Assembly (NCBI GenBank): GCA_034530875.2
Contig: JAVRCJ020000045.1
Coordinates: 1 to 54,483, forward strand
DNA length: 54,483 bases
Direction: 5' to 3'
Source: Nostoc sp. DedSLP01
GTDB taxonomy: Bacteria; Cyanobacteriota; Cyanobacteriia; Cyanobacteriales; Nostocaceae
Notes under the pieces: generated by a model
Seen by the model: the letters and a program-made list of their open reading frames with translations, nothing else
Told to the model about the DNA's origin: nothing
Databases searched by the model: none
Shown: in pieces, positions 1 through 54,483 of the stretch
Layout of the letters: each line of letters begins with the position of its first letter
Position numbering within the stretch: position 1 is the first letter of the stretch
Translations under genes and position numbers: made by a program

Positions 1-2
1 TG

Positions 3-272
<270 letters not shown>

Positions 273-296
273 TTAGCGATAGCGTCAAGTAAAATC

Positions 297-328
297 GAAA
301 GCGCTCTCCGCAAGGGGGGCGCTTTTTG
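297..328 (+). terminator. Rho-independent terminator after psbA
   Basis: aaagcgctctcc-gcaa-ggggggcgcttttt hairpin followed by a T-run. Confidence 0.85.
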
Positions 329-611
329 ATGTCGATGATTGGCAGTGGTGGGGTGATAGGAGGAAGGCGATCGCCTTTTTGTTTGAGTCAAGCGATCGCA
401 CTTTCAAACACAAAGAAAATGCGATCGCCTTTTGTTGCGTATTCTGGAATTGTTGGTGTTGCGGTTAGAGATGACACTCCATGAAGTAATTAGTCATCTC
501 AACCGTATGAGAAACGTTTGCGATCGCTATGATGAAAATTCCGAACTGAGACGTAACGTTATGTCTCAACCCCAAACCAAGATAGCTGATGCAAGATGGC
601 AACCTAATAGG

Positions 612-1253
612 TTAATGTTCTGGTTCGATTTGCTGTTGAAAATAAGTTCGCAAACCCTCTGCCAAAGCGGGAACCCGAACAGCGCGACGCACTAAATTTT
701 CATCGGCTTCACGCACGTAGATTTGCACAATATCGGCAACTGTGACATTGTTTTCATCCCGACTCACCAGTTCGATTTCATCTCCTACACCAATTTCACC
801 TTCAAGGACTACTGAAAAGTAAATACCACTCAACCGACTGTTGAGAAACCGTTTGACCATATCATCTCGTCCAAACTTGAGATTGAGCTTGAAGCAGGGA
901 AACCGGGGCTGTGTCACCATCACAACGGCCGAGCCAATACGAAAGCGATCGCCAATATTCACCAACTTTTCCGACAATCCCTCAACCGTTAGGTTTTCGC
1001 CAAACGCACCCCAAGGCAAGTCCTCATCTGGAAATTGCTGTCGCCAGTAAGCGTAATGCTCCATTGGATAAGCGTAAACCGCTTTCTCAACACCCCCGTG
1101 AACGGTCAAATCTGCCTGTCTATCTCCGTCTAAATTGAGCGTTCGCAACATCACTCGTCCATTTACGGGCTGCTTAAAAATGCTAGTTGTGACACACTTT
1201 CCCTTCCATCTCATTTCACGCGGCAGTCCAACGCAAACAGAAATCAATTTCAT
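612..1253 (-). CDS. MOSC domain protein (YiiM-like)
   Basis: GDRQADLTVHGG.EKAVY, FGENLT and QPRFPCFKL motifs. Confidence 0.92.
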   Translation of the reverse strand: MKLISVCVGLPREMRWKGKCVTTSIFKQPVNGRVMLRTLNLDGDRQADLTVHGGVEKAVYAYPMEHYAYWRQQFPDEDLPWGAFGENLTVEGLSEKLVNIGDRFRIGSAVVMVTQPRFPCFKLNLKFGRDDMVKRFLNSRLSGIYFSVVLEGEIGVGDEIELVSRDENNVTVADIVQIYVREADENLVRRAVRVPALAEGLRTYFQQQIEPEH

Positions 1254-1551
1254 AGCGCAGCCTCAATAGTAATTGGGAGCAGATGAAGCCCATTTAGATT
1301 TTGGATTAGGAAATCTTTTGTTTTGTTCAATCGGCAATCTAAAATTTTGGCATTGTTTAACTCTATCTGCACGAAACGACCTACTCAACGATCTGTACGC
1401 AATTTCTCGCGCTTCAGTTTTGCGATCGCGCTCAGTACGCTAGAGCGATTTTTAGCAACAAGCATCCACTTACACTAAAATTTCGGACATCATTTCATAG
1501 ATGGTCGCGCTTTTTTCTTGATGCTGTGGTTTGTGTCTGGCTCATTAGCAG

Positions 1552-2361
1552 TTAAACCCACTGAGTATCAAATGCGTCTTGCCCAGTTCCATAAATCAAG
1601 TTCCCGTATTCTTGCCAATTGGCTACTTCTTGGGCTTCAATCTGGGGCGCGTGCAAAACAGCAAGATTTTCTTCTAATTGCTGCCTAGTTTTCGGGGCGG
1701 TGAGCGCCAGACGCACCCCTGGATGATTTAGGGCATAGCGATAACAGTCTGCTGCTGTAGGTAACTTTCCGTGCCAGTTGTGATGACCTTTGAGTAACAT
1801 TCCCCAGCGCGTGCAAGTGAATGCCACCACGGGAATACCAACTTTTTGAGCGGCAGGCAAAACATCTTCTTGTGCCTTGCGATGTGCCATATTGTAGCGA
1901 TGCATCAACACATCACATTGATGATGCTCTATCATTTCTAAAGCAATAGCTCGGTTATGTGTGGTGACTCCCACATAGCGCACAACTTCAGAGTCCTTCC
2001 ACGACCGAAGTTCATCAAGCAACATCTGAACCTGGGTCATGTCATCAGCAGGGGAGACATATTCAATAAAAAATAGATCTACCACTTCGACATTTAAATA
2101 ATGGCGCACAGAGTCAAAGTAATTGCGTAAAGATTGTATATCTCGGTTTTCACTCCCCGTTGCCACCAAGACCTGTTCGCGGTTTGTTAGCAAGAGAGAT
2201 TTTAAGCTACTCAAAAAGTTTTCAGATTCTAAATTGTAAAAGAAAAAGTAATTGATTCTTGCCTCAAATGCCAATAAAACAGTTGTAGCGTCTATCGATT
2301 GCCCTGCTAAACCCAGAATGCTTGCTGGTTGCCCTTGTAGTGTTGATAATTCCACAGTCAA
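1552..2361 (-). CDS. Aldo/keto reductase family protein
   Basis: VRYVGVTTH, DVLMHRYNMAHR and APKTRQQLEENL segments typical of AKRs. Confidence 0.8.
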   Translation of the reverse strand: MTVELSTLQGQPASILGLAGQSIDATTVLLAFEARINYFFFYNLESENFLSSLKSLLLTNREQVLVATGSENRDIQSLRNYFDSVRHYLNVEVVDLFFIEYVSPADDMTQVQMLLDELRSWKDSEVVRYVGVTTHNRAIALEMIEHHQCDVLMHRYNMAHRKAQEDVLPAAQKVGIPVVAFTCTRWGMLLKGHHNWHGKLPTAADCYRYALNHPGVRLALTAPKTRQQLEENLAVLHAPQIEAQEVANWQEYGNLIYGTGQDAFDTQWV

Positions 2362-2474
2362 CTATCTCAGTTGTTAGTTTCAGTGTATTACGCCAGTACA
2401 TACTAGTGAGGACATCATCAATAAATGTTAATTTTGGGGCGGTCGCCTACGACAGGCAGGTACGCCGGGAGCAC

Positions 2475-3263
2475 TTAAATATGTTCTTGTTGGGTTCTCC
2501 TGATGCTAATCGTAGCGGTCAAAACTAGGACAATTGCCAAAACCAACGCCGCATTTCTGAGTATTGAATTATCAAAGTGCTTGAGTGCGATCGCCACCAA
2601 TGCCCAGAGTATTACTCCTGTATAAGCGATGTCTCGACGCTGAATGAGCATAACTGCTGCAAGTGCTGTTGCTATCAATAACATCATTTGAGTCCATGTG
2701 AGAGCAGAAATCCCCCAACCGTTCCACCCATGAAAAGACAAGGCACAGGCTACGTTGACAATGGTCGCCACGCTAATCCAGCCTAGATAAATGCTAATAG
2801 GAAAGTGAATACACCATTTTTTGAACCCAGGTACACGCTTATTGCCAATTTCTAACTGCACATAAACACCAATCAGAGGCAACAGAACCAACAACATTGC
2901 AATTACAGAGAGAGCAAAAAGCCTAGACAAAAACAGATACACCCAGATACTTTGAGCAATACAGGCGATCGCCAACAGATAATCTGTCTTACGTAAATCA
3001 GGCTCATGTCGTTGGTTTGGTAGAGCTTGGTATACCCCAAAAGCAAACAACCCAAGGTAAATCAGCCCCCAGATAGCAAAGGCGTAATTAGCGGGGATAA
3101 TCAGCACATTTTTAAACAAAGTATTGGATATTTCCCCTATGCTCAGTCCATTGAGGGGAAAAACGTTCGATACTATGTTGACAACGAAAGCACCAAAGAT
3201 TGCAGCCAAAGTAACAAGCTGCCGCCAAAGATCTCGGTAATTGCCTCTTGTCGATTGCTGCAT
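2475..3263 (-). CDS. Tryptophan-rich sensory / TspO-MBR-like membrane protein
   Basis: IPANYAFAIWGLIY and SIYLGWISVATIVN motifs, multiple TM helices. Confidence 0.8.
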   Translation of the reverse strand: MQQSTRGNYRDLWRQLVTLAAIFGAFVVNIVSNVFPLNGLSIGEISNTLFKNVLIIPANYAFAIWGLIYLGLFAFGVYQALPNQRHEPDLRKTDYLLAIACIAQSIWVYLFLSRLFALSVIAMLLVLLPLIGVYVQLEIGNKRVPGFKKWCIHFPISIYLGWISVATIVNVACALSFHGWNGWGISALTWTQMMLLIATALAAVMLIQRRDIAYTGVILWALVAIALKHFDNSILRNAALVLAIVLVLTATISIRRTQQEHI

Positions 3264-3412
3264 ACGATGTTAAATCATATCTTTTGTGCTTTTAGTTTAC
3301 ATCCCAAAAAGAGCGATCGCTCTTACCTACCTTAAACCTTTGTAAGGGTTGCATAGGATGACCCCAGCTACCACATGAAATTTACTCGCTCGAAAAAAGG
3401 CAAAGGCGTCTG

Positions 3413-3490
3413 ACCTTAGCTTTGATAAAAGCTGCCTGTAATCCAGATGGAGTGGCGTTGAGTCCCAAGGAAATTTTTTGCTGATATGCC
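3413..3490 (-). pseudogene. Fragment resembling the N-terminal arm-binding region of a cyanobacterial tyrosine recombinase
   Basis: Manual translation AYQQKISLGLNATPSGLQAAFIKAK resembles the YQQxIxLG..AtpxGl segment of XisA-like integrases; short, no start. Confidence 0.4.
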
Positions 3491-3841
3491 TGATAGCCAA
3501 AATTCGATCGGGTTCTGACCCATATTCAAATTTCAGTAGGCCGAAAACTTTTGAAAGTTAACGAAATAATAAAGGTTTCAGGCGATACTTTTGGACTTTC
3601 CATTACAACCACAAGCGATCGCTCTATTTATGCATTTGGAACAGAGGTGCTTGGAAGGTAGATTAGAAGCTGATTTCGGTATATGGCATTCATTGTAGTA
3701 CCCAAAGTGCACCAAATAATTGCATAGAGAAAATAATCCAAGGGTTAGCAAACAATCATGCATAATACATTGCTGGATTAGTGCTAGTTCAATTGATGCC
3801 GGATGGCGATCGCATTAACCAATTAGAAAAGCTTTTGAAAC

Positions 3842-4003
3842 AAAATCATAATTGCTAGCGGTGGCTGGAATGGAACGATAAATCTGTGGCGAGGTAGTTG
3901 GAAAGCACGGCTTGAAGTATGTTGCGATCGCCTCCGCTACCATCCCGTTTTCACAAATCCTGAATCTATTAGACTTATCCTTAATATAAACAAAGTGGGA
4001 TAA
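3842..4003 (+). pseudogene. C-terminal fragment of a WD40-repeat protein
   Basis: Manual translation IIASGGWNGTINLWRGSWKARLEVCCDRLRYHPVFTNPE: last WD blade plus typical C-terminal tail. Confidence 0.7.
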
Positions 4004-4097
4004 TAAAAAACGGAGCAAAAATTATATGTAGATAATATGACAAATCCTTTGGCAAGAATTGAATCACATCCTCACGAAGCAAAACGATTAATTGGAA

Positions 4098-4246
4098 GGG
4101 AGCAACGCGATTTTGTGAGGTGCTGAAACCTGGGACGTATATAGCTTGTTTCAGGATGCGATCGCAACTAAAAAACTAGGCTTTGTTGAGAATATAGGCG
4201 TGTAATTGAGAACCAAACCCCGATCTCACTTTTTCGCGTTGCTCCC
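4098..4246. mobile_element. 149-bp MITE truncating the NRPS
   Basis: Terminal inverted repeats gggagcaacgcga-tttt-gtgag (4098-4119) and ctcac-tttt-tcgcgttgctccc (4225-4246); no TSD visible. Confidence 0.75.
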
Positions 4247-6292
4247 ACCCGAAGTGTAAATTACATAAGCCAAGTTACTAGCTTGCACACCAGCGATTGG
4301 ATTTTGCTGATTCGATTGGGAAATCATTCCCCAGTCGGTATCTAAGCAAACAACACGCCCTTGATGTTGGGGTAATTTCTCAACTAGATGCTCTTGGGTA
4401 AGTAGCACTCTTACTTGAGCGTCTTCTAACATAAAGCTCAAGCGTTCGCTGGGATACTCACTGTCAAGTGGTACGTAAGCCCCACCTGCCTTGAGAATTC
4501 CCAGTAGTCCCACCACCATTTCTAAAGAACGCTCTATACAAATACCCAATAGTGTGTCTGGTTTTACACCCAAGGACTGCAAGTAATGCGCCAACTGATT
4601 GGCACGACAATTCAATTGGTGATAGGTGAGTTGTTGATTTTCAAATACAACTGCTACTGCATCGGGAGTACTCAAACATTGCTCCTCAAACAATTGATGA
4701 ATATATTTATCTTGGGGATACTCTACCTGAGTATTGTTCCATTCGACTAATAACTGATGTTGTTCTGACTGTGTTAGCAAAGATAATTCGCCCACTCTCA
4801 ATTCGGGATTAGCAACTATCATTTCTAACAAAGTCTGAAAATGACCAGTCATCCTCGCAATTGTATCCGCCTCAAACAGATCGCTGTTATATTCCCAAGA
4901 CCCAATTAATCCCTTTTGTGTCTGCCACATCGACAGGCTCAAATCGAACCCAGAAGTACCCCGCTCTACCATCTCTGGAGTCAGGCTAATACCAGGTAAC
5001 TCTAAAGTATCGAGCGAAAAATTTTCCAAAACAAACATCACTTGAAACAAAGGGTTATAGCCAAGAGAACGTTCTGGCTGTAGTGCTTCTACCACTTGCT
5101 CAAATGGTACGTCTTGGTGTGTCTGAGCATCCCAAACAATAGAGCGCACTTGTTGGAGGAAGTCAGAGAAACTTGGATTATCTTCAATCTGAGTACGCAA
5201 CACCAAAGTGTTGACAAAACAGCCAATTAGTGGGTCTACTTCTTGACGATCGCGGTTAGCAAAAGGCGAACCGATACAAATATCATTCTGACTGCTATAG
5301 CGATGGAGTAAAACTGCAAAAGCTGCCAGCAGGGTCATAAATAAGGTGACACCAGACTGTTGGCCCAGGCTTACTAGTTGAGAGGTTAAATCCTTTTCGA
5401 GTTGAAATTTTTTGGTGCTACCAGAGAAACTCTGCACTGGTGGACGCGGATAATCAGTTGGCAACTCCAATAAAGGCGGTACGCCAGCTAACTGTTGTTT
5501 CCAGTAATCAAGTTGCTTTTGTTGAACTTGTTGAGTTAACCACTGGCGTTGCCAAAGGACAAAATCTGCGTATTGTATTGTTAACTCTGGTAAGGAATTT
5601 GGCTGCTCTTTACTAAAAGCATGATAAAGAACTTCTAACTCTTTAAAGAATATTCCCATTGACCAGCCATCTGTAATGATGTGGTGCATCGTCAAAATCA
5701 ACAAGTGAGATTCTGCTTGCTGGCGCACTAGAGTGACTCGCAACAAAGGAGCGATACTCAAGTCAAAGGGTTGGCGAACCTCTTGAGTCACTATTTGTTG
5801 CACTGAAGCTTCTGGTAGACCTTGCAACTCTACTATGGGTATGGCGATCGCTAAGGTGGGCAATATCGCCTGAAAAGGTATGCCCTCTCTCACAACAAAG
5901 GTAGTTCGTAAAGCTTCATGGCGGCGGATAATTTCGTTAATACTCTGTTCTAAAGCTCTCAGTGAGAGCTTGCCCACAATCCGCACTTGTAGACTTTCAT
6001 TATAAAATGGGCTTTCTTTATCTAGTTGATAAAGAAACCACATCCTTTGTTGGGCAAAAGATAGAGGTACTTCCCTATCCCTCGTAACTGGTACCAGAGG
6101 GAAAGAGTTATATTGTGTAGCTGTTTGAGCTTCTTTGAGAAAAGCAAGGATTTCTGTTTTCCGCTCTTTAAGTTCTTGCTGGATGGCTGCTGTCATTACT
6201 CCTTTGGGAGCGCGACAGCTAAGTTGATCTCCATCAATCGAGATTTTGACACCCTTGGTTTGCAGGTTAGTTAAAAACTTTTCTATATTCAT
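4226..6292 (-). pseudogene. NRPS (TubC-like N-docking, condensation, adenylation) truncated at the A3 motif
   Basis: HHIITDGWS condensation motif; A domain ends YVIYTSG then reads MITE-derived GSNAKK*. Confidence 0.92.
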
Positions 6293-6726
6293 ATCCTTAT
6301 TTCCTCATATTCTTCTGCGATCGCCTCAATCAATTCACTCCGATCCTGAGTGACTCCTCGAATCGCCTCAATACTCTGGGCTAAAAGGGCGATCGTCGGT
6401 GCTTTAAATAAACGTTGTAGAGACAACTCTAAAGAAAAATCTGCTTGTAACCGAGAAATCACTTGGCCTGCTAGTAGTGAATTTCCACCCAACTCAAAAA
6501 AGTTGTCGTGAATGCTTAAAGGTGCTACTTTCAGAACTTGCTGCCAACATTGAGCAATTTTGAACTCTATCTCGTTGCGTGGTTCTATCCGCTCCTTAAT
6601 TTCCTGAAAGTTAATTTTACTAATTAGGCTGGCGCGGTCAATTTCACCGTTTTCCAGACAAGGCATTTCAGCCAGTTGTACTAAGTTGCAAATACAAGAA
6701 GTTCCAAAGCGGTCTTGCACTCGCAA
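6289..6726 (-). pseudogene. C-terminal carrier-protein (T) part of the upstream A-KR-T synthetase
   Basis: NFFELGGNSLLA phosphopantetheine motif; overlaps the upstream ORF in another frame. Confidence 0.85.
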
Positions 6727-8990
6727 ATCTGAATTCCTGCTAAGTTATCCTTTTGCTCATCAAGTACAAGTTGCTCATGGAATGTTCCAACTAAATGAAG
6801 TACTCCATCCAGATTTTTACCCCATTGGGATTGGGCTTTTTGAACTATTATTTGCAACTGTTTAAAGTCACAAATATCAACAGCTTCGTAAATAACCTCT
6901 CCCTCAAGCTGTTCTAATTCCTGATATGCCTTCAAGCGTTCTCCAAGAATGTCTGTTTGCTCACTCCAAGTACTTTTATCTGGTAAAGAAGTTCTGCCAA
7001 CCAACAATAGCCTAGCTTGATAATTGTTCAGCAAATACCGTGCAATTTCAATACCTATACCACCCAGCCCTCCTGTGATTAAATAAATTCCTCTTTGTTT
7101 GAACGTAATTGAGGATTTAGGTTCGCTCTTGAAATCAACTTTTTTCAAGCAAGGAACGAAACGCTGTCCATTTCTATAAGCTACCTCTCGTTCTTTAGAG
7201 GAAACTTGCATCTCTTGTAAGATAAAAGTTCCATTTCTTTCAACTTTAGCGAAAGGCAAATCAATGTGGCGACAGTTCAGATTTGGTAATTCTTGAGGAA
7301 TAGTTTTCAACAGTCCTAATACTGCTGATTTCTCGTAAGCTATTGGGTCATCTGGGGAAATAGGTTGGATATGAGAAGAAATAAATAGTAATTGAACAGA
7401 ATTATCAGCTCCCTGAACTTTTGCTAAAGCTTGAACCAGGAATAATAAACTGTATATTCCACGTTCTTGGGCTTGTTCCAAGGCGTCTTCGTTTTTAACT
7501 TCGCCAATATATTGGTCATAATTCCATAGATGAAGTATCTGCCCAATGATAATGTTATCTGTTGCTAGGAATTCGATTAAAAGTTGATAGTGTTCAGCTT
7601 TTCCTGGAGTAATTGTGTAGTGTGAGCGATTGATTTTCAGAAAATCTTCTCCAGGTGAAACAGTGTTGTATGACAGGTTATTTTCTGACAATCTTTGACA
7701 TAAATATGTCCCCAAATCGAATGAATCTAGAAATATTAGAGTGGAATTAATAACAATTAAAGAAGAATTAACAGCAATTGGAGATTTGGGCTGCCATACT
7801 TGATGGTAGAACCAGTCGGGAATGGTATAGCCATGATACTCAGGGAAACTAGCGCACCGACACGATCCAAAGGCATCCAGTTTAAAACGCTTTCTTGGTT
7901 GGAGAAATGACCCATTGAAACTAAGCCGCTTGTCATACCCAAGTGTGTGATGATTGAGCATCACACACTTGGGTATACCAGTGCTGCCAGAGGTCAAAAA
8001 CAAAATTGCTAAATCTTCTGGTTGGCTTTGATGCAATTTCAAATCTGGTTGGCACTCACGCAATTTATCAACAGTTGCAAATTGAAAGTTTTCTAATTTT
8101 AAAAGCCTCGAAAAACTATCAATTTTGCCAGCTAAAGAAGTACTCGTTAGTACAAGGGGTTTCTCCAGCATCTGCCAAGTATTTTGTAATTTGCTTGCGC
8201 TACTGTTGAGTGGTTCGTAGCTAGGGGCGATGGATACTGGCACTGGTACAAAGCCTCCTAGCACACAACCCCAAAAAGCAGATATGAAATCTTGATTATC
8301 TTCTAGTTGAAAAATTACTTTGTCTTGGGGTTTTAGTCCTAAGTTTCTCAAGCCAGCTAAGATTCTTTGGGCATCTTGCCATAGCTGGCTATAGGACTGA
8401 GCTTTCTCAGCGCCATCAGGTTGAATATAAATGATACCTTTAGTTGAATTTTGGGCGGCTCGTTGCAATACTTCCACTAAATTTTTAGGAGCATCTTCGC
8501 TGTATTGCAGTGGTTCTCCGTGACTAATCGCTAACTTTTTTGATGAAGAGAAACTCTTGTTTTCTATCTTTTGAATAGCTGTGGTTGTTTGTGAATTTTG
8601 CTGGCTATATAAAGAGGCAAACGCTTGAGTTTCCCCTAGCAAATCCTCTAAATGTACAGGAGGAATAGTTGTAACTACGGGTTCAACAACTACCGCTACA
8701 CGTTCAATTTCTGGCAATGACTCTAATTTTTCCTCTATGCAATGTATTAAGTCAGAGTCAATAACTTCTAAACTCGATAGAGCAACTTCATCTACCTGAC
8801 CTGTATTTGTTAGGGGTATGGCGGAGACTGGTACAAGTGCTGCGGGTATGAATTCGCTAGGCAAAATTGTTTTTAAATCAGACAATAATTGCTCTGGTGT
8901 AAATAACCCTGATGGAACTATATAGGCAACTATTTCTTGTTTGAGGTTTTGGGTTTGTCTTTCTCTGACTACACAATCATCTACAGTCAA
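6681..8990 (-). pseudogene. Degraded alpha-keto-acid A-KR(-T) starter synthetase (AerA/SpuA-like architecture)
   Basis: ILFLTSGSTGIPKCV A3 motif, frameshift near 7940, jump to TIPDWFY, KR NADPH motif YLITGGLGGIG; KR catalytic half missing. Confidence 0.8.
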
Positions 8991-8996
8991 ATTTGA

Positions 8997-9346
8997 CTGG
9001 ACCACTGCGGCATAGTCGCAGGCATCTGTGATGAGATGAATCTAGTAGAACAAATTAACCGACTCCTGGGAACTCACTCTCAAGAAATGATCGGTGCAGG
9101 TCAAGTTGTAAAAGCAATGATTTTAAAGCGGATGCCGCACTTTACACGGAAGAAAACTTGTAACAAATGGAACATTTTCGTTGGGTGTCGAGAGTACCAG
9201 ACACCCTAACTGCTGCAAAAATGCTGTTAGAGAATATGTCCGAAGAGGTATTTAAAGACAGTGCAATCTCTGGATATTGGATTGCCGCTTGTTGTAGCGA
9301 GTACGGTAATGTACGACAGTGCTGGTTAGTAGTTGAAAGTCAAGCC
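8997..9346 (+). mobile_element. IS1634-family transposase remnant
   Basis: LDHCGIVAGICDEMNLVEQIN...GQVVKAMIL (DUF4277-like), then ADAALY.EENL* and WVSRVP...WLVVES; deletion and stop present. Confidence 0.85.
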
Positions 9347-9620
9347 ATAAGCCAAATCGACTTTGAAGCGTTAAAAAATAAATTTGCTAGTACTGACTAC
9401 CAGAGAACAGAGACTGAAAAACTCAAAACTGCGATCGCCCAAAAACTCCAACAGATGGTGAGGTTAAATAAAAATCGCATCAACTACCTGGACAAATTCC
9501 AGCAGATGATAGCAGAATACAATGCTGACTCACGCAACGTGCAGATATTCTTCAATGATTTGATTAACTTTACTCAGGAGTTGCGTACTGAAGATAAAAG
9601 AGCGATCGCCAAAAATCTCG
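9347..9620 (+). pseudogene. hsdR: Type I restriction subunit R C-terminal fragment
   Basis: SQIDFEALKNKF...QMVRLNKNRINYLDKFQQMIAEYNA...EDKRAI matches the HsdR DUF3387-type tail. Confidence 0.75.
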
Positions 9621-9643
9621 TTCAGTATTAAGCACGTAATCTT

Positions 9644-9736
9644 ACACCGATTTGGAAAAAAGAACACTGGGAAGATGGTTCTAGCAGTTGGGTGAGTATT
9701 GGTGCTTGCGAACAGTTAGGAGAAAATTGTTCTTAA
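9644..9736 (+). pseudogene. moaE: Molybdopterin synthase large subunit 3' fragment
   Basis: Manual translation TPIWKKEHWEDGSSSWVSIGACEQLGENCS*; PIWKKE is the MoaE C-terminal signature. Confidence 0.85.
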
Positions 9737-9813
9737 AACATTGGGTATGGCAAGAAGACAAGGAGAAAGAATTGTTGCAAGTTGTCTCCTTGTCCTCTTT
9801 CTCACTCCTAATG

Positions 9814-10635
9814 TCAATCTCTACAGTACTCCTGTACACTTTTAGCGGAATAGACACTCACTTGCGACCATTCTCTAATCACGAATTCGCTTAAACCGAC
9901 GTGAGGCGATCGCTTGGGGTCGAGTTTTTTCCAATCGTTTTGATTTCCCCAATCGTAAGTATATCCTAGCTGTGTCCACGGATAACGATTCTCTGAAGCG
10001 TAGCGACTTTTAAATTGCTGGTTAAACCAATCTTGATAGGTAGTTGAAACTGACTCAAAGCTATTAGCTAGAGGAAATTCCAGTTCCGCTTCACGGTCAG
10101 TAATGCTAGGATCTTTCGCGGGACGAAATAGCGATCGCGGTTCTACCCACAATTCAACAATATACCTTTTTTTATCTGGGTTGAGATCTGGAGGTAGACC
10201 CAAAACTTGGTTGAGTCGATACTCTAGAGATGTTTCAGTTGTGGGACTATATGTTTTACAGAATTTTTGCAAGTCTGGAACAGCCGTAACCCATAAATCC
10301 CGGTCTAAAAGCATTAATTTACCGACATTATCTCTATATCCGTTAAAGGTTGTCCAGGCTACTACTAAAACACGACTTTTGTCCCATTTGAGGTCGGGAT
10401 TATACCAGACAATCGGAGTTAGATTTCGATAGATTTCACTAGGTTCTGCCTTCTTTGCATCTTCTATTGCATCGAGATACTCTTGTGGTAAGGATGATTT
10501 TTCAGAAGTATTTCCTGTTGTTGATTGCGCTACAGATACAGAATCAACAAAAGCTACAGCAAGGCTGATAATAATAGCAGCGTAAGGGAAAACTCGCTTT
10601 TTGGGGCGATCGCCAGCCTGAATAACATTCATCAA
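9814..10635 (-). CDS. Secreted hypothetical protein
   Basis: 273-aa ORF with N-terminal signal-like segment and YPWTQLGYTYDW block. Confidence 0.8.
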   Translation of the reverse strand: MMNVIQAGDRPKKRVFPYAAIIISLAVAFVDSVSVAQSTTGNTSEKSSLPQEYLDAIEDAKKAEPSEIYRNLTPIVWYNPDLKWDKSRVLVVAWTTFNGYRDNVGKLMLLDRDLWVTAVPDLQKFCKTYSPTTETSLEYRLNQVLGLPPDLNPDKKRYIVELWVEPRSLFRPAKDPSITDREAELEFPLANSFESVSTTYQDWFNQQFKSRYASENRYPWTQLGYTYDWGNQNDWKKLDPKRSPHVGLSEFVIREWSQVSVYSAKSVQEYCRD

Positions 10636-10702
10636 TAGTGTTATCCTATTTAGTTTTGTGATTTAGTTGAGATTAATGCGATAGCAGACACCCTCTCTTT
10701 TG

Positions 10703-10761
10703 TGTAAGAAACAACATCAAGAAGATAGTTCTAGCAACTGGCTGAGATTGTTACTTCTGAA
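10703..10761 (+). repeat. Degenerate second copy of the moaE 3' end
   Basis: gaagatagttctagcaactggctgag-attg aligns to gaagatggttctagcagttgggtgagtattg at 9671. Confidence 0.6.
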
Positions 10762-10951
10762 ATTGTGATTGTCAATAGGCATTTGTCACTTGTAATGACT
10801 GGGAACAAATGACAAATGATTATTTATATTTTGTTGCATTTGTTTACAGCAATTGTCTGGTTCTATTGAGGTTTGTAAATATTTTGGATTACCTGAAGGA
10901 ATATTCCTTTAGACTGAATTTCAATATAAAAAAAGCTGGGGATAAATACAA

Positions 10952-11272
10952 ATGCCTTTGTTAAACCTGTTCTGTCACGAATCTGTAGTTGCTGTTTCCT
11001 TTGTAGCTTGTATCGTTGGACTAGTATTACTGTGGGACAGTAAGCAGCAAAAAAGTGATATCGAAGAAACAGAGAAGATTTTGTTTAGAATGAGCTTTTC
11101 TTATTGGTTGGTCTATTGTATAGCTTTTGGCATAGAAAAAATAGTTTTACCCGAATGGGAATCCGTATTAATGACCTTGAGAATAACTACTGCTCTGTCA
11201 TATCTCTTAACTTTTTCTTGCATCGTGAGTCTGCCGCTACACAAATTTGCAGTACATCGTGTTGAGGAATAG
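10952..11272 (+). CDS. Small membrane protein, unknown function
   Basis: 106-aa ORF with three hydrophobic segments. Confidence 0.7.
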   Translation: MPLLNLFCHESVVAVSFVACIVGLVLLWDSKQQKSDIEETEKILFRMSFSYWLVYCIAFGIEKIVLPEWESVLMTLRITTALSYLLTFSCIVSLPLHKFAVHRVEE

Positions 11273-11357
11273 GGCATAGGGCATGGAGCATGGGGCATTG
11301 GGCAGAGGAAAGAATAATTAATGAGTAATGACCAATGACCAATCACTAATGACTAAT
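11272..11357. repeat. STRR heptamer repeats
   Basis: gggcata/gggcatg/gagcatg and taatgac/caatgac arrays. Confidence 0.85.
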
Positions 11358-11359
11358 TA

Positions 11360-11680
11360 TCATTTCATAGCGATCGCCAATGCGGTTTCGAGTTCTTCTT
11401 GAGTCATAGTAGTTAAAATAAATACTTCTTGTACAGTCTTACCCTGCCGTGCTATGACTTTATACCCTCCACGGATTGGTACTGAGACGCGCAGCTGCAT
11501 TTTTGGGCAATGACCTTTTACCCGACCAATTACTCCTGGCGTCACAGTTTGGATGCCATCCTGCTGACACAGACGTTCTAAAATTGGGATTAGACCAGAA
11601 ATGTGGGTGGAGTGATTCCAAACCAGTCTGGCAGATTTTTGGGAAGCTGTGCGATCGGGATTTGCGGTGGGTTTACCCAT
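11360..11680 (-). CDS. DUF2103 family protein
   Basis: RLVWNHSTHI.GLIP.LE and ARQGKTVQEVF motifs. Confidence 0.85.
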   Translation of the reverse strand: MGKPTANPDRTASQKSARLVWNHSTHISGLIPILERLCQQDGIQTVTPGVIGRVKGHCPKMQLRVSVPIRGGYKVIARQGKTVQEVFILTTMTQEELETALAIAMK

Positions 11681-11685
11681 GATGA

Positions 11686-12012
11686 TTAAGCTGCTTCTAG
11701 AGGTGCCATTGTCAAACCTGCACGGCGCAGCTGCTGATGATAAAGTTCCGCAGGTTCTTGGGGGCCAACCCAGACGATCGCTTGACCTTCATAGTGTACC
11801 TGATTAGTCAAATCCCAAGCGCGATCGCCACTCATTCCCGGAATATATGTCATCAAACATTCGGCCACATGTTGGAATGTATTAAAATCGTCGTTTAATA
11901 CAATCACTTTGTAATTTGGGTAAGTCTTACGGATAACTTGATTAGACCGTTCAGGAGCTACAGTTGGTGCTGCGGCCATCCCGTAAACATCTGCTGAAAG
12001 TGTCGTAACCAT
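11686..12012 (-). CDS. clpS: Clp protease adaptor ClpS
   Basis: YKVIVLNDDFNTFQHV...VHYEGQAIV motif. Confidence 0.95.
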   Translation of the reverse strand: MVTTLSADVYGMAAAPTVAPERSNQVIRKTYPNYKVIVLNDDFNTFQHVAECLMTYIPGMSGDRAWDLTNQVHYEGQAIVWVGPQEPAELYHQQLRRAGLTMAPLEAA

Positions 12013-12074
12013 AGAACAATAAATAAACAGGATTTTACAAAACTACATTCAAGTAACTAGTTTAGTGCATTGTT

Positions 12075-12228
12075 TGGGGAGTGGGGAATGGGGAGTGGGG
12101 AATGGGGAGATGGGGAGCAGGGGAGGCAGAGGAAAAGGTTAAAGGGAAAAGGGAAAAGGAATAAATTTAATCTTTCCCCTTTTCCCCTTACCCTTTTCCC
12201 TTTCCCCATTCCAATGCGCAATTCCCTA
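12075..12228. repeat. STRR arrays in inverted arrangement
   Basis: ggggagt/ggggaat and aaaggga runs followed by complementary ttcccct runs. Confidence 0.85.
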
Positions 12229-14256
12229 TCGCCAATCTTCCCAGTTTTGGTTAAAAATAGATGTATCGGGGAAAGCGGTGGGGTTGCCATTTTGTTGCAG
12301 CAACCGTTTCAGCGCTTCTAGTTGTGGTTCTGGTTTGGGTAAATCATCGACTAGTTGGTAAGGTGCGATCGCATTTTTTATCGCAAAACTAGCAACGGTT
12401 CCCGCAGCTGCGCCAGCCGACCATTCAAAGGAATGTACTCGATAAGCAGCGGCGGCAATGTGGCTGGTAGCAATACTTTTACCTCCCACTAATAAATTAT
12501 CAATTTTTTGGGGAATCATCGCCCTGAGAGCAATTTGGAAGGGATAAGCTTGACCGGCGCCGCGTCTTTCACCAGCACGTTCTGTATTGCCAGGGGCTTC
12601 CGGAGGACTATTAGTCATGCAAGGATGGAAATCGATGGCGTAGTGACCGATACCCACAGCATCGGGGAAGATGGTAGAACGAGTCCGACGCATTGCTTTA
12701 TCTGGTGAAACTTCACCCGCAATCACAGATGTAGCTTCTAATCCTGCCAGTGCCGCCCTTAACTGACGATACATCTCTGGTGGCAGAGTCTTGCGGTAAT
12801 ACTCGTCATTGTAATTTCGGCGAGAAATATCAATTTCCCAGATAGTAAAGCCTCCTGGTTGTCCCCAACTAGGGCGGCCAATGATGCGGCGTGCTTCTCG
12901 CATATAGGGATACTTCGATAAACCATGCGCTGTCCCCATTGGAGACTTTAGCCCTGCAACATAGCGGTTATTAGTTCGCTGCTGTTTGACGCCTTCCCCT
13001 AGTTGAGAATCTGTAGTTCCAGCCACGAACCAGTAATAGAAAGATAAGGCATGTTCCTCAGCTTTGCGGAGGGTTTCTGTTCGCAGCCCTCCCATCCAAC
13101 CCCCTGACTGTAATTGTCCAGTACTTTGTAACTGTTGGCGTGTATAAATTAAATTATCCCGGGCAGTGCCAGGGCGGTAGTCATTACCCCAAGTCCAGTT
13201 TTGCATGGAGATATCCCCTGGAGAAGCGGCATTAAAACTTACACCACCAAATTTTGTTGGTTGTCCTTTCTTGGGACTCCAAATGCGACGATAAGTGAAG
13301 ACTAAATCAAAATTAGCCAGTCGTGCTAGTTCATAGCTGAAATATGGTGAGTATTGTAAATAAAATGGCGGCATTTCCTGGGGTTGCGGATCCTTAGTTG
13401 CCTCCATTGCAAAGGTGTAGGTAAAGCCTTGGGGACAATAAGGATCGTTAGTGGTACTGGAAGCAGAAGGTTCTAGGTAAGAAAGGGCATCAATGCCTAA
13501 ACGGTAGGGTACATCAGCCAAGGCGATAATTTCCCCGGTTTCAGTGGTGTCTATAACGTACCACTTAGGGGCATCTGTTTTACTTGGCTTGGGAATGAAG
13601 CGCACAATAGTTTTGGTAAATCGAGACGAGTTATCGTAGCGATAGGCGTCTTCAAAAACTTGGGATAACGTAAAAGTGTTGAGGGGTGGTGCGCCCTTTA
13701 CTGGTTGATGTTGGATAGCGATCGCACTATTAATTAACTTACCATCAGCAGCGATTTCCAAATCCTTAATTACCGTGTTCGGAAACCATTGCAACTTTCC
13801 TTTACCGCGTTTCTCAGCATCTTTGAGTATCTGAGCTAAAATGCTGTGAGCATCGCGGGGGAGAAAACAAGAATCACTTACCCAGCAATCACCAGGATTA
13901 AGTTTACCGTATTTACGCTCAATGTGATTTCGCAATTCCAAGTATCCGCGAGAATAGAATTGCTTCGCCCGTTGAGTTGGACGTTCATCTAACGCAGACG
14001 TCCCTTGAGCAGAAATTTGTCCCCCCAACCAGTCGGTAATTTCCGTCAAACAAACCGTTCGTCCCGCCAGTAACCCCTCGTAAGCTGTAGCAACACCAGA
14101 TAGTCCGCCACCCACAATTAAAATCTCGCAATTGACGCTTTTATCTGGGGTTCTCGGTGGTGCTGCCTTTGCCATATCAAATGCAACTAAGCCAGATATT
14201 AAATTGAAACCAAACAGCGATGCCAAGCTATAAGCTACTTTATGTCTACATTTCAT
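12226..14256 (-). CDS. FAD-dependent oxidoreductase with N-terminal export signal
   Basis: VGGGLSG dinucleotide motif, PYMREARRI, DNLLVGGKSIATSHIA. Confidence 0.9.
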   Translation of the reverse strand: MKCRHKVAYSLASLFGFNLISGLVAFDMAKAAPPRTPDKSVNCEILIVGGGLSGVATAYEGLLAGRTVCLTEITDWLGGQISAQGTSALDERPTQRAKQFYSRGYLELRNHIERKYGKLNPGDCWVSDSCFLPRDAHSILAQILKDAEKRGKGKLQWFPNTVIKDLEIAADGKLINSAIAIQHQPVKGAPPLNTFTLSQVFEDAYRYDNSSRFTKTIVRFIPKPSKTDAPKWYVIDTTETGEIIALADVPYRLGIDALSYLEPSASSTTNDPYCPQGFTYTFAMEATKDPQPQEMPPFYLQYSPYFSYELARLANFDLVFTYRRIWSPKKGQPTKFGGVSFNAASPGDISMQNWTWGNDYRPGTARDNLIYTRQQLQSTGQLQSGGWMGGLRTETLRKAEEHALSFYYWFVAGTTDSQLGEGVKQQRTNNRYVAGLKSPMGTAHGLSKYPYMREARRIIGRPSWGQPGGFTIWEIDISRRNYNDEYYRKTLPPEMYRQLRAALAGLEATSVIAGEVSPDKAMRRTRSTIFPDAVGIGHYAIDFHPCMTNSPPEAPGNTERAGERRGAGQAYPFQIALRAMIPQKIDNLLVGGKSIATSHIAAAAYRVHSFEWSAGAAAGTVASFAIKNAIAPYQLVDDLPKPEPQLEALKRLLQQNGNPTAFPDTSIFNQNWEDWR

Positions 14257-14339
14257 CGTTAAGTAAACCCCTGAAAATCCTCTGTCACCTTGTAGACGGT
14301 ATCATCCAAGAAATGTCGATCGCAAATATATTGAATTGG

Positions 14340-14485
14340 AGAATGGGGAGATGGGGAGATGGGGAGGTGTGGGAGGAGAGGGAGGTGTGGGAGGTGTGGG
14401 AAGATGGGGAAGAAATCTTTCCCCCCACTCCCCCCACTCCCCTCTCTCCCCACACTCCCCACACTTCCCCATCTCCCTATTCCAC
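14340..14485. repeat. G-rich/C-rich inverted tandem repeat block
   Basis: ggggagat and gggaggtgt units followed by complementary ccccactc/cccacact units. Confidence 0.85.
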
Positions 14486-14487
14486 AC

Positions 14488-15726
14488 TCACTCAAATATT
14501 GGCCCGCGTACCCCGCTAACACCAGAAACTTTGCCAGACTTGGTATTGGCTGCACAGCCTACATAGTAGCCACCAGCAAAAGTTAAGCCTGTGTCAGTTC
14601 GCAGAAAGAAAGCACGATAGAGAACATCTAACTGTTGTTGTTGAACGGCGTCGGAATCATCAATGAAGGGTAACGTTACTTTTTGGTGTTCGACAAGACG
14701 CTGGACTACGGCAAGGGTATGATTCGCGCGCAGTTCGCGTACTAAATCGATCCATTTTTGCGCTCTTTGATAAGAGCCGACTTTCACACCTCTAGAGCCA
14801 TAAGATTGGTCTGGTGTTAAAATTTTGATTACAGATTTTTGACGTTCGGGAATTTCCTCAGTAATTGCAGATAATAATTTAATTTCTGGAATAATTCTTT
14901 GAGCAATTTCCAGATTTAACCCTGCTTTTTCCCATATACTAGTTTCGCTAAAAATTGAAGCTAATCCTAACTTAGACATTAATATATCTGGATGAGGCTC
15001 TATCTCTATCTTACCTTCCACCCAAGACTGCAAAAGCAACTCTAGATTAGTTTTTAAAGGTGACTCAGTTTCAGCTTCTATTTTCCAAGGGTCAAAGTAG
15101 CGGTGAATATAGAGTTTATCCTGCTGAAAAAATTCTGGCTTTAATTCACCTAATAGATGCACTTGTTCGGGGTTTCCAGACATTTCCCGAACAAAGAACC
15201 GAGCATCATAATAATCTAAATCTTTTTGAGTCAGTAGAACATGAATATTATCGCAGATGCGATCGCGATACTGTTGAGCTAGGGTAGGTTCGTAACCCCA
15301 TACTTTCTGAAAAAGTGTAATAATTCCCAACCCACTGGGGTTATGCTCGATTTCAAAGATTTGGGGTATCCCTGCTAGGGATGTAAAATCAACACGCATC
15401 AGCCGTGGAATTTTTGCCGCACCTACTTGGTTTACCTGACTTTGAAGAGGTGTTTGATTAAAGGGCGGCCATGTTTGCAGTCCTAAATCCCAAGCTTTTG
15501 CCAAAGTATCAATAAAGTTTTGTAGAAAAGCTGTGAGGGTCGCAATTTCATTATGAAGATACAAAGGTTGGATGCCAATGTTGAAAGAACAGTTGCAATC
15601 ATCTTTGTATTTTTGAATAGCTGGAAATTTTTTGATAGCTTCCTGTTGGGCTGTTAACACAGATGCTATCTGCGATTCGAGCAAGTCCAAGGAACTAGCC
15701 GAAGTATCTTTTGTATTTGCTGCCAT
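14488..15726 (-). CDS. Hypothetical protein, probable circularly permuted ATP-grasp amide ligase
   Basis: LMRVDF...IFEIEHNPSGLG and VIK...SYGSRGVKVG...VVQRLV resemble glutathionylspermidine-synthetase-like motifs. Confidence 0.6.
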   Translation of the reverse strand: MAANTKDTSASSLDLLESQIASVLTAQQEAIKKFPAIQKYKDDCNCSFNIGIQPLYLHNEIATLTAFLQNFIDTLAKAWDLGLQTWPPFNQTPLQSQVNQVGAAKIPRLMRVDFTSLAGIPQIFEIEHNPSGLGIITLFQKVWGYEPTLAQQYRDRICDNIHVLLTQKDLDYYDARFFVREMSGNPEQVHLLGELKPEFFQQDKLYIHRYFDPWKIEAETESPLKTNLELLLQSWVEGKIEIEPHPDILMSKLGLASIFSETSIWEKAGLNLEIAQRIIPEIKLLSAITEEIPERQKSVIKILTPDQSYGSRGVKVGSYQRAQKWIDLVRELRANHTLAVVQRLVEHQKVTLPFIDDSDAVQQQQLDVLYRAFFLRTDTGLTFAGGYYVGCAANTKSGKVSGVSGVRGPIFE

Positions 15727-15851
15727 TTATACTTTGTTCTCAAATACACTGTTAACCTGAGTCTAAATGGATTTCAGTATTTTTGTCTATCAATTTTAAA
15801 CCCAGGTATCAACTGTCAAAATATAGATTTCCCGTTTTAGTGAAGTACAAG

Positions 15852-15878
15852 GTAGGGGCGCAAAGCTTTACGCCCCTA
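15852..15878. repeat. REP-like palindrome
   Basis: gtaggggcgcaaagctttacgcccctag hairpin starting with GTAG. Confidence 0.6.
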
Positions 15879-16108
15879 GAAATTTCCGTACAGATAAATT
15901 CCTTAAGCCAAGTGTATTGAAATAAAATCCCCTCTCCCTATTTCCGGGTAAACGGAGAATCGGGTTAGAGAGGATAACTTAGTACAACATTTCATTAATT
16001 CGTAGCGAATTCTCTGCGTGCCTTGGCGCTTACCTCTGCGCTAGTTTGCGTTTAAATTTCAACCTCAATTCACCACGATTTTACGCAAACCTGTACTTAG
16101 GGTATTTA

Positions 16109-19100
16109 CTAGCTTTCGTAAGTTTCTTGGGAGAATTTCTTATGAATGGTTTTTGGAGATTCCCCAGCAGCAGCTACTGTTATGAGATAGTCCATTAAAC
16201 CATCTGAAAAGGGCAGACGGAGGTGGAAAGTCCCATCTGGTTTAACTTTGATGGGATGACCGCCAATGGCTACGCTTGTATTGGGTTCGGTTGCTCCGTG
16301 AATAATCAATTCTGCATCTGCAATAAACCAAAAATCTTTTTGAGGACGATTGAAAACACGAATATTAGGCGATCGCGCTATGTGTAACCAACGTTGTTTA
16401 CCGCCGTAGGCATCGCCATCTGCAATATAACCAATTTCAGCCATGTAATCGCGATCGCTTGCGGGAATCGCTACAAAGCGATCGTTTGCTACTTCTTCGC
16501 ATTCGTACTGCTGTACGAGTTGCGGAGTTTGATAGCTCAGGTCAATGCCAGTGACATCATACAGCCGCACTGCCAATTGAGAACCACCTTGTTGTCGCAG
16601 CGCTTGCTTTTGAGCCGGGGAAATGTACCACGACACATAAGCCCACTTGGGGGTACGCGATGTCAAGACAATACTACTTTCTGGTTCGGCATCTACCAAG
16701 CCATTAGCTGTTTCGGTCGCTACAGGCAATTCTTCGACGATGGGATCTGGCTCAACAGGGTTGAAAACATGCACAATTGCTGAATGGGTTATGGGGAACC
16801 AGCGATCGCCTTCATCAAAATAGCCGATTTCAGCTATGTAATCGCGATCGGTTGCGGGTATCTGCACGCTGCTGCTGAGTAATTCTTCACTTTCGTACTC
16901 CCCTATCAGCTGGGGAATTTGATAACTCAAGTCAATGCCAGTCACATCATACAGCCGCACCACCAGTTGAGAGATACCTTTTTGCCGCAGTGCCGATTTG
17001 AGGCTTTCGGGAATTTCCCAAGAGATATCAGCTAATGCATGAGTCTGGGGTGTCAAGACAATACTGCTTTTTGGTTCATCTATAAAGCCATTAGCTGTTT
17101 CGGTTGACGCAGGCAATTCTTCCACGATGGGATCGGGTTCAACAGGACTGAAAACACGCACGATTGCTGAACGGGCTATGGCAAACCAGCCATCGCCTTC
17201 AGCAAGATAGCCAATTTCAGCTATGTAGTCGCGATCGCTTGCAGGAATTTCCACATCATTGCTGAGTAATTCTTCGCTTTCGTACTCTCGTACAAGCTGG
17301 GGAGTTTGATAACTCAAGTCAATGCCAGTCACATCATACAGCCGCACTAATAAATGAGAGACACCGTGTTGTCGCAGTATCGATTTGAGGGTTTCGGAAA
17401 TCTCCCAAGAGATATGAGCCGAGGTAGGAGTCCGGGGTATCAGGACGATACTGCCGTGTTCTTGTGCATCTAAGAAGCCATGAGCTGTTGCGGCTGGGGT
17501 GGCTGCATTGTCAGGCGTACTAGCCCAAGCTGCAACTCCTGCCCCGGCTGCTAAAGCAGCAGCACTAGCAAAGTCTGGGGATTGCGATGGCTCCACAAGT
17601 GGTTCGGCTGCATCTGCTACCACATTGAAGGCATCATCTTCTGGCACTTCTGGCAATCCGACTAGTGGTGAGGTTTCTGCCGCAGGTTGTTCGTTTGCTA
17701 CTACCTCATCGAACTCTGACAAGGGTGGATCTTCAATTGCTGTAATACTTTCTAGCCATTCCAATTCTGCCTTGAGTTCTTGTTGCACCAGTTCGTCAGT
17801 AACTTCTGTATCCCAATATTCAAAATCAGAAGTTGCTTTGGGCACATCTGCGAATTGAGGCTGTGGAGTTGTTTCTTCGGATGTTTCTTCTGGAAGATTA
17901 CCCAACTGAGGATATGAAGTATTTACTACAGCTGCGGGAGCTTCTATATCCCACGCAGCTTCGCTAGACTCCGGAGGACTGACTCCAGCATGATTACTTA
18001 TTTCAAGTGCTTCATTTTCCAGGTCTGTTTGTTTATCAGCAAAGTTAGACCAAGTAGCTGCACCGATTCCTGTGGACAGAGCAGCACCATCCATTAAAGC
18101 TGCGGCTCCATAGTTGTTATTCTCCGATCCATCAGCTACGCCTGAGCTTGAGCCATTAGCCGCATATTGTGGAGTGCCATTCTGTGGGACGTCAGATGAT
18201 GTTTGATTATAAATCTGAAAAGGAGTGCGCTCGGGAGTTTCCTGTTGTGGCAACTCAACGCTAGTACTAGGACTAGGATTGATTGCGGGTTCTACATCAT
18301 CTGTGCTGGTTGGATTTGGATTAGCTGGTGGTAAATCCTCTGTTTTTTCAGGGAGCGATCGCTGCGTCCTAAAAAACCACCAGAGTACTCCTCCGCCTAA
18401 AGTAACCAGCAATAAAGGTAAGAGCAACCAAAATGGTGTTTCCTTATTGACAATTGGAGTTTTTTCTGCATTTGGAGCTACAAAGGGCTGGTCGCCAAAT
18501 ACAGAAGTACTTGCATTGGGAGAAGCTGTAGCAGCGGGTGTAGTTTCTGCGCTGGGGGAAGTTGTAGCACCAGGTGTCGTTTCTGTAGTGGGGGAAACAG
18601 CAGTCGGTTGCGATACCCTAGCTGCGATCGCCTCAGCTTCAGCGACTCTGGCTTGTTCTATAGCCTGCTGTCCGGCTGGTGCGAGGGTAAAGCCGAGAAA
18701 ACTTGCTGCACCTAAACTAGGATTTTTTTTGTAAACGTAAACTAATGGCTGCGAGAAGGGATATTTAGGATCGTCTGGCAAGGTTTGATGTAATTGCAGA
18801 ACTCGCACGTTTTCTAATTTCGATATCTGATTCGCTAATACGTAGCTGATACCGTCTTTGCCTAGCTGTTTGACGATTTCAGCGGTGTTGTCCTCACTTA
18901 CTGGCGTAGCAGTGGAGCCTGTAGCAAATTTAGCCGTTTTGAAAGCTGGGTAATCCCGAAAAGTATCGCGAGTATCGCTGGTTTCGGGGCGATCGATTAC
19001 CCGAATCTTGGCGTCAGGGCCGCCCAATTGCGACCAATTTTTAATTTGTCCTCGAAAAATGCGGGCGAATTGCCTGCTAGTCAAACTTCCCTTGAAAGGG

Positions 19101-19519
19101 TTATCCGCACCAACCACGATCGCAATTTTTTCACGCCGCAACCGGACTTGCTCCAGCCCTAATGCTTTTTCTGCCGGCGTTAAACCACGGCCGATTGCCA
19201 CTATGTCGATTTTGCCATCCAGCAAATCTCTTAGTGCTTGTTCGGTGCCATTAGCGGTAAATTCCACCTTTGTACCCGAAAATTGTTTTTCAAAACTATC
19301 TTTGAGGCTTTGGTTAATTGCAGTTAAGCTACTGGAACCATCAATGCGGATTGTCGTTCCATTTTCCACTGTTTGCGGCAGTGGGAAAGACGGAGTTTCC
19401 GGTGCAGATTCCGCTAGTGTGGGCGCTGAAACTACCATTGCTGCCATTGGGGTCGTAGCTAAAGCAACCCATAACACCAACTTAACTATTGAAGTATCTT
19501 TTTTTTCTTGTTGCCACAT
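16109..19519 (-). CDS. PstS-like substrate-binding domain + TM + low-complexity linker + three DUF4912-type repeats
   Basis: IDGSSS, RPETSDT and YPFSQPL motifs; TM near aa 365; three RLYDVTGIDLSYQ repeats; C-terminal DAELIIHGATEP. Confidence 0.85.
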   Translation of the reverse strand: MWQQEKKDTSIVKLVLWVALATTPMAAMVVSAPTLAESAPETPSFPLPQTVENGTTIRIDGSSSLTAINQSLKDSFEKQFSGTKVEFTANGTEQALRDLLDGKIDIVAIGRGLTPAEKALGLEQVRLRREKIAIVVGADNPFKGSLTSRQFARIFRGQIKNWSQLGGPDAKIRVIDRPETSDTRDTFRDYPAFKTAKFATGSTATPVSEDNTAEIVKQLGKDGISYVLANQISKLENVRVLQLHQTLPDDPKYPFSQPLVYVYKKNPSLGAASFLGFTLAPAGQQAIEQARVAEAEAIAARVSQPTAVSPTTETTPGATTSPSAETTPAATASPNASTSVFGDQPFVAPNAEKTPIVNKETPFWLLLPLLLVTLGGGVLWWFFRTQRSLPEKTEDLPPANPNPTSTDDVEPAINPSPSTSVELPQQETPERTPFQIYNQTSSDVPQNGTPQYAANGSSSGVADGSENNNYGAAALMDGAALSTGIGAATWSNFADKQTDLENEALEISNHAGVSPPESSEAAWDIEAPAAVVNTSYPQLGNLPEETSEETTPQPQFADVPKATSDFEYWDTEVTDELVQQELKAELEWLESITAIEDPPLSEFDEVVANEQPAAETSPLVGLPEVPEDDAFNVVADAAEPLVEPSQSPDFASAAALAAGAGVAAWASTPDNAATPAATAHGFLDAQEHGSIVLIPRTPTSAHISWEISETLKSILRQHGVSHLLVRLYDVTGIDLSYQTPQLVREYESEELLSNDVEIPASDRDYIAEIGYLAEGDGWFAIARSAIVRVFSPVEPDPIVEELPASTETANGFIDEPKSSIVLTPQTHALADISWEIPESLKSALRQKGISQLVVRLYDVTGIDLSYQIPQLIGEYESEELLSSSVQIPATDRDYIAEIGYFDEGDRWFPITHSAIVHVFNPVEPDPIVEELPVATETANGLVDAEPESSIVLTSRTPKWAYVSWYISPAQKQALRQQGGSQLAVRLYDVTGIDLSYQTPQLVQQYECEEVANDRFVAIPASDRDYMAEIGYIADGDAYGGKQRWLHIARSPNIRVFNRPQKDFWFIADAELIIHGATEPNTSVAIGGHPIKVKPDGTFHLRLPFSDGLMDYLITVAAAGESPKTIHKKFSQETYES

Positions 19520-19925
19520 ATTGCCGTTATTAAAGTAAAAAATAGAAAGACTGCCAGCCTTAAAGTGCTATCTTTTTCAGGATGATGGAGGAGACGCGCT
19601 AATTATACATCTGAGTTATGTTTACTTCTAATTTCTTCAACATACTTACATCGATTTATACTTTGACATAGGTTATGTAGCATGATAATTTATACTTGAA
19701 CAGCGAGGTCTGTTTACTATAAATTGTTCTAAATTAGATTGCAACTTATACCAACTTGGTAGCTTGCGGTGACAATTATGAATTATTGAATTACTAAAAC
19801 TGGTAAAGTGTAGCAAATTCAATATTATTTAACAATATGGTTTTATTTTTGAACTTAGTTGTGGAAGCAGGGAATTAGGCTTTTGGAGTTGAGGGCAAGT
19901 TTTTTGATGCAATCAAATCGGATTT

Positions 19926-21038
19926 TTATATATCTTTGAGATAACAATGACAATCTGGTTTATCAATTAGCGATTCCACCAAAGCATTCAGGGCAGTTGC
20001 AGCTAAAGCGCCACCTCCCAAAGTTCCTTCAACTGTAATAAAAGGTATTCGTTGTTGCATTAATTGTCGCTTGGCAGCGGGAGCGTGGCTAAAGCCGATG
20101 GGCATTGCAATTACAAGTGCAGGCTGAATTTTTTGATTGGCAATTCCCACACAAATTTCTAGAAGCACCGAGGGAGCATAACCAACAACCAACACGCAAC
20201 CTGGAGTTACTTGTTGCAATTTTTTTCGCCATTCTTGCTGCTGCCAAAAGGCAAGTTCGGCCTCTGTCGCAGTAGTAATATGAGGATTATCAATTAAAGT
20301 TTCAATGTGACATCCCAAGTGAAATAATCGAGTTAGATCCAAAGCCGCAGCAACAGTTTGGGTATCGACAACAATTTGACAGCTTGCAGATAAAGCTTGT
20401 CGGCTGGCGGCGATCGCATCTCGACTCAACTTGACAAAAGACACCAAACTCACATCCCCACAAGCCAAAACCAGCTGCGAAATTAAGTGTTGTTCGATTT
20501 CCGAACGCCCAGATAAATCGGGTAATAAACGTTGCAGCGATTCCGAAAAAGCTTCCGAGTGCGTATGAATTTGAGCATCCAAACCACTCCACAATTTTTC
20601 TAGTCCCCCCAATCCCGCTTGGGTTTCCACATCGAGTAACTTCAGTTGGGCCAGTACTTCCGCTTGCATAATCTGACAATGGCGATCGCGTCCCAATAAT
20701 CCTTCTAATGCTGATGCAGTTTGCCGCAGTTGGGAAATTTGTTGCATTACGGCTCGATATTGCTGTTGCAGTTGCACCATCAAATTTTGATTCGTATCCG
20801 TTTCTGGTTCCACCTCCAAAATGTGACGGATATGATTTAGCTGAAATCCTTGCTGCTTAAGTGCCACAATTCGCTGCAACCGCAGCACATCTTTTTCGTT
20901 GTAGAGACGGTAATTGCTTGGCGATCGTACTGGTTGCGGCAACAGTCCCAATTGATGATAATGCCGCACCATGCGGGGAGTCAAACCGCCACCAACTGCT
21001 TCGGTAAGTTCTTTAATAGTCAAACAACCAGCATTCAT
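19926..21038 (-). CDS. coaR: MerR-family cobalt regulator fused to precorrin-8X methylmutase-like domain
   Basis: MerR HTH (RMVRHYHQLGLL, NYRLY), CobH-like VGYAPS and GGGALAA motifs, C-terminal CHC; divergent from a P1B-4 ATPase. Confidence 0.92.
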   Translation of the reverse strand: MNAGCLTIKELTEAVGGGLTPRMVRHYHQLGLLPQPVRSPSNYRLYNEKDVLRLQRIVALKQQGFQLNHIRHILEVEPETDTNQNLMVQLQQQYRAVMQQISQLRQTASALEGLLGRDRHCQIMQAEVLAQLKLLDVETQAGLGGLEKLWSGLDAQIHTHSEAFSESLQRLLPDLSGRSEIEQHLISQLVLACGDVSLVSFVKLSRDAIAASRQALSASCQIVVDTQTVAAALDLTRLFHLGCHIETLIDNPHITTATEAELAFWQQQEWRKKLQQVTPGCVLVVGYAPSVLLEICVGIANQKIQPALVIAMPIGFSHAPAAKRQLMQQRIPFITVEGTLGGGALAATALNALVESLIDKPDCHCYLKDI

Positions 21039-21157
21039 AATTTACTCCAACAACAGCAAAATTCTTTGTAATTCTCCACAAATTCCACCAACACTATCAA
21101 CTTATCTTTAGTGTTAATGTGTATTTTCAGTACGGCAAATTGTTAGACAACAATCCT

Positions 21158-21661
21158 ATGCTTGAATTTCAAGGGATTTCATTCATTGTCACCCAAGAGC
21201 CACTGTACCCTGTTTCCACCCAAGAACTTTTAGTAGTTGAGGAAAAATTACAAGTTTTATTTCCAGAAGACTATCGTACATTTATTACAACTTTTGGATC
21301 TGGCACATTTCTAGATCTACCTCTACGGGTGTTTTCTCCACACGACATTGTGGAGAATTTGCTAAGTGAAGTACGTGAAAGACTAGCTATGTACTGGTTT
21401 TGGCGAGATAATCCTGAGTCTTTAACGCAAACACTTGCTGTTGAATGTATTCCCTGTTTTGATAGCTACGATGGAGACGATATTCTATTTCATCCCTCTA
21501 ATCGAAATCGCCTATTTGTCTTGCCTCATGGAGACGAAGAAATTTATACTTTTGAGTCTTTTAAAGACCTTTGCAACTGGTACATTAATCGTTATGCTTC
21601 CTTACAACCTCCTTTTCATTTCTCCCCTCACCAAACTTTGATTAATTTGGAAGAAATCTAG
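21158..21661 (+). CDS. SMI1/KNR4 (SUKH) family immunity protein
   Basis: EEKLQVLFPEDYRTFITTFGSG and CFDSYDGDDILF; ATG 21158 (alternative GTG 21119). Confidence 0.85.
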   Translation: MLEFQGISFIVTQEPLYPVSTQELLVVEEKLQVLFPEDYRTFITTFGSGTFLDLPLRVFSPHDIVENLLSEVRERLAMYWFWRDNPESLTQTLAVECIPCFDSYDGDDILFHPSNRNRLFVLPHGDEEIYTFESFKDLCNWYINRYASLQPPFHFSPHQTLINLEEI

Positions 21662-21689
21662 GTTAAGAGCCACTAATTGTAATATATGA

Positions 21690-22112
21690 GAACTTAGCGA
21701 TCGGGTAAGTCGTATTAAACAATGGAGATATAAGCTTATTTTTGAAGAATTAGCAGAGTATAGGCAACAGCTTGGCCTGACTCCAGCAGGTAGTGAAGAT
21801 GACCGTTCTACAATCGCAAAGCTAGAAATAGATGGTAGCGTATTTTTTGGTATCAGTGCAGGCAGTAATCCCAATCGCAGAAAGATTACACTTAAAGTAA
21901 ATCCAATTAGTCGCACACACGCTGAAGCTGATGCCTTTCAACAAGCCTTTGATGCAGGATTAAGAGGAGGGAAAGCGCGTTTAACAGTAGATCGGGATCT
22001 TTGTAGGGCGTGTGGTCAAAACGGAGGTGTGAAAGGAATGGCGAGACAGCTTGGTATAGAAGAAATAGAAGTTATCAGCCCTAGCGGTCGTCAGACAATT
22101 ACACTGATGTGA
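21690..22112 (+). CDS. Zinc-dependent deaminase toxin domain, no canonical start (possible ATT 21738, or pseudogene)
   Basis: Manual translation ...FEELAEYRQQLGL...THAEADAFQQA...VDRDLCRACGQNGG...*; HAE at 21918-21926, CxxC at 22002-22013. Confidence 0.85.
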   Translation, partial: ELSDRVSRIKQWRYKLIFEELAEYRQQLGLTPAGSEDDRSTIAKLEIDGSVFFGISAGSNPNRRKITLKVNPISRTHAEADAFQQAFDAGLRGGKARLTVDRDLCRACGQNGGVKGMARQLGIEEIEVISPSGRQTITLM

Positions 22113-22120
22113 GGTTAATT

Positions 22121-22534
22121 ATGTTTATCACAAAATTTTCAGTTGAAGATTGGATTGGTAATCAGAACAAGGGAAGTGTTAAGCAAGCGCATAGTTGGCA
22201 AGAAATAGAATCAGCTATTAGAGAACTAGACGCACATCACAAAACACTTGTAACTTTAGAAACAGATAGCGAAACTCACATGGCTGTGGGTGGTGGTTTA
22301 GGAAAATATATAGTGTATTTGACATTTGATAATGACAGTTTTCATTATCTTGTTGACCCATCTAAATCAGATATGGATGAATTCGTAATAGTTGGGGGTC
22401 AAGAAGGTGTTTATCCTGCTAAATCCTGTGTTGACTTGAATACAACCCTTAAAGCTGCTAAAGCTTTCGCAGAACTTGGAAGAATGGAAGAATCAGTTGA
22501 TTGGGAAAAAGATGAAGTTTTAGAGCGAGTATAA
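22121..22534 (+). CDS. Imm1-family immunity protein
   Basis: MAVGGG...VGGQEGVYPA...AAKAFAELGRM...W pattern; GAGG RBS; directly follows the deaminase stop. Confidence 0.75.
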   Translation: MFITKFSVEDWIGNQNKGSVKQAHSWQEIESAIRELDAHHKTLVTLETDSETHMAVGGGLGKYIVYLTFDNDSFHYLVDPSKSDMDEFVIVGGQEGVYPAKSCVDLNTTLKAAKAFAELGRMEESVDWEKDEVLERV

Positions 22535-22599
22535 CAAATAGTAAACGTGACGTAAAATCCTTGTTGCATTGCGTACCTTTGCGCTTCTCTCAGCATCCT

Positions 22600-22672
22600 A
22601 CCCTGCGGGAAGGCGTACTCCTACGGAGAAGCAAGCTACGCGTAGCGTCTCGTAGAGAAGCGCCTATGCGTT
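22600..22672. repeat. Nested small dispersed repeats
   Basis: ccctgcgggaag, ctcctacggagaag and gcgtagcgtctcgtagagaag mini-hairpin units. Confidence 0.6.
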
Positions 22673-22689
22673 TCAAAATCATTATAGAG

Positions 22690-22722
22690 CTTGACATTAA
22701 CATTAATGTCAAGGTTTAGCGT
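22690..22722 (+). promoter_or_regulatory. MerR-type (CoaR) operator/promoter of coaT
   Basis: TTGACA (22691-96), 20-bp spacer, TAGCGT (22717-22); perfect palindrome cttgacattaa-ca-ttaatgtcaag. Confidence 0.9.
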
Positions 22723-22749
22723 GAGAGAGTCCCCTTTAATTCACCTCTC

Positions 22750-24681
22750 ATGCTTTACCCACAACGTTTTACCCAATTCACCAGAGAACACGCAGATATC
22801 TTAGCAGCCTTCCTTTGTGGCTTGTTGTTATTTCTGGGCTGGTTCGCCTTGCATCTCGGCGCTTTGGGATTAGCGCTGCTGTTGCTACCGGCTGCTTACG
22901 TCATTGGTGGTTACGAAAGTGCGCGGGAGGGACTGACTACCCTTTTCAAAGAAAAAGAACTCGATGTAGATTTGCTAATGATTGTCGCCGCCATTGGTGC
23001 CGCAAGTTTGGGCTTATGGCGAAGAGAATATCATTTAATTATTGACGGGGCAATTTTGATTCTCATCTTTGCCATCAGTGGCGCACTAGAAGGCTATGCT
23101 ATGCAGCGAACTGAGCGCAGTATTCGGGCTTTGATGAATTTGACGCCAGATACAGCAAGGGTTTTACTTCAGGGAAGAGAAGAGGAAATTCCCATCAGTC
23201 AGCTAAAAGTTGGCGATGAAATTGTCGTCAAACCCGGAGAGTTAATTCCTACAGATGGAATTATCGCGTCTGGTTACAGCACTGTCAATCAAGCTGCAAT
23301 TACAGGCGAGTCTTTACCTGTAGAGAAAACAGTCGGTGCAGAAGTATTTGCTGGCACACTCAACGGTTATGGGGCATTGCAGATTCAAGTCCACAAACCA
23401 GCCCAAAGCAGTTTAATTCAGCGCGTGATTCGTTTGGTAGAACAAGCACAGACACAAGCACCTCCTTCTCAAGAATTTATCGATCGCTTTGAAAAAGGAT
23501 ATGCCAAAGTCATTGTAGTAGCTGGAATATTACTGGCAACTTTACCGCCATTCCTCTGGGGTTGGGATTGGGAAACTACTATTTATCGCGCCCTTACCTT
23601 CTTAGTAGTAGCTTCTCCCTGTGCGTTAATGGCTGCAATCATGCCCACCTTACTTTCAGGTATTGCCAACGGTGCAAGACAAGGGATTTTGTTTAAGAAT
23701 GGCGCACAGTTAGAAAAGATTGGCAAAGTTAGAGCGATCGCATTTGATAAAACTGGTACCCTCACAACAGGACAGGTGCAGGTATTCCAAGTAATTCCAA
23801 CTAGTGAATATACAAAGTACGATGTATTAAAAGCTGCTGCAAGTGTCGAATCTTCTTCCGAACATCCTATCGGCAAAGCAGTTGTGCAAGCTGCTGCTGA
23901 TTTGAATTGGGTTAGTGCAGCTGAAGTGCAAGCCATACCCGGACAGGGAATTGTGGGGATTGTCCAAGAACAACAGATAATTGTTGGCAATGCCGCTTTC
24001 GTGCAGCAGTATGTCACTAATTTACCTCAAGAATTGCAACAAATAGCTCAATGTTTCGAGCAAGAAGGTAAAACTGTCGTTTGGGTAGCAGAAGGAGCAG
24101 AGGAGCAGGGGAGCAGAGGGGCAGAGGTGATGGGTATTATTGCTATTGCAGATGAGGTGAGAGTACAAGCAGCGGCGACTATTAGCCGATTGAAGAAGTT
24201 GGGAGTTGAACAAATTGTTATGCTAACTGGGGATAATGAAGAAACTGCTCGTAGTGTCGCCAAAGCAGTGGGAATTGAGCAGGTGTATGCTCAACTCTTG
24301 CCAGAAGATAAGCTGCATGTTATTCGTGGTTTACAACAAAAGTATGAAACTGTCGCAATGGTGGGCGATGGTATTAATGATGCACCAGCTTTAGCGCAAG
24401 CATCTGTAGGTATAGCGATGGGAGGCGCGGGTAGCGATGTAGCATTAGAAACCGCAGATATAGTTTTGATGGCAGACAAGTTAGAAAAAATTGCTGTGGC
24501 GATACATTTGGGCAGGCGATCGCAACTCATAGTCAAACAGAATATAGTCGTAGCGTTGGGCTTTATTGTCTTGCTTTTAGCGGGCAACTTTCTGGGAAAT
24601 ATTAACTTACCCATTGGTGTCATTGGCCATGAAGGTTCCACAGTGTTAGTTACCCTCAGCGGCCTCAGGTTACTGAAGTAG
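22750..24681 (+). CDS. coaT: P1B-4 heavy-metal (cobalt) exporting ATPase
   Basis: SPC motif, DKTGT, TGES, GDGINDAP, C-terminal HEGS; paired with coaR. Confidence 0.92.
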   Translation: MLYPQRFTQFTREHADILAAFLCGLLLFLGWFALHLGALGLALLLLPAAYVIGGYESAREGLTTLFKEKELDVDLLMIVAAIGAASLGLWRREYHLIIDGAILILIFAISGALEGYAMQRTERSIRALMNLTPDTARVLLQGREEEIPISQLKVGDEIVVKPGELIPTDGIIASGYSTVNQAAITGESLPVEKTVGAEVFAGTLNGYGALQIQVHKPAQSSLIQRVIRLVEQAQTQAPPSQEFIDRFEKGYAKVIVVAGILLATLPPFLWGWDWETTIYRALTFLVVASPCALMAAIMPTLLSGIANGARQGILFKNGAQLEKIGKVRAIAFDKTGTLTTGQVQVFQVIPTSEYTKYDVLKAAASVESSSEHPIGKAVVQAAADLNWVSAAEVQAIPGQGIVGIVQEQQIIVGNAAFVQQYVTNLPQELQQIAQCFEQEGKTVVWVAEGAEEQGSRGAEVMGIIAIADEVRVQAAATISRLKKLGVEQIVMLTGDNEETARSVAKAVGIEQVYAQLLPEDKLHVIRGLQQKYETVAMVGDGINDAPALAQASVGIAMGGAGSDVALETADIVLMADKLEKIAVAIHLGRRSQLIVKQNIVVALGFIVLLLAGNFLGNINLPIGVIGHEGSTVLVTLSGLRLLK

Positions 24682-24726
24682 GGAAGCAAAAACACACAGG
24701 GCGTTGCACTTCTCCTACAAAGTAAA

Positions 24727-24764
24727 AAACCCACCAAATCTTGTGAAAGACTGGTGGGTTAAAA
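24727..24764. terminator. Hairpin between coaT and tRNA-Pro
   Basis: aacccacca...tggtgggtt stem flanked by A-runs. Confidence 0.6.
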
Positions 24765-24774
24765 ATTTCATTAA

Positions 24775-24848
24775 TCGGAGCGGCGGGATTTGAACCCACG
24801 ACCTCCACTACCCCAAAGTGGCGCGCTACCAAGCTGCGCTACGCCCCG
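24775..24848 (-). tRNA. tRNA-Pro(GGG)
   Basis: Reverse complement cggggcgtagcgcagcttggtagcgcgccact-ttGGGgt-agtggaggtcgtgggttcaaatcccgccgctccga. Confidence 0.97.
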
Positions 24849-24965
24849 GACAATCAATTTTGGATCTAAGATTTTGATTTTGGATTTTTCCAACTATAAA
24901 TCTTGAAACCCGTTTATTGACTTTTGTTATCCTAGCATGAAGAGCAACAAAAATCTAGATTTGTT

Positions 24966-25331
24966 TTAAAAAACTTTGAGCATCCCAGTGGCTTGTAATA
25001 AATCTGGAACCGCAAAAGCATCCCATTTCCCTTCTACACATCGCCCTGTATTGAGGATGAAACGCAGACTGTAGGCATGGGGATAGCCTTCTACTTCCAT
25101 CCATAATAAATCGCTTTCAGCTTCACAGGCTATTTTCTCCTCTTCCATTAATTCTGCTGTGAGTTGCTTCATTGTGTCTGCTAACTGTGCCAGTAGGCGG
25201 CAAAAATCATTCAACTCGGCTTCGGTTAACTCAATTGCCCAATCATCAGTACCTATTAAACCTTTAAATTCAGGTGCATCGGGGTTCCAGCCGATACGCC
25301 AACCATCTCCACTTTTGACAACGCGTTCCAT
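24966..25331 (-). CDS. DUF1818 family protein
   Basis: GDGWRIGWNP...LIGTDDWAIELT conserved cyanobacterial motif. Confidence 0.85.
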   Translation of the reverse strand: MERVVKSGDGWRIGWNPDAPEFKGLIGTDDWAIELTEAELNDFCRLLAQLADTMKQLTAELMEEEKIACEAESDLLWMEVEGYPHAYSLRFILNTGRCVEGKWDAFAVPDLLQATGMLKVF

Positions 25332-25384
25332 AAATTAGTTATGAGTAGAGACGCGATTAATCGCGTCTTTTAGAAGTAATTAAT

Positions 25385-25981
25385 TTACTTGAGTAATTCA
25401 GCACCTCCGCGTTGGGGTGGCTGTGGGGTTGTTGATGTAGTAGGCTTTGGTGTGGTGCTGGGATCGGAGGCTGGTGTATTTGGGGAAGTAGGATTAAATA
25501 TATCGACTAAAACTTGCACTAAAGCATTTCGCTGACTGCGAGTGAGGCGAGCGATCGCAGCTTTGTCGCCTTCTATAGGATTTTGCCGCAGTGTATCATT
25601 TCCTGGATAGCTAGTATCATACATAATTTCATTAACACCCAGGTAATCAGCTAAAGTTAGTTTCCAATCCAAGCGATAAATTGGGGCGCGTCCTTTGGTA
25701 TAAACGTGATATCTAATCAAGCGATTTGCTAGGGTATTATTTTCAGCAACTTTACCATTCTCTTTGCTGATATACTTATTTTCTCGAGGAAAATCTGGCA
25801 ATTTTTGGTAAACTATTTGCCAAACTTCACCGGGAGCAATTGTTTGTGTCATTCCAGGTTGGATAGTATATAACCCAGAAACCAAAACAATTAAACCCAC
25901 CATGAAAGCAAACAGTATTGCTGAGTACTGAGTTTTGAGTTTGGAAAAAACTGATTTCAAAAGAAATTTTCTCTTTTTCAT
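25385..25981 (-). CDS. Conserved exported hypothetical protein
   Basis: N-terminal TM; RLIRYH.Y.KGR...RLDWKLTLADYLG block. Confidence 0.8.
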   Translation of the reverse strand: MKKRKFLLKSVFSKLKTQYSAILFAFMVGLIVLVSGLYTIQPGMTQTIAPGEVWQIVYQKLPDFPRENKYISKENGKVAENNTLANRLIRYHVYTKGRAPIYRLDWKLTLADYLGVNEIMYDTSYPGNDTLRQNPIEGDKAAIARLTRSQRNALVQVLVDIFNPTSPNTPASDPSTTPKPTTSTTPQPPQRGGAELLK

Positions 25982-26093
25982 AGAACAATATTTTAGGCAT
26001 TGCTGAGTGAAAAGATGAATTTGCCTAATTCAGAATTATTGGAAAGACTTGGGTTAATCGCGTCTTTCCCAACTCAGCACTCAGCACTACTTT

Positions 26094-26330
26094 TTATAGT
26101 TCGCCAATAATTTCTGGCTGAGTCAATTCATCAGACATTTCGATGATTGCCCTGAGGACTGGTTTCATCATTGCATCTTCGTTACTTTCAAAGTCTTCAT
26201 AACGCCGACGCTTAGCACGATTCGCCACCTGAACCGTAATGCGGTAACGATTTGAGGCTGCATTAATCAAATCCTCAGCACGGTGCATAATCTGAGATTG
26301 AGTTGTCTCGAACTTAGAACGCTTGAGCAT
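26094..26330 (-). CDS. rpoZ: RNA polymerase omega subunit
   Basis: [15 protein letters not shown]...[14 protein letters not shown]. Confidence 0.95.
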
Positions 26331-26483
26331 AATTAGTGGTTCTTGGGGTCATTCTCCAGTTTAACAGCACCAAATCAGTCTGCTAGCGTTTGTTTCACCG
26401 CCAGCAACCTTTCTGTTGATAGAGGCTAAGAGTATTTTAGTCACTTTATAAGTAACTTGTAGTATATTACGTGACTGACTCTC

Positions 26484-26903
26484 ATGGCTGACCTTGTGGA
26501 AACTGCGATCGCAGCAGGAAATTTCAATACGCTGGTAAAGGCTGTTGAAGCTGTAGATCTGATAGAAAGTCTCAAAAGTCCTGGTTCCTTGACAATCTTT
26601 GCACCCACTGACGAAGCTTTTGCCAAATTGCCAGAGGGAACTTTAGATTCGTTATTACAAGACATTCCCAAACTCAAAAAAATTGTGGCGTATCATGTCG
26701 CTAGTGGGGATGTCAGATCTGATGACTTGGCACAGATTGATGAAGCAGAGACCCTTGAAGGGTCAATTGTAGCCATTGAATCTAATAACGGCAAAATTAA
26801 GGTGAATGATGCCAATGTCGTTAAAATGGACATTTTGGCAGACAATGGCGTTATCCATATTATTGATGAAGTCTTGATACCTGCAATGGTGGCAGGTAAA
26901 TAA
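26484..26903 (+). CDS. Fasciclin (FAS1) domain protein
   Basis: TIFAPTDEAF and NGVIHIIDEVL motifs. Confidence 0.95.
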   Translation: MADLVETAIAAGNFNTLVKAVEAVDLIESLKSPGSLTIFAPTDEAFAKLPEGTLDSLLQDIPKLKKIVAYHVASGDVRSDDLAQIDEAETLEGSIVAIESNNGKIKVNDANVVKMDILADNGVIHIIDEVLIPAMVAGK

Positions 26904-26996
26904 GGGCGTTAGGAATGGGGAAAGGGGTAAAGGGGAAAGGTTAAATTTATTCCTTTTCCCTTTTCCCTTTAAGCTTTACCCCTGCTTCGCCAGTCC

Positions 26997-28454
26997 CTAG
27001 CCCAAAATACAGCCACTACGTTCGGGAATAGCTAAAGACAACTGCGGAGTTTCTCCTTGGCTATTCCACTCAACTTCAGCATTACCAAATAAGAGTTTCT
27101 TGGGTTGAGTGTGTAAACTGGCGACATCTACATGGGCTTTTGTGGAACTTGTCCCAGCGTTGACGGCAATTATCAATTCCTCTTTTCCTAAGGTTCGCGC
27201 AAAGATGTAAAGTTCTCCTTGAGCATAGAGGACTTGGTAATTACCTGTACGCAATGCTGGGTAAGTGTGGCGCAGGGCAATTAATTGGCGGTGAGTATTG
27301 TAAATTTCTCGATTCCAGTTAGTCTCTAAGGGAAAACCGCGACGTGAGTCTGGGTCTATGGCGCCAGGTAAGCCGACTTCATCGCCATAGTAGACACTGG
27401 AGGCGCCAGGAAAGGTGAGTAACAGTAAAGTTGATAATTCGATACTGGGTATATCGCCGCCAGCAATGGTCATCAATCGAGCTGTATCGTGACTTGCTAG
27501 CAAATTCAGTTGAGTCAGCTGAATTTCCCAAGGATAGAGTTCTAGTAATTCTTGGATTTTGCTGGCGTACTCGGCAGCAAATAAGGGTGGATAAGGTTTA
27601 TAGTCGCGGCTTTGCACTTGTTCTAAGACTACACGATCGCCAGCCGTAAAAGCAATTGTCGGGCCGGCAAACAAATAATTCATCACCCCATCAAATTGCG
27701 TGCCATCTAGCCACTCACGGGAATCTCCCCAGACTTCCCCAACAATGTAAGCTTCAGGATTGATGGCTTTGACGCGATCGCGAAATTCCTGCCAAAAACC
27801 AGGAGTCTTTATTTCAAATGGTACATCCAATCGCCAGCCATCAATGCCGAATTTAATCCAATATTCGGCAATTTCCATAATGTATTCCCGCACTTCTGGA
27901 TTGTCGTGGTTAAATTCTGGCAAGGCGCGATTTCCAGCCCAACCCACGTAGTTAGCAGGAAACTCGCCATTGTACGGTGAAACGGGCCAACCTTCGATTT
28001 TGAACCAATTTACCCACGGGGAATGAGGCCCGTTCTCTAAAACATCGTGGAAAAAGAAAAATCCGCGGCTGGAATGGTTGAAGACTCCATCGAGAACAAC
28101 TTTGATATCCCGTTCGTGGGCGGCGTCTAGTAATTCTTTAAAAGCTTCGTTGCCCCCTAGCATGGGGTCAACTTGATAATAATCATGGGTATGATAGCGG
28201 TGATTGCTGGCGGATTGAAAAATCGGTGTAAAGTAAATCGCGTTAACTCCCAGATCCTTGATGTAGTCTAAACCTTCAAGGATGCCCCATAAATCCCCGC
28301 CTTTATAACCTTGGAGTGTTGGCATTGCCTCCCAATCTTCCCAACGGGCTTCGTGCAACAGCCGTTTGCGTGGCTTTTTACTTCTAGCAAAGCGGTCTGG
28401 AAAAATTTGGTAGAAAACAGCGTGTTTCACCCAGTCTGGTGTTTGAATTTGCAT
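26997..28454 (-). CDS. GH13 neopullulanase/cyclomaltodextrinase-like enzyme
   Basis: YQIFPDRF, DGVFNH, GWRLDV, GEVW and SHD motifs. Confidence 0.95.
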   Translation of the reverse strand: MQIQTPDWVKHAVFYQIFPDRFARSKKPRKRLLHEARWEDWEAMPTLQGYKGGDLWGILEGLDYIKDLGVNAIYFTPIFQSASNHRYHTHDYYQVDPMLGGNEAFKELLDAAHERDIKVVLDGVFNHSSRGFFFFHDVLENGPHSPWVNWFKIEGWPVSPYNGEFPANYVGWAGNRALPEFNHDNPEVREYIMEIAEYWIKFGIDGWRLDVPFEIKTPGFWQEFRDRVKAINPEAYIVGEVWGDSREWLDGTQFDGVMNYLFAGPTIAFTAGDRVVLEQVQSRDYKPYPPLFAAEYASKIQELLELYPWEIQLTQLNLLASHDTARLMTIAGGDIPSIELSTLLLLTFPGASSVYYGDEVGLPGAIDPDSRRGFPLETNWNREIYNTHRQLIALRHTYPALRTGNYQVLYAQGELYIFARTLGKEELIIAVNAGTSSTKAHVDVASLHTQPKKLLFGNAEVEWNSQGETPQLSLAIPERSGCILG

Positions 28455-28881
28455 GATTACTCTCAGTGGCTTTAGAAGCAATCCTTGCAAATATTAGCTG
28501 ATTTGTGACTCTTACTTATGATAGAAAATTGTCATGGCGCATTGGGGATGGGGCATGGAAAGATTCTTTGCCATTTTTTATTTTTTATTCACAATTTCCC
28601 TGTGTTTTTTAAGCAAATATTATCAATAACAAGTATTTTTTTCGCAAAAAATTATTAATTAAACAAAATTTATATAATTTAATAACTTGAAATTCACATT
28701 TATCCGTAATGGCTTAGACAACTACTGAAGCAATTTTATAAATTATGAGTTATATCAAGTTGCATTCAATCAAATTACTAACAAAGGAAATTATAATTCA
28801 GAAGATCTGAATTCCTAGCTCCTAACTCTTAATTTCTAATTCATGACTCCTGACTCCTAACAAATTCAATTTGAGGCAAAA

Positions 28882-30609
28882 ATGAGACACGAAAAACTTT
28901 CTCCTGGATTACTTTTGGCATTTCAGGATTATCAAAATGAAGGAGAACAAGCTTTAGTTACCCATAGGCGATCGCTTGGTATTATTGCCCATAAAAGCAC
29001 GGTCAAGCCAACTAAGAGCGTCGTTTTTCTCTACTGTGACTCCGATGCAGACTTGAGTTATTTATCGCAATATAATATTGAAGTCAATCAAAATTCAGGC
29101 AGCGTCCGCACAGCTTTCTTACCACTAAATGCTTTGGATGTCTTATCTGAAGAAGATACGATTCAACGTATCAAACCATCACGCAAACTTCACCTACGGA
29201 TGGACGTTGCACAAGGAAAAGTCAAACTGCCGGAATTTAAAAACAAAACCGGACTAACTGGCAAGGGTGTAATTGTCGGCATTATAGATAGTGGCATTGA
29301 CCCAAAACATCCTGCCTTTGCCGGACGAATTTTACAGATTTGGGATCAAACACTTCCAGGCCCCGGAGTAGCAGAAGGCGGCTATGGGGCTGAATTTACG
29401 GGAACGCAACTGACAATTTCTCAAGATACCGACGGACATGGGACTCACGTTGCCGGCATTGCTGCTGGTGCAGACACTACCTACAGCGGTGTAGCACCAG
29501 AGGCGGAATTAGTCATTGTCAGGTCAGATTTACAGGATGCCCACATTGCTGATGCCGTTCGTTACATTTTCCGAGTTGCCAGGCAGTTGGGACGTCCAGC
29601 AGTAGTTAATCTCAGCGTAGGAGGACACGCTGATGCCCATGATGGTAGCGATTCCCTATCAAAAGTGATTGACTCCGAAACCGGCCCTGGCAGAATTGTT
29701 TGCTGTGCTGCGGGTAACGAAGGAAGTATGAACATTCACGGTCAAGCAACCATACCCGCTGGGCGTATCCGGGGAATGCGCTTTAATGTTCCTCTGAATC
29801 AAGTAGGTATAGTTTGGTTAAACGGTTGGTATTCCAAAGACGGTGAATTAGAAGTGTCGGTGCGCAGTCCCAACGGTTTTGTCAGCCCCTTCCAAAAAAT
29901 CATTGCTGGCGATAATCCTACCCAAGAATATCAGTTACCCGATGCACGGGTAGAAATAGTGACACCAGGCCCAGATAGAATCAACGGCGACCATAATTTC
30001 TTTGTACAAATCCGCGGTAACGGCCCTTCGCAAGTCATGGGAGGTGTTTGGCAATTGCGCCTACGTAATAATTCTACAACTGATGCACGCGTGGATGTGT
30101 GGGCATTAGACGATCGCTCTTCCGTCTTTTTTACAGGCAAAAGTGTCAAAGATACCTTGAAAATTGGTTCGCCGGGAACCGCTAGCAGTGCAATTACAGT
30201 CGCCGCTTATACTACCAAAGCTGAGTACACAGATATTGATAATCAAGTACGAGAAATGGGCTTAGATTTGGATACTATTTCGGAATTTAGCAGTGAAGGC
30301 CCATTGCGAAATGATGCCCAAAAGCCCGATATAGCAGCACCGGGAGCAATGATTGTTTCCACACTTTCTGCCGATGCTACTTGCGATCGTTCTTCAATGA
30401 TTAATTCTAAATTTATGGTAATGGCTGGTACGAGTATGGCAACACCTTTCGTCACTGGATTAGTGGCCTTACTGTTACAGCGCGACCCCCAACTCGAACC
30501 TGCTGCTTTGAAAGATCTGCTACGTAAAAATAGTGCAATTCCCGGAAAACCTCCAGGCACATTTGATGAAAAATGGGGTTATGGAATGATTAATACAGCA
30601 AATCTATAA
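28882..30609 (+). CDS. S8 subtilisin-like serine protease, no obvious signal peptide
   Basis: IIDSG, HGTHVAG, AAGN and GTSMATP catalytic motifs. Confidence 0.95.
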   Translation: MRHEKLSPGLLLAFQDYQNEGEQALVTHRRSLGIIAHKSTVKPTKSVVFLYCDSDADLSYLSQYNIEVNQNSGSVRTAFLPLNALDVLSEEDTIQRIKPSRKLHLRMDVAQGKVKLPEFKNKTGLTGKGVIVGIIDSGIDPKHPAFAGRILQIWDQTLPGPGVAEGGYGAEFTGTQLTISQDTDGHGTHVAGIAAGADTTYSGVAPEAELVIVRSDLQDAHIADAVRYIFRVARQLGRPAVVNLSVGGHADAHDGSDSLSKVIDSETGPGRIVCCAAGNEGSMNIHGQATIPAGRIRGMRFNVPLNQVGIVWLNGWYSKDGELEVSVRSPNGFVSPFQKIIAGDNPTQEYQLPDARVEIVTPGPDRINGDHNFFVQIRGNGPSQVMGGVWQLRLRNNSTTDARVDVWALDDRSSVFFTGKSVKDTLKIGSPGTASSAITVAAYTTKAEYTDIDNQVREMGLDLDTISEFSSEGPLRNDAQKPDIAAPGAMIVSTLSADATCDRSSMINSKFMVMAGTSMATPFVTGLVALLLQRDPQLEPAALKDLLRKNSAIPGKPPGTFDEKWGYGMINTANL

Positions 30610-30894
30610 TTAGAGCGACAGACGCGATATATTTAATACAATAAATACATCGCGTCTTTTGAGAGTTATAGAAGGCGATCGCTTAATTTCCGTTATTAGT
30701 TAATATCTGGATTGATTGCTAAAGCTCTAACTACTAGCATATTGGGACTTTAGACATAGTAATAAATCTGTAATCAGATTCAAAAGCGAATATATTACAT
30801 CTGTAGAAAGATAGTCAATAAAAATCTGTAAATTTGATAGCTTGGTTATAGAGTGGGCAATTTTTTGACCGCTTCTTTTTACCAAGGAATTGTT

Positions 30895-31194
30895 ATGAAT
30901 TATCAAAAGCTAGACGCTGCCCTTGCTACAGCGCTCAATGATGTTCAAAACCCCCAGCAAGCGAGTTTAACTGTCTTCATTCACACCGAACCAACTTTAG
31001 ACTCAGCAGCGATCGCTATTTTAGAAAGTTTGGGCGTTAGTGGTGTTACTAGCGGTCAAGATATTTTTACAGCAACACTGTCACCAAACGCCATTTCTCA
31101 GTTATCAGAGCAATCTTGGGTGAAGCATTTGAAGCGATCGCAACAATTGCATTTGGTCAATGCTAGGAGGACTTTAGGTAGCTTCAGAGTTTGA
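30895..31194 (+). CDS. Small protein resembling the S8 prodomain
   Basis: YQKLDAAL...TATLSPNAISQLSEQSWVKHLKRSQQLHL aligns with the neighbouring protease N-terminus. Confidence 0.75.
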   Translation: MNYQKLDAALATALNDVQNPQQASLTVFIHTEPTLDSAAIAILESLGVSGVTSGQDIFTATLSPNAISQLSEQSWVKHLKRSQQLHLVNARRTLGSFRV

Positions 31195-31411
31195 AATAAT
31201 GCCACCAAAATAATTGTTAACCGTTCGCCCTCCAGTTTGAAGATTTAATAATACATTTGTTCTGCTTAGGCGCTCGTTGATTAGACGGTATCATTGATTA
31301 TCATCAGGATTTTTAAAATTCATTCCTGAGATTATTCGATCCCCCCTTATCAGCGGCTACATACAGTCCTAAACTGAAGATGAGAGTTGAAAGGCAGCTG
31401 GGAGAAATTTT

Positions 31412-32701
31412 GTGAAAAAAGTTTTATCAATCATCCTTGGTGGTGGCGCGGGTACTCGGCTTTATCCGCTAACCAAACTCCGCGCCAAACCAGCAGTACC
31501 AGTGGCGGGGAAATACCGCTTAATCGATATCCCTGTCAGCAACTGCATAAATTCCCAAATATTCAAAATTTACGTTCTGACACAATTTAACTCAGCTTCC
31601 CTGAATCGTCACATTGCCCGTACCTATAACTTTACTGGTTTCAACGAAGGGTTTGTGGAAGTGCTAGCCGCACAACAAACGCCAGAAAACCCCAACTGGT
31701 TCCAAGGTACAGCGGATGCGGTGCGTCAGTATCTATGGCTGTTGGAAGAATGGGATGTAGATGAATATCTAATTCTTTCGGGAGACCACCTCTACCGCAT
31801 GGATTACCGACAATTTATCCAACGGCATAGAGAAACGAATGCTGATATCACTCTCTCAGTTATTCCCATTGACGATCGCCGCGCCTCAGATTTTGGTTTA
31901 ATGAAAATTGACGGTGCAGGCAGGGTAATTGACTTTAGTGAAAAACCCAAAGGCGAAGCTTTAACCAAAATGCGTGTCGATACCAGCATTTTGGGATTGA
32001 CAAAAGAACAAGCCCAATTACAGCCTTACATCGCCTCGATGGGGATTTACGTCTTTAAAAAAGAAGTTTTGTTCAAATTGTTGAGAGAATCTTTAGAACG
32101 CACTGATTTTGGCAAAGAAATTATTCCTGATGCCTCTAAAGATTACAACGTTCAAGCTTATTTATTTGATGACTACTGGGAAGATATTGGAACGATCGAA
32201 GCATTTTATCATGCAAACTTAACGCTGACTCGACAGCCCCAACCTCCCTTTAGTTTCTACGATGAAGAAGCGCCAATTTATACCCGCGCTCGTTATTTAC
32301 CTCCGAGTAAACTATTAGATTGCCAAATTACAGAATCAATCATTGGCGAAGGTTGCATTCTGAAAAATTGTCGCATTCAGCATTCAGTTTTGGGAGTGCG
32401 ATCGCGCATTGAATCTGGTTGCGTCATCGAAGAATCCTTGATTATGGGTGCAGACTTTTATCAAGCTTCTGTGGAACGTCAATCTAGTTTAGGCAACGGC
32501 GATATTCCCGTAGGCATTGGTTCTGACACAATTATTCGCGGTGCCATCATAGATAAAAACGCCCGCATTGGTCACGATGTCAAAATTATTAATAAAGATA
32601 ACGTCCAAGAAGCTGAGCGCGAAAATCAAGGTTTCTACATCCGCAGTGGCATTGTAGTTGTACTAAAAAATGCTGTAATTCCTGATGGTACGATCATTTA
32701 A
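31412..32701 (+). CDS. glgC: Glucose-1-phosphate adenylyltransferase
   Basis: [38 protein letters not shown]. Confidence 0.99.
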
Positions 32702-32727
32702 TAGTGCTGACTGATGAATAGCTGATT

Positions 32728-32880
32728 CACTCAAAGACGATGAGGAAGCCCATCCCTTCTGGGGGTGGGAGGAATCGTAGCCTCGTCGTCTTAGTCATTA
32801 GTATTACTAAACACGATAAATTAAGTATAACTACTAATGACTCGAAATCCTCCGGCTTCGAGCCGGAGGATGAGTTAATG
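32728..32880. mobile_element. IS200/IS605-ended non-autonomous mini-element
   Basis: Terminal hairpins cccatccc-ttct-gggggtggg and atcctccggct-tcg-agccggaggat resemble IS200/IS605 ends; no ORF. Confidence 0.6.
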
Positions 32881-33045
32881 AAGTTTTGAAGTCTGCGGCG
32901 ACATCTTCTTTTCTCTACCAGACGCTGCACATTAGACTTCTTGCAGAAGTCGGGAAAAAGTTAAGGGGAAAGGGCGAAAGGTTTGTTATTTTCCCTATTC
33001 CCCACTCCCGATTCCCTACTCCTTATTTTCAAGCTAGGTCTATTG

Positions 33046-34275
33046 TTAAAGTTTGGCTTGCGGCAGTTTTTTAATTTGCTCGGTAAAATATGCTTCTTGA
33101 TGTTTGAGTTGTTTGGCCAGTTCTAACCCTTTTTGAAAAGCTGTTAGTGCTTGGGGATATTGTTGGCGTTGTAAATACAATTGTCCGATTTGGTCGTAAG
33201 CTTGCATCACACCATACAAATTAGCGGCTTGCGTTTGCGTATCTACAAGAATTTGGCTAGCCTCTAAAGCCTCATCTATTTGTCCTTGAGAACGGTACAA
33301 GCCAATTATCTTCTGCAAAGCCTCACCAGCACGAACGAACTCCTGCAATTGCCAAGCTGTTGTATAAGCTTCTTGATAATTTTTAAAAGCCTCTAGCAAT
33401 AAACTAGGATCTGTCTTTCCTAAAGATTCGTAATCTGAAGCGATCGCTAACTTTAATTCTGGTATTTTAATTAGATTATTTTGATTAATATAAATTTCTA
33501 CAAGTTTGTTAAGTACATTTAATGATTGCTGTCGTTGTTCTGTCTGTGCGTAAATTTCAGCTAATTGTTGCAGATATGCCAACTCGTTGGCAGACTCTCC
33601 TTGGGAAGTAGCTAAACTCAACAATTCCTCATAGATTGGCGCAGCTTGGCGATAATCAAACCAACTCAAATCCAGTTGTCCGATTGTGTTGAGAATTTCT
33701 ACTAATGCTGCTGTATCTTTTTGTTGTCGAATTACTAGCAAAACTTCGTTATAAGCTTGTACAGCCGGTTTAGGCGAGCGCACATTTTGGTAAGCTTCAC
33801 CTAGCGATCGCCATAATTCTAAATCAATTTCCTGAGATTTTTTCCGGGATTGGATTTGCTTGTCAATTGTTTGCAATCTTTCAGTAATATATACTACCTC
33901 TTGGCTATCGTTTTGATTCCAAGCGATCCCACCGACTCGCGATAACGCTTGCACCTCTGCTAAAGGGCCCAAAAAGCGCCGCAAACGGAGTTCTCGGTTC
34001 CAAATTTCAAACGCCGCCACCGCATCTCCTGCTTGCAGTTTTGCCGCCGCTTCTTGGTTTAACTCATCTAATGCAGGCTCTAACTGTTGCCGTTCTTCGG
34101 GAGTTAGCGGCTTTTTATCCTTTGGCGATCGTGGCAACAGTGGATCGCGTGTAGTCAATTCTAGCGGATTAGGAGGAAATTTATCTGGCGGTTTGGGCTT
34201 TTGGCTCTCTGCCAGCGTCAAAGAACTGCTAAATAATATAGTGGCAGTAACAATAAGAATTAACCGTTTTAGCAT
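33046..34275 (-). CDS. Exported TPR-repeat protein
   Basis: Signal-like N-terminus, repeated helical TPR patterns (YDQIGQLY...QALTAFQKGLELA). Confidence 0.88.
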   Translation of the reverse strand: MLKRLILIVTATILFSSSLTLAESQKPKPPDKFPPNPLELTTRDPLLPRSPKDKKPLTPEERQQLEPALDELNQEAAAKLQAGDAVAAFEIWNRELRLRRFLGPLAEVQALSRVGGIAWNQNDSQEVVYITERLQTIDKQIQSRKKSQEIDLELWRSLGEAYQNVRSPKPAVQAYNEVLLVIRQQKDTAALVEILNTIGQLDLSWFDYRQAAPIYEELLSLATSQGESANELAYLQQLAEIYAQTEQRQQSLNVLNKLVEIYINQNNLIKIPELKLAIASDYESLGKTDPSLLLEAFKNYQEAYTTAWQLQEFVRAGEALQKIIGLYRSQGQIDEALEASQILVDTQTQAANLYGVMQAYDQIGQLYLQRQQYPQALTAFQKGLELAKQLKHQEAYFTEQIKKLPQAKL

Positions 34276-34342
34276 AGTGACTTTACCTTTTGTATAGGGA
34301 ATCGGGCAAAGAGAATATAGGGTATGGGGCATTCATATTTAT

Positions 34343-35633
34343 CGAAAAATAGGGTCTAAAACCTGCCGTTTCTAGGGGGCTTTATATTTGTCTTGTTTTG
34401 TTTTACCATAGTTAGCATAGTTTGGTAAAAGTAATGTTAAAAGCCTACAAGTACAGAATCTATCCGACAAGCGAGCAAGTAGTATTGCTTGCCAAGTCGT
34501 TTGGTTGTGTACGCTGGTTTTACAATTTTGCACTTAACCTCACCAGTGAAAGTTACAAGGCTACAGGTAAGGGATTAAGTCGTAACGACATCATTAATTT
34601 GTTACCTTCCCTGAAAAAAGAATATGAATGGCTGACAGAACCACCTTCTCAATGCTTGCAGCAGGTAGCGTTAGATTTGTCTAGCGCATTTTTGAACTTT
34701 TTTGAGAAACGGGCTAAATACCCAAGCTTCAAAAACAAAGGTCAAAAGCAATCTATCCGCTTTCCTCAACAGGTAAAACTAGACGGTGAGTATCTCACAC
34801 TACCTAAATTGGGTAAGGTTTACTGCAAGATGTCTCGGCTACCACAAGGAAAGCTTAAATCTATTACTGTATCGCTGACTCCATCGGGTGAATACTACGC
34901 TGCGTGTCTGTATGATGATGGCAAAGATAAACCTATTTCATCGTCACAGGGTAAGGCTATTGGTGTAGATATAGGGATTAACCATTATGCTATTACCTCC
35001 GATGGGACTAAGCATGGCAACCCCAAATACTACCGTAAATATGAAATCAAGCTAGCCAAAAAACACAAGCAACTTAGTCGCAAGCACAAAGGTTCTCAAA
35101 ATCGAAATAAAGCACGAATTCAAGTTGCTAAGGTTCACAATAAAATTACTAGATGTCGTGAGGATTTTCTACACAAACTAAGTCGTAAATTAGTTGACAA
35201 AAACCAAGTCATAGTTGTAGAAAATTTAGCAATCAAAAACATGGTTAGAAACTCCAAGTTGGCTAAATCAATTAGTGACGCTGGATGGGGTCAATTCTGC
35301 ACTATGTTGAAATACAAGGCACAATGGGAAGGAAAAATCTACATCGAAGTCGATAGATTTTTCCCCAGTTCAAAAACTTGTAGTAATTGTTGGCATCAGG
35401 TAGATAATCTCAGTTTAGATGTTCGTAGTTGGCAATGTCCCAAGTGTGGCACAATCCACGACAGAGACATTAATGCCGCTATCAATATTCGAGATCAGGG
35501 TTTACGACTTTTGGCGGGAGGGCATCTCGCTACCGCTTCTGGACAACGTGTAAGACCATCTAAAGGCACTGCTTTTAGGGGCTATGTTGGATGAAGGAAG
35601 AATCCCTGCCCTTCTAGGGCGGGGAGTTGTCAA
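34343..35633 (+). mobile_element. IS200/IS605-family element carrying tnpB only (IS1341-like)
   Basis: Left-end hairpin gggtctaaaacctgccgtttctagggggc; right end ccctgcccttctagggcggggagttgTCAA; no tnpA. Confidence 0.85.
34434..35594 (+). CDS. tnpB: RNA-guided endonuclease TnpB
   Basis: KAYKYRIYP start; RuvC GVDIG, VVENL, DRDINAA; CxxC-CxxC zinc ribbon. Confidence 0.96.
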   Translation: MLKAYKYRIYPTSEQVVLLAKSFGCVRWFYNFALNLTSESYKATGKGLSRNDIINLLPSLKKEYEWLTEPPSQCLQQVALDLSSAFLNFFEKRAKYPSFKNKGQKQSIRFPQQVKLDGEYLTLPKLGKVYCKMSRLPQGKLKSITVSLTPSGEYYAACLYDDGKDKPISSSQGKAIGVDIGINHYAITSDGTKHGNPKYYRKYEIKLAKKHKQLSRKHKGSQNRNKARIQVAKVHNKITRCREDFLHKLSRKLVDKNQVIVVENLAIKNMVRNSKLAKSISDAGWGQFCTMLKYKAQWEGKIYIEVDRFFPSSKTCSNCWHQVDNLSLDVRSWQCPKCGTIHDRDINAAINIRDQGLRLLAGGHLATASGQRVRPSKGTAFRGYVG

Positions 35634-35686
35634 CAAGGTCTACAATACTCGCAGATAATTTTTTAATAACAGGTTAATCGTCTGTA

Positions 35687-36277
35687 ATGACTCATTCTAC
35701 CGATATCGTCACCTTAGCTCGCTGGATGGCAGCTGACTTTAGCAATCAAGAACAAGCTTTTGAAAACCCACCTTTTTATGCCCACATTCGTGTTTGTATC
35801 CGTCCCTTACCTTGGGAATTGTTTTCAGGAGTAAGTTTGTTTCTCGAACAAGCTTATGATTTTATGCTCAATCAACCCTATAGAATGCGGGTAATGAACT
35901 TGATTGAAGCAGAAAACCATATTGTCATCGAACATTACACAGTTAAAGAAGAACAAAAATTTTACGGCGCCTCCCGCGACCCCGAACGCTTAAAAGATTT
36001 ATCTCTTGACCAGCTAGAAAAAATGCCAGGTTGCAATATGGTTGTAGAGTGGACAGGGCACAGTTTTAAAGGCAAAGTCGAACCTGGTAAAGGCTGTATT
36101 GTGGTTCGTGATGGTAAAAAGACTTATCTTGATAACGAATTTGAGCTTGACGATAAAGAATTTTTCAGTCTCGACCGCGGCAGAGACTTTGATACCGATG
36201 AACGTCTCTGGGGTTCTATAGCCGGGCCTTTTCACTTTGTGCGTTGGAATAATTTTGCTGATGAAGTGAAGGTGTAA
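35687..36277 (+). CDS. cpcT: CpcT/CpeT phycobiliprotein lyase
   Basis: FSNQEQAFENPP.YAHI, EQAY...PYR and SLDRG motifs. Confidence 0.93.
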   Translation: MTHSTDIVTLARWMAADFSNQEQAFENPPFYAHIRVCIRPLPWELFSGVSLFLEQAYDFMLNQPYRMRVMNLIEAENHIVIEHYTVKEEQKFYGASRDPERLKDLSLDQLEKMPGCNMVVEWTGHSFKGKVEPGKGCIVVRDGKKTYLDNEFELDDKEFFSLDRGRDFDTDERLWGSIAGPFHFVRWNNFADEVKV

Positions 36278-36564
36278 CAAGCGAGAAATGAGGAGTGAGT
36301 AATTAAAACTCATAACTCATAACTCGCTTAGTATCCTATCCTATACAGTTGCGATGGTATCTGCTTGCGGTAGGCGATCGCATAGCCATAATTCCCTAAC
36401 ACCCACTAGCTACGTCTTCTAAACACTGTGTTTGCGCAATTAATGACCTATTTGTGACGCTCAGCTAGCATAGAATTTCTGGCTTAACTTAGCCCTGGAA
36501 AATTTCTTCAGTCAAAGGATGGAAATTTTGATAAAAGATTGGTATTATAAGAAATTGTAGGTCT

Positions 36565-36636
<72 letters not shown>

Positions 36637-36719
36637 TCTAAAAAATCAAGTATTTCAGGGCTTTCAAGCCCTTTTTTATTGGACGTTCAAAGGCTTATAA
36701 AATAAGCCATCAGAGATTT

Positions 36720-36858
36720 TTGGGGTTATTTTGGGTAGTTTGGGTAAAGAACTGGGGTAAAACTGGGGTAAAAATGTAAGGTAGAGGTCTTTACTCCAAT
36801 AGGCGTTTCTGGGGTAAAACTGGGGTAAAGAGTAAAGGTAAAGGTCTTTACCCCAGTT
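36720..36858. repeat. Putative integrase arm-type sites
   Basis: Two about 47-bp units 57 bp apart, each with tandem ctggggtaaa and an inverted tttac(t/c)cca. Confidence 0.7.
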
Positions 36859-36867
36859 AATTACCTT

Positions 36868-38106
36868 ATGGAATCTCATATATCTCAAAATCTTGCCCGT
36901 CGGGGTTCAGTGCAAATCAAGAACTCTAACGGCAGTCTGCAACTAGTTTTTTCTCATCCGATTATTACACCGACGGGAGAGCTAAAAACCAAGCGTTTCT
37001 ACCTTTCGACAAGGCACAATGATACGCCTTTAGGAAGGCATCTAGCATCGACTTTAGCGGCAAAAATCCAGAGGGATATTGACTATGGAGAGTTTGATGC
37101 CAGTTTAGCTAAATACAAACCAGCAGCTTCATTAAGCACTGTTAGCCCAATTACCCCAAGTACTCCTTCAGCTAACCCCCAATATGACTTGGGAGAATTA
37201 TGGGAAAAATACGCTGAGTTTAAAAAGGCACAGGTTAGTCCTTCTACTTATGCAGTTGACTACCGCAAGTATCGCAATCATATTGCTAAGTTACCAACAA
37301 AAACCTTGGATGATGCGATCGCAATTCGAGATTATTTACTCGCAAATCTCAGTGCTAATGCAGCTAAACGTACTTTGACAAATATAAATGCTTGCTGTGA
37401 TTGGGCACTTAAAAGTCAGCTAATTGAATCAAATCCCTTCCAAAGTATGGCAAAAGATATTCAGATACCAAAGTCAGAATCGGTAGAATATGAAATCAAT
37501 CCTTTTACTAAAGAAGAACGGGATAGCATAATTCAAGCATTTGAGGAGAGCAAACTCTACAGCTACTATGCTCCTTTAGTCAAATTATTATTTTTTACTG
37601 GATGCAGACCATCAGAAGCTATCGCCTTACAATGGAAGCATATCAGTGATAGATACATTACCTTTGAGCAAGCAATTACTATTAGTAGTAAAGGACTAGC
37701 CCTTAAAGAAGGATTGAAAACCCAAAGTCAAAGACGTTTTCCGATTGGTCTTCAGCAACGTGAAATTTTAGACTCTATCAAACCAGAGAACTGTAATCGA
37801 GAAGATTTTATCTTTAGAAGCAAGAAAGGCGGCATAGTAGACTTTGGAGATTTTCTCAATCATGCTTGGAAAGGTTACAAAAATCAGCGTGGAACACATA
37901 TAGATGGAATCGTAACTCAACTTGTAAAACAAGGTGTAGTTAGCGAATATCGCAAACCTTACCAATGCAGACACACTTTTATTACTCTTTGTCTGGAAGC
38001 TGATATTGATGCCAAGGATGTAGGAAGGTGGGTTGGTAACTCTCCAGAAATTATTTACAAGCATTACGCAGGTAATAAACGTAATCTACAGATGCCAGAG
38101 TTATAA
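36868..38106 (+). CDS. Tyrosine recombinase/integrase with N-terminal arm-binding domain
   Basis: TGCRPSEAIAL, K(TQ), YQCRHTF, VGNS, KHY catalytic motifs; adjacent to tRNA-Cys. Confidence 0.95.
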   Translation: MESHISQNLARRGSVQIKNSNGSLQLVFSHPIITPTGELKTKRFYLSTRHNDTPLGRHLASTLAAKIQRDIDYGEFDASLAKYKPAASLSTVSPITPSTPSANPQYDLGELWEKYAEFKKAQVSPSTYAVDYRKYRNHIAKLPTKTLDDAIAIRDYLLANLSANAAKRTLTNINACCDWALKSQLIESNPFQSMAKDIQIPKSESVEYEINPFTKEERDSIIQAFEESKLYSYYAPLVKLLFFTGCRPSEAIALQWKHISDRYITFEQAITISSKGLALKEGLKTQSQRRFPIGLQQREILDSIKPENCNREDFIFRSKKGGIVDFGDFLNHAWKGYKNQRGTHIDGIVTQLVKQGVVSEYRKPYQCRHTFITLCLEADIDAKDVGRWVGNSPEIIYKHYAGNKRNLQMPEL

Positions 38107-38200
38107 ATTTGTTGAATTAAAATATAGGCGATCGCCTACAAAGCAATTGTGTCAATAAAAAAATACGGCGATCTAATAAAAGTAGCTTTTGCACCGAATG

Positions 38201-38353
38201 CTACCACTTCCGATCGCCTTGTTCATTAACTCTTACTGCTTGTGTAAATAACATAATGACGCGATCGCGGTCATTGTTTAAGCCATGACTGAAGATTAGC
38301 TGTATCTCTGACTGCATTAGAACCTTGGCGCGTACATGCTGATTGATTTTCAT
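38201..38353 (-). pseudogene. N-terminal fragment of a small site-specific integrase
   Basis: Manual translation MKINQHVRAKVLMQSEIQLIFSHGLNNDRDR...AVRVNE. Confidence 0.65.
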
Positions 38354-38368
38354 TACCAGAATGTAGAC

Positions 38369-38758
38369 TTAGACCAGCAAGTGGGTGACAATATCTTGAG
38401 CGATTTTTTCTAATCGGTCATCTCTGGTAATTAATTGATATTCTCTGGCACATTGTCTTTCTAATTTCTTCTCTTCTTCCTCATCCAGTGTTGCTGACTC
38501 AATGATTTCTGCCATATCTTCATTGAGTGCATCATTGGTGAGTTGCAATTCAGGAATTCTGTTTTCGTAGTAGAGGGAAACTGTGGCGCTATCTTCTATT
38601 GATTGGCGGAAGTTATAAATGCTGATGTAATCACCAAAGGTTTTTTTGGTTTCTTGTTCTCCTAGCATTAAAGGTGTACCAGTGAAACCAATGAATGCTG
38701 CATGAGGTAAGGCATTCCTCATGTTGAGAGCAAACGTGTCATACTGACTGCGGTGGAC
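38369..38758 (-). pseudogene. hsdR: Type I restriction subunit R helicase-region fragment
   Basis: HRSQY...NALPHAAFIGFTGTPL...FGDYISIY. Confidence 0.9.
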
Positions 38759-38810
38759 GCATAGGTATGGAGTATCGATTTACTCCATTTTTAACTCAAA
38801 AGTTCGGCAT

Positions 38811-39029
38811 TTAGGAGTTCCGCTGAATTGGTAAAATTCTTACCTTCGCTTTTGGTTCATCCACTGTTAGCAAAGCACCCATTGCTAGTTCTTGCTGAAA
38901 TTGACGCAAGGCATTGATAACTAAATTACCTAAATTAGCTGGTAGGATGTCTTGCGATCGCACTTGAATGACATTGGGTGCATCAGCTTGAGTCATTGCC
39001 AGCAGCAGGGCGAACGCATCTAAAATCAA
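38811..39029 (-). pseudogene. DUF5615 PIN-like protein C-terminal fragment
   Basis: ALLLAMTQADAPNVIQVR...GALLTVDE...VRILPI; N-terminus absent. Confidence 0.65.
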
Positions 39030-39126
39030 GTATTTCGGAGTCGGTCGCTCTAAACCTTAATAACTTCGTTGGCTAAATTTTTAATCAACCATGAAATAAC
39101 TTGATGAAATTCTTTGGCTAACAGGC

Positions 39127-42100
39127 TTAACCAGATGTATTTGAGTAGGCTGGAGGAATCGTTTTTTCCACCTGACAAAGAGATTGACGATCGCCCAAAT
39201 CTGGATGCGATCGCAAATAATCTCGTATCCAAATACAACCAGAGTGCAATATCTGGTTACTATCTAAAACGCGATCGAGTTGCCAGAGAATCACAACATC
39301 ATCTAACCCGGCTGATGCTAGGATTGCTCCTTGGTTCTGGGTAGTGGGGTAAAAGGCAACATTCAATGCTCGTTGTTCGTGTCCTTCCAGAGTAGCGCGG
39401 AGGATGCCATCTAGCGACCAAAGTTTTACTTTATTATCCCAACCAGCTGAAGCTAAGACAGTACCCCAGTTGTCGGGGAGTCCAGAATGAGGGGGAATGA
39501 AGGTGATACCATTTACCCGATCTGTGTGGGCGGGAATGGTGCGAATTAATTTACCCTCTAACGACCACAGCTTAATTGTCGTGTCCTCACTGGCTGTAGC
39601 AACAAACTTTCCATCAGGGCTAAAGGCGACATCCCAAATAGTCTCGTTATGACTTTTCAAGGTGAATTGCGGCTGAGATGGAAACTTCCCGTTTGCATTC
39701 CTGTGCCAGAGGCGAAGAAACGTATCTCGACCGCCGATCGCTAACCATTGGTTATCAGGGCTAAATGCTCCAGCATTGAGGCGATCGCGGTTTTTAGGTA
39801 GGGACTCACTCAGGGTTTGGATGAAAGTGCCATCCCGCTTCCAGAGTTTGGCTGTGCCGTCCCAACTGATGGAAGCTATTTCTAGCCCATCGGGACTAAA
39901 CACCACATCCCGCACTGTTGCGTTATGGGCTGAAATCGTTTTTAAGGGTTTTCCCTGCATCGTCCATAAAGTCAAGGAACCATCATCGCTACCTGCGGCG
40001 ATGTCCTTCCCGTCTGGGCTGATATCCACTGACCAAACCTGTCCCGGTGGCGGGGTTAAGGTGTTGAGCAGTTGTCCGGCTCGATTCCACAGCTTAATGG
40101 TGCCGTCAGCACTAGAGGAAACGATTGTTTGCCCATCAGGGCTAATCGGCGTGTGCCAAACAGAGGCACGATGACCCCGCAATACCGTGAGAATATCGCT
40201 TTGCCGCTGCCACAGCCGCACCAAGTTGTCTTCACCACCGGAAATCAAACGACGACCATCGGCACTGAAAGCTACTTCCCATGTACCGTTAATATGGGCA
40301 TACAGGGTTTGATTGACAGTTCGATCGCTGTTCCAAAACTTAATTGTGTTATCCCAACCAGCTGAAGCGAGGGTTTGTCCATCGGGGCTAAAGGCGAGAG
40401 TCACCACGCTGCTGTCGTGTTCTGTGGCAGTTTCCAATAAAGTGCCAGTGACAGTCCACCAGATAACATTACCAATCCAGTCTCCAGCTACCAGAGTTTG
40501 TCCGTCAGGGCTGAAGGTGACGCTCATCAGACGGTTTTTGCCTTTTTTGGATGCGATGGGATTATTCAGTGTCCGAATTTTCTTACCCTCCAGATTCCAG
40601 AGGATGAGAGTATTATCATCACTAACCGAGGCTAGGGTGTTAGCATCAACAGGACTAAACGCCACCTTTGAAACTGCACCGCTGTGTCCCTTAAAAGTGC
40701 GAATCAAGCTGCCGTCGATGCGCCAAAGTTTTACTGTCTTGTCGTTACTAGCCGAGGCAATCCATTGTCCGTTAGGGCTGATGGCGAGCGATCGCACCCA
40801 ATCTTGATGTCCATTGAGTGTTTTAACCAGTGTACCGTCCAGCTTCCACAGTCGCACCGTGCCATCTTGCCCAGCCGAAATTAGTTTATCGCCTTTGGGA
40901 GTAAAGGTGACATCAAAGACTTCTCCTTTGTGACCGCTAAGTACTTTTACCAATGTGCCCTCGCTTTTCCACAGAGTAATCTTACCGTGTTGGTGAGCAG
41001 CAACGATTGTCTGTCCGTCGGCAGTGATGGCAATACCCCGCACTTTTCCCTGTTTACCGTTTAGGCGGTTGCGTTCAATGACTTGAAAGGTGGCACGGCG
41101 CAATTCTCGATCTACCTTGGTAAGTAACTCAGCAGGCACATCCGCTAATTTGCTCAATCGAGTCTGGGCTTTGATGGCACTGACTAAAGCATCTAATCGA
41201 TTCCCAGAGGCAAACTGAGCTTCCGAGACGTTAGCGATCGCTTCAATTTCTCGGAGAGTGGCTTGATGTCTTTGGGCAAAGGCATACATTCCCAAGAAAC
41301 TGGCGACGAGGAAAGCAATACTAACAGTCCCCAGTAACCACTTTTGCAAGCGACTAGCACGTTTTTCTTGTTGCAGCCGCTTTTCAACTTCTTGCAGTCG
41401 CCGGAATTCTTCTTGTCGTTTCAAATCATCTAAGTCGGTGCTGGTGCCAAACCATTTCACCACCTGTCCGCTTCCATCCTTGATGGGAATCGCCCGATTG
41501 AGAAACCAGCGATAGTTTCCCGCGACATCTTGTATTCTCAGTTGCACTTCATAGGGTGAGTTGGTTTCTAGGGAATGTTTCCAGGCGACAAGGCTATTGG
41601 GGCGATCTTCAGGATGAACCACATCCAGTCTTTTCCAGTCCGTTACCTCCGAATGCGATCGCCCCAAAAAGGTACTTAAGTGCTGGTTGGTATAAGATAG
41701 TCTACCATCTGGCTCTACAATCCATACCATCTGGGGCATTGCTTCTGCTAGTTGCCGAAAGAACCTTTCGCTTTCTTGCTGCGCCGCAAATTGCCGCTGG
41801 ATTTCTTGCTGTTCTGCATCCTGACTGGCGGCCAGAAATTGGTAATCTAAATCGCTGAGGCTTTTGTTTTGCGCCCACTTTTGGGCATCAATTAGAGCTT
41901 GTCCCCGTAAAAGCCGGGATGTATCCTGTTTTTGAGAAGCAATCCAAGCTGATACTGTTTCATAGTAGGGACATAGTTGATTTAATTGTGCTTCTACCCA
42001 TTCCCGATTAAAAACGTTTTGATATATGCGATTGCGGATTTGCAGATATCCTTGATATTTAACTACCAAACCAGAAAGCAGCAGTTCTACCTGTTCTCGA

Positions 42101-43080
42101 CTGTCGTCGGCTGCTACGGGAATAGCTTGTAAAAGTTGCTGATAGATTCCGAGTAATCTACTAATGCGCCGACTATTGTAAAGTAAGCGATTGCGAATTG
42201 TGCGTAAATGCTCTGGTTCGTCTTGAGATTCCCAATTGTTAATGATTTGCGATCGCACTAAACACTCTATCCAATCTGCTTCTTTACCTGGTGCAATTTC
42301 CAAAGGGCTAGCTTTCACCACCAACTGACATAATTTTTGCGTTAGAAATGGCTGTCCATTAGTCCAAGCAATAATTTCTTTAAATACCGCTTGGGGATTG
42401 CTCGCAACTTGCTCTAATCCCACTACCAGAGGTTGAGCTTCTGCTAATGTAAATCCTTCTAAATTAATAGCAACACCGATATTAAAAGGTGTTTTGAGTT
42501 TATTTTGAATTAAATCAGAGGGAGTTGCAACGCCAAATAAAGCAAAACCCAGTCGTTCGTATTCAGGATTATGGACTCTTTGTTGATAACAAGCCCGAAT
42601 CCAGGCATAGAAATCATCTATGCCAAAGCTTAATTGCAGCAAACTATCAATTTCATCAATTAAAATAAAAATGCGATTGTTACTCAGGTTTACTAGCAAA
42701 ATATCTTCGATAAAGTTGCCCAAGCGTTGTATGAGTGAGAACTCACTTTGCTCTTGCCACCAAGCTGCAAAATCGATTTTCTTAGCTAATCCAAAACTAT
42801 GCAGCAAGCGGACAATTATGCCTTTATAAAATTGTGTTTCGGTGAGTTCTTGGCTGCGTATTTGTGTAATATCAATGTAAGCACAACTAAAGCCTTCATT
42901 TTGTAATCGTTGCTTGGTATGTACCAGTAGTGAAGATTTACCTATTTGACGACAGTTGAATACATAGCAAAATTCCCCTGCTTTCAAGGCTGTATAAAGT
43001 TCAATGTCTGCTTGCCTAGTAACATAGTTGGCAGCATTAGCATTTAGACAACCACCAACTTTGTAAATACTTTTGTTCAT
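39127..43080 (-). CDS. AAA_35 (STAND-like) NTPase + PAS + TM + WD40 beta-propellers
   Basis: YVTRQAD, RQIGKSS Walker A, LIDEID Walker B; PAS VHPEDR...YRWFL...WFGTSTD; about 14 WD repeats. Confidence 0.93.
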
Positions 43081-43114
43081 GATAGCAAATCATAATTTGC
43101 TGAACTTTGTCTAA

Positions 43115-44632
43115 TTAGAACTCCAGATATTTTTTTAAGAAGTCTCGATATAATTGACAACTAATCACCCATTTTTGTTGCTGCAATTTAATTAACCCCA
43201 TATCTTCTAATTTGTAGGCACTTAATATATCTAGATCGATATTCTCATTTTTTGTGAAAAATATTTTCATACTATCTAATAATTGGGCATTTTTTTGTAA
43301 TTTATTTAATAAGTTTTGTAAGTATTGACGATAAATTCCTAATTCTGTACTTGCTGTTAGCAAAATATCTTCTAAGGTTAATTTATGATAGCGCAGATGA
43401 TAAAGAGTAATATTGATCAATGCTGGATGTCCCCCGATTAATTCCATTAGCTGCTGCACTTGCTCATTTTGTTTCCAATCTATTCCATATCGATTTGCTA
43501 ACTCAATTACATGCTCAGAAGTAAATTCCAATAATTTCAATGGTAGCCCAATATTAAAGGGAGATTGATTAATATCAAGAGAAAAATTAACTTCTGTTGA
43601 ATAAACAATTACCAACCGTAACTTTGGCCATACTTCATCCTGTTGCGCTTCTTCTTGCCACGAACGTAACAGAGGTAGAAATTCATTGGCTAGTTCGGGA
43701 TATTCAAAAATATGCTGAACTTCGTCTAATACTAATAATAAAGGTTTTTCTAAAGGTGCAAGCAAACATTCTTTTAGATAAAGAGTGCAGCTGAGTTTAC
43801 TACCAATTTCTTCGTCCCAATGTTTATCGATATTAAATTCTATGCCTAGTTGACGAGCTATACTTGCAGCTAACCATTGCATGAATAATTGAGGTTTTTG
43901 CAAAACATCAATATCAACTTGATCGATATTTAGTTTTGCTGTTTTATAGTCTAATGTTTTGGCATGAGCTAAAATCCGCAACATCAAAGATGTTTTACCC
44001 ATGCCTCGACAACCTTGAATGCGAATGACACATCCCGGTTGCGTGATTTCTTGATATGCTAGTTCTTCTAATGGAGGACGAGGAATATAGAATTTAGAAT
44101 CTAAAGATAAAGGAGCGCAGGGATATTTTATATATTCACTAATCTTTGCTTGAATGTTGCGATCGCTCTGTTTTTTGAGTGTAATTTCACTCTTAATTTT
44201 CTCTTCACTGAGAAATATGGAAACAATTTGAGATGGTGCAGTATTTGGTATGATTGTTTGTTGTTGCACAGAATTATCTGAATTTTGAGATAAATCTCTA
44301 ACTATCAACTGTCGCTGTTCTTGGAAATATTCCTGGTAAAAATCAATGTCATTTGCATCATAAATAGTGTAGTCATCTTCATGCAACGTTAAATCAAAAG
44401 CACTAAAGCAGATTCGCATGGTGCGCGGATCTATCCTCGAATTCAAAGACCACAAACGGCTTAAACTAGAGGTGGAAATTCCAATGCGATCGCTTAATTC
44501 TACTTGTGTAAAACGTTTACCTCCTCTTTTTTGTCTTTCTTCTTCCAAAATTGCAGTTTGCAATCTCTTCATCCCGACAGCAGTTAGAACTACTCCTCTT
44601 TTTCGCAGTGATTTATTTTTGTCTTCTTTCAT
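43115..44632 (-). CDS. HTH + AAA_35 NTPase, probable transcription regulator
   Basis: RGVVLT..G..RL and TQVELSDRIGISTSSLSR HTH; GCRGMGKTS; VLDEV; SPFNIG. Confidence 0.9.
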   Translation of the reverse strand: MKEDKNKSLRKRGVVLTAVGMKRLQTAILEEERQKRGGKRFTQVELSDRIGISTSSLSRLWSLNSRIDPRTMRICFSAFDLTLHEDDYTIYDANDIDFYQEYFQEQRQLIVRDLSQNSDNSVQQQTIIPNTAPSQIVSIFLSEEKIKSEITLKKQSDRNIQAKISEYIKYPCAPLSLDSKFYIPRPPLEELAYQEITQPGCVIRIQGCRGMGKTSLMLRILAHAKTLDYKTAKLNIDQVDIDVLQKPQLFMQWLAASIARQLGIEFNIDKHWDEEIGSKLSCTLYLKECLLAPLEKPLLLVLDEVQHIFEYPELANEFLPLLRSWQEEAQQDEVWPKLRLVIVYSTEVNFSLDINQSPFNIGLPLKLLEFTSEHVIELANRYGIDWKQNEQVQQLMELIGGHPALINITLYHLRYHKLTLEDILLTASTELGIYRQYLQNLLNKLQKNAQLLDSMKIFFTKNENIDLDILSAYKLEDMGLIKLQQQKWVISCQLYRDFLKKYLEF

Positions 44633-44694
44633 TTCTAAATGAAAATTTTAACTTGTTTTCATATTAATTTTGCTCAAAAGCGGTTTCCAGCCTT

Positions 44695-45061
44695 AAGTGA
44701 CGTATATGATGTTTGAATCGATGTAATCTAAATATTACCAGATATCTGCAACAGTTTAACTGATGTAAGTGAAGTTTTTGAACTGGGAAAAAATCAATTG
44801 ATTTTTTAGTAGTGACAAAATAAAACATGATTAAAAAATAATAAGAAAAGTTTTAAATGTCTATGTAAGCAAAAAACAAAAATTGTATATAAAAATACAA
44901 AATTTTTAGGCAAATGAAGTATTTTATTGCCCAATCCTGAGATTACCAAAGCTACAGCCTATATAAGAGTGTTTTCAGGTAATTTGCCTGCAAGTAGGTT
45001 AACTGATTTATCTGCACTTGAGGTAAATAAGAAAACATGGGAAATTTGAAGCTGTCTAAAA
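44695..45061 (+). promoter_or_regulatory. Regulatory region copy A (three 9+9 boxes and an 82-bp block)
   Basis: Homologous to 51725-52006. Confidence 0.75.
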
Positions 45062-45269
45062 TATTGGCGTTGCTCAATCAGAACTATGAAATTCTAAAAT
45101 TACTTTTTTTCCTTCGTAACTTTGTGCCTCAGAAAGCGGTAACGCCTAAAGGCGAATGCTTGAGACAATCGCAACCTAGAGTTATGTCAAACTTTAACTA
45201 TCACCCTGACATCTGTGTTCTTGTCCTATCATTATTATTTCCATTTTTTAAATAACAGGATTGAGCGCC

Positions 45270-45647
45270 ATGAAAAGCGTGGAGAAAAAAATCGTTGCTC
45301 TTTGTTTTATCGCTGCTGGGAGTCTTTTCTGGAGCATGGTAGGGCTGGTTAGCTCTGCCCAAGCTCAAAGCTTTGAACCTGTTTCAATAATCATTTCCGA
45401 ATCTTCTAAACCTGTCACCTACATGACAGTACTCGACAAAAATACAATCGTCATCCAAATTACGGAGGGCGAATTTAACTTCCACGGCTATCTGGAGAGG
45501 ACATCTGGCAATACATTCATTGGCGAAAACGAGCAGGTGCGCGTCATCTATGACCGAGGTACTAAGCAGGTTGTGGTGATTAACAAAAAGACGGGGACTG
45601 AGTTTTACAACTACTACTTCTCTGATACCAATGAAGGGGCGCTTTAG
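45270..45647 (+). CDS. Secreted hypothetical protein
   Basis: Signal peptide ending AQA. Confidence 0.8.
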   Translation: MKSVEKKIVALCFIAAGSLFWSMVGLVSSAQAQSFEPVSIIISESSKPVTYMTVLDKNTIVIQITEGEFNFHGYLERTSGNTFIGENEQVRVIYDRGTKQVVVINKKTGTEFYNYYFSDTNEGAL

Positions 45648-45705
45648 GTTCAAGCAATCCAATTTGTAATGATTCCTAAAATATTTGCACTCTTGAGAAA
45701 ACAAC

Positions 45706-46269
45706 ATGAAAATAAACCGTTTAATTCCGATTGTTGCGAGTTCCCTAATCATCACAATTGCCCTCAATGCCCAGGCTCAAAATGCTGGAGATCCTGTTCG
45801 CGGACTTCAAGATTTAGTGAATGTTCGCGGACGAGATGGAGAAGCCATACTCCAAAAGCGGGGCTATAGGTTTCGCTGGGCTGAAAAATCTGATGATTCT
45901 ACTTATAGCTTTTGGACTCAAACTAAAACCGGTCGGTGCATTAGCGTGAGGACAGAACAAGGTCGCTATGTCTCTCTGGCTGATACCGGAACCACGGCCG
46001 ATTGCGATCGCGGCGATAGGAAACGTCCTCAAAATACAGGCAATTCCTCTTCCCGACCCTTGCCAGACCTAATAGGAGCGAGGGCTGGTCAAGCAGAACG
46101 TGAAGTGCGGCAGCGGGGATATACCTATCGCCGTAACGAAAAAGTATCAAATACTTCTGTTGCTTCGTTCTGGGTTGAAGGCAACTCAGGTCGGTGTGTA
46201 GAAATCGTTACCTCAAACGGTCGCTATCAAAACATCTTTTACGTTGATTGGCATCACTGCCATAGATAA
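45706..46269 (+). CDS. Secreted protein with two internal repeats
   Basis: Signal peptide ending AQA; repeat L.DL...R....E..L..RGY...SFW....GRC....T..GRY. Confidence 0.85.
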   Translation: MKINRLIPIVASSLIITIALNAQAQNAGDPVRGLQDLVNVRGRDGEAILQKRGYRFRWAEKSDDSTYSFWTQTKTGRCISVRTEQGRYVSLADTGTTADCDRGDRKRPQNTGNSSSRPLPDLIGARAGQAEREVRQRGYTYRRNEKVSNTSVASFWVEGNSGRCVEIVTSNGRYQNIFYVDWHHCHR

Positions 46270-46362
46270 TCTAATCCCGTTCTTGTGTCTAAACCGATTG
46301 ACACTGGCGAAATTCTCAATGATAGAGTTTCCAAACAAATTCATCTAGGCTCAATGCAACTA

Positions 46363-47064
46363 ATGAAAAGCTTGCGAATATTAGCCCCTACTTTTCTGGG
46401 TTTATTAACTCTGACAGTTACTCATCCTGTTAACGCTCAAGCAGCGATTGACACTTTAGACAACGGTAATCTAAGTGTGACGGGGATGACACGAGGAAGC
46501 GGCTGCACTGTCCTTTTTAATCCTCAAGGGGAGCTACTTCAAAATGGTCGTTCCTGTAGTTCAAGAGAAATTAGTAAAGCTCAAACTGCGATCGATAGCT
46601 ATTTGCGGGAACAGCGCACATCTGACAATTACAATAGCAGTTCGTCGCGCCAAAATCTGACGTTGATCTGCTATGGTGAAGGTCGCAAACCGACTGTCAC
46701 AAATAGCTATGGATATGAATGGAACGACCGCCGCCATCGCTACGAATCAAGTAATCGCATAGAGTCAACGACTACCAACTTCGATTCCGAAGTTCAGGTT
46801 GAAATCCGCGGTACAGAGGGAAAAATCCATCTCGGTGGAAGGCTCATCCCGCCGATCCATTCGGGCGGTGACAATGGATGGTGGACGCTCGAAAACCTTC
46901 AGGTCTACCCCGATAAAATTACGGGAAAATACAGGCTAAACGGGCTAAATAAACCGCGTGTCAATATCGACCGGCGCAGCGGCAGGATCGCCATAGATGG
47001 GATTGAAAAGTTTCGGGGCGATTGCAACTCAGGCGACTGGAGCAATAGCAGAACCCGATTCTAG
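46363..47064 (+). CDS. Secreted hypothetical protein
   Basis: Signal-like N-terminus, paired Cys residues. Confidence 0.75.
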   Translation: MKSLRILAPTFLGLLTLTVTHPVNAQAAIDTLDNGNLSVTGMTRGSGCTVLFNPQGELLQNGRSCSSREISKAQTAIDSYLREQRTSDNYNSSSSRQNLTLICYGEGRKPTVTNSYGYEWNDRRHRYESSNRIESTTTNFDSEVQVEIRGTEGKIHLGGRLIPPIHSGGDNGWWTLENLQVYPDKITGKYRLNGLNKPRVNIDRRSGRIAIDGIEKFRGDCNSGDWSNSRTRF

Positions 47065-47186
47065 TTTGCTGTATTGTTGGGTTTCGTCAAGACAAAAACA
47101 AAACCCATGTCTTCGCAGTTGAAAACTGGTTTGCTGATTAATTAGAACAATAAACAATGAATTGCTTGCCACGGAGAAATGATCGC

Positions 47187-47612
47187 ATGAAAAACTCTGC
47201 CTTGACTCTTATTCGTAGTGTTTTAGCCGCCTCGGTTATCACCACATCGCTCACATTTAGCTTCACTCCACCGTCGTTAGCTCAGGCTCATACGACCGTA
47301 AGGTTTTCCGCTGGCAAAGACAACACTTTTATCCGGTCTTCGATTACCGGCAACCAATACCATGACTATATTCTAAATGCGCGGGCAGGGCAGAGCCTCT
47401 CGGTTTCGTTGATTACCAAAGGAGCAGCATACTTCAACATTCTCTCACCAGGCAGCACAGATCGGGCAATTTATAACAGCTCAATATCGGGCAACGACGG
47501 AAACGTTCGTTTGTCACAGACTGGTAACTATACAGTTCGTGTGTATCTAAAGGGTGGCAGTAAGGACAGAAATCGAACGGTTCCTTTTGAACTTTCAGTC
47601 GGTATCTTGTGA
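47187..47612 (+). CDS. Secreted PPC-like beta-sandwich protein
   Basis: Y.LNARAGQSLSVSL...L.QTGNYTVRV pattern; GGAG RBS. Confidence 0.8.
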   Translation: MKNSALTLIRSVLAASVITTSLTFSFTPPSLAQAHTTVRFSAGKDNTFIRSSITGNQYHDYILNARAGQSLSVSLITKGAAYFNILSPGSTDRAIYNSSISGNDGNVRLSQTGNYTVRVYLKGGSKDRNRTVPFELSVGIL

Positions 47613-47642
47613 TGGTTGCTTTTCAATACTAGAGAAAAGCTT

Positions 47643-47691
47643 GAAAACTGTTAGAAGCGATACGTTTATCGCATCGCTTTTAACAGTTTTC
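47643..47691. terminator. Long hairpin after the secreted-gene cluster
   Basis: gaaaactgttagaagcgat...atcgcttttaacagttttc. Confidence 0.6.
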
Positions 47692-47776
47692 TCGATCGCT
47701 GGAAGTGCAACAGTCTAAACACCTCCAACAGCGTATTATGTGCGGGATCTTAGGCAGAAATTTTCTGCCCAATATA

Positions 47777-47906
47777 AGGGAACTCCAAAAAATAAATTAT
47801 CCAATTTTCGGAATCACAACGACTTTTCCTCCCCCTGCTCCCCTGCCCTAAAAGCGTTCGCGTAGCGTCCCGCAGGGATGGGATATTTTTTTATTTGGAA
47901 GTCCCT
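47777..47906. mobile_element. 130-bp MITE with 6-bp target-site duplication
   Basis: TIRs agggaactccaaaaaataaattatcc / ggatattttttatttggaagtccct; flanking AATATA at 47771-76 and 47907-12. Confidence 0.85.
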
Positions 47907-48010
47907 AATATAGTCCGGCGGCTACCAACGACCATCTTTTGAGACATGGCAAGACACAAATCACCCTCATCAGCTTCACACCTGTTTAGCACCGCAAAAA
48001 GGAAAATTGT

Positions 48011-48604
48011 ATGTCCCCCCTAAGACACGAAGCCGCTGTACCAGTTGAATATCGACTGCTTGGACTCGATCGCCGGCTCATTTGGCCGACGGTGAGCGTT
48101 TATCTTGTGGTGTTTTTATGGTCGGGAGTCATGCCAGCCATTAACGAGGCTGTTCATAACAAAGAGGTTTTAGCAGGGACAGCTTATAATGTCGGCCCTG
48201 TAAGTTTTACGCCAACCCAAGGCTGGGTGATAACTCAGACCCCATCCCCTGTCGGGAGTTCATCAAACGCAGTGGTCTTCAAAGATGGTGTGACGTTTAG
48301 CGTCAAAAGCGGTGTCTGGAAGGGAACTGCCGAGGAACTCCTCAACCAGATCGTGAAAGACCAGAATGAATTTATTGTCGAGGGTAAATTAGTTCCTGTT
48401 ACAACACTGCAAAAGGTTACCGGAGTAGCTAAGAGAATTAATGGCCCCGACTATATTGGTCTACTGCTTGCATACGTCGATGGCAAGGGTCGGGCAGTCG
48501 AAGTGATTGTGAAGGGCCCGGCCGCTACCTCCACACAATTGGAGCAACCGATCGCTGACATGATTCAGAGCATCACATTTAAACCAAAGGAGGGCAATTC
48601 GTGA
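48011..48604 (+). CDS. Membrane-anchored hypothetical protein coupled to PrsW
   Basis: One N-terminal TM; stop overlaps the next start (GTGA). Confidence 0.8.
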   Translation: MSPLRHEAAVPVEYRLLGLDRRLIWPTVSVYLVVFLWSGVMPAINEAVHNKEVLAGTAYNVGPVSFTPTQGWVITQTPSPVGSSSNAVVFKDGVTFSVKSGVWKGTAEELLNQIVKDQNEFIVEGKLVPVTTLQKVTGVAKRINGPDYIGLLLAYVDGKGRAVEVIVKGPAATSTQLEQPIADMIQSITFKPKEGNS

Positions 48605-49767
48605 TTAGCACTTCAAAAAGTGAGGGCACAATCCGCAAGGCTGCCATCGATCGTTCAGGCTGGAGCTATCCCGTCCGATTTTTTCAGCCGCACAACCCGG
48701 CGTGCTACCTGTATTGGTTGCTCGTACTCAAAGGCACCTACATCTTCTGCCAACTTTTGTTCGCCAGCGCCATCTATCCCACTGCTCTATTCATTGCCCT
48801 CTCCTCTGAGGCACTGTATTGCCTGCCTTGGATCTGGTTTCTCACCCACAAAGATCGCTATGAACGTGAGCCAGCCAAGCTCGCGCTGCTCGGCTTTCTC
48901 TGGGGCGGACTAGTAGCGCCCTGGGTTATGGCGCTCCCTGGCAATAATGCAATCCTATCGCTATTTGCGAAGCTGACCAGCCTCGACTTTTATAGCCATT
49001 GGAGTCCGGCTCTCACGGCACCCATCGTGGAAGAAAGCTCCAAATTCGTCGGGCTGGTCATGCTCGCTTTACTAGCACGCAACCATGTCCGCAACGCCTA
49101 CGACGGATTTCTGCTTGGTGCGTTTGTGGGTCTTGGCTTTCAGGTCTTTGAAGACGTGTCTTACCTTCTGGTCGCACCCGACGAAAGCTTTGGATCGCAG
49201 CAGGTTGCTGATACGTTGTCGGTGTTGGTAGGGCGTACATCTGTCGGTTTCTGGAGTCACTCGCTCTTCACGGCGGTTGCGGGTACGGGGTTTGGCTACT
49301 TCCTCGAAGCGAAAAATCGCTCGTTCGGCCATCGGCTCGCGGTTTTGGTAGGTTTTTTTCTGTTGGCTTGTCTGGCTCATAGCTGTTGGGATGCCATTAT
49401 TGGGTGGCGCGGCTTCGGGCTCATCGGCATCGTCATTGGAACGGTTGCGATTTTGCTTGCGTGGCGCTTCTCCGAGCAGCGTCAACGCAAGTTTGTCCGC
49501 GTCCTGCTGGCTGACGATGTTGCAAACGGAATCGTGACAGAAGCCGAACTGGCTGCGATTTCCAACCGACCGAAAGATCGGCGAGCTTACCTAAGACAGA
49601 TCAAGTCCTCATCCGGGCCTGACGCGGCAAAACGCGCTGGGTTCATACTCGATGCGGCGATCGATCTTGCAGCGGCAATTGCATCTACGGACAGTCTCAA
49701 TAGTCCGAAAGCCGAAGCCGCGCGTGCGGAGATTGCGAGGGTGCGCGGTGCCGCACAGTTAGGTTGA
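48601..49767 (+). CDS. prsW: PrsW-family intramembrane metalloprotease
   Basis: DRYEREP, APIVEESSK, GLGFQVFED, H motifs (SHSLFT, AHSCWD). Confidence 0.9.
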   Translation: MISTSKSEGTIRKAAIDRSGWSYPVRFFQPHNPACYLYWLLVLKGTYIFCQLLFASAIYPTALFIALSSEALYCLPWIWFLTHKDRYEREPAKLALLGFLWGGLVAPWVMALPGNNAILSLFAKLTSLDFYSHWSPALTAPIVEESSKFVGLVMLALLARNHVRNAYDGFLLGAFVGLGFQVFEDVSYLLVAPDESFGSQQVADTLSVLVGRTSVGFWSHSLFTAVAGTGFGYFLEAKNRSFGHRLAVLVGFFLLACLAHSCWDAIIGWRGFGLIGIVIGTVAILLAWRFSEQRQRKFVRVLLADDVANGIVTEAELAAISNRPKDRRAYLRQIKSSSGPDAAKRAGFILDAAIDLAAAIASTDSLNSPKAEAARAEIARVRGAAQLG

Positions 49768-49881
49768 TTACAGTAGATTCCAGCCGAAATGCCGAGGCGA
49801 TCGAGAGTGCCTGATACAGTAGAGCATGACTCCAAGAGCAAAGCTTCAAGATCGAGTTGCTCAATCACTTTACCAGAGATT

Positions 49882-51687
49882 ATGTTCCTGTTTAATCGCT
49901 TCCTCCATTCAATAATTCGGTTTGTGCTAGTCAGCGTGATGACGATCGCAATAGTACTTGGTTGGAGTGCGATCGCCCACAGTCAACTGTCCTCATCACC
50001 TACCGCCGCTTCTAACAATCCGTACAAACCCCCTAAAGGCGTCACCCGTCTCGGTGAATATGAAATTGCCAACGTGAATTCACCACTAGACAAAAACCTT
50101 TTATTTAAGGTTGTCTCTCCCACTGTTTTTAATCGCAACGAACCGCCAGAGGGAAGTCTTCCTGTGGAAGTACGTGCTGAAGAAATTACGCAACGGCTGA
50201 TGCGAGCACTCGATAGAGCCAACAAAGCCAAAGAAACTCCCATAATTTCTGTTGCCACCCTGAATAACCGCCTAATCCTCCAGCTCAATGACAATCAAAC
50301 GTCCCGTTCTTTAAGGTTGGTGACAGTGACAGAGCCAGATGCTGACTACTATGGGAAAACACTGGAGGAATTGGTCCAGGAGTGGCAAAAAATATTACAA
50401 GCAGAAGTGGAACGCATCGAGCGACTCTTCTCACCTAAGGTATTGTCTCAACGGGTTGGGCAGGCACTACAAATCAGCATCGGCTTGGTGTTGGGCAGTG
50501 TTGTGTTATGGTTCCTGCGGCGAACTCTAATTCGCAAACAGACGGTATTGCAAACTCGTTATCAAGAGCATATAGCTGAGGCAAAAGAGGCTGCGGTCAA
50601 ACGCTCTCAGGCAGAAACATCGGCCAATATTCAGGCAATCGACACCAGCGAATCAGAGGCACACACCATCGCCCATCAGCGATCGCAATTTCTAGAAATC
50701 ATCCAGCGACAGTTCACTCTCAAGCGCCAACTGGGGATCTATTCTTTTCTGACCTTACTACTGTTTTGGGCGTTTATTCTCGGATGGTACATCGGGATTG
50801 TGGTCATCATATCTCGTGTCCCCTACCTGATGAAATGGTGGAATGACGCTTTAGCCCGTCCCCTGGCGCTGCTGATTATTTGGTTTTTTATCAGTGTTGT
50901 CATTCGTATCGGCAAAAGCTTAATTGACTACATCACCGATGTCTGGACAACCCATCCCTCTCTCCCTTTGAGTGAAACTCAACGGATTACTCTGCGATCT
51001 GCAACAGTTTCTGGGGCACTAAAAGGATTAATCACCTTTGTTTTGATTACCTTCGGTATCTTGCGGACTCTAGACATTTTTAATGTACCCACTAGTTCAA
51101 TTTTGGCAGGGGGGGCTGTCATCGGTATTGCAATTTCCCTTGGTTCCCAAAGTTTGATGAAAGATTTGGTCAATGGCTGCTTAATTTTGATGGAGGATCA
51201 ATTTGCTGTGGGAGATGTAATTGAGATTGGGAATAAAAGCGGACTGGTGGAAAATCTCAACCTACGCGTGACTCAACTACGCAATGGCGAAGGTAAGTTA
51301 ATTACCATTCCTAATAGCAATATCACTGATGTCAACAACTTAACCCGCCTTTGGTCGCGGGTAGACTTTTCTATTGTGGTGGCCTATGAAAACGACCTGA
51401 AGCAGGTTTTAGAAATTCTCAGGCAAGTATCCCAGCAATTGTATAGCGAAGTGGAATGGCGCGATCGCCTGCCAGAATCGCCCGAAGTCCTGGGCATTGA
51501 TGACCTCTCCCACACGGGTATGCTAGTGCGCGTTTGGATTAAAACGGCACCGATGGAACAATGGAATGTTGGGCGAGAGTTCCGTCTACGAGTGCGCCTA
51601 GCCTTTGAAGCAAACAATATCCAGATTGGCAGACCACAATGGATTACTTACAACACAGATTTGGCAAAGTCTCCTTTTCAAAATTAG
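49882..51687 (+). CDS. MscS mechanosensitive channel with large extracytoplasmic N-domain
   Basis: GSQSLMKDLVNG...EDQFAVGDVI...GLVENLNLRVTQLR...ITIPN. Confidence 0.93.
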   Translation: MFLFNRFLHSIIRFVLVSVMTIAIVLGWSAIAHSQLSSSPTAASNNPYKPPKGVTRLGEYEIANVNSPLDKNLLFKVVSPTVFNRNEPPEGSLPVEVRAEEITQRLMRALDRANKAKETPIISVATLNNRLILQLNDNQTSRSLRLVTVTEPDADYYGKTLEELVQEWQKILQAEVERIERLFSPKVLSQRVGQALQISIGLVLGSVVLWFLRRTLIRKQTVLQTRYQEHIAEAKEAAVKRSQAETSANIQAIDTSESEAHTIAHQRSQFLEIIQRQFTLKRQLGIYSFLTLLLFWAFILGWYIGIVVIISRVPYLMKWWNDALARPLALLIIWFFISVVIRIGKSLIDYITDVWTTHPSLPLSETQRITLRSATVSGALKGLITFVLITFGILRTLDIFNVPTSSILAGGAVIGIAISLGSQSLMKDLVNGCLILMEDQFAVGDVIEIGNKSGLVENLNLRVTQLRNGEGKLITIPNSNITDVNNLTRLWSRVDFSIVVAYENDLKQVLEILRQVSQQLYSEVEWRDRLPESPEVLGIDDLSHTGMLVRVWIKTAPMEQWNVGREFRLRVRLAFEANNIQIGRPQWITYNTDLAKSPFQN

Positions 51688-51724
51688 CCTTTGGTAAGAA
51701 ACTTGCAGTGAAAAAAATATCCCA

Positions 51725-52006
51725 AACTGATGTATATGATGTTTGGAATAAAGTAATTTATCTCTTAACTGATTTAAGTGATATTTCTGTAACTGTAACT
51801 AAATTCATGGATATTCTTTGATAGAAAAAATAAAATATACAACATATATTAAAGCTATATCAAGAAAAGTTTTAGGTCGATCTCCAAATTAAATATCAAA
51901 AAATTAATAGATGGTGCTTTGGGCTAATTTGCCTGTAAATAGATTAACTGATTTATCTGCACTTGAAGTCAAGAAGAAAACATGGGAAATTTAAATCTGT
52001 CTAAAA
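51725..52006 (+). promoter_or_regulatory. Regulatory region copy B
   Basis: Homologous to 44695-45061. Confidence 0.75.
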
Positions 52007-52127
52007 ATTTTAGGGCTTCTGTTCTCTATATTTGTTCCAGGATGGGTAAGTTTAACGAGCAAATACGAAAACAAGCAACAAAGGCTAGGTGAAGTTTAAT
52101 TTGTCAATATTTAGGTGAACAAAAATC

Positions 52128-52544
52128 ATGAACCTTAAAACATTACTTGTTACCACTGTTGTATCTTTAGCATCATTTGTTGCGACTTTTCCAGTGAAAG
52201 CAAATATTTCTCAGGAAGGAGTGCAAGGAATTAATGATATTTCTGTAACCTCAAATTCTTCTGTTGTAAATCAGTTAAACCAGCCTTATCTCATCGCTAG
52301 ATCTAATTGGGTGACGCTAGCTGGAGGACGGTCAAAAAGAATTAACCTACGTACAAGACCAACTATCAACTCGGATACTAAGGGCTACGGTTTAGGTGGC
52401 GATCGCGCCCAAAATTTACAATGCGTTCAAGACAAAGATAGACGTGGTAGTCAGCTTAACTGGTGTCGAGTGAAATTCCCAAGATCGGGAGCGATTGGTT
52501 GGATTCGTAGCGACAACATTATTTTCAGCGATGGTGGCGAATAA
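52128..52544 (+). CDS. Secreted SH3b-domain protein
   Basis: INLRTRPT...GDR...WCRVKF...GWIRSD. Confidence 0.85.
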   Translation: MNLKTLLVTTVVSLASFVATFPVKANISQEGVQGINDISVTSNSSVVNQLNQPYLIARSNWVTLAGGRSKRINLRTRPTINSDTKGYGLGGDRAQNLQCVQDKDRRGSQLNWCRVKFPRSGAIGWIRSDNIIFSDGGE

Positions 52545-52672
52545 AATTGCAGTCTACACCATAGACACTGGACGATGGCTTTGAGTGAGTCTATTGCCGT
52601 TCAAGAATCGCTTAATTTGTGGTGTAAAAAGTTTGTGAGTTTTTAGTTTTTGAAAGATTAAGGTGTTAATCA

Positions 52673-53299
52673 ATGGAATATATTGCTTATTCATCTATGT
52701 TCGTGGCCTACGAAGAGGCAAACGGTCAGGCAAAATCTATCGACTATGAATTTCCCAAGTTTGACTTAGATTGGAAGAAATCTCTGAAATCTTCTGTTTG
52801 GTTATCGTTAGCTGGTTTTATAGTATTTTTTACAGCTATTACCCAAGTATCAGCAGCATTAGGCGCTTATGTCAGAACTAACGGCAGTTGTCTTAACGTG
52901 CGTGTAAACCCCTACACTAGTTCTTCAGTTGTAGACTGTATTCCCAACGGTACTAGAATTACCAGCACTGGTAGAGCCAATGGTTTTGTTCGCCTATCCA
53001 GAAATAGATATGTAGCTGCAAGATGGGTAGGTGATACGTATAACTCTCGTTCAAACAACCCAACGTCTGCTGGAGTAGGTGGACGCATCACACTCAGTTA
53101 TGGTTTTAGAGGTTCTGCTGTATCACAAGTACAAAGGCGTTTAGGGATTAATCCTACAGGTTATTACGGAAATACGACTATTGGGCTAGTCCGGCAGTTT
53201 CAAGCCAACAATGGTTTGCGTGTCGATGGTATAGTCGGCCCCCAAACTCGCAGTGCTTTATTTGGATCGTATAGCACTGTAAATGAAGGATACTTATAA
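52673..53299 (+). CDS. SH3b + peptidoglycan-binding domain protein
   Basis: CLNVR..P and GSAVSQVQRRL...FQANNGLRVDGIVGPQT. Confidence 0.9.
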   Translation: MEYIAYSSMFVAYEEANGQAKSIDYEFPKFDLDWKKSLKSSVWLSLAGFIVFFTAITQVSAALGAYVRTNGSCLNVRVNPYTSSSVVDCIPNGTRITSTGRANGFVRLSRNRYVAARWVGDTYNSRSNNPTSAGVGGRITLSYGFRGSAVSQVQRRLGINPTGYYGNTTIGLVRQFQANNGLRVDGIVGPQTRSALFGSYSTVNEGYL

Positions 53300-53435
53300 A
53301 CCGAGACGGGTGACATCCCTAGGTGGCTGGTGCGGATCTTCAGAGGCTGCGGTGGATAAAGAAGGTATTTGACTGTGGGCGATCGCATTCCAGCCAAGCA
53401 CCATTGCGATCGCCATTAAACTAATTATTACAAAC
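53300..53435 (-). pseudogene. N-terminal fragment of a second MscS paralog
   Basis: FVIISLMAIAMVLGWNAIAHSQIPSLSTAASEDPHQPPRDVTRLG versus FVLVSVMTIAIVLGWSAIAHSQLSSSPTAASNNPYKPPKGVTRLG in the intact gene. Confidence 0.85.
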
Positions 53436-54413
53436 CTGACGGGGCGACAAGGAGGCTAGAGGGCTGATTGAATAAGGGTCATAGCACGTAGACACTGTTG
53501 GAAATAGGGTAGTTTACCAGGCTTGAGATGCACAAGTGCGATCGCCAAATCTGACCAAAACTCCATAGCAGCTACCCATAAATACCCATATAATCTAATC
53601 CAAAAAGTACTATGTCGGCGTGTATAACGCTTTAATTCTTGAAGGCGACCAATATATTGTTGTAGCCCCATTTTTCGGGATTTGCGACCAGCTAAAACTG
53701 CAATTGTGTAGGCGATTGCAATCAATAAAATTAGTGCAATTAATCGTTGTCCAGTTGCGTGGCTTGATTCTAAATTATAACCACACGGCACTTGCTTCAA
53801 GTCGGCAAAGCCGCCCAACGCAGTGCCTCCACTTTTACAATCTTTAAACATAGCTTCGATGCCACTCCGCAACTTAAATGCTTTAACGGCATCTGGAAGG
53901 CTATCAAGGTTCGTTAACAAAAACCACCCAGCAGACTCAAGCTTACCACGGTATTTGCGCTTGTAATATCCAACCAAATTAAATTTGGCAAAACCTTTCT
54001 GTTTGGTAGCTTGAATTTCTGGCAGAAACAATGAGATACCAGGATTTAATCCTAAAGATTGTAAGCGTTGGTATGGCTGTTTTTCGTGTCGAATATAAGT
54101 GCCTTGTTTTTGACGCAATACAAAGCCAATTTCCTTGCTCTGTAACCAATTTGCCAGTTTTATACTATGAAACTCCCTATCTCCTAGCACAAGAATTTGA
54201 TATCCCTTGAATAACCGCAGCAATGGTCGTATTAATTTTTTCTGCTCTCCTAAATTACTACATCCTCTTTTGGGTAACAATAGCCAATTAACAGGTATTG
54301 CTCTTTTTTGTTCAATTAAACTAATTACAAATACATTTTGTGAACGCCACTGTGTTCTATCAATGGCGAATATCAGTCTTTTTTCTCCTATTTTGAGACT
54401 ATTTTTTACCCAT
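53436..54413 (-). mobile_element. IS4-family element, transposase 5'-truncated
   Basis: AIDRTQW, GDREF, WFLLTNL, R.GIEAMFKDCK DDE motifs; end ctgacggggcgacaag at 53436. Confidence 0.88.
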
Positions 54414-54483
54414 CTAGGACTTACGCATTGACAGATGTTTGACTATGTGTATTCAAGCCCATCTGTCTTTGCAAGTGTTCCAA
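54414..54483. mobile_element. Terminus of a second IS/MITE interrupting the IS4 transposase
   Basis: ctaggacttacgcattgacag, a recurrent Nostocales element end, at the point where transposase homology stops. Confidence 0.65.

Follow-up and report, generated by a model that had tools for sequence, protein, structure and literature searches.

Gene content of the locus

The window, a contig of 54,483 nt from Nostoc sp. DedSLP01, carries two adjacent minus-strand genes that both encode AAA_35/STAND-like NTPases and, divergent from them, a series of plus-strand genes for secreted and membrane proteins. An earlier note on this DNA had proposed that the two NTPases form a switch controlling these genes as a regulon. 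We found the two NTPase genes where it had placed them, 34 bp apart and with Walker A and Walker B kept in both, and likewise all the proposed target genes on the plus strand (four secreted ORFs, a PrsW pair, MscS, and SH3b-like and SH3b/PG-binding proteins).

Gene A (39127..43080, minus strand) encodes a type-A protein of 1317 aa with an NTPase domain (AAA_35, 89 bits), a PAS domain (PAS_3, E 2e-14), one transmembrane (TM) helix and then WD40 repeats. The hydrophobic segment starts at about residue 582, is preceded by basic residues and has the WD40 repeats on its C-terminal side, a topology by which A is predicted to be an inner-membrane receptor with its propellers outside. Its Walker A motif is NCRQIGKS and its Walker B motif DEID; the form DE[IVT]D occurs in 58 of 59 A sequences, and Arg162 is conserved in 97% of A sequences.

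Gene B (43115..44632, minus strand) encodes a type-B protein of 505 aa with an XRE-like HTH head, a disordered linker and an NTPase domain. Its previous label, HTH-AAA_35, stands for the second part (420 bits), but the HTH_3 match is weak (E 3e-4) and below the Pfam cut-off. The head has four predicted helices at residues 18-78 (pLDDT about 68-88), one B relative is labelled XRE-family by its source, and B is predicted to be a transcription regulator. N-terminal heads are carried by B proteins, with a TIR domain on one paralogous B of the source genome; six B N-termini gave no Pfam match at 0.05 and were therefore left out of the HTH count. Walker A of B reads GCRGMGKT and Walker B DEVQ, the DE of the latter being retained. 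Across 114 B sequences, Walker B takes 25 different forms and the GK of Walker A is invariant; Arg323 is 100% conserved among B sequences. In A and B subfamilies alike, Walker A mostly has another residue in place of its first glycine, and a GxP motif is nearly invariant (GQP in A, GHP in B). The B model shows a helical bundle and a terminal β-hairpin. Its best fold matches are the archaeal STAND-type ATPases 2qen (E 3e-10) and 2fna (E 2e-9), followed by ORC/Cdc6 and CED-4; the MalT entry 8bob is among the matches, and the fold is also close to Avs. The B profile retrieved P-loop matches alone from the PDB sequences. A P-loop core with Walker A and B, together with a helical bundle bearing GxP, points to the STAND class on the basis of sequence and the B model.

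In a set of 351 genomes of the family, 17 have B's HTH clade and 334 do not; the cargo counts below refer to the 16 other orthologue loci. The secreted protein s1 (45261..45647; 11/16) has a small β-barrel domain that is shuffled among cyanobacterial secreted proteins, and a two-domain s1 homologue is predicted to fold into two small β-barrels (best Z 7.4). A PliC-like assignment of s1 was rejected, its Z of 5.8 being indistinguishable from background. The secreted proteins s2 (45706..46269; 8/16), which has two internal repeats, and s3 (46285..47064; 9/16) belong to no family, and s3 had no match among PDB sequences. For s1, s2, s3 and p1 (see below), Pfam and NCBIfam gave no family and the ESM Atlas returned only unnamed clusters, under 0.9. 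The fourth secreted protein, s4 (47157..47612; 4/16, so that 5/17 loci have a homologue), resembles PliG, a g-type lysozyme inhibitor: in a phmmer search of the PDB it matched 4dzg (E 1.1e-8, over residues 47-150) and 4dy3 (E 1.1e-4), and its N-terminus is hydrophobic. We regard s4 as homologous to PliG, as bearing a signal peptide and as a putative inhibitor. Two arginines found at matching places in the solved PliGs (4dzg, 4dy3, 4dy5), which we take to be important for lysozyme inhibition, are replaced in s4. A 22-bp inverted repeat after s4 (47643..47691) may be a terminator. All on the plus strand, there follow the membrane-anchored p1 (48011-48604; 6/16), a PrsW-family protease (48601-49767; 7/16, or 8/17 loci in all), an MscS-family channel (49789..51687; 10/16), a secreted SH3b-like protein (52128..52544; 9/16; E 5e-4, below the cut-off) and a protein with SH3b and PG_binding_1 domains (52673..53299; 4/16); the SH3_3 matches in the cluster are below the cut-off. 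Relatives have further cargo, namely M13, CAAX and TAP-like peptidases and DPBB. A putative envelope-stress role is suggested by the annotations of this variable cargo.

To the left of gene A, a tRNA-Cys, a tyrosine integrase (36868-38106) and a SWI2/SNF2 (HsdR-like) remnant (38369-38722) occupy 36565..38722; Rfam matched this tRNA alone across 36000-54483. On the right (53300..54280, minus strand), an inverted 5' fragment of a second mscS is followed by an IS4-like transposase near the contig end. The suggested mobile island fits the patchy occurrence of the locus, its differing flanking genes, and the tRNA-Cys and integrase on its left, but a search for attR found none and the integrase, with a homologue near 1 of the 16 other loci, lies outside the conserved unit. 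There was no tRNA near the other orthologue loci examined, and the tRNA-Cys/integrase region is probably the insertion site in the source strain only.

A repeated box upstream of the cargo genes

The previously noticed duplication upstream of two gene clusters was confirmed: 44969-45061 and 51914-52006 match over 93 nt with 87% identity, accompanied by shorter distal matches, and no third copy of this region exists in the 8.57-Mb genome. Within it lie two plus-strand proximal elements. In the first (44999..45046), a box (44999-45017) is followed by a -35-like TTGAGG at 45018, a 17-nt spacer ending in TG-n and a weak -10-like hexamer at 45041. The second (51944..51991) consists of the box, a -35-like TTGAAG at 51963, a 17-nt spacer and a weak -10-like hexamer at 51986. 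The extended -10 position holds TG in 18 of 20 distinct elements. The box thus appears to abut a weak sigma70-like promoter that falls below the threshold of a consensus scanner, which left the proposed promoters unreported and showed no excess of predictions (13 versus 15.4 in shuffles). RNA data of related strains consisted of assembled contigs, which give neither start nor strand nor level.

Additional copies of the box lie farther upstream, all on the plus strand. A distal box of 21 bp (44756..44776) comprises two half-sites of 9-bp period, scores third best in the genome with the box PWM (27.2) and is conserved in orthologues; it is a candidate autoregulatory site. A degenerate distal repeat of the box is nearest to gene B (44693..44714). 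The second element likewise has two distal boxes (51723-51743 and 51765-51785), and three relatives have a gene for an M13 peptidase that is divergent from the counterpart of 51723..51785. Five of the six top genome matches to the box PWM fall in this cluster. A structured RNA in the 93-nt repeat was rejected (folding no better than shuffles, z -1.4 to +0.1; no Rfam match), as was a small ORF at the ATG of the element, the frame of which is not conserved between copies.

Across the family, the box is present in all 17 genomes with this HTH clade, with an exact match in 16, and the exact box occurs in none of the 334 genomes without it (reversed control 0). A PWM trained on three genomes scored 21.2-27.8 in 14/14 held-out orthologues; the upstream regions of 95 other B genes did not score above 18.0. 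Orthologous promoters share descent, and part of the co-occurrence of box and HTH is therefore inheritance. The copies sit before non-homologous genes. Signal-peptide-like starts follow 30 of 32 copies (background 28%), one of the 32 having no gene downstream, and the SH3b-like homologue is the first gene after the proximal element at 8 of its 9 other loci. Matches with one mismatch were found in nine non-orthologue genomes, eight inside ORFs and one intergenic. A search of 401 genomes of the order returned, apart from the source genome, two matches that each fell within an ORF. Three of the 15 stretches from a metagenome scan were real, all from contigs of one sample; the other 12 were discarded as devoid of the downstream promoter geometry, ten of them lying in low-HIP1, non-cyanobacterial-looking DNA. 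These comparisons support a regulon tied to the HTH clade of B. The proposal of a regulon holds to this extent, but there is no separate box directly upstream of the PrsW pair or of MscS.

The box might instead be read by another factor, such as an alternative sigma factor or a PrsW-controlled regulator, or be merely an inherited duplicated promoter, the pair being a passenger on the same mobile DNA. One ancestral promoter could be the source of all copies, some of which have a GTCT motif after the element, and in Bacillus, ECF sigma factors are under the control of PrsW proteases. Yet the GTCT motif is not conserved, for which reason an ECF-type promoter was dismissed, and PrsW homologues are confined to fewer than half of the loci. 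A global factor should also have other sites, whereas the full-element PWM finds the two cluster copies alone in 8.57 Mb. Exact boxes are missing from the 334 genomes lacking the HTH clade, and where B is absent, the cargo occurs without the box: s3, s4, p1, prsW and mscS are found without pair or box in G004, G007, G015 and G019. We consider this explanation quite unlikely.

Pairing of type-A and type-B proteins

A and B represent two AAA_35 subfamilies that are about 21-28% identical. The source genome encodes 11 A and 12 B proteins, nearly all of them in pairs, which makes the pair a general module; for 10 of the 11 A genes a B gene is no more than 1.6 kb away, and for the eleventh no more than 7.1 kb. 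Each subfamily has 1 to 12 copies in each of the 11 cyanobacterial genomes counted, annotated merely as 'AAA-like domain'. Of 61 A domains encoded in 10 near-complete genomes, 37 are at most 3 kb from a B (0.5 expected). Among the pairs of the source genome, A-A and B-B identities are correlated (Mantel r 0.77, p 0.0002, n 11), also when the TIR pair is omitted (r 0.54, p 0.0011). Two reading frames hold A and B domains together as apparent fusions, and in each of two small genomes a single A and a single B occur, unlinked. The A domains of the source genome are fused to WD40, CHASE2 or kinase-GAF inputs, with a TM helix in 8 of 11.

The predicted A-B complex scored 0.69 against 0.02 for the best control. 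The mark of this test was reached by 116 of 157 solved pairs and 2 of 215 mismatched pairs; the test was run on cognate A-B, and close cousins often pass it. Runs agreed in at least 92% of contacts, the pLDDT of the partners was at least 83, and the invariant Arg of B was placed on the nucleotide-site face of A. The proposed two-protein partnership is supported by pairing far above chance, co-divergence in one genome, apparent fusions and the predicted complex. The cargo of the pair varies and also occurs without it.

Full-length A with PAS, TM helix and WD40 repeats is kept at 14 of the 17 orthologue loci; G431 has an altered A of 738 aa, and in G519 and G545 the box and a secreted gene are retained with no A in the roughly 27 kb covered. 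The latter two might indicate that B needs no partner to regulate the box and is controlled by a nucleotide or ligand of its own, A being a dispensable neighbour or feeding another output. This would also agree with the 47 of 80 B loci without A (28 of these 47 have at least 4 kb of sequence on both sides) and with the intact-looking Walker A and the DE of Walker B. However, both B proteins that lack A are truncated (441-442 aa), a B with no A nearby could rely on one encoded elsewhere, given that unlinked one-to-one pairs exist, and the co-divergence, apparent fusions and predicted complex favour a partnership. A stand-alone B is therefore rather unlikely.

A possible transmembrane switch

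We favour as likely the reading that A and B form a hetero-oligomeric, kinase-free switch, in which B would bind the box and switch on the adjacent secreted-protein genes. The two are genomically paired, co-diverging subfamilies. A would have its NTPase and PAS domains inside the cell and its WD40 propellers outside, where it may sense an extracytoplasmic cue, most likely a foreign protein, a peptide or a cell-wall damage product. The helix with Arg323 of B is predicted to pack on the nucleotide-site face of A as an AAA+ arginine finger in trans, and the nucleotide state of A would set the oligomeric state of B. By comparison, the box that co-occurs with B's HTH clade immediately precedes a -35-like hexamer, which is followed by a poor -10. 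B would probably be an activator, repression being a less likely mode, and may autoregulate through the distal boxes. From the annotations, the output would be a variable kit of secreted and cell-wall-binding proteins, a lysozyme-inhibitor homologue and peptidases that may serve extracellular protection or envelope remodelling. The box makes this switch hypothesis directly testable.

Relation to known systems

MalT and AfsR are single-chain STAND transcription activators with sensor, switch and DNA-binding domain in one cytoplasmic chain. Like the A-B pair, they couple a STAND switch to DNA binding (predicted for B) at repeated boxes near the promoter, whereas here the functions are split over two NTPase subfamilies, one of them in the membrane. 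Two-component and ECF systems (SigV-RsiV, SigW-RsiW-PrsW) combine membrane input, cytoplasmic output and a local, autoregulated regulon with envelope-type cargo. The pair is similar in its predicted membrane input protein with interchangeable sensors, cognate cytoplasmic output, putative local, autoregulated regulon and envelope-type cargo, and its CHASE2 and kinase-GAF inputs are attached to the A domain, which takes the place that HisKA usually has in histidine kinases. In contrast to these systems, it shows no phosphotransfer, receiver or sigma domain (neither A nor B nor the scanned genes of the cluster had HisKA/HATPase or receiver domains), and ATPase-ATPase coupling is predicted.

The Npun2340/2341 family of the MNS clade was reportedly divided into two subfamilies by Leipe, Koonin and Aravind in 2004. 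By name these are two consecutive Nostoc genes, and the pair itself may thus have been noted at that time. The fold neighbours of B, 2qen and 2fna, are compatible with the MNS clade, and GxP occurs in both A and B. For Chloroflexi and Aeromonas, the parts of PMC8195603 considered here list the family with FGS or TPR-GreAB-PIN effectors and name no HTH partner, operator or regulon such as those proposed for the present pair. The same paper describes nSTAND2 as a two-gene operon of adjacent MNS-like STAND genes, both with an arginine finger and one eroded, for which a hetero-multimer was proposed. A and B likewise lie side by side with a conserved arginine in each, its finger role here being predicted; one nSTAND2 subunit is eroded, and in B the Walker B is variable and the Walker A lysine kept. 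The nSTAND2 operon has GT4 or HEPN effectors on its inactive subunit, with gammaproteobacterial example rows (PMC8195603), whereas the present pair has a predicted HTH head and a membrane partner; GT4 and HEPN gave no match on A or B. The nSTAND Pfam models did not match the domains of A and B at E up to 1. PF20702 (nSTAND2) had no match in the source genome, nor did it match any of 14 control genomes.

The pair could be an NLR-like immune system of the kind suggested for nSTAND2 and Avs, in which WD40 senses phage or a competitor and B drives defence, possibly cell death. Kaur 2021 takes active-plus-eroded STAND pairs as counter-invader systems (PMC8195603), and the fold near archaeal STAND ATPases, CED-4 and Avs, the patchy mobile occurrence next to a restriction-enzyme remnant and the TIR on a paralogous B are in line with this. 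Neither A nor B has the toxic N-terminal effector domain of anti-phage STAND proteins (Avs, bNACHT), however, and the PADLOC match is confined to the WD40 repeats. The sensor is predicted to face outward, the box-linked genes encode secreted proteins and peptidases, and a non-lethal defence against lytic enzymes is already contained in the switch explanation. We regard an immune system of this type as very unlikely.

Returning to the A-B switch, a broader reading, which we offer tentatively and hold somewhat less likely than its opposite, is that A-B pairs constitute a general cyanobacterial transmembrane signalling route beside two-component and ECF systems, with A as transmitter with swappable inputs, B as receiver with HTH or TIR outputs, and an arginine finger in trans. 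The locus would then be the first such pair for which operator and regulon are identified, providing inducible secreted protectants and peptidases against lytic cell-wall attack. Such transmitter-receiver pairs would amount to a sizeable overlooked signalling network in cyanobacteria, and NLR-like ATPases would act across the membrane on transcription rather than cell killing. Paired STAND operons have already been published (PMC8195603), and what is new here is the putative cognate cis-element; a literature search, with most subscription papers outside its coverage, retrieved no AAA_35 pair with an operator or regulon. The earlier note had missed these published operons, the genome-wide occurrence of the pair and the PliG homologue among the cargo.

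The locus and its setting

The window is the entire contig C45 of a source genome of 8.57 Mb with 41% GC and HIP1 repeats. The open reading frames, the domains, the 34-bp gap between gene A (39127-43080, minus strand; AAA_35, PAS, TM, WD40) and gene B (43115-44632, minus strand; HTH head and AAA_35), and the duplicated upstream region, all of which an earlier note had reported, were borne out in the window. For its HTH and SH3 assignments, matches exist, but these lie under the Pfam cut-offs. Among named proteins, the closest relatives of gene B come from Nostoc. A 93-nt repeat has two copies genome-wide, both in the window cluster. Additionally, the GC content of the cluster is uneven, and because it differs sharply between p1-prsW (48011-49767; 53%) and gene B (34%), a mosaic origin of the cluster is suggested.

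Type-A and type-B genes form a genome-wide module

The A-B pair is a general module in the source genome, which contains 11 type-A and 12 type-B AAA_35 domains with a cross-type identity of ~21-28%. Ten of the 11 A genes are located at most 1.6 kb from a B gene and the eleventh at most 7.1 kb, and a single B gene is unpaired. The A inputs are TM-WD40 (five), TM-CHASE2 (one), TM with a short tail (two), Ser/Thr kinase-AAA_16-GAF (two), and none (one). The N-terminal heads of B are HTH (five, scored by Pfam or by 52-54% identity to the HTH of gene B), TIR (one), or of no assigned family (six). The flanking genes are dissimilar at every locus of this genome, and A divergence tracks B divergence across its pairs (r = 0.77, p = 0.0002; without the TIR pair, r = 0.54, p = 0.0011). 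Across 10 near-complete genomes, a domain of the opposite type lies within 3 kb of 37 of 61 A and 36 of 59 B domains, compared to a chance expectation of 0.5 paired A domains. Pairing is non-obligatory: 33 of 80 B loci in a GTDB scan had an A gene and 47 had none, 28 of the latter with full flanks. Matches to A and B in apparent single frames of 910 and 1310 aa (G028:C1:5710342-5713008 and G567:C12:137808-140021) suggest natural fusions.

In the source genome, a YcaO, amidohydrolase, and radical SAM-SPASM cluster (G000:C4:363012-377344; L008, L009) is flanked by a kinase-GAF type-A gene and a B gene, all on one strand, and this peptide-modification cluster is a candidate for a pair-controlled RiPP cluster. 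At L005 (G000:C52:1577-12743), a kinase-GAF type-A gene and a B gene lie immediately 5' of ORFs that by eye resemble contractile-injection tail sheath and tube genes. L006 (G000:C53:32069-40180) holds a B gene and an A-TM-CHASE2 gene followed by DUF928, with a convergent TPR-CHAT gene. The HTH family of gene B (~34-37% identical) is also fused to NB-ARC at G000:C29:18709-20115 and 28339-31884 (L013) and at C18:3690-7274, two of these proteins being confirmed by Pfam; the HTH head is therefore common to more than one STAND clade.

Conserved motifs and the predicted A-B complex

Of 59 A domains, 58 have a Walker B of the form DE[IVT]D, compared to 25 forms among 114 B domains. Both subfamilies conserve the Walker A GK and a GxP motif, and each has a near-invariant arginine. 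In the gene B model (mean pLDDT 74.8), a disordered linker joins a four-helix head to an NTPase module; the folds closest to this module are archaeal STAND-type ATPases, ORC/Cdc6, and CED-4. The predicted A-B domain complex scored 0.69 versus 0.02 for the best control, with at least 92% contact agreement between runs and a partner pLDDT of at least 83; the mark for this score is attained by 116 of 157 solved pairs and 2 of 215 mismatched pairs. In the predicted interface, Walker A and Walker B residues of A (44-45, 49, 142-143) face a B surface including Arg323 and an SPFNIG loop. Similar head-to-tail contacts are usual in AAA+ proteins, and the model may therefore reflect likeness to solved rings.

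A conserved element co-occurs with the HTH clade of gene B

An HTH-only search of 351 genomes of the family (orthologues at least 131 bits, next best 107) yielded 17 orthologues in 8 genera, the identical DNA of L043 and L186 being counted once. Fourteen are accompanied by a full-length A and one by an altered A. In the remaining two, B is shortened and the retrieved DNA contains no A. Across the same 351 genomes, a 23-letter pattern derived from the element matched 26: all 17 orthologue genomes (16 exactly) and nine others with a single mismatch, eight of these nine matches falling inside ORFs. The reversed pattern gave no match in the 351 genomes. A 21-bp matrix was trained on three genomes and applied to loci with at least 700 nt upstream. 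The upstream regions of all 14 held-out orthologues scored 21.2-27.8, compared to maxima of 18.0 in 22 paralogues of the same HTH family and 16.4 in 73 other B genes; as the held-out promoters share descent, these scores are not independent proof. The cluster holds five of the six top-scoring matrix matches in the source genome. Even so, the element is a conserved island within diverged spacers; its copies stand before genes unrelated to one another, and cargo genes that occur without B lack it.

The box has two half-sites with a 9-bp period. TTGA(G/A/C)N directly follows it in 20 of 20 distinct copies, TTGA being part of the selecting pattern. After this hexamer comes a 17-nt stretch, in which 18 of the 20 copies carry TG at the extended -10 position, and the next hexamer keeps its second A and last T in the same 18 copies. 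We infer a weak sigma70-type promoter beside an activator site. A same-strand ORF begins 53-516 nt downstream of 31 of 32 proximal copies, and 30 of these 31 ORFs have a signal-peptide-like N-terminus, compared to 28% of mechanically called ORFs genome-wide. Extra boxes near the start of gene B suggest autoregulation. One G567 copy, ~413 kb away from the pair and next to transposase-like ORFs, looks like a transposed duplicate. In an A-less B clade (L188-L191), divergent from an apparent amino-acid-binding protein gene, the matrix gives scores of 13-16 for three upstream regions, where a related but different box may lie.

Cargo and the proposed switch

Cargo composition varies between loci. 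Among the 16 other orthologue loci, homologues were found of s1 (11), MscS (10), s3 and the SH3b-like protein (9 each), s2 (8), PrsW (7), p1 (6), and s4 and the PG-binding protein (4 each). Relatives additionally carry M13 peptidases, TAP-like hydrolases, CAAX proteases, a DPBB protein, an SbmA-like transporter, and an aquaporin. The theme is secreted or membrane proteins directed at the cell wall and peptides. s4 is a homologue of PliG, an inhibitor of g-type lysozyme according to PDB entry names and PMC3458809. Recombining modules are common to s1 and s2 (45261-46269), the SH3b-like protein (52128-52544), and a 118-aa relative; they reassort into two-domain secreted proteins across cyanobacteria and represent an unannotated small beta-barrel family.

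The regulon proposed earlier is supported in part: boxes precede s1-s4 (45261-47612) and sh3-pg (52128-53299), but p1-prsW-mscS (48011-51687) come after a hairpin and a dispersed repeat and are therefore putative members.

The system is real and reproducible. Its paired-ATPase module represents a variation on STAND architectures already known, and the gene pair itself may have been noted by Leipe in 2004. New and testable are a clade-specific candidate operator and a putative local regulon. The best explanation, to which we give moderate confidence, is a kinase-free hetero-oligomeric switch of A and HTH-headed B, in which B on the box would turn on the secreted-protein genes. The accessible parts of PMC7159879, PMC12803255, PMC3710099, PMC11119718, and PMC5587647 do not contain this system; the clade tables of PMC12803255 may be relevant to A/B family membership.

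Mobility and further features

The mobile island suggested earlier is seen in part. The unit occurs patchily, in 17 of 351 family genomes, and its flanking genes differ between genomes. A homologue of the tRNA-Cys integrase lies near only one of the 16 other orthologue loci, and no attR was found. Two 47-nt direct repeats (87%) and an inverted partner, which lie between tRNA-Cys and the integrase (36752-36855), are possible arm-type integrase sites. A dispersed REP/MITE-like repeat (47777-47907) has partial matches on ~20 other contigs.

Elsewhere in the window, SMI1/KNR4 and Imm1 immunity-type genes lie side by side (21119-22534), with no toxin partner found among the window ORFs scanned. A PBP-like protein with three DUF4912 stretches (16109-19519) and a MerR-CbiC fusion (19926-21038) are also encoded. 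NRPS-like fragments (TubC_N-condensation-AMP-binding, PP-binding, AMP-binding-KR; 4226-9005) are apparently split or rearranged. In a same-genus genome, five tandem paralogous ORFs of ~210-240 aa with a common N-terminal motif (L037:560-4926) are possibly peptide-precursor-like.
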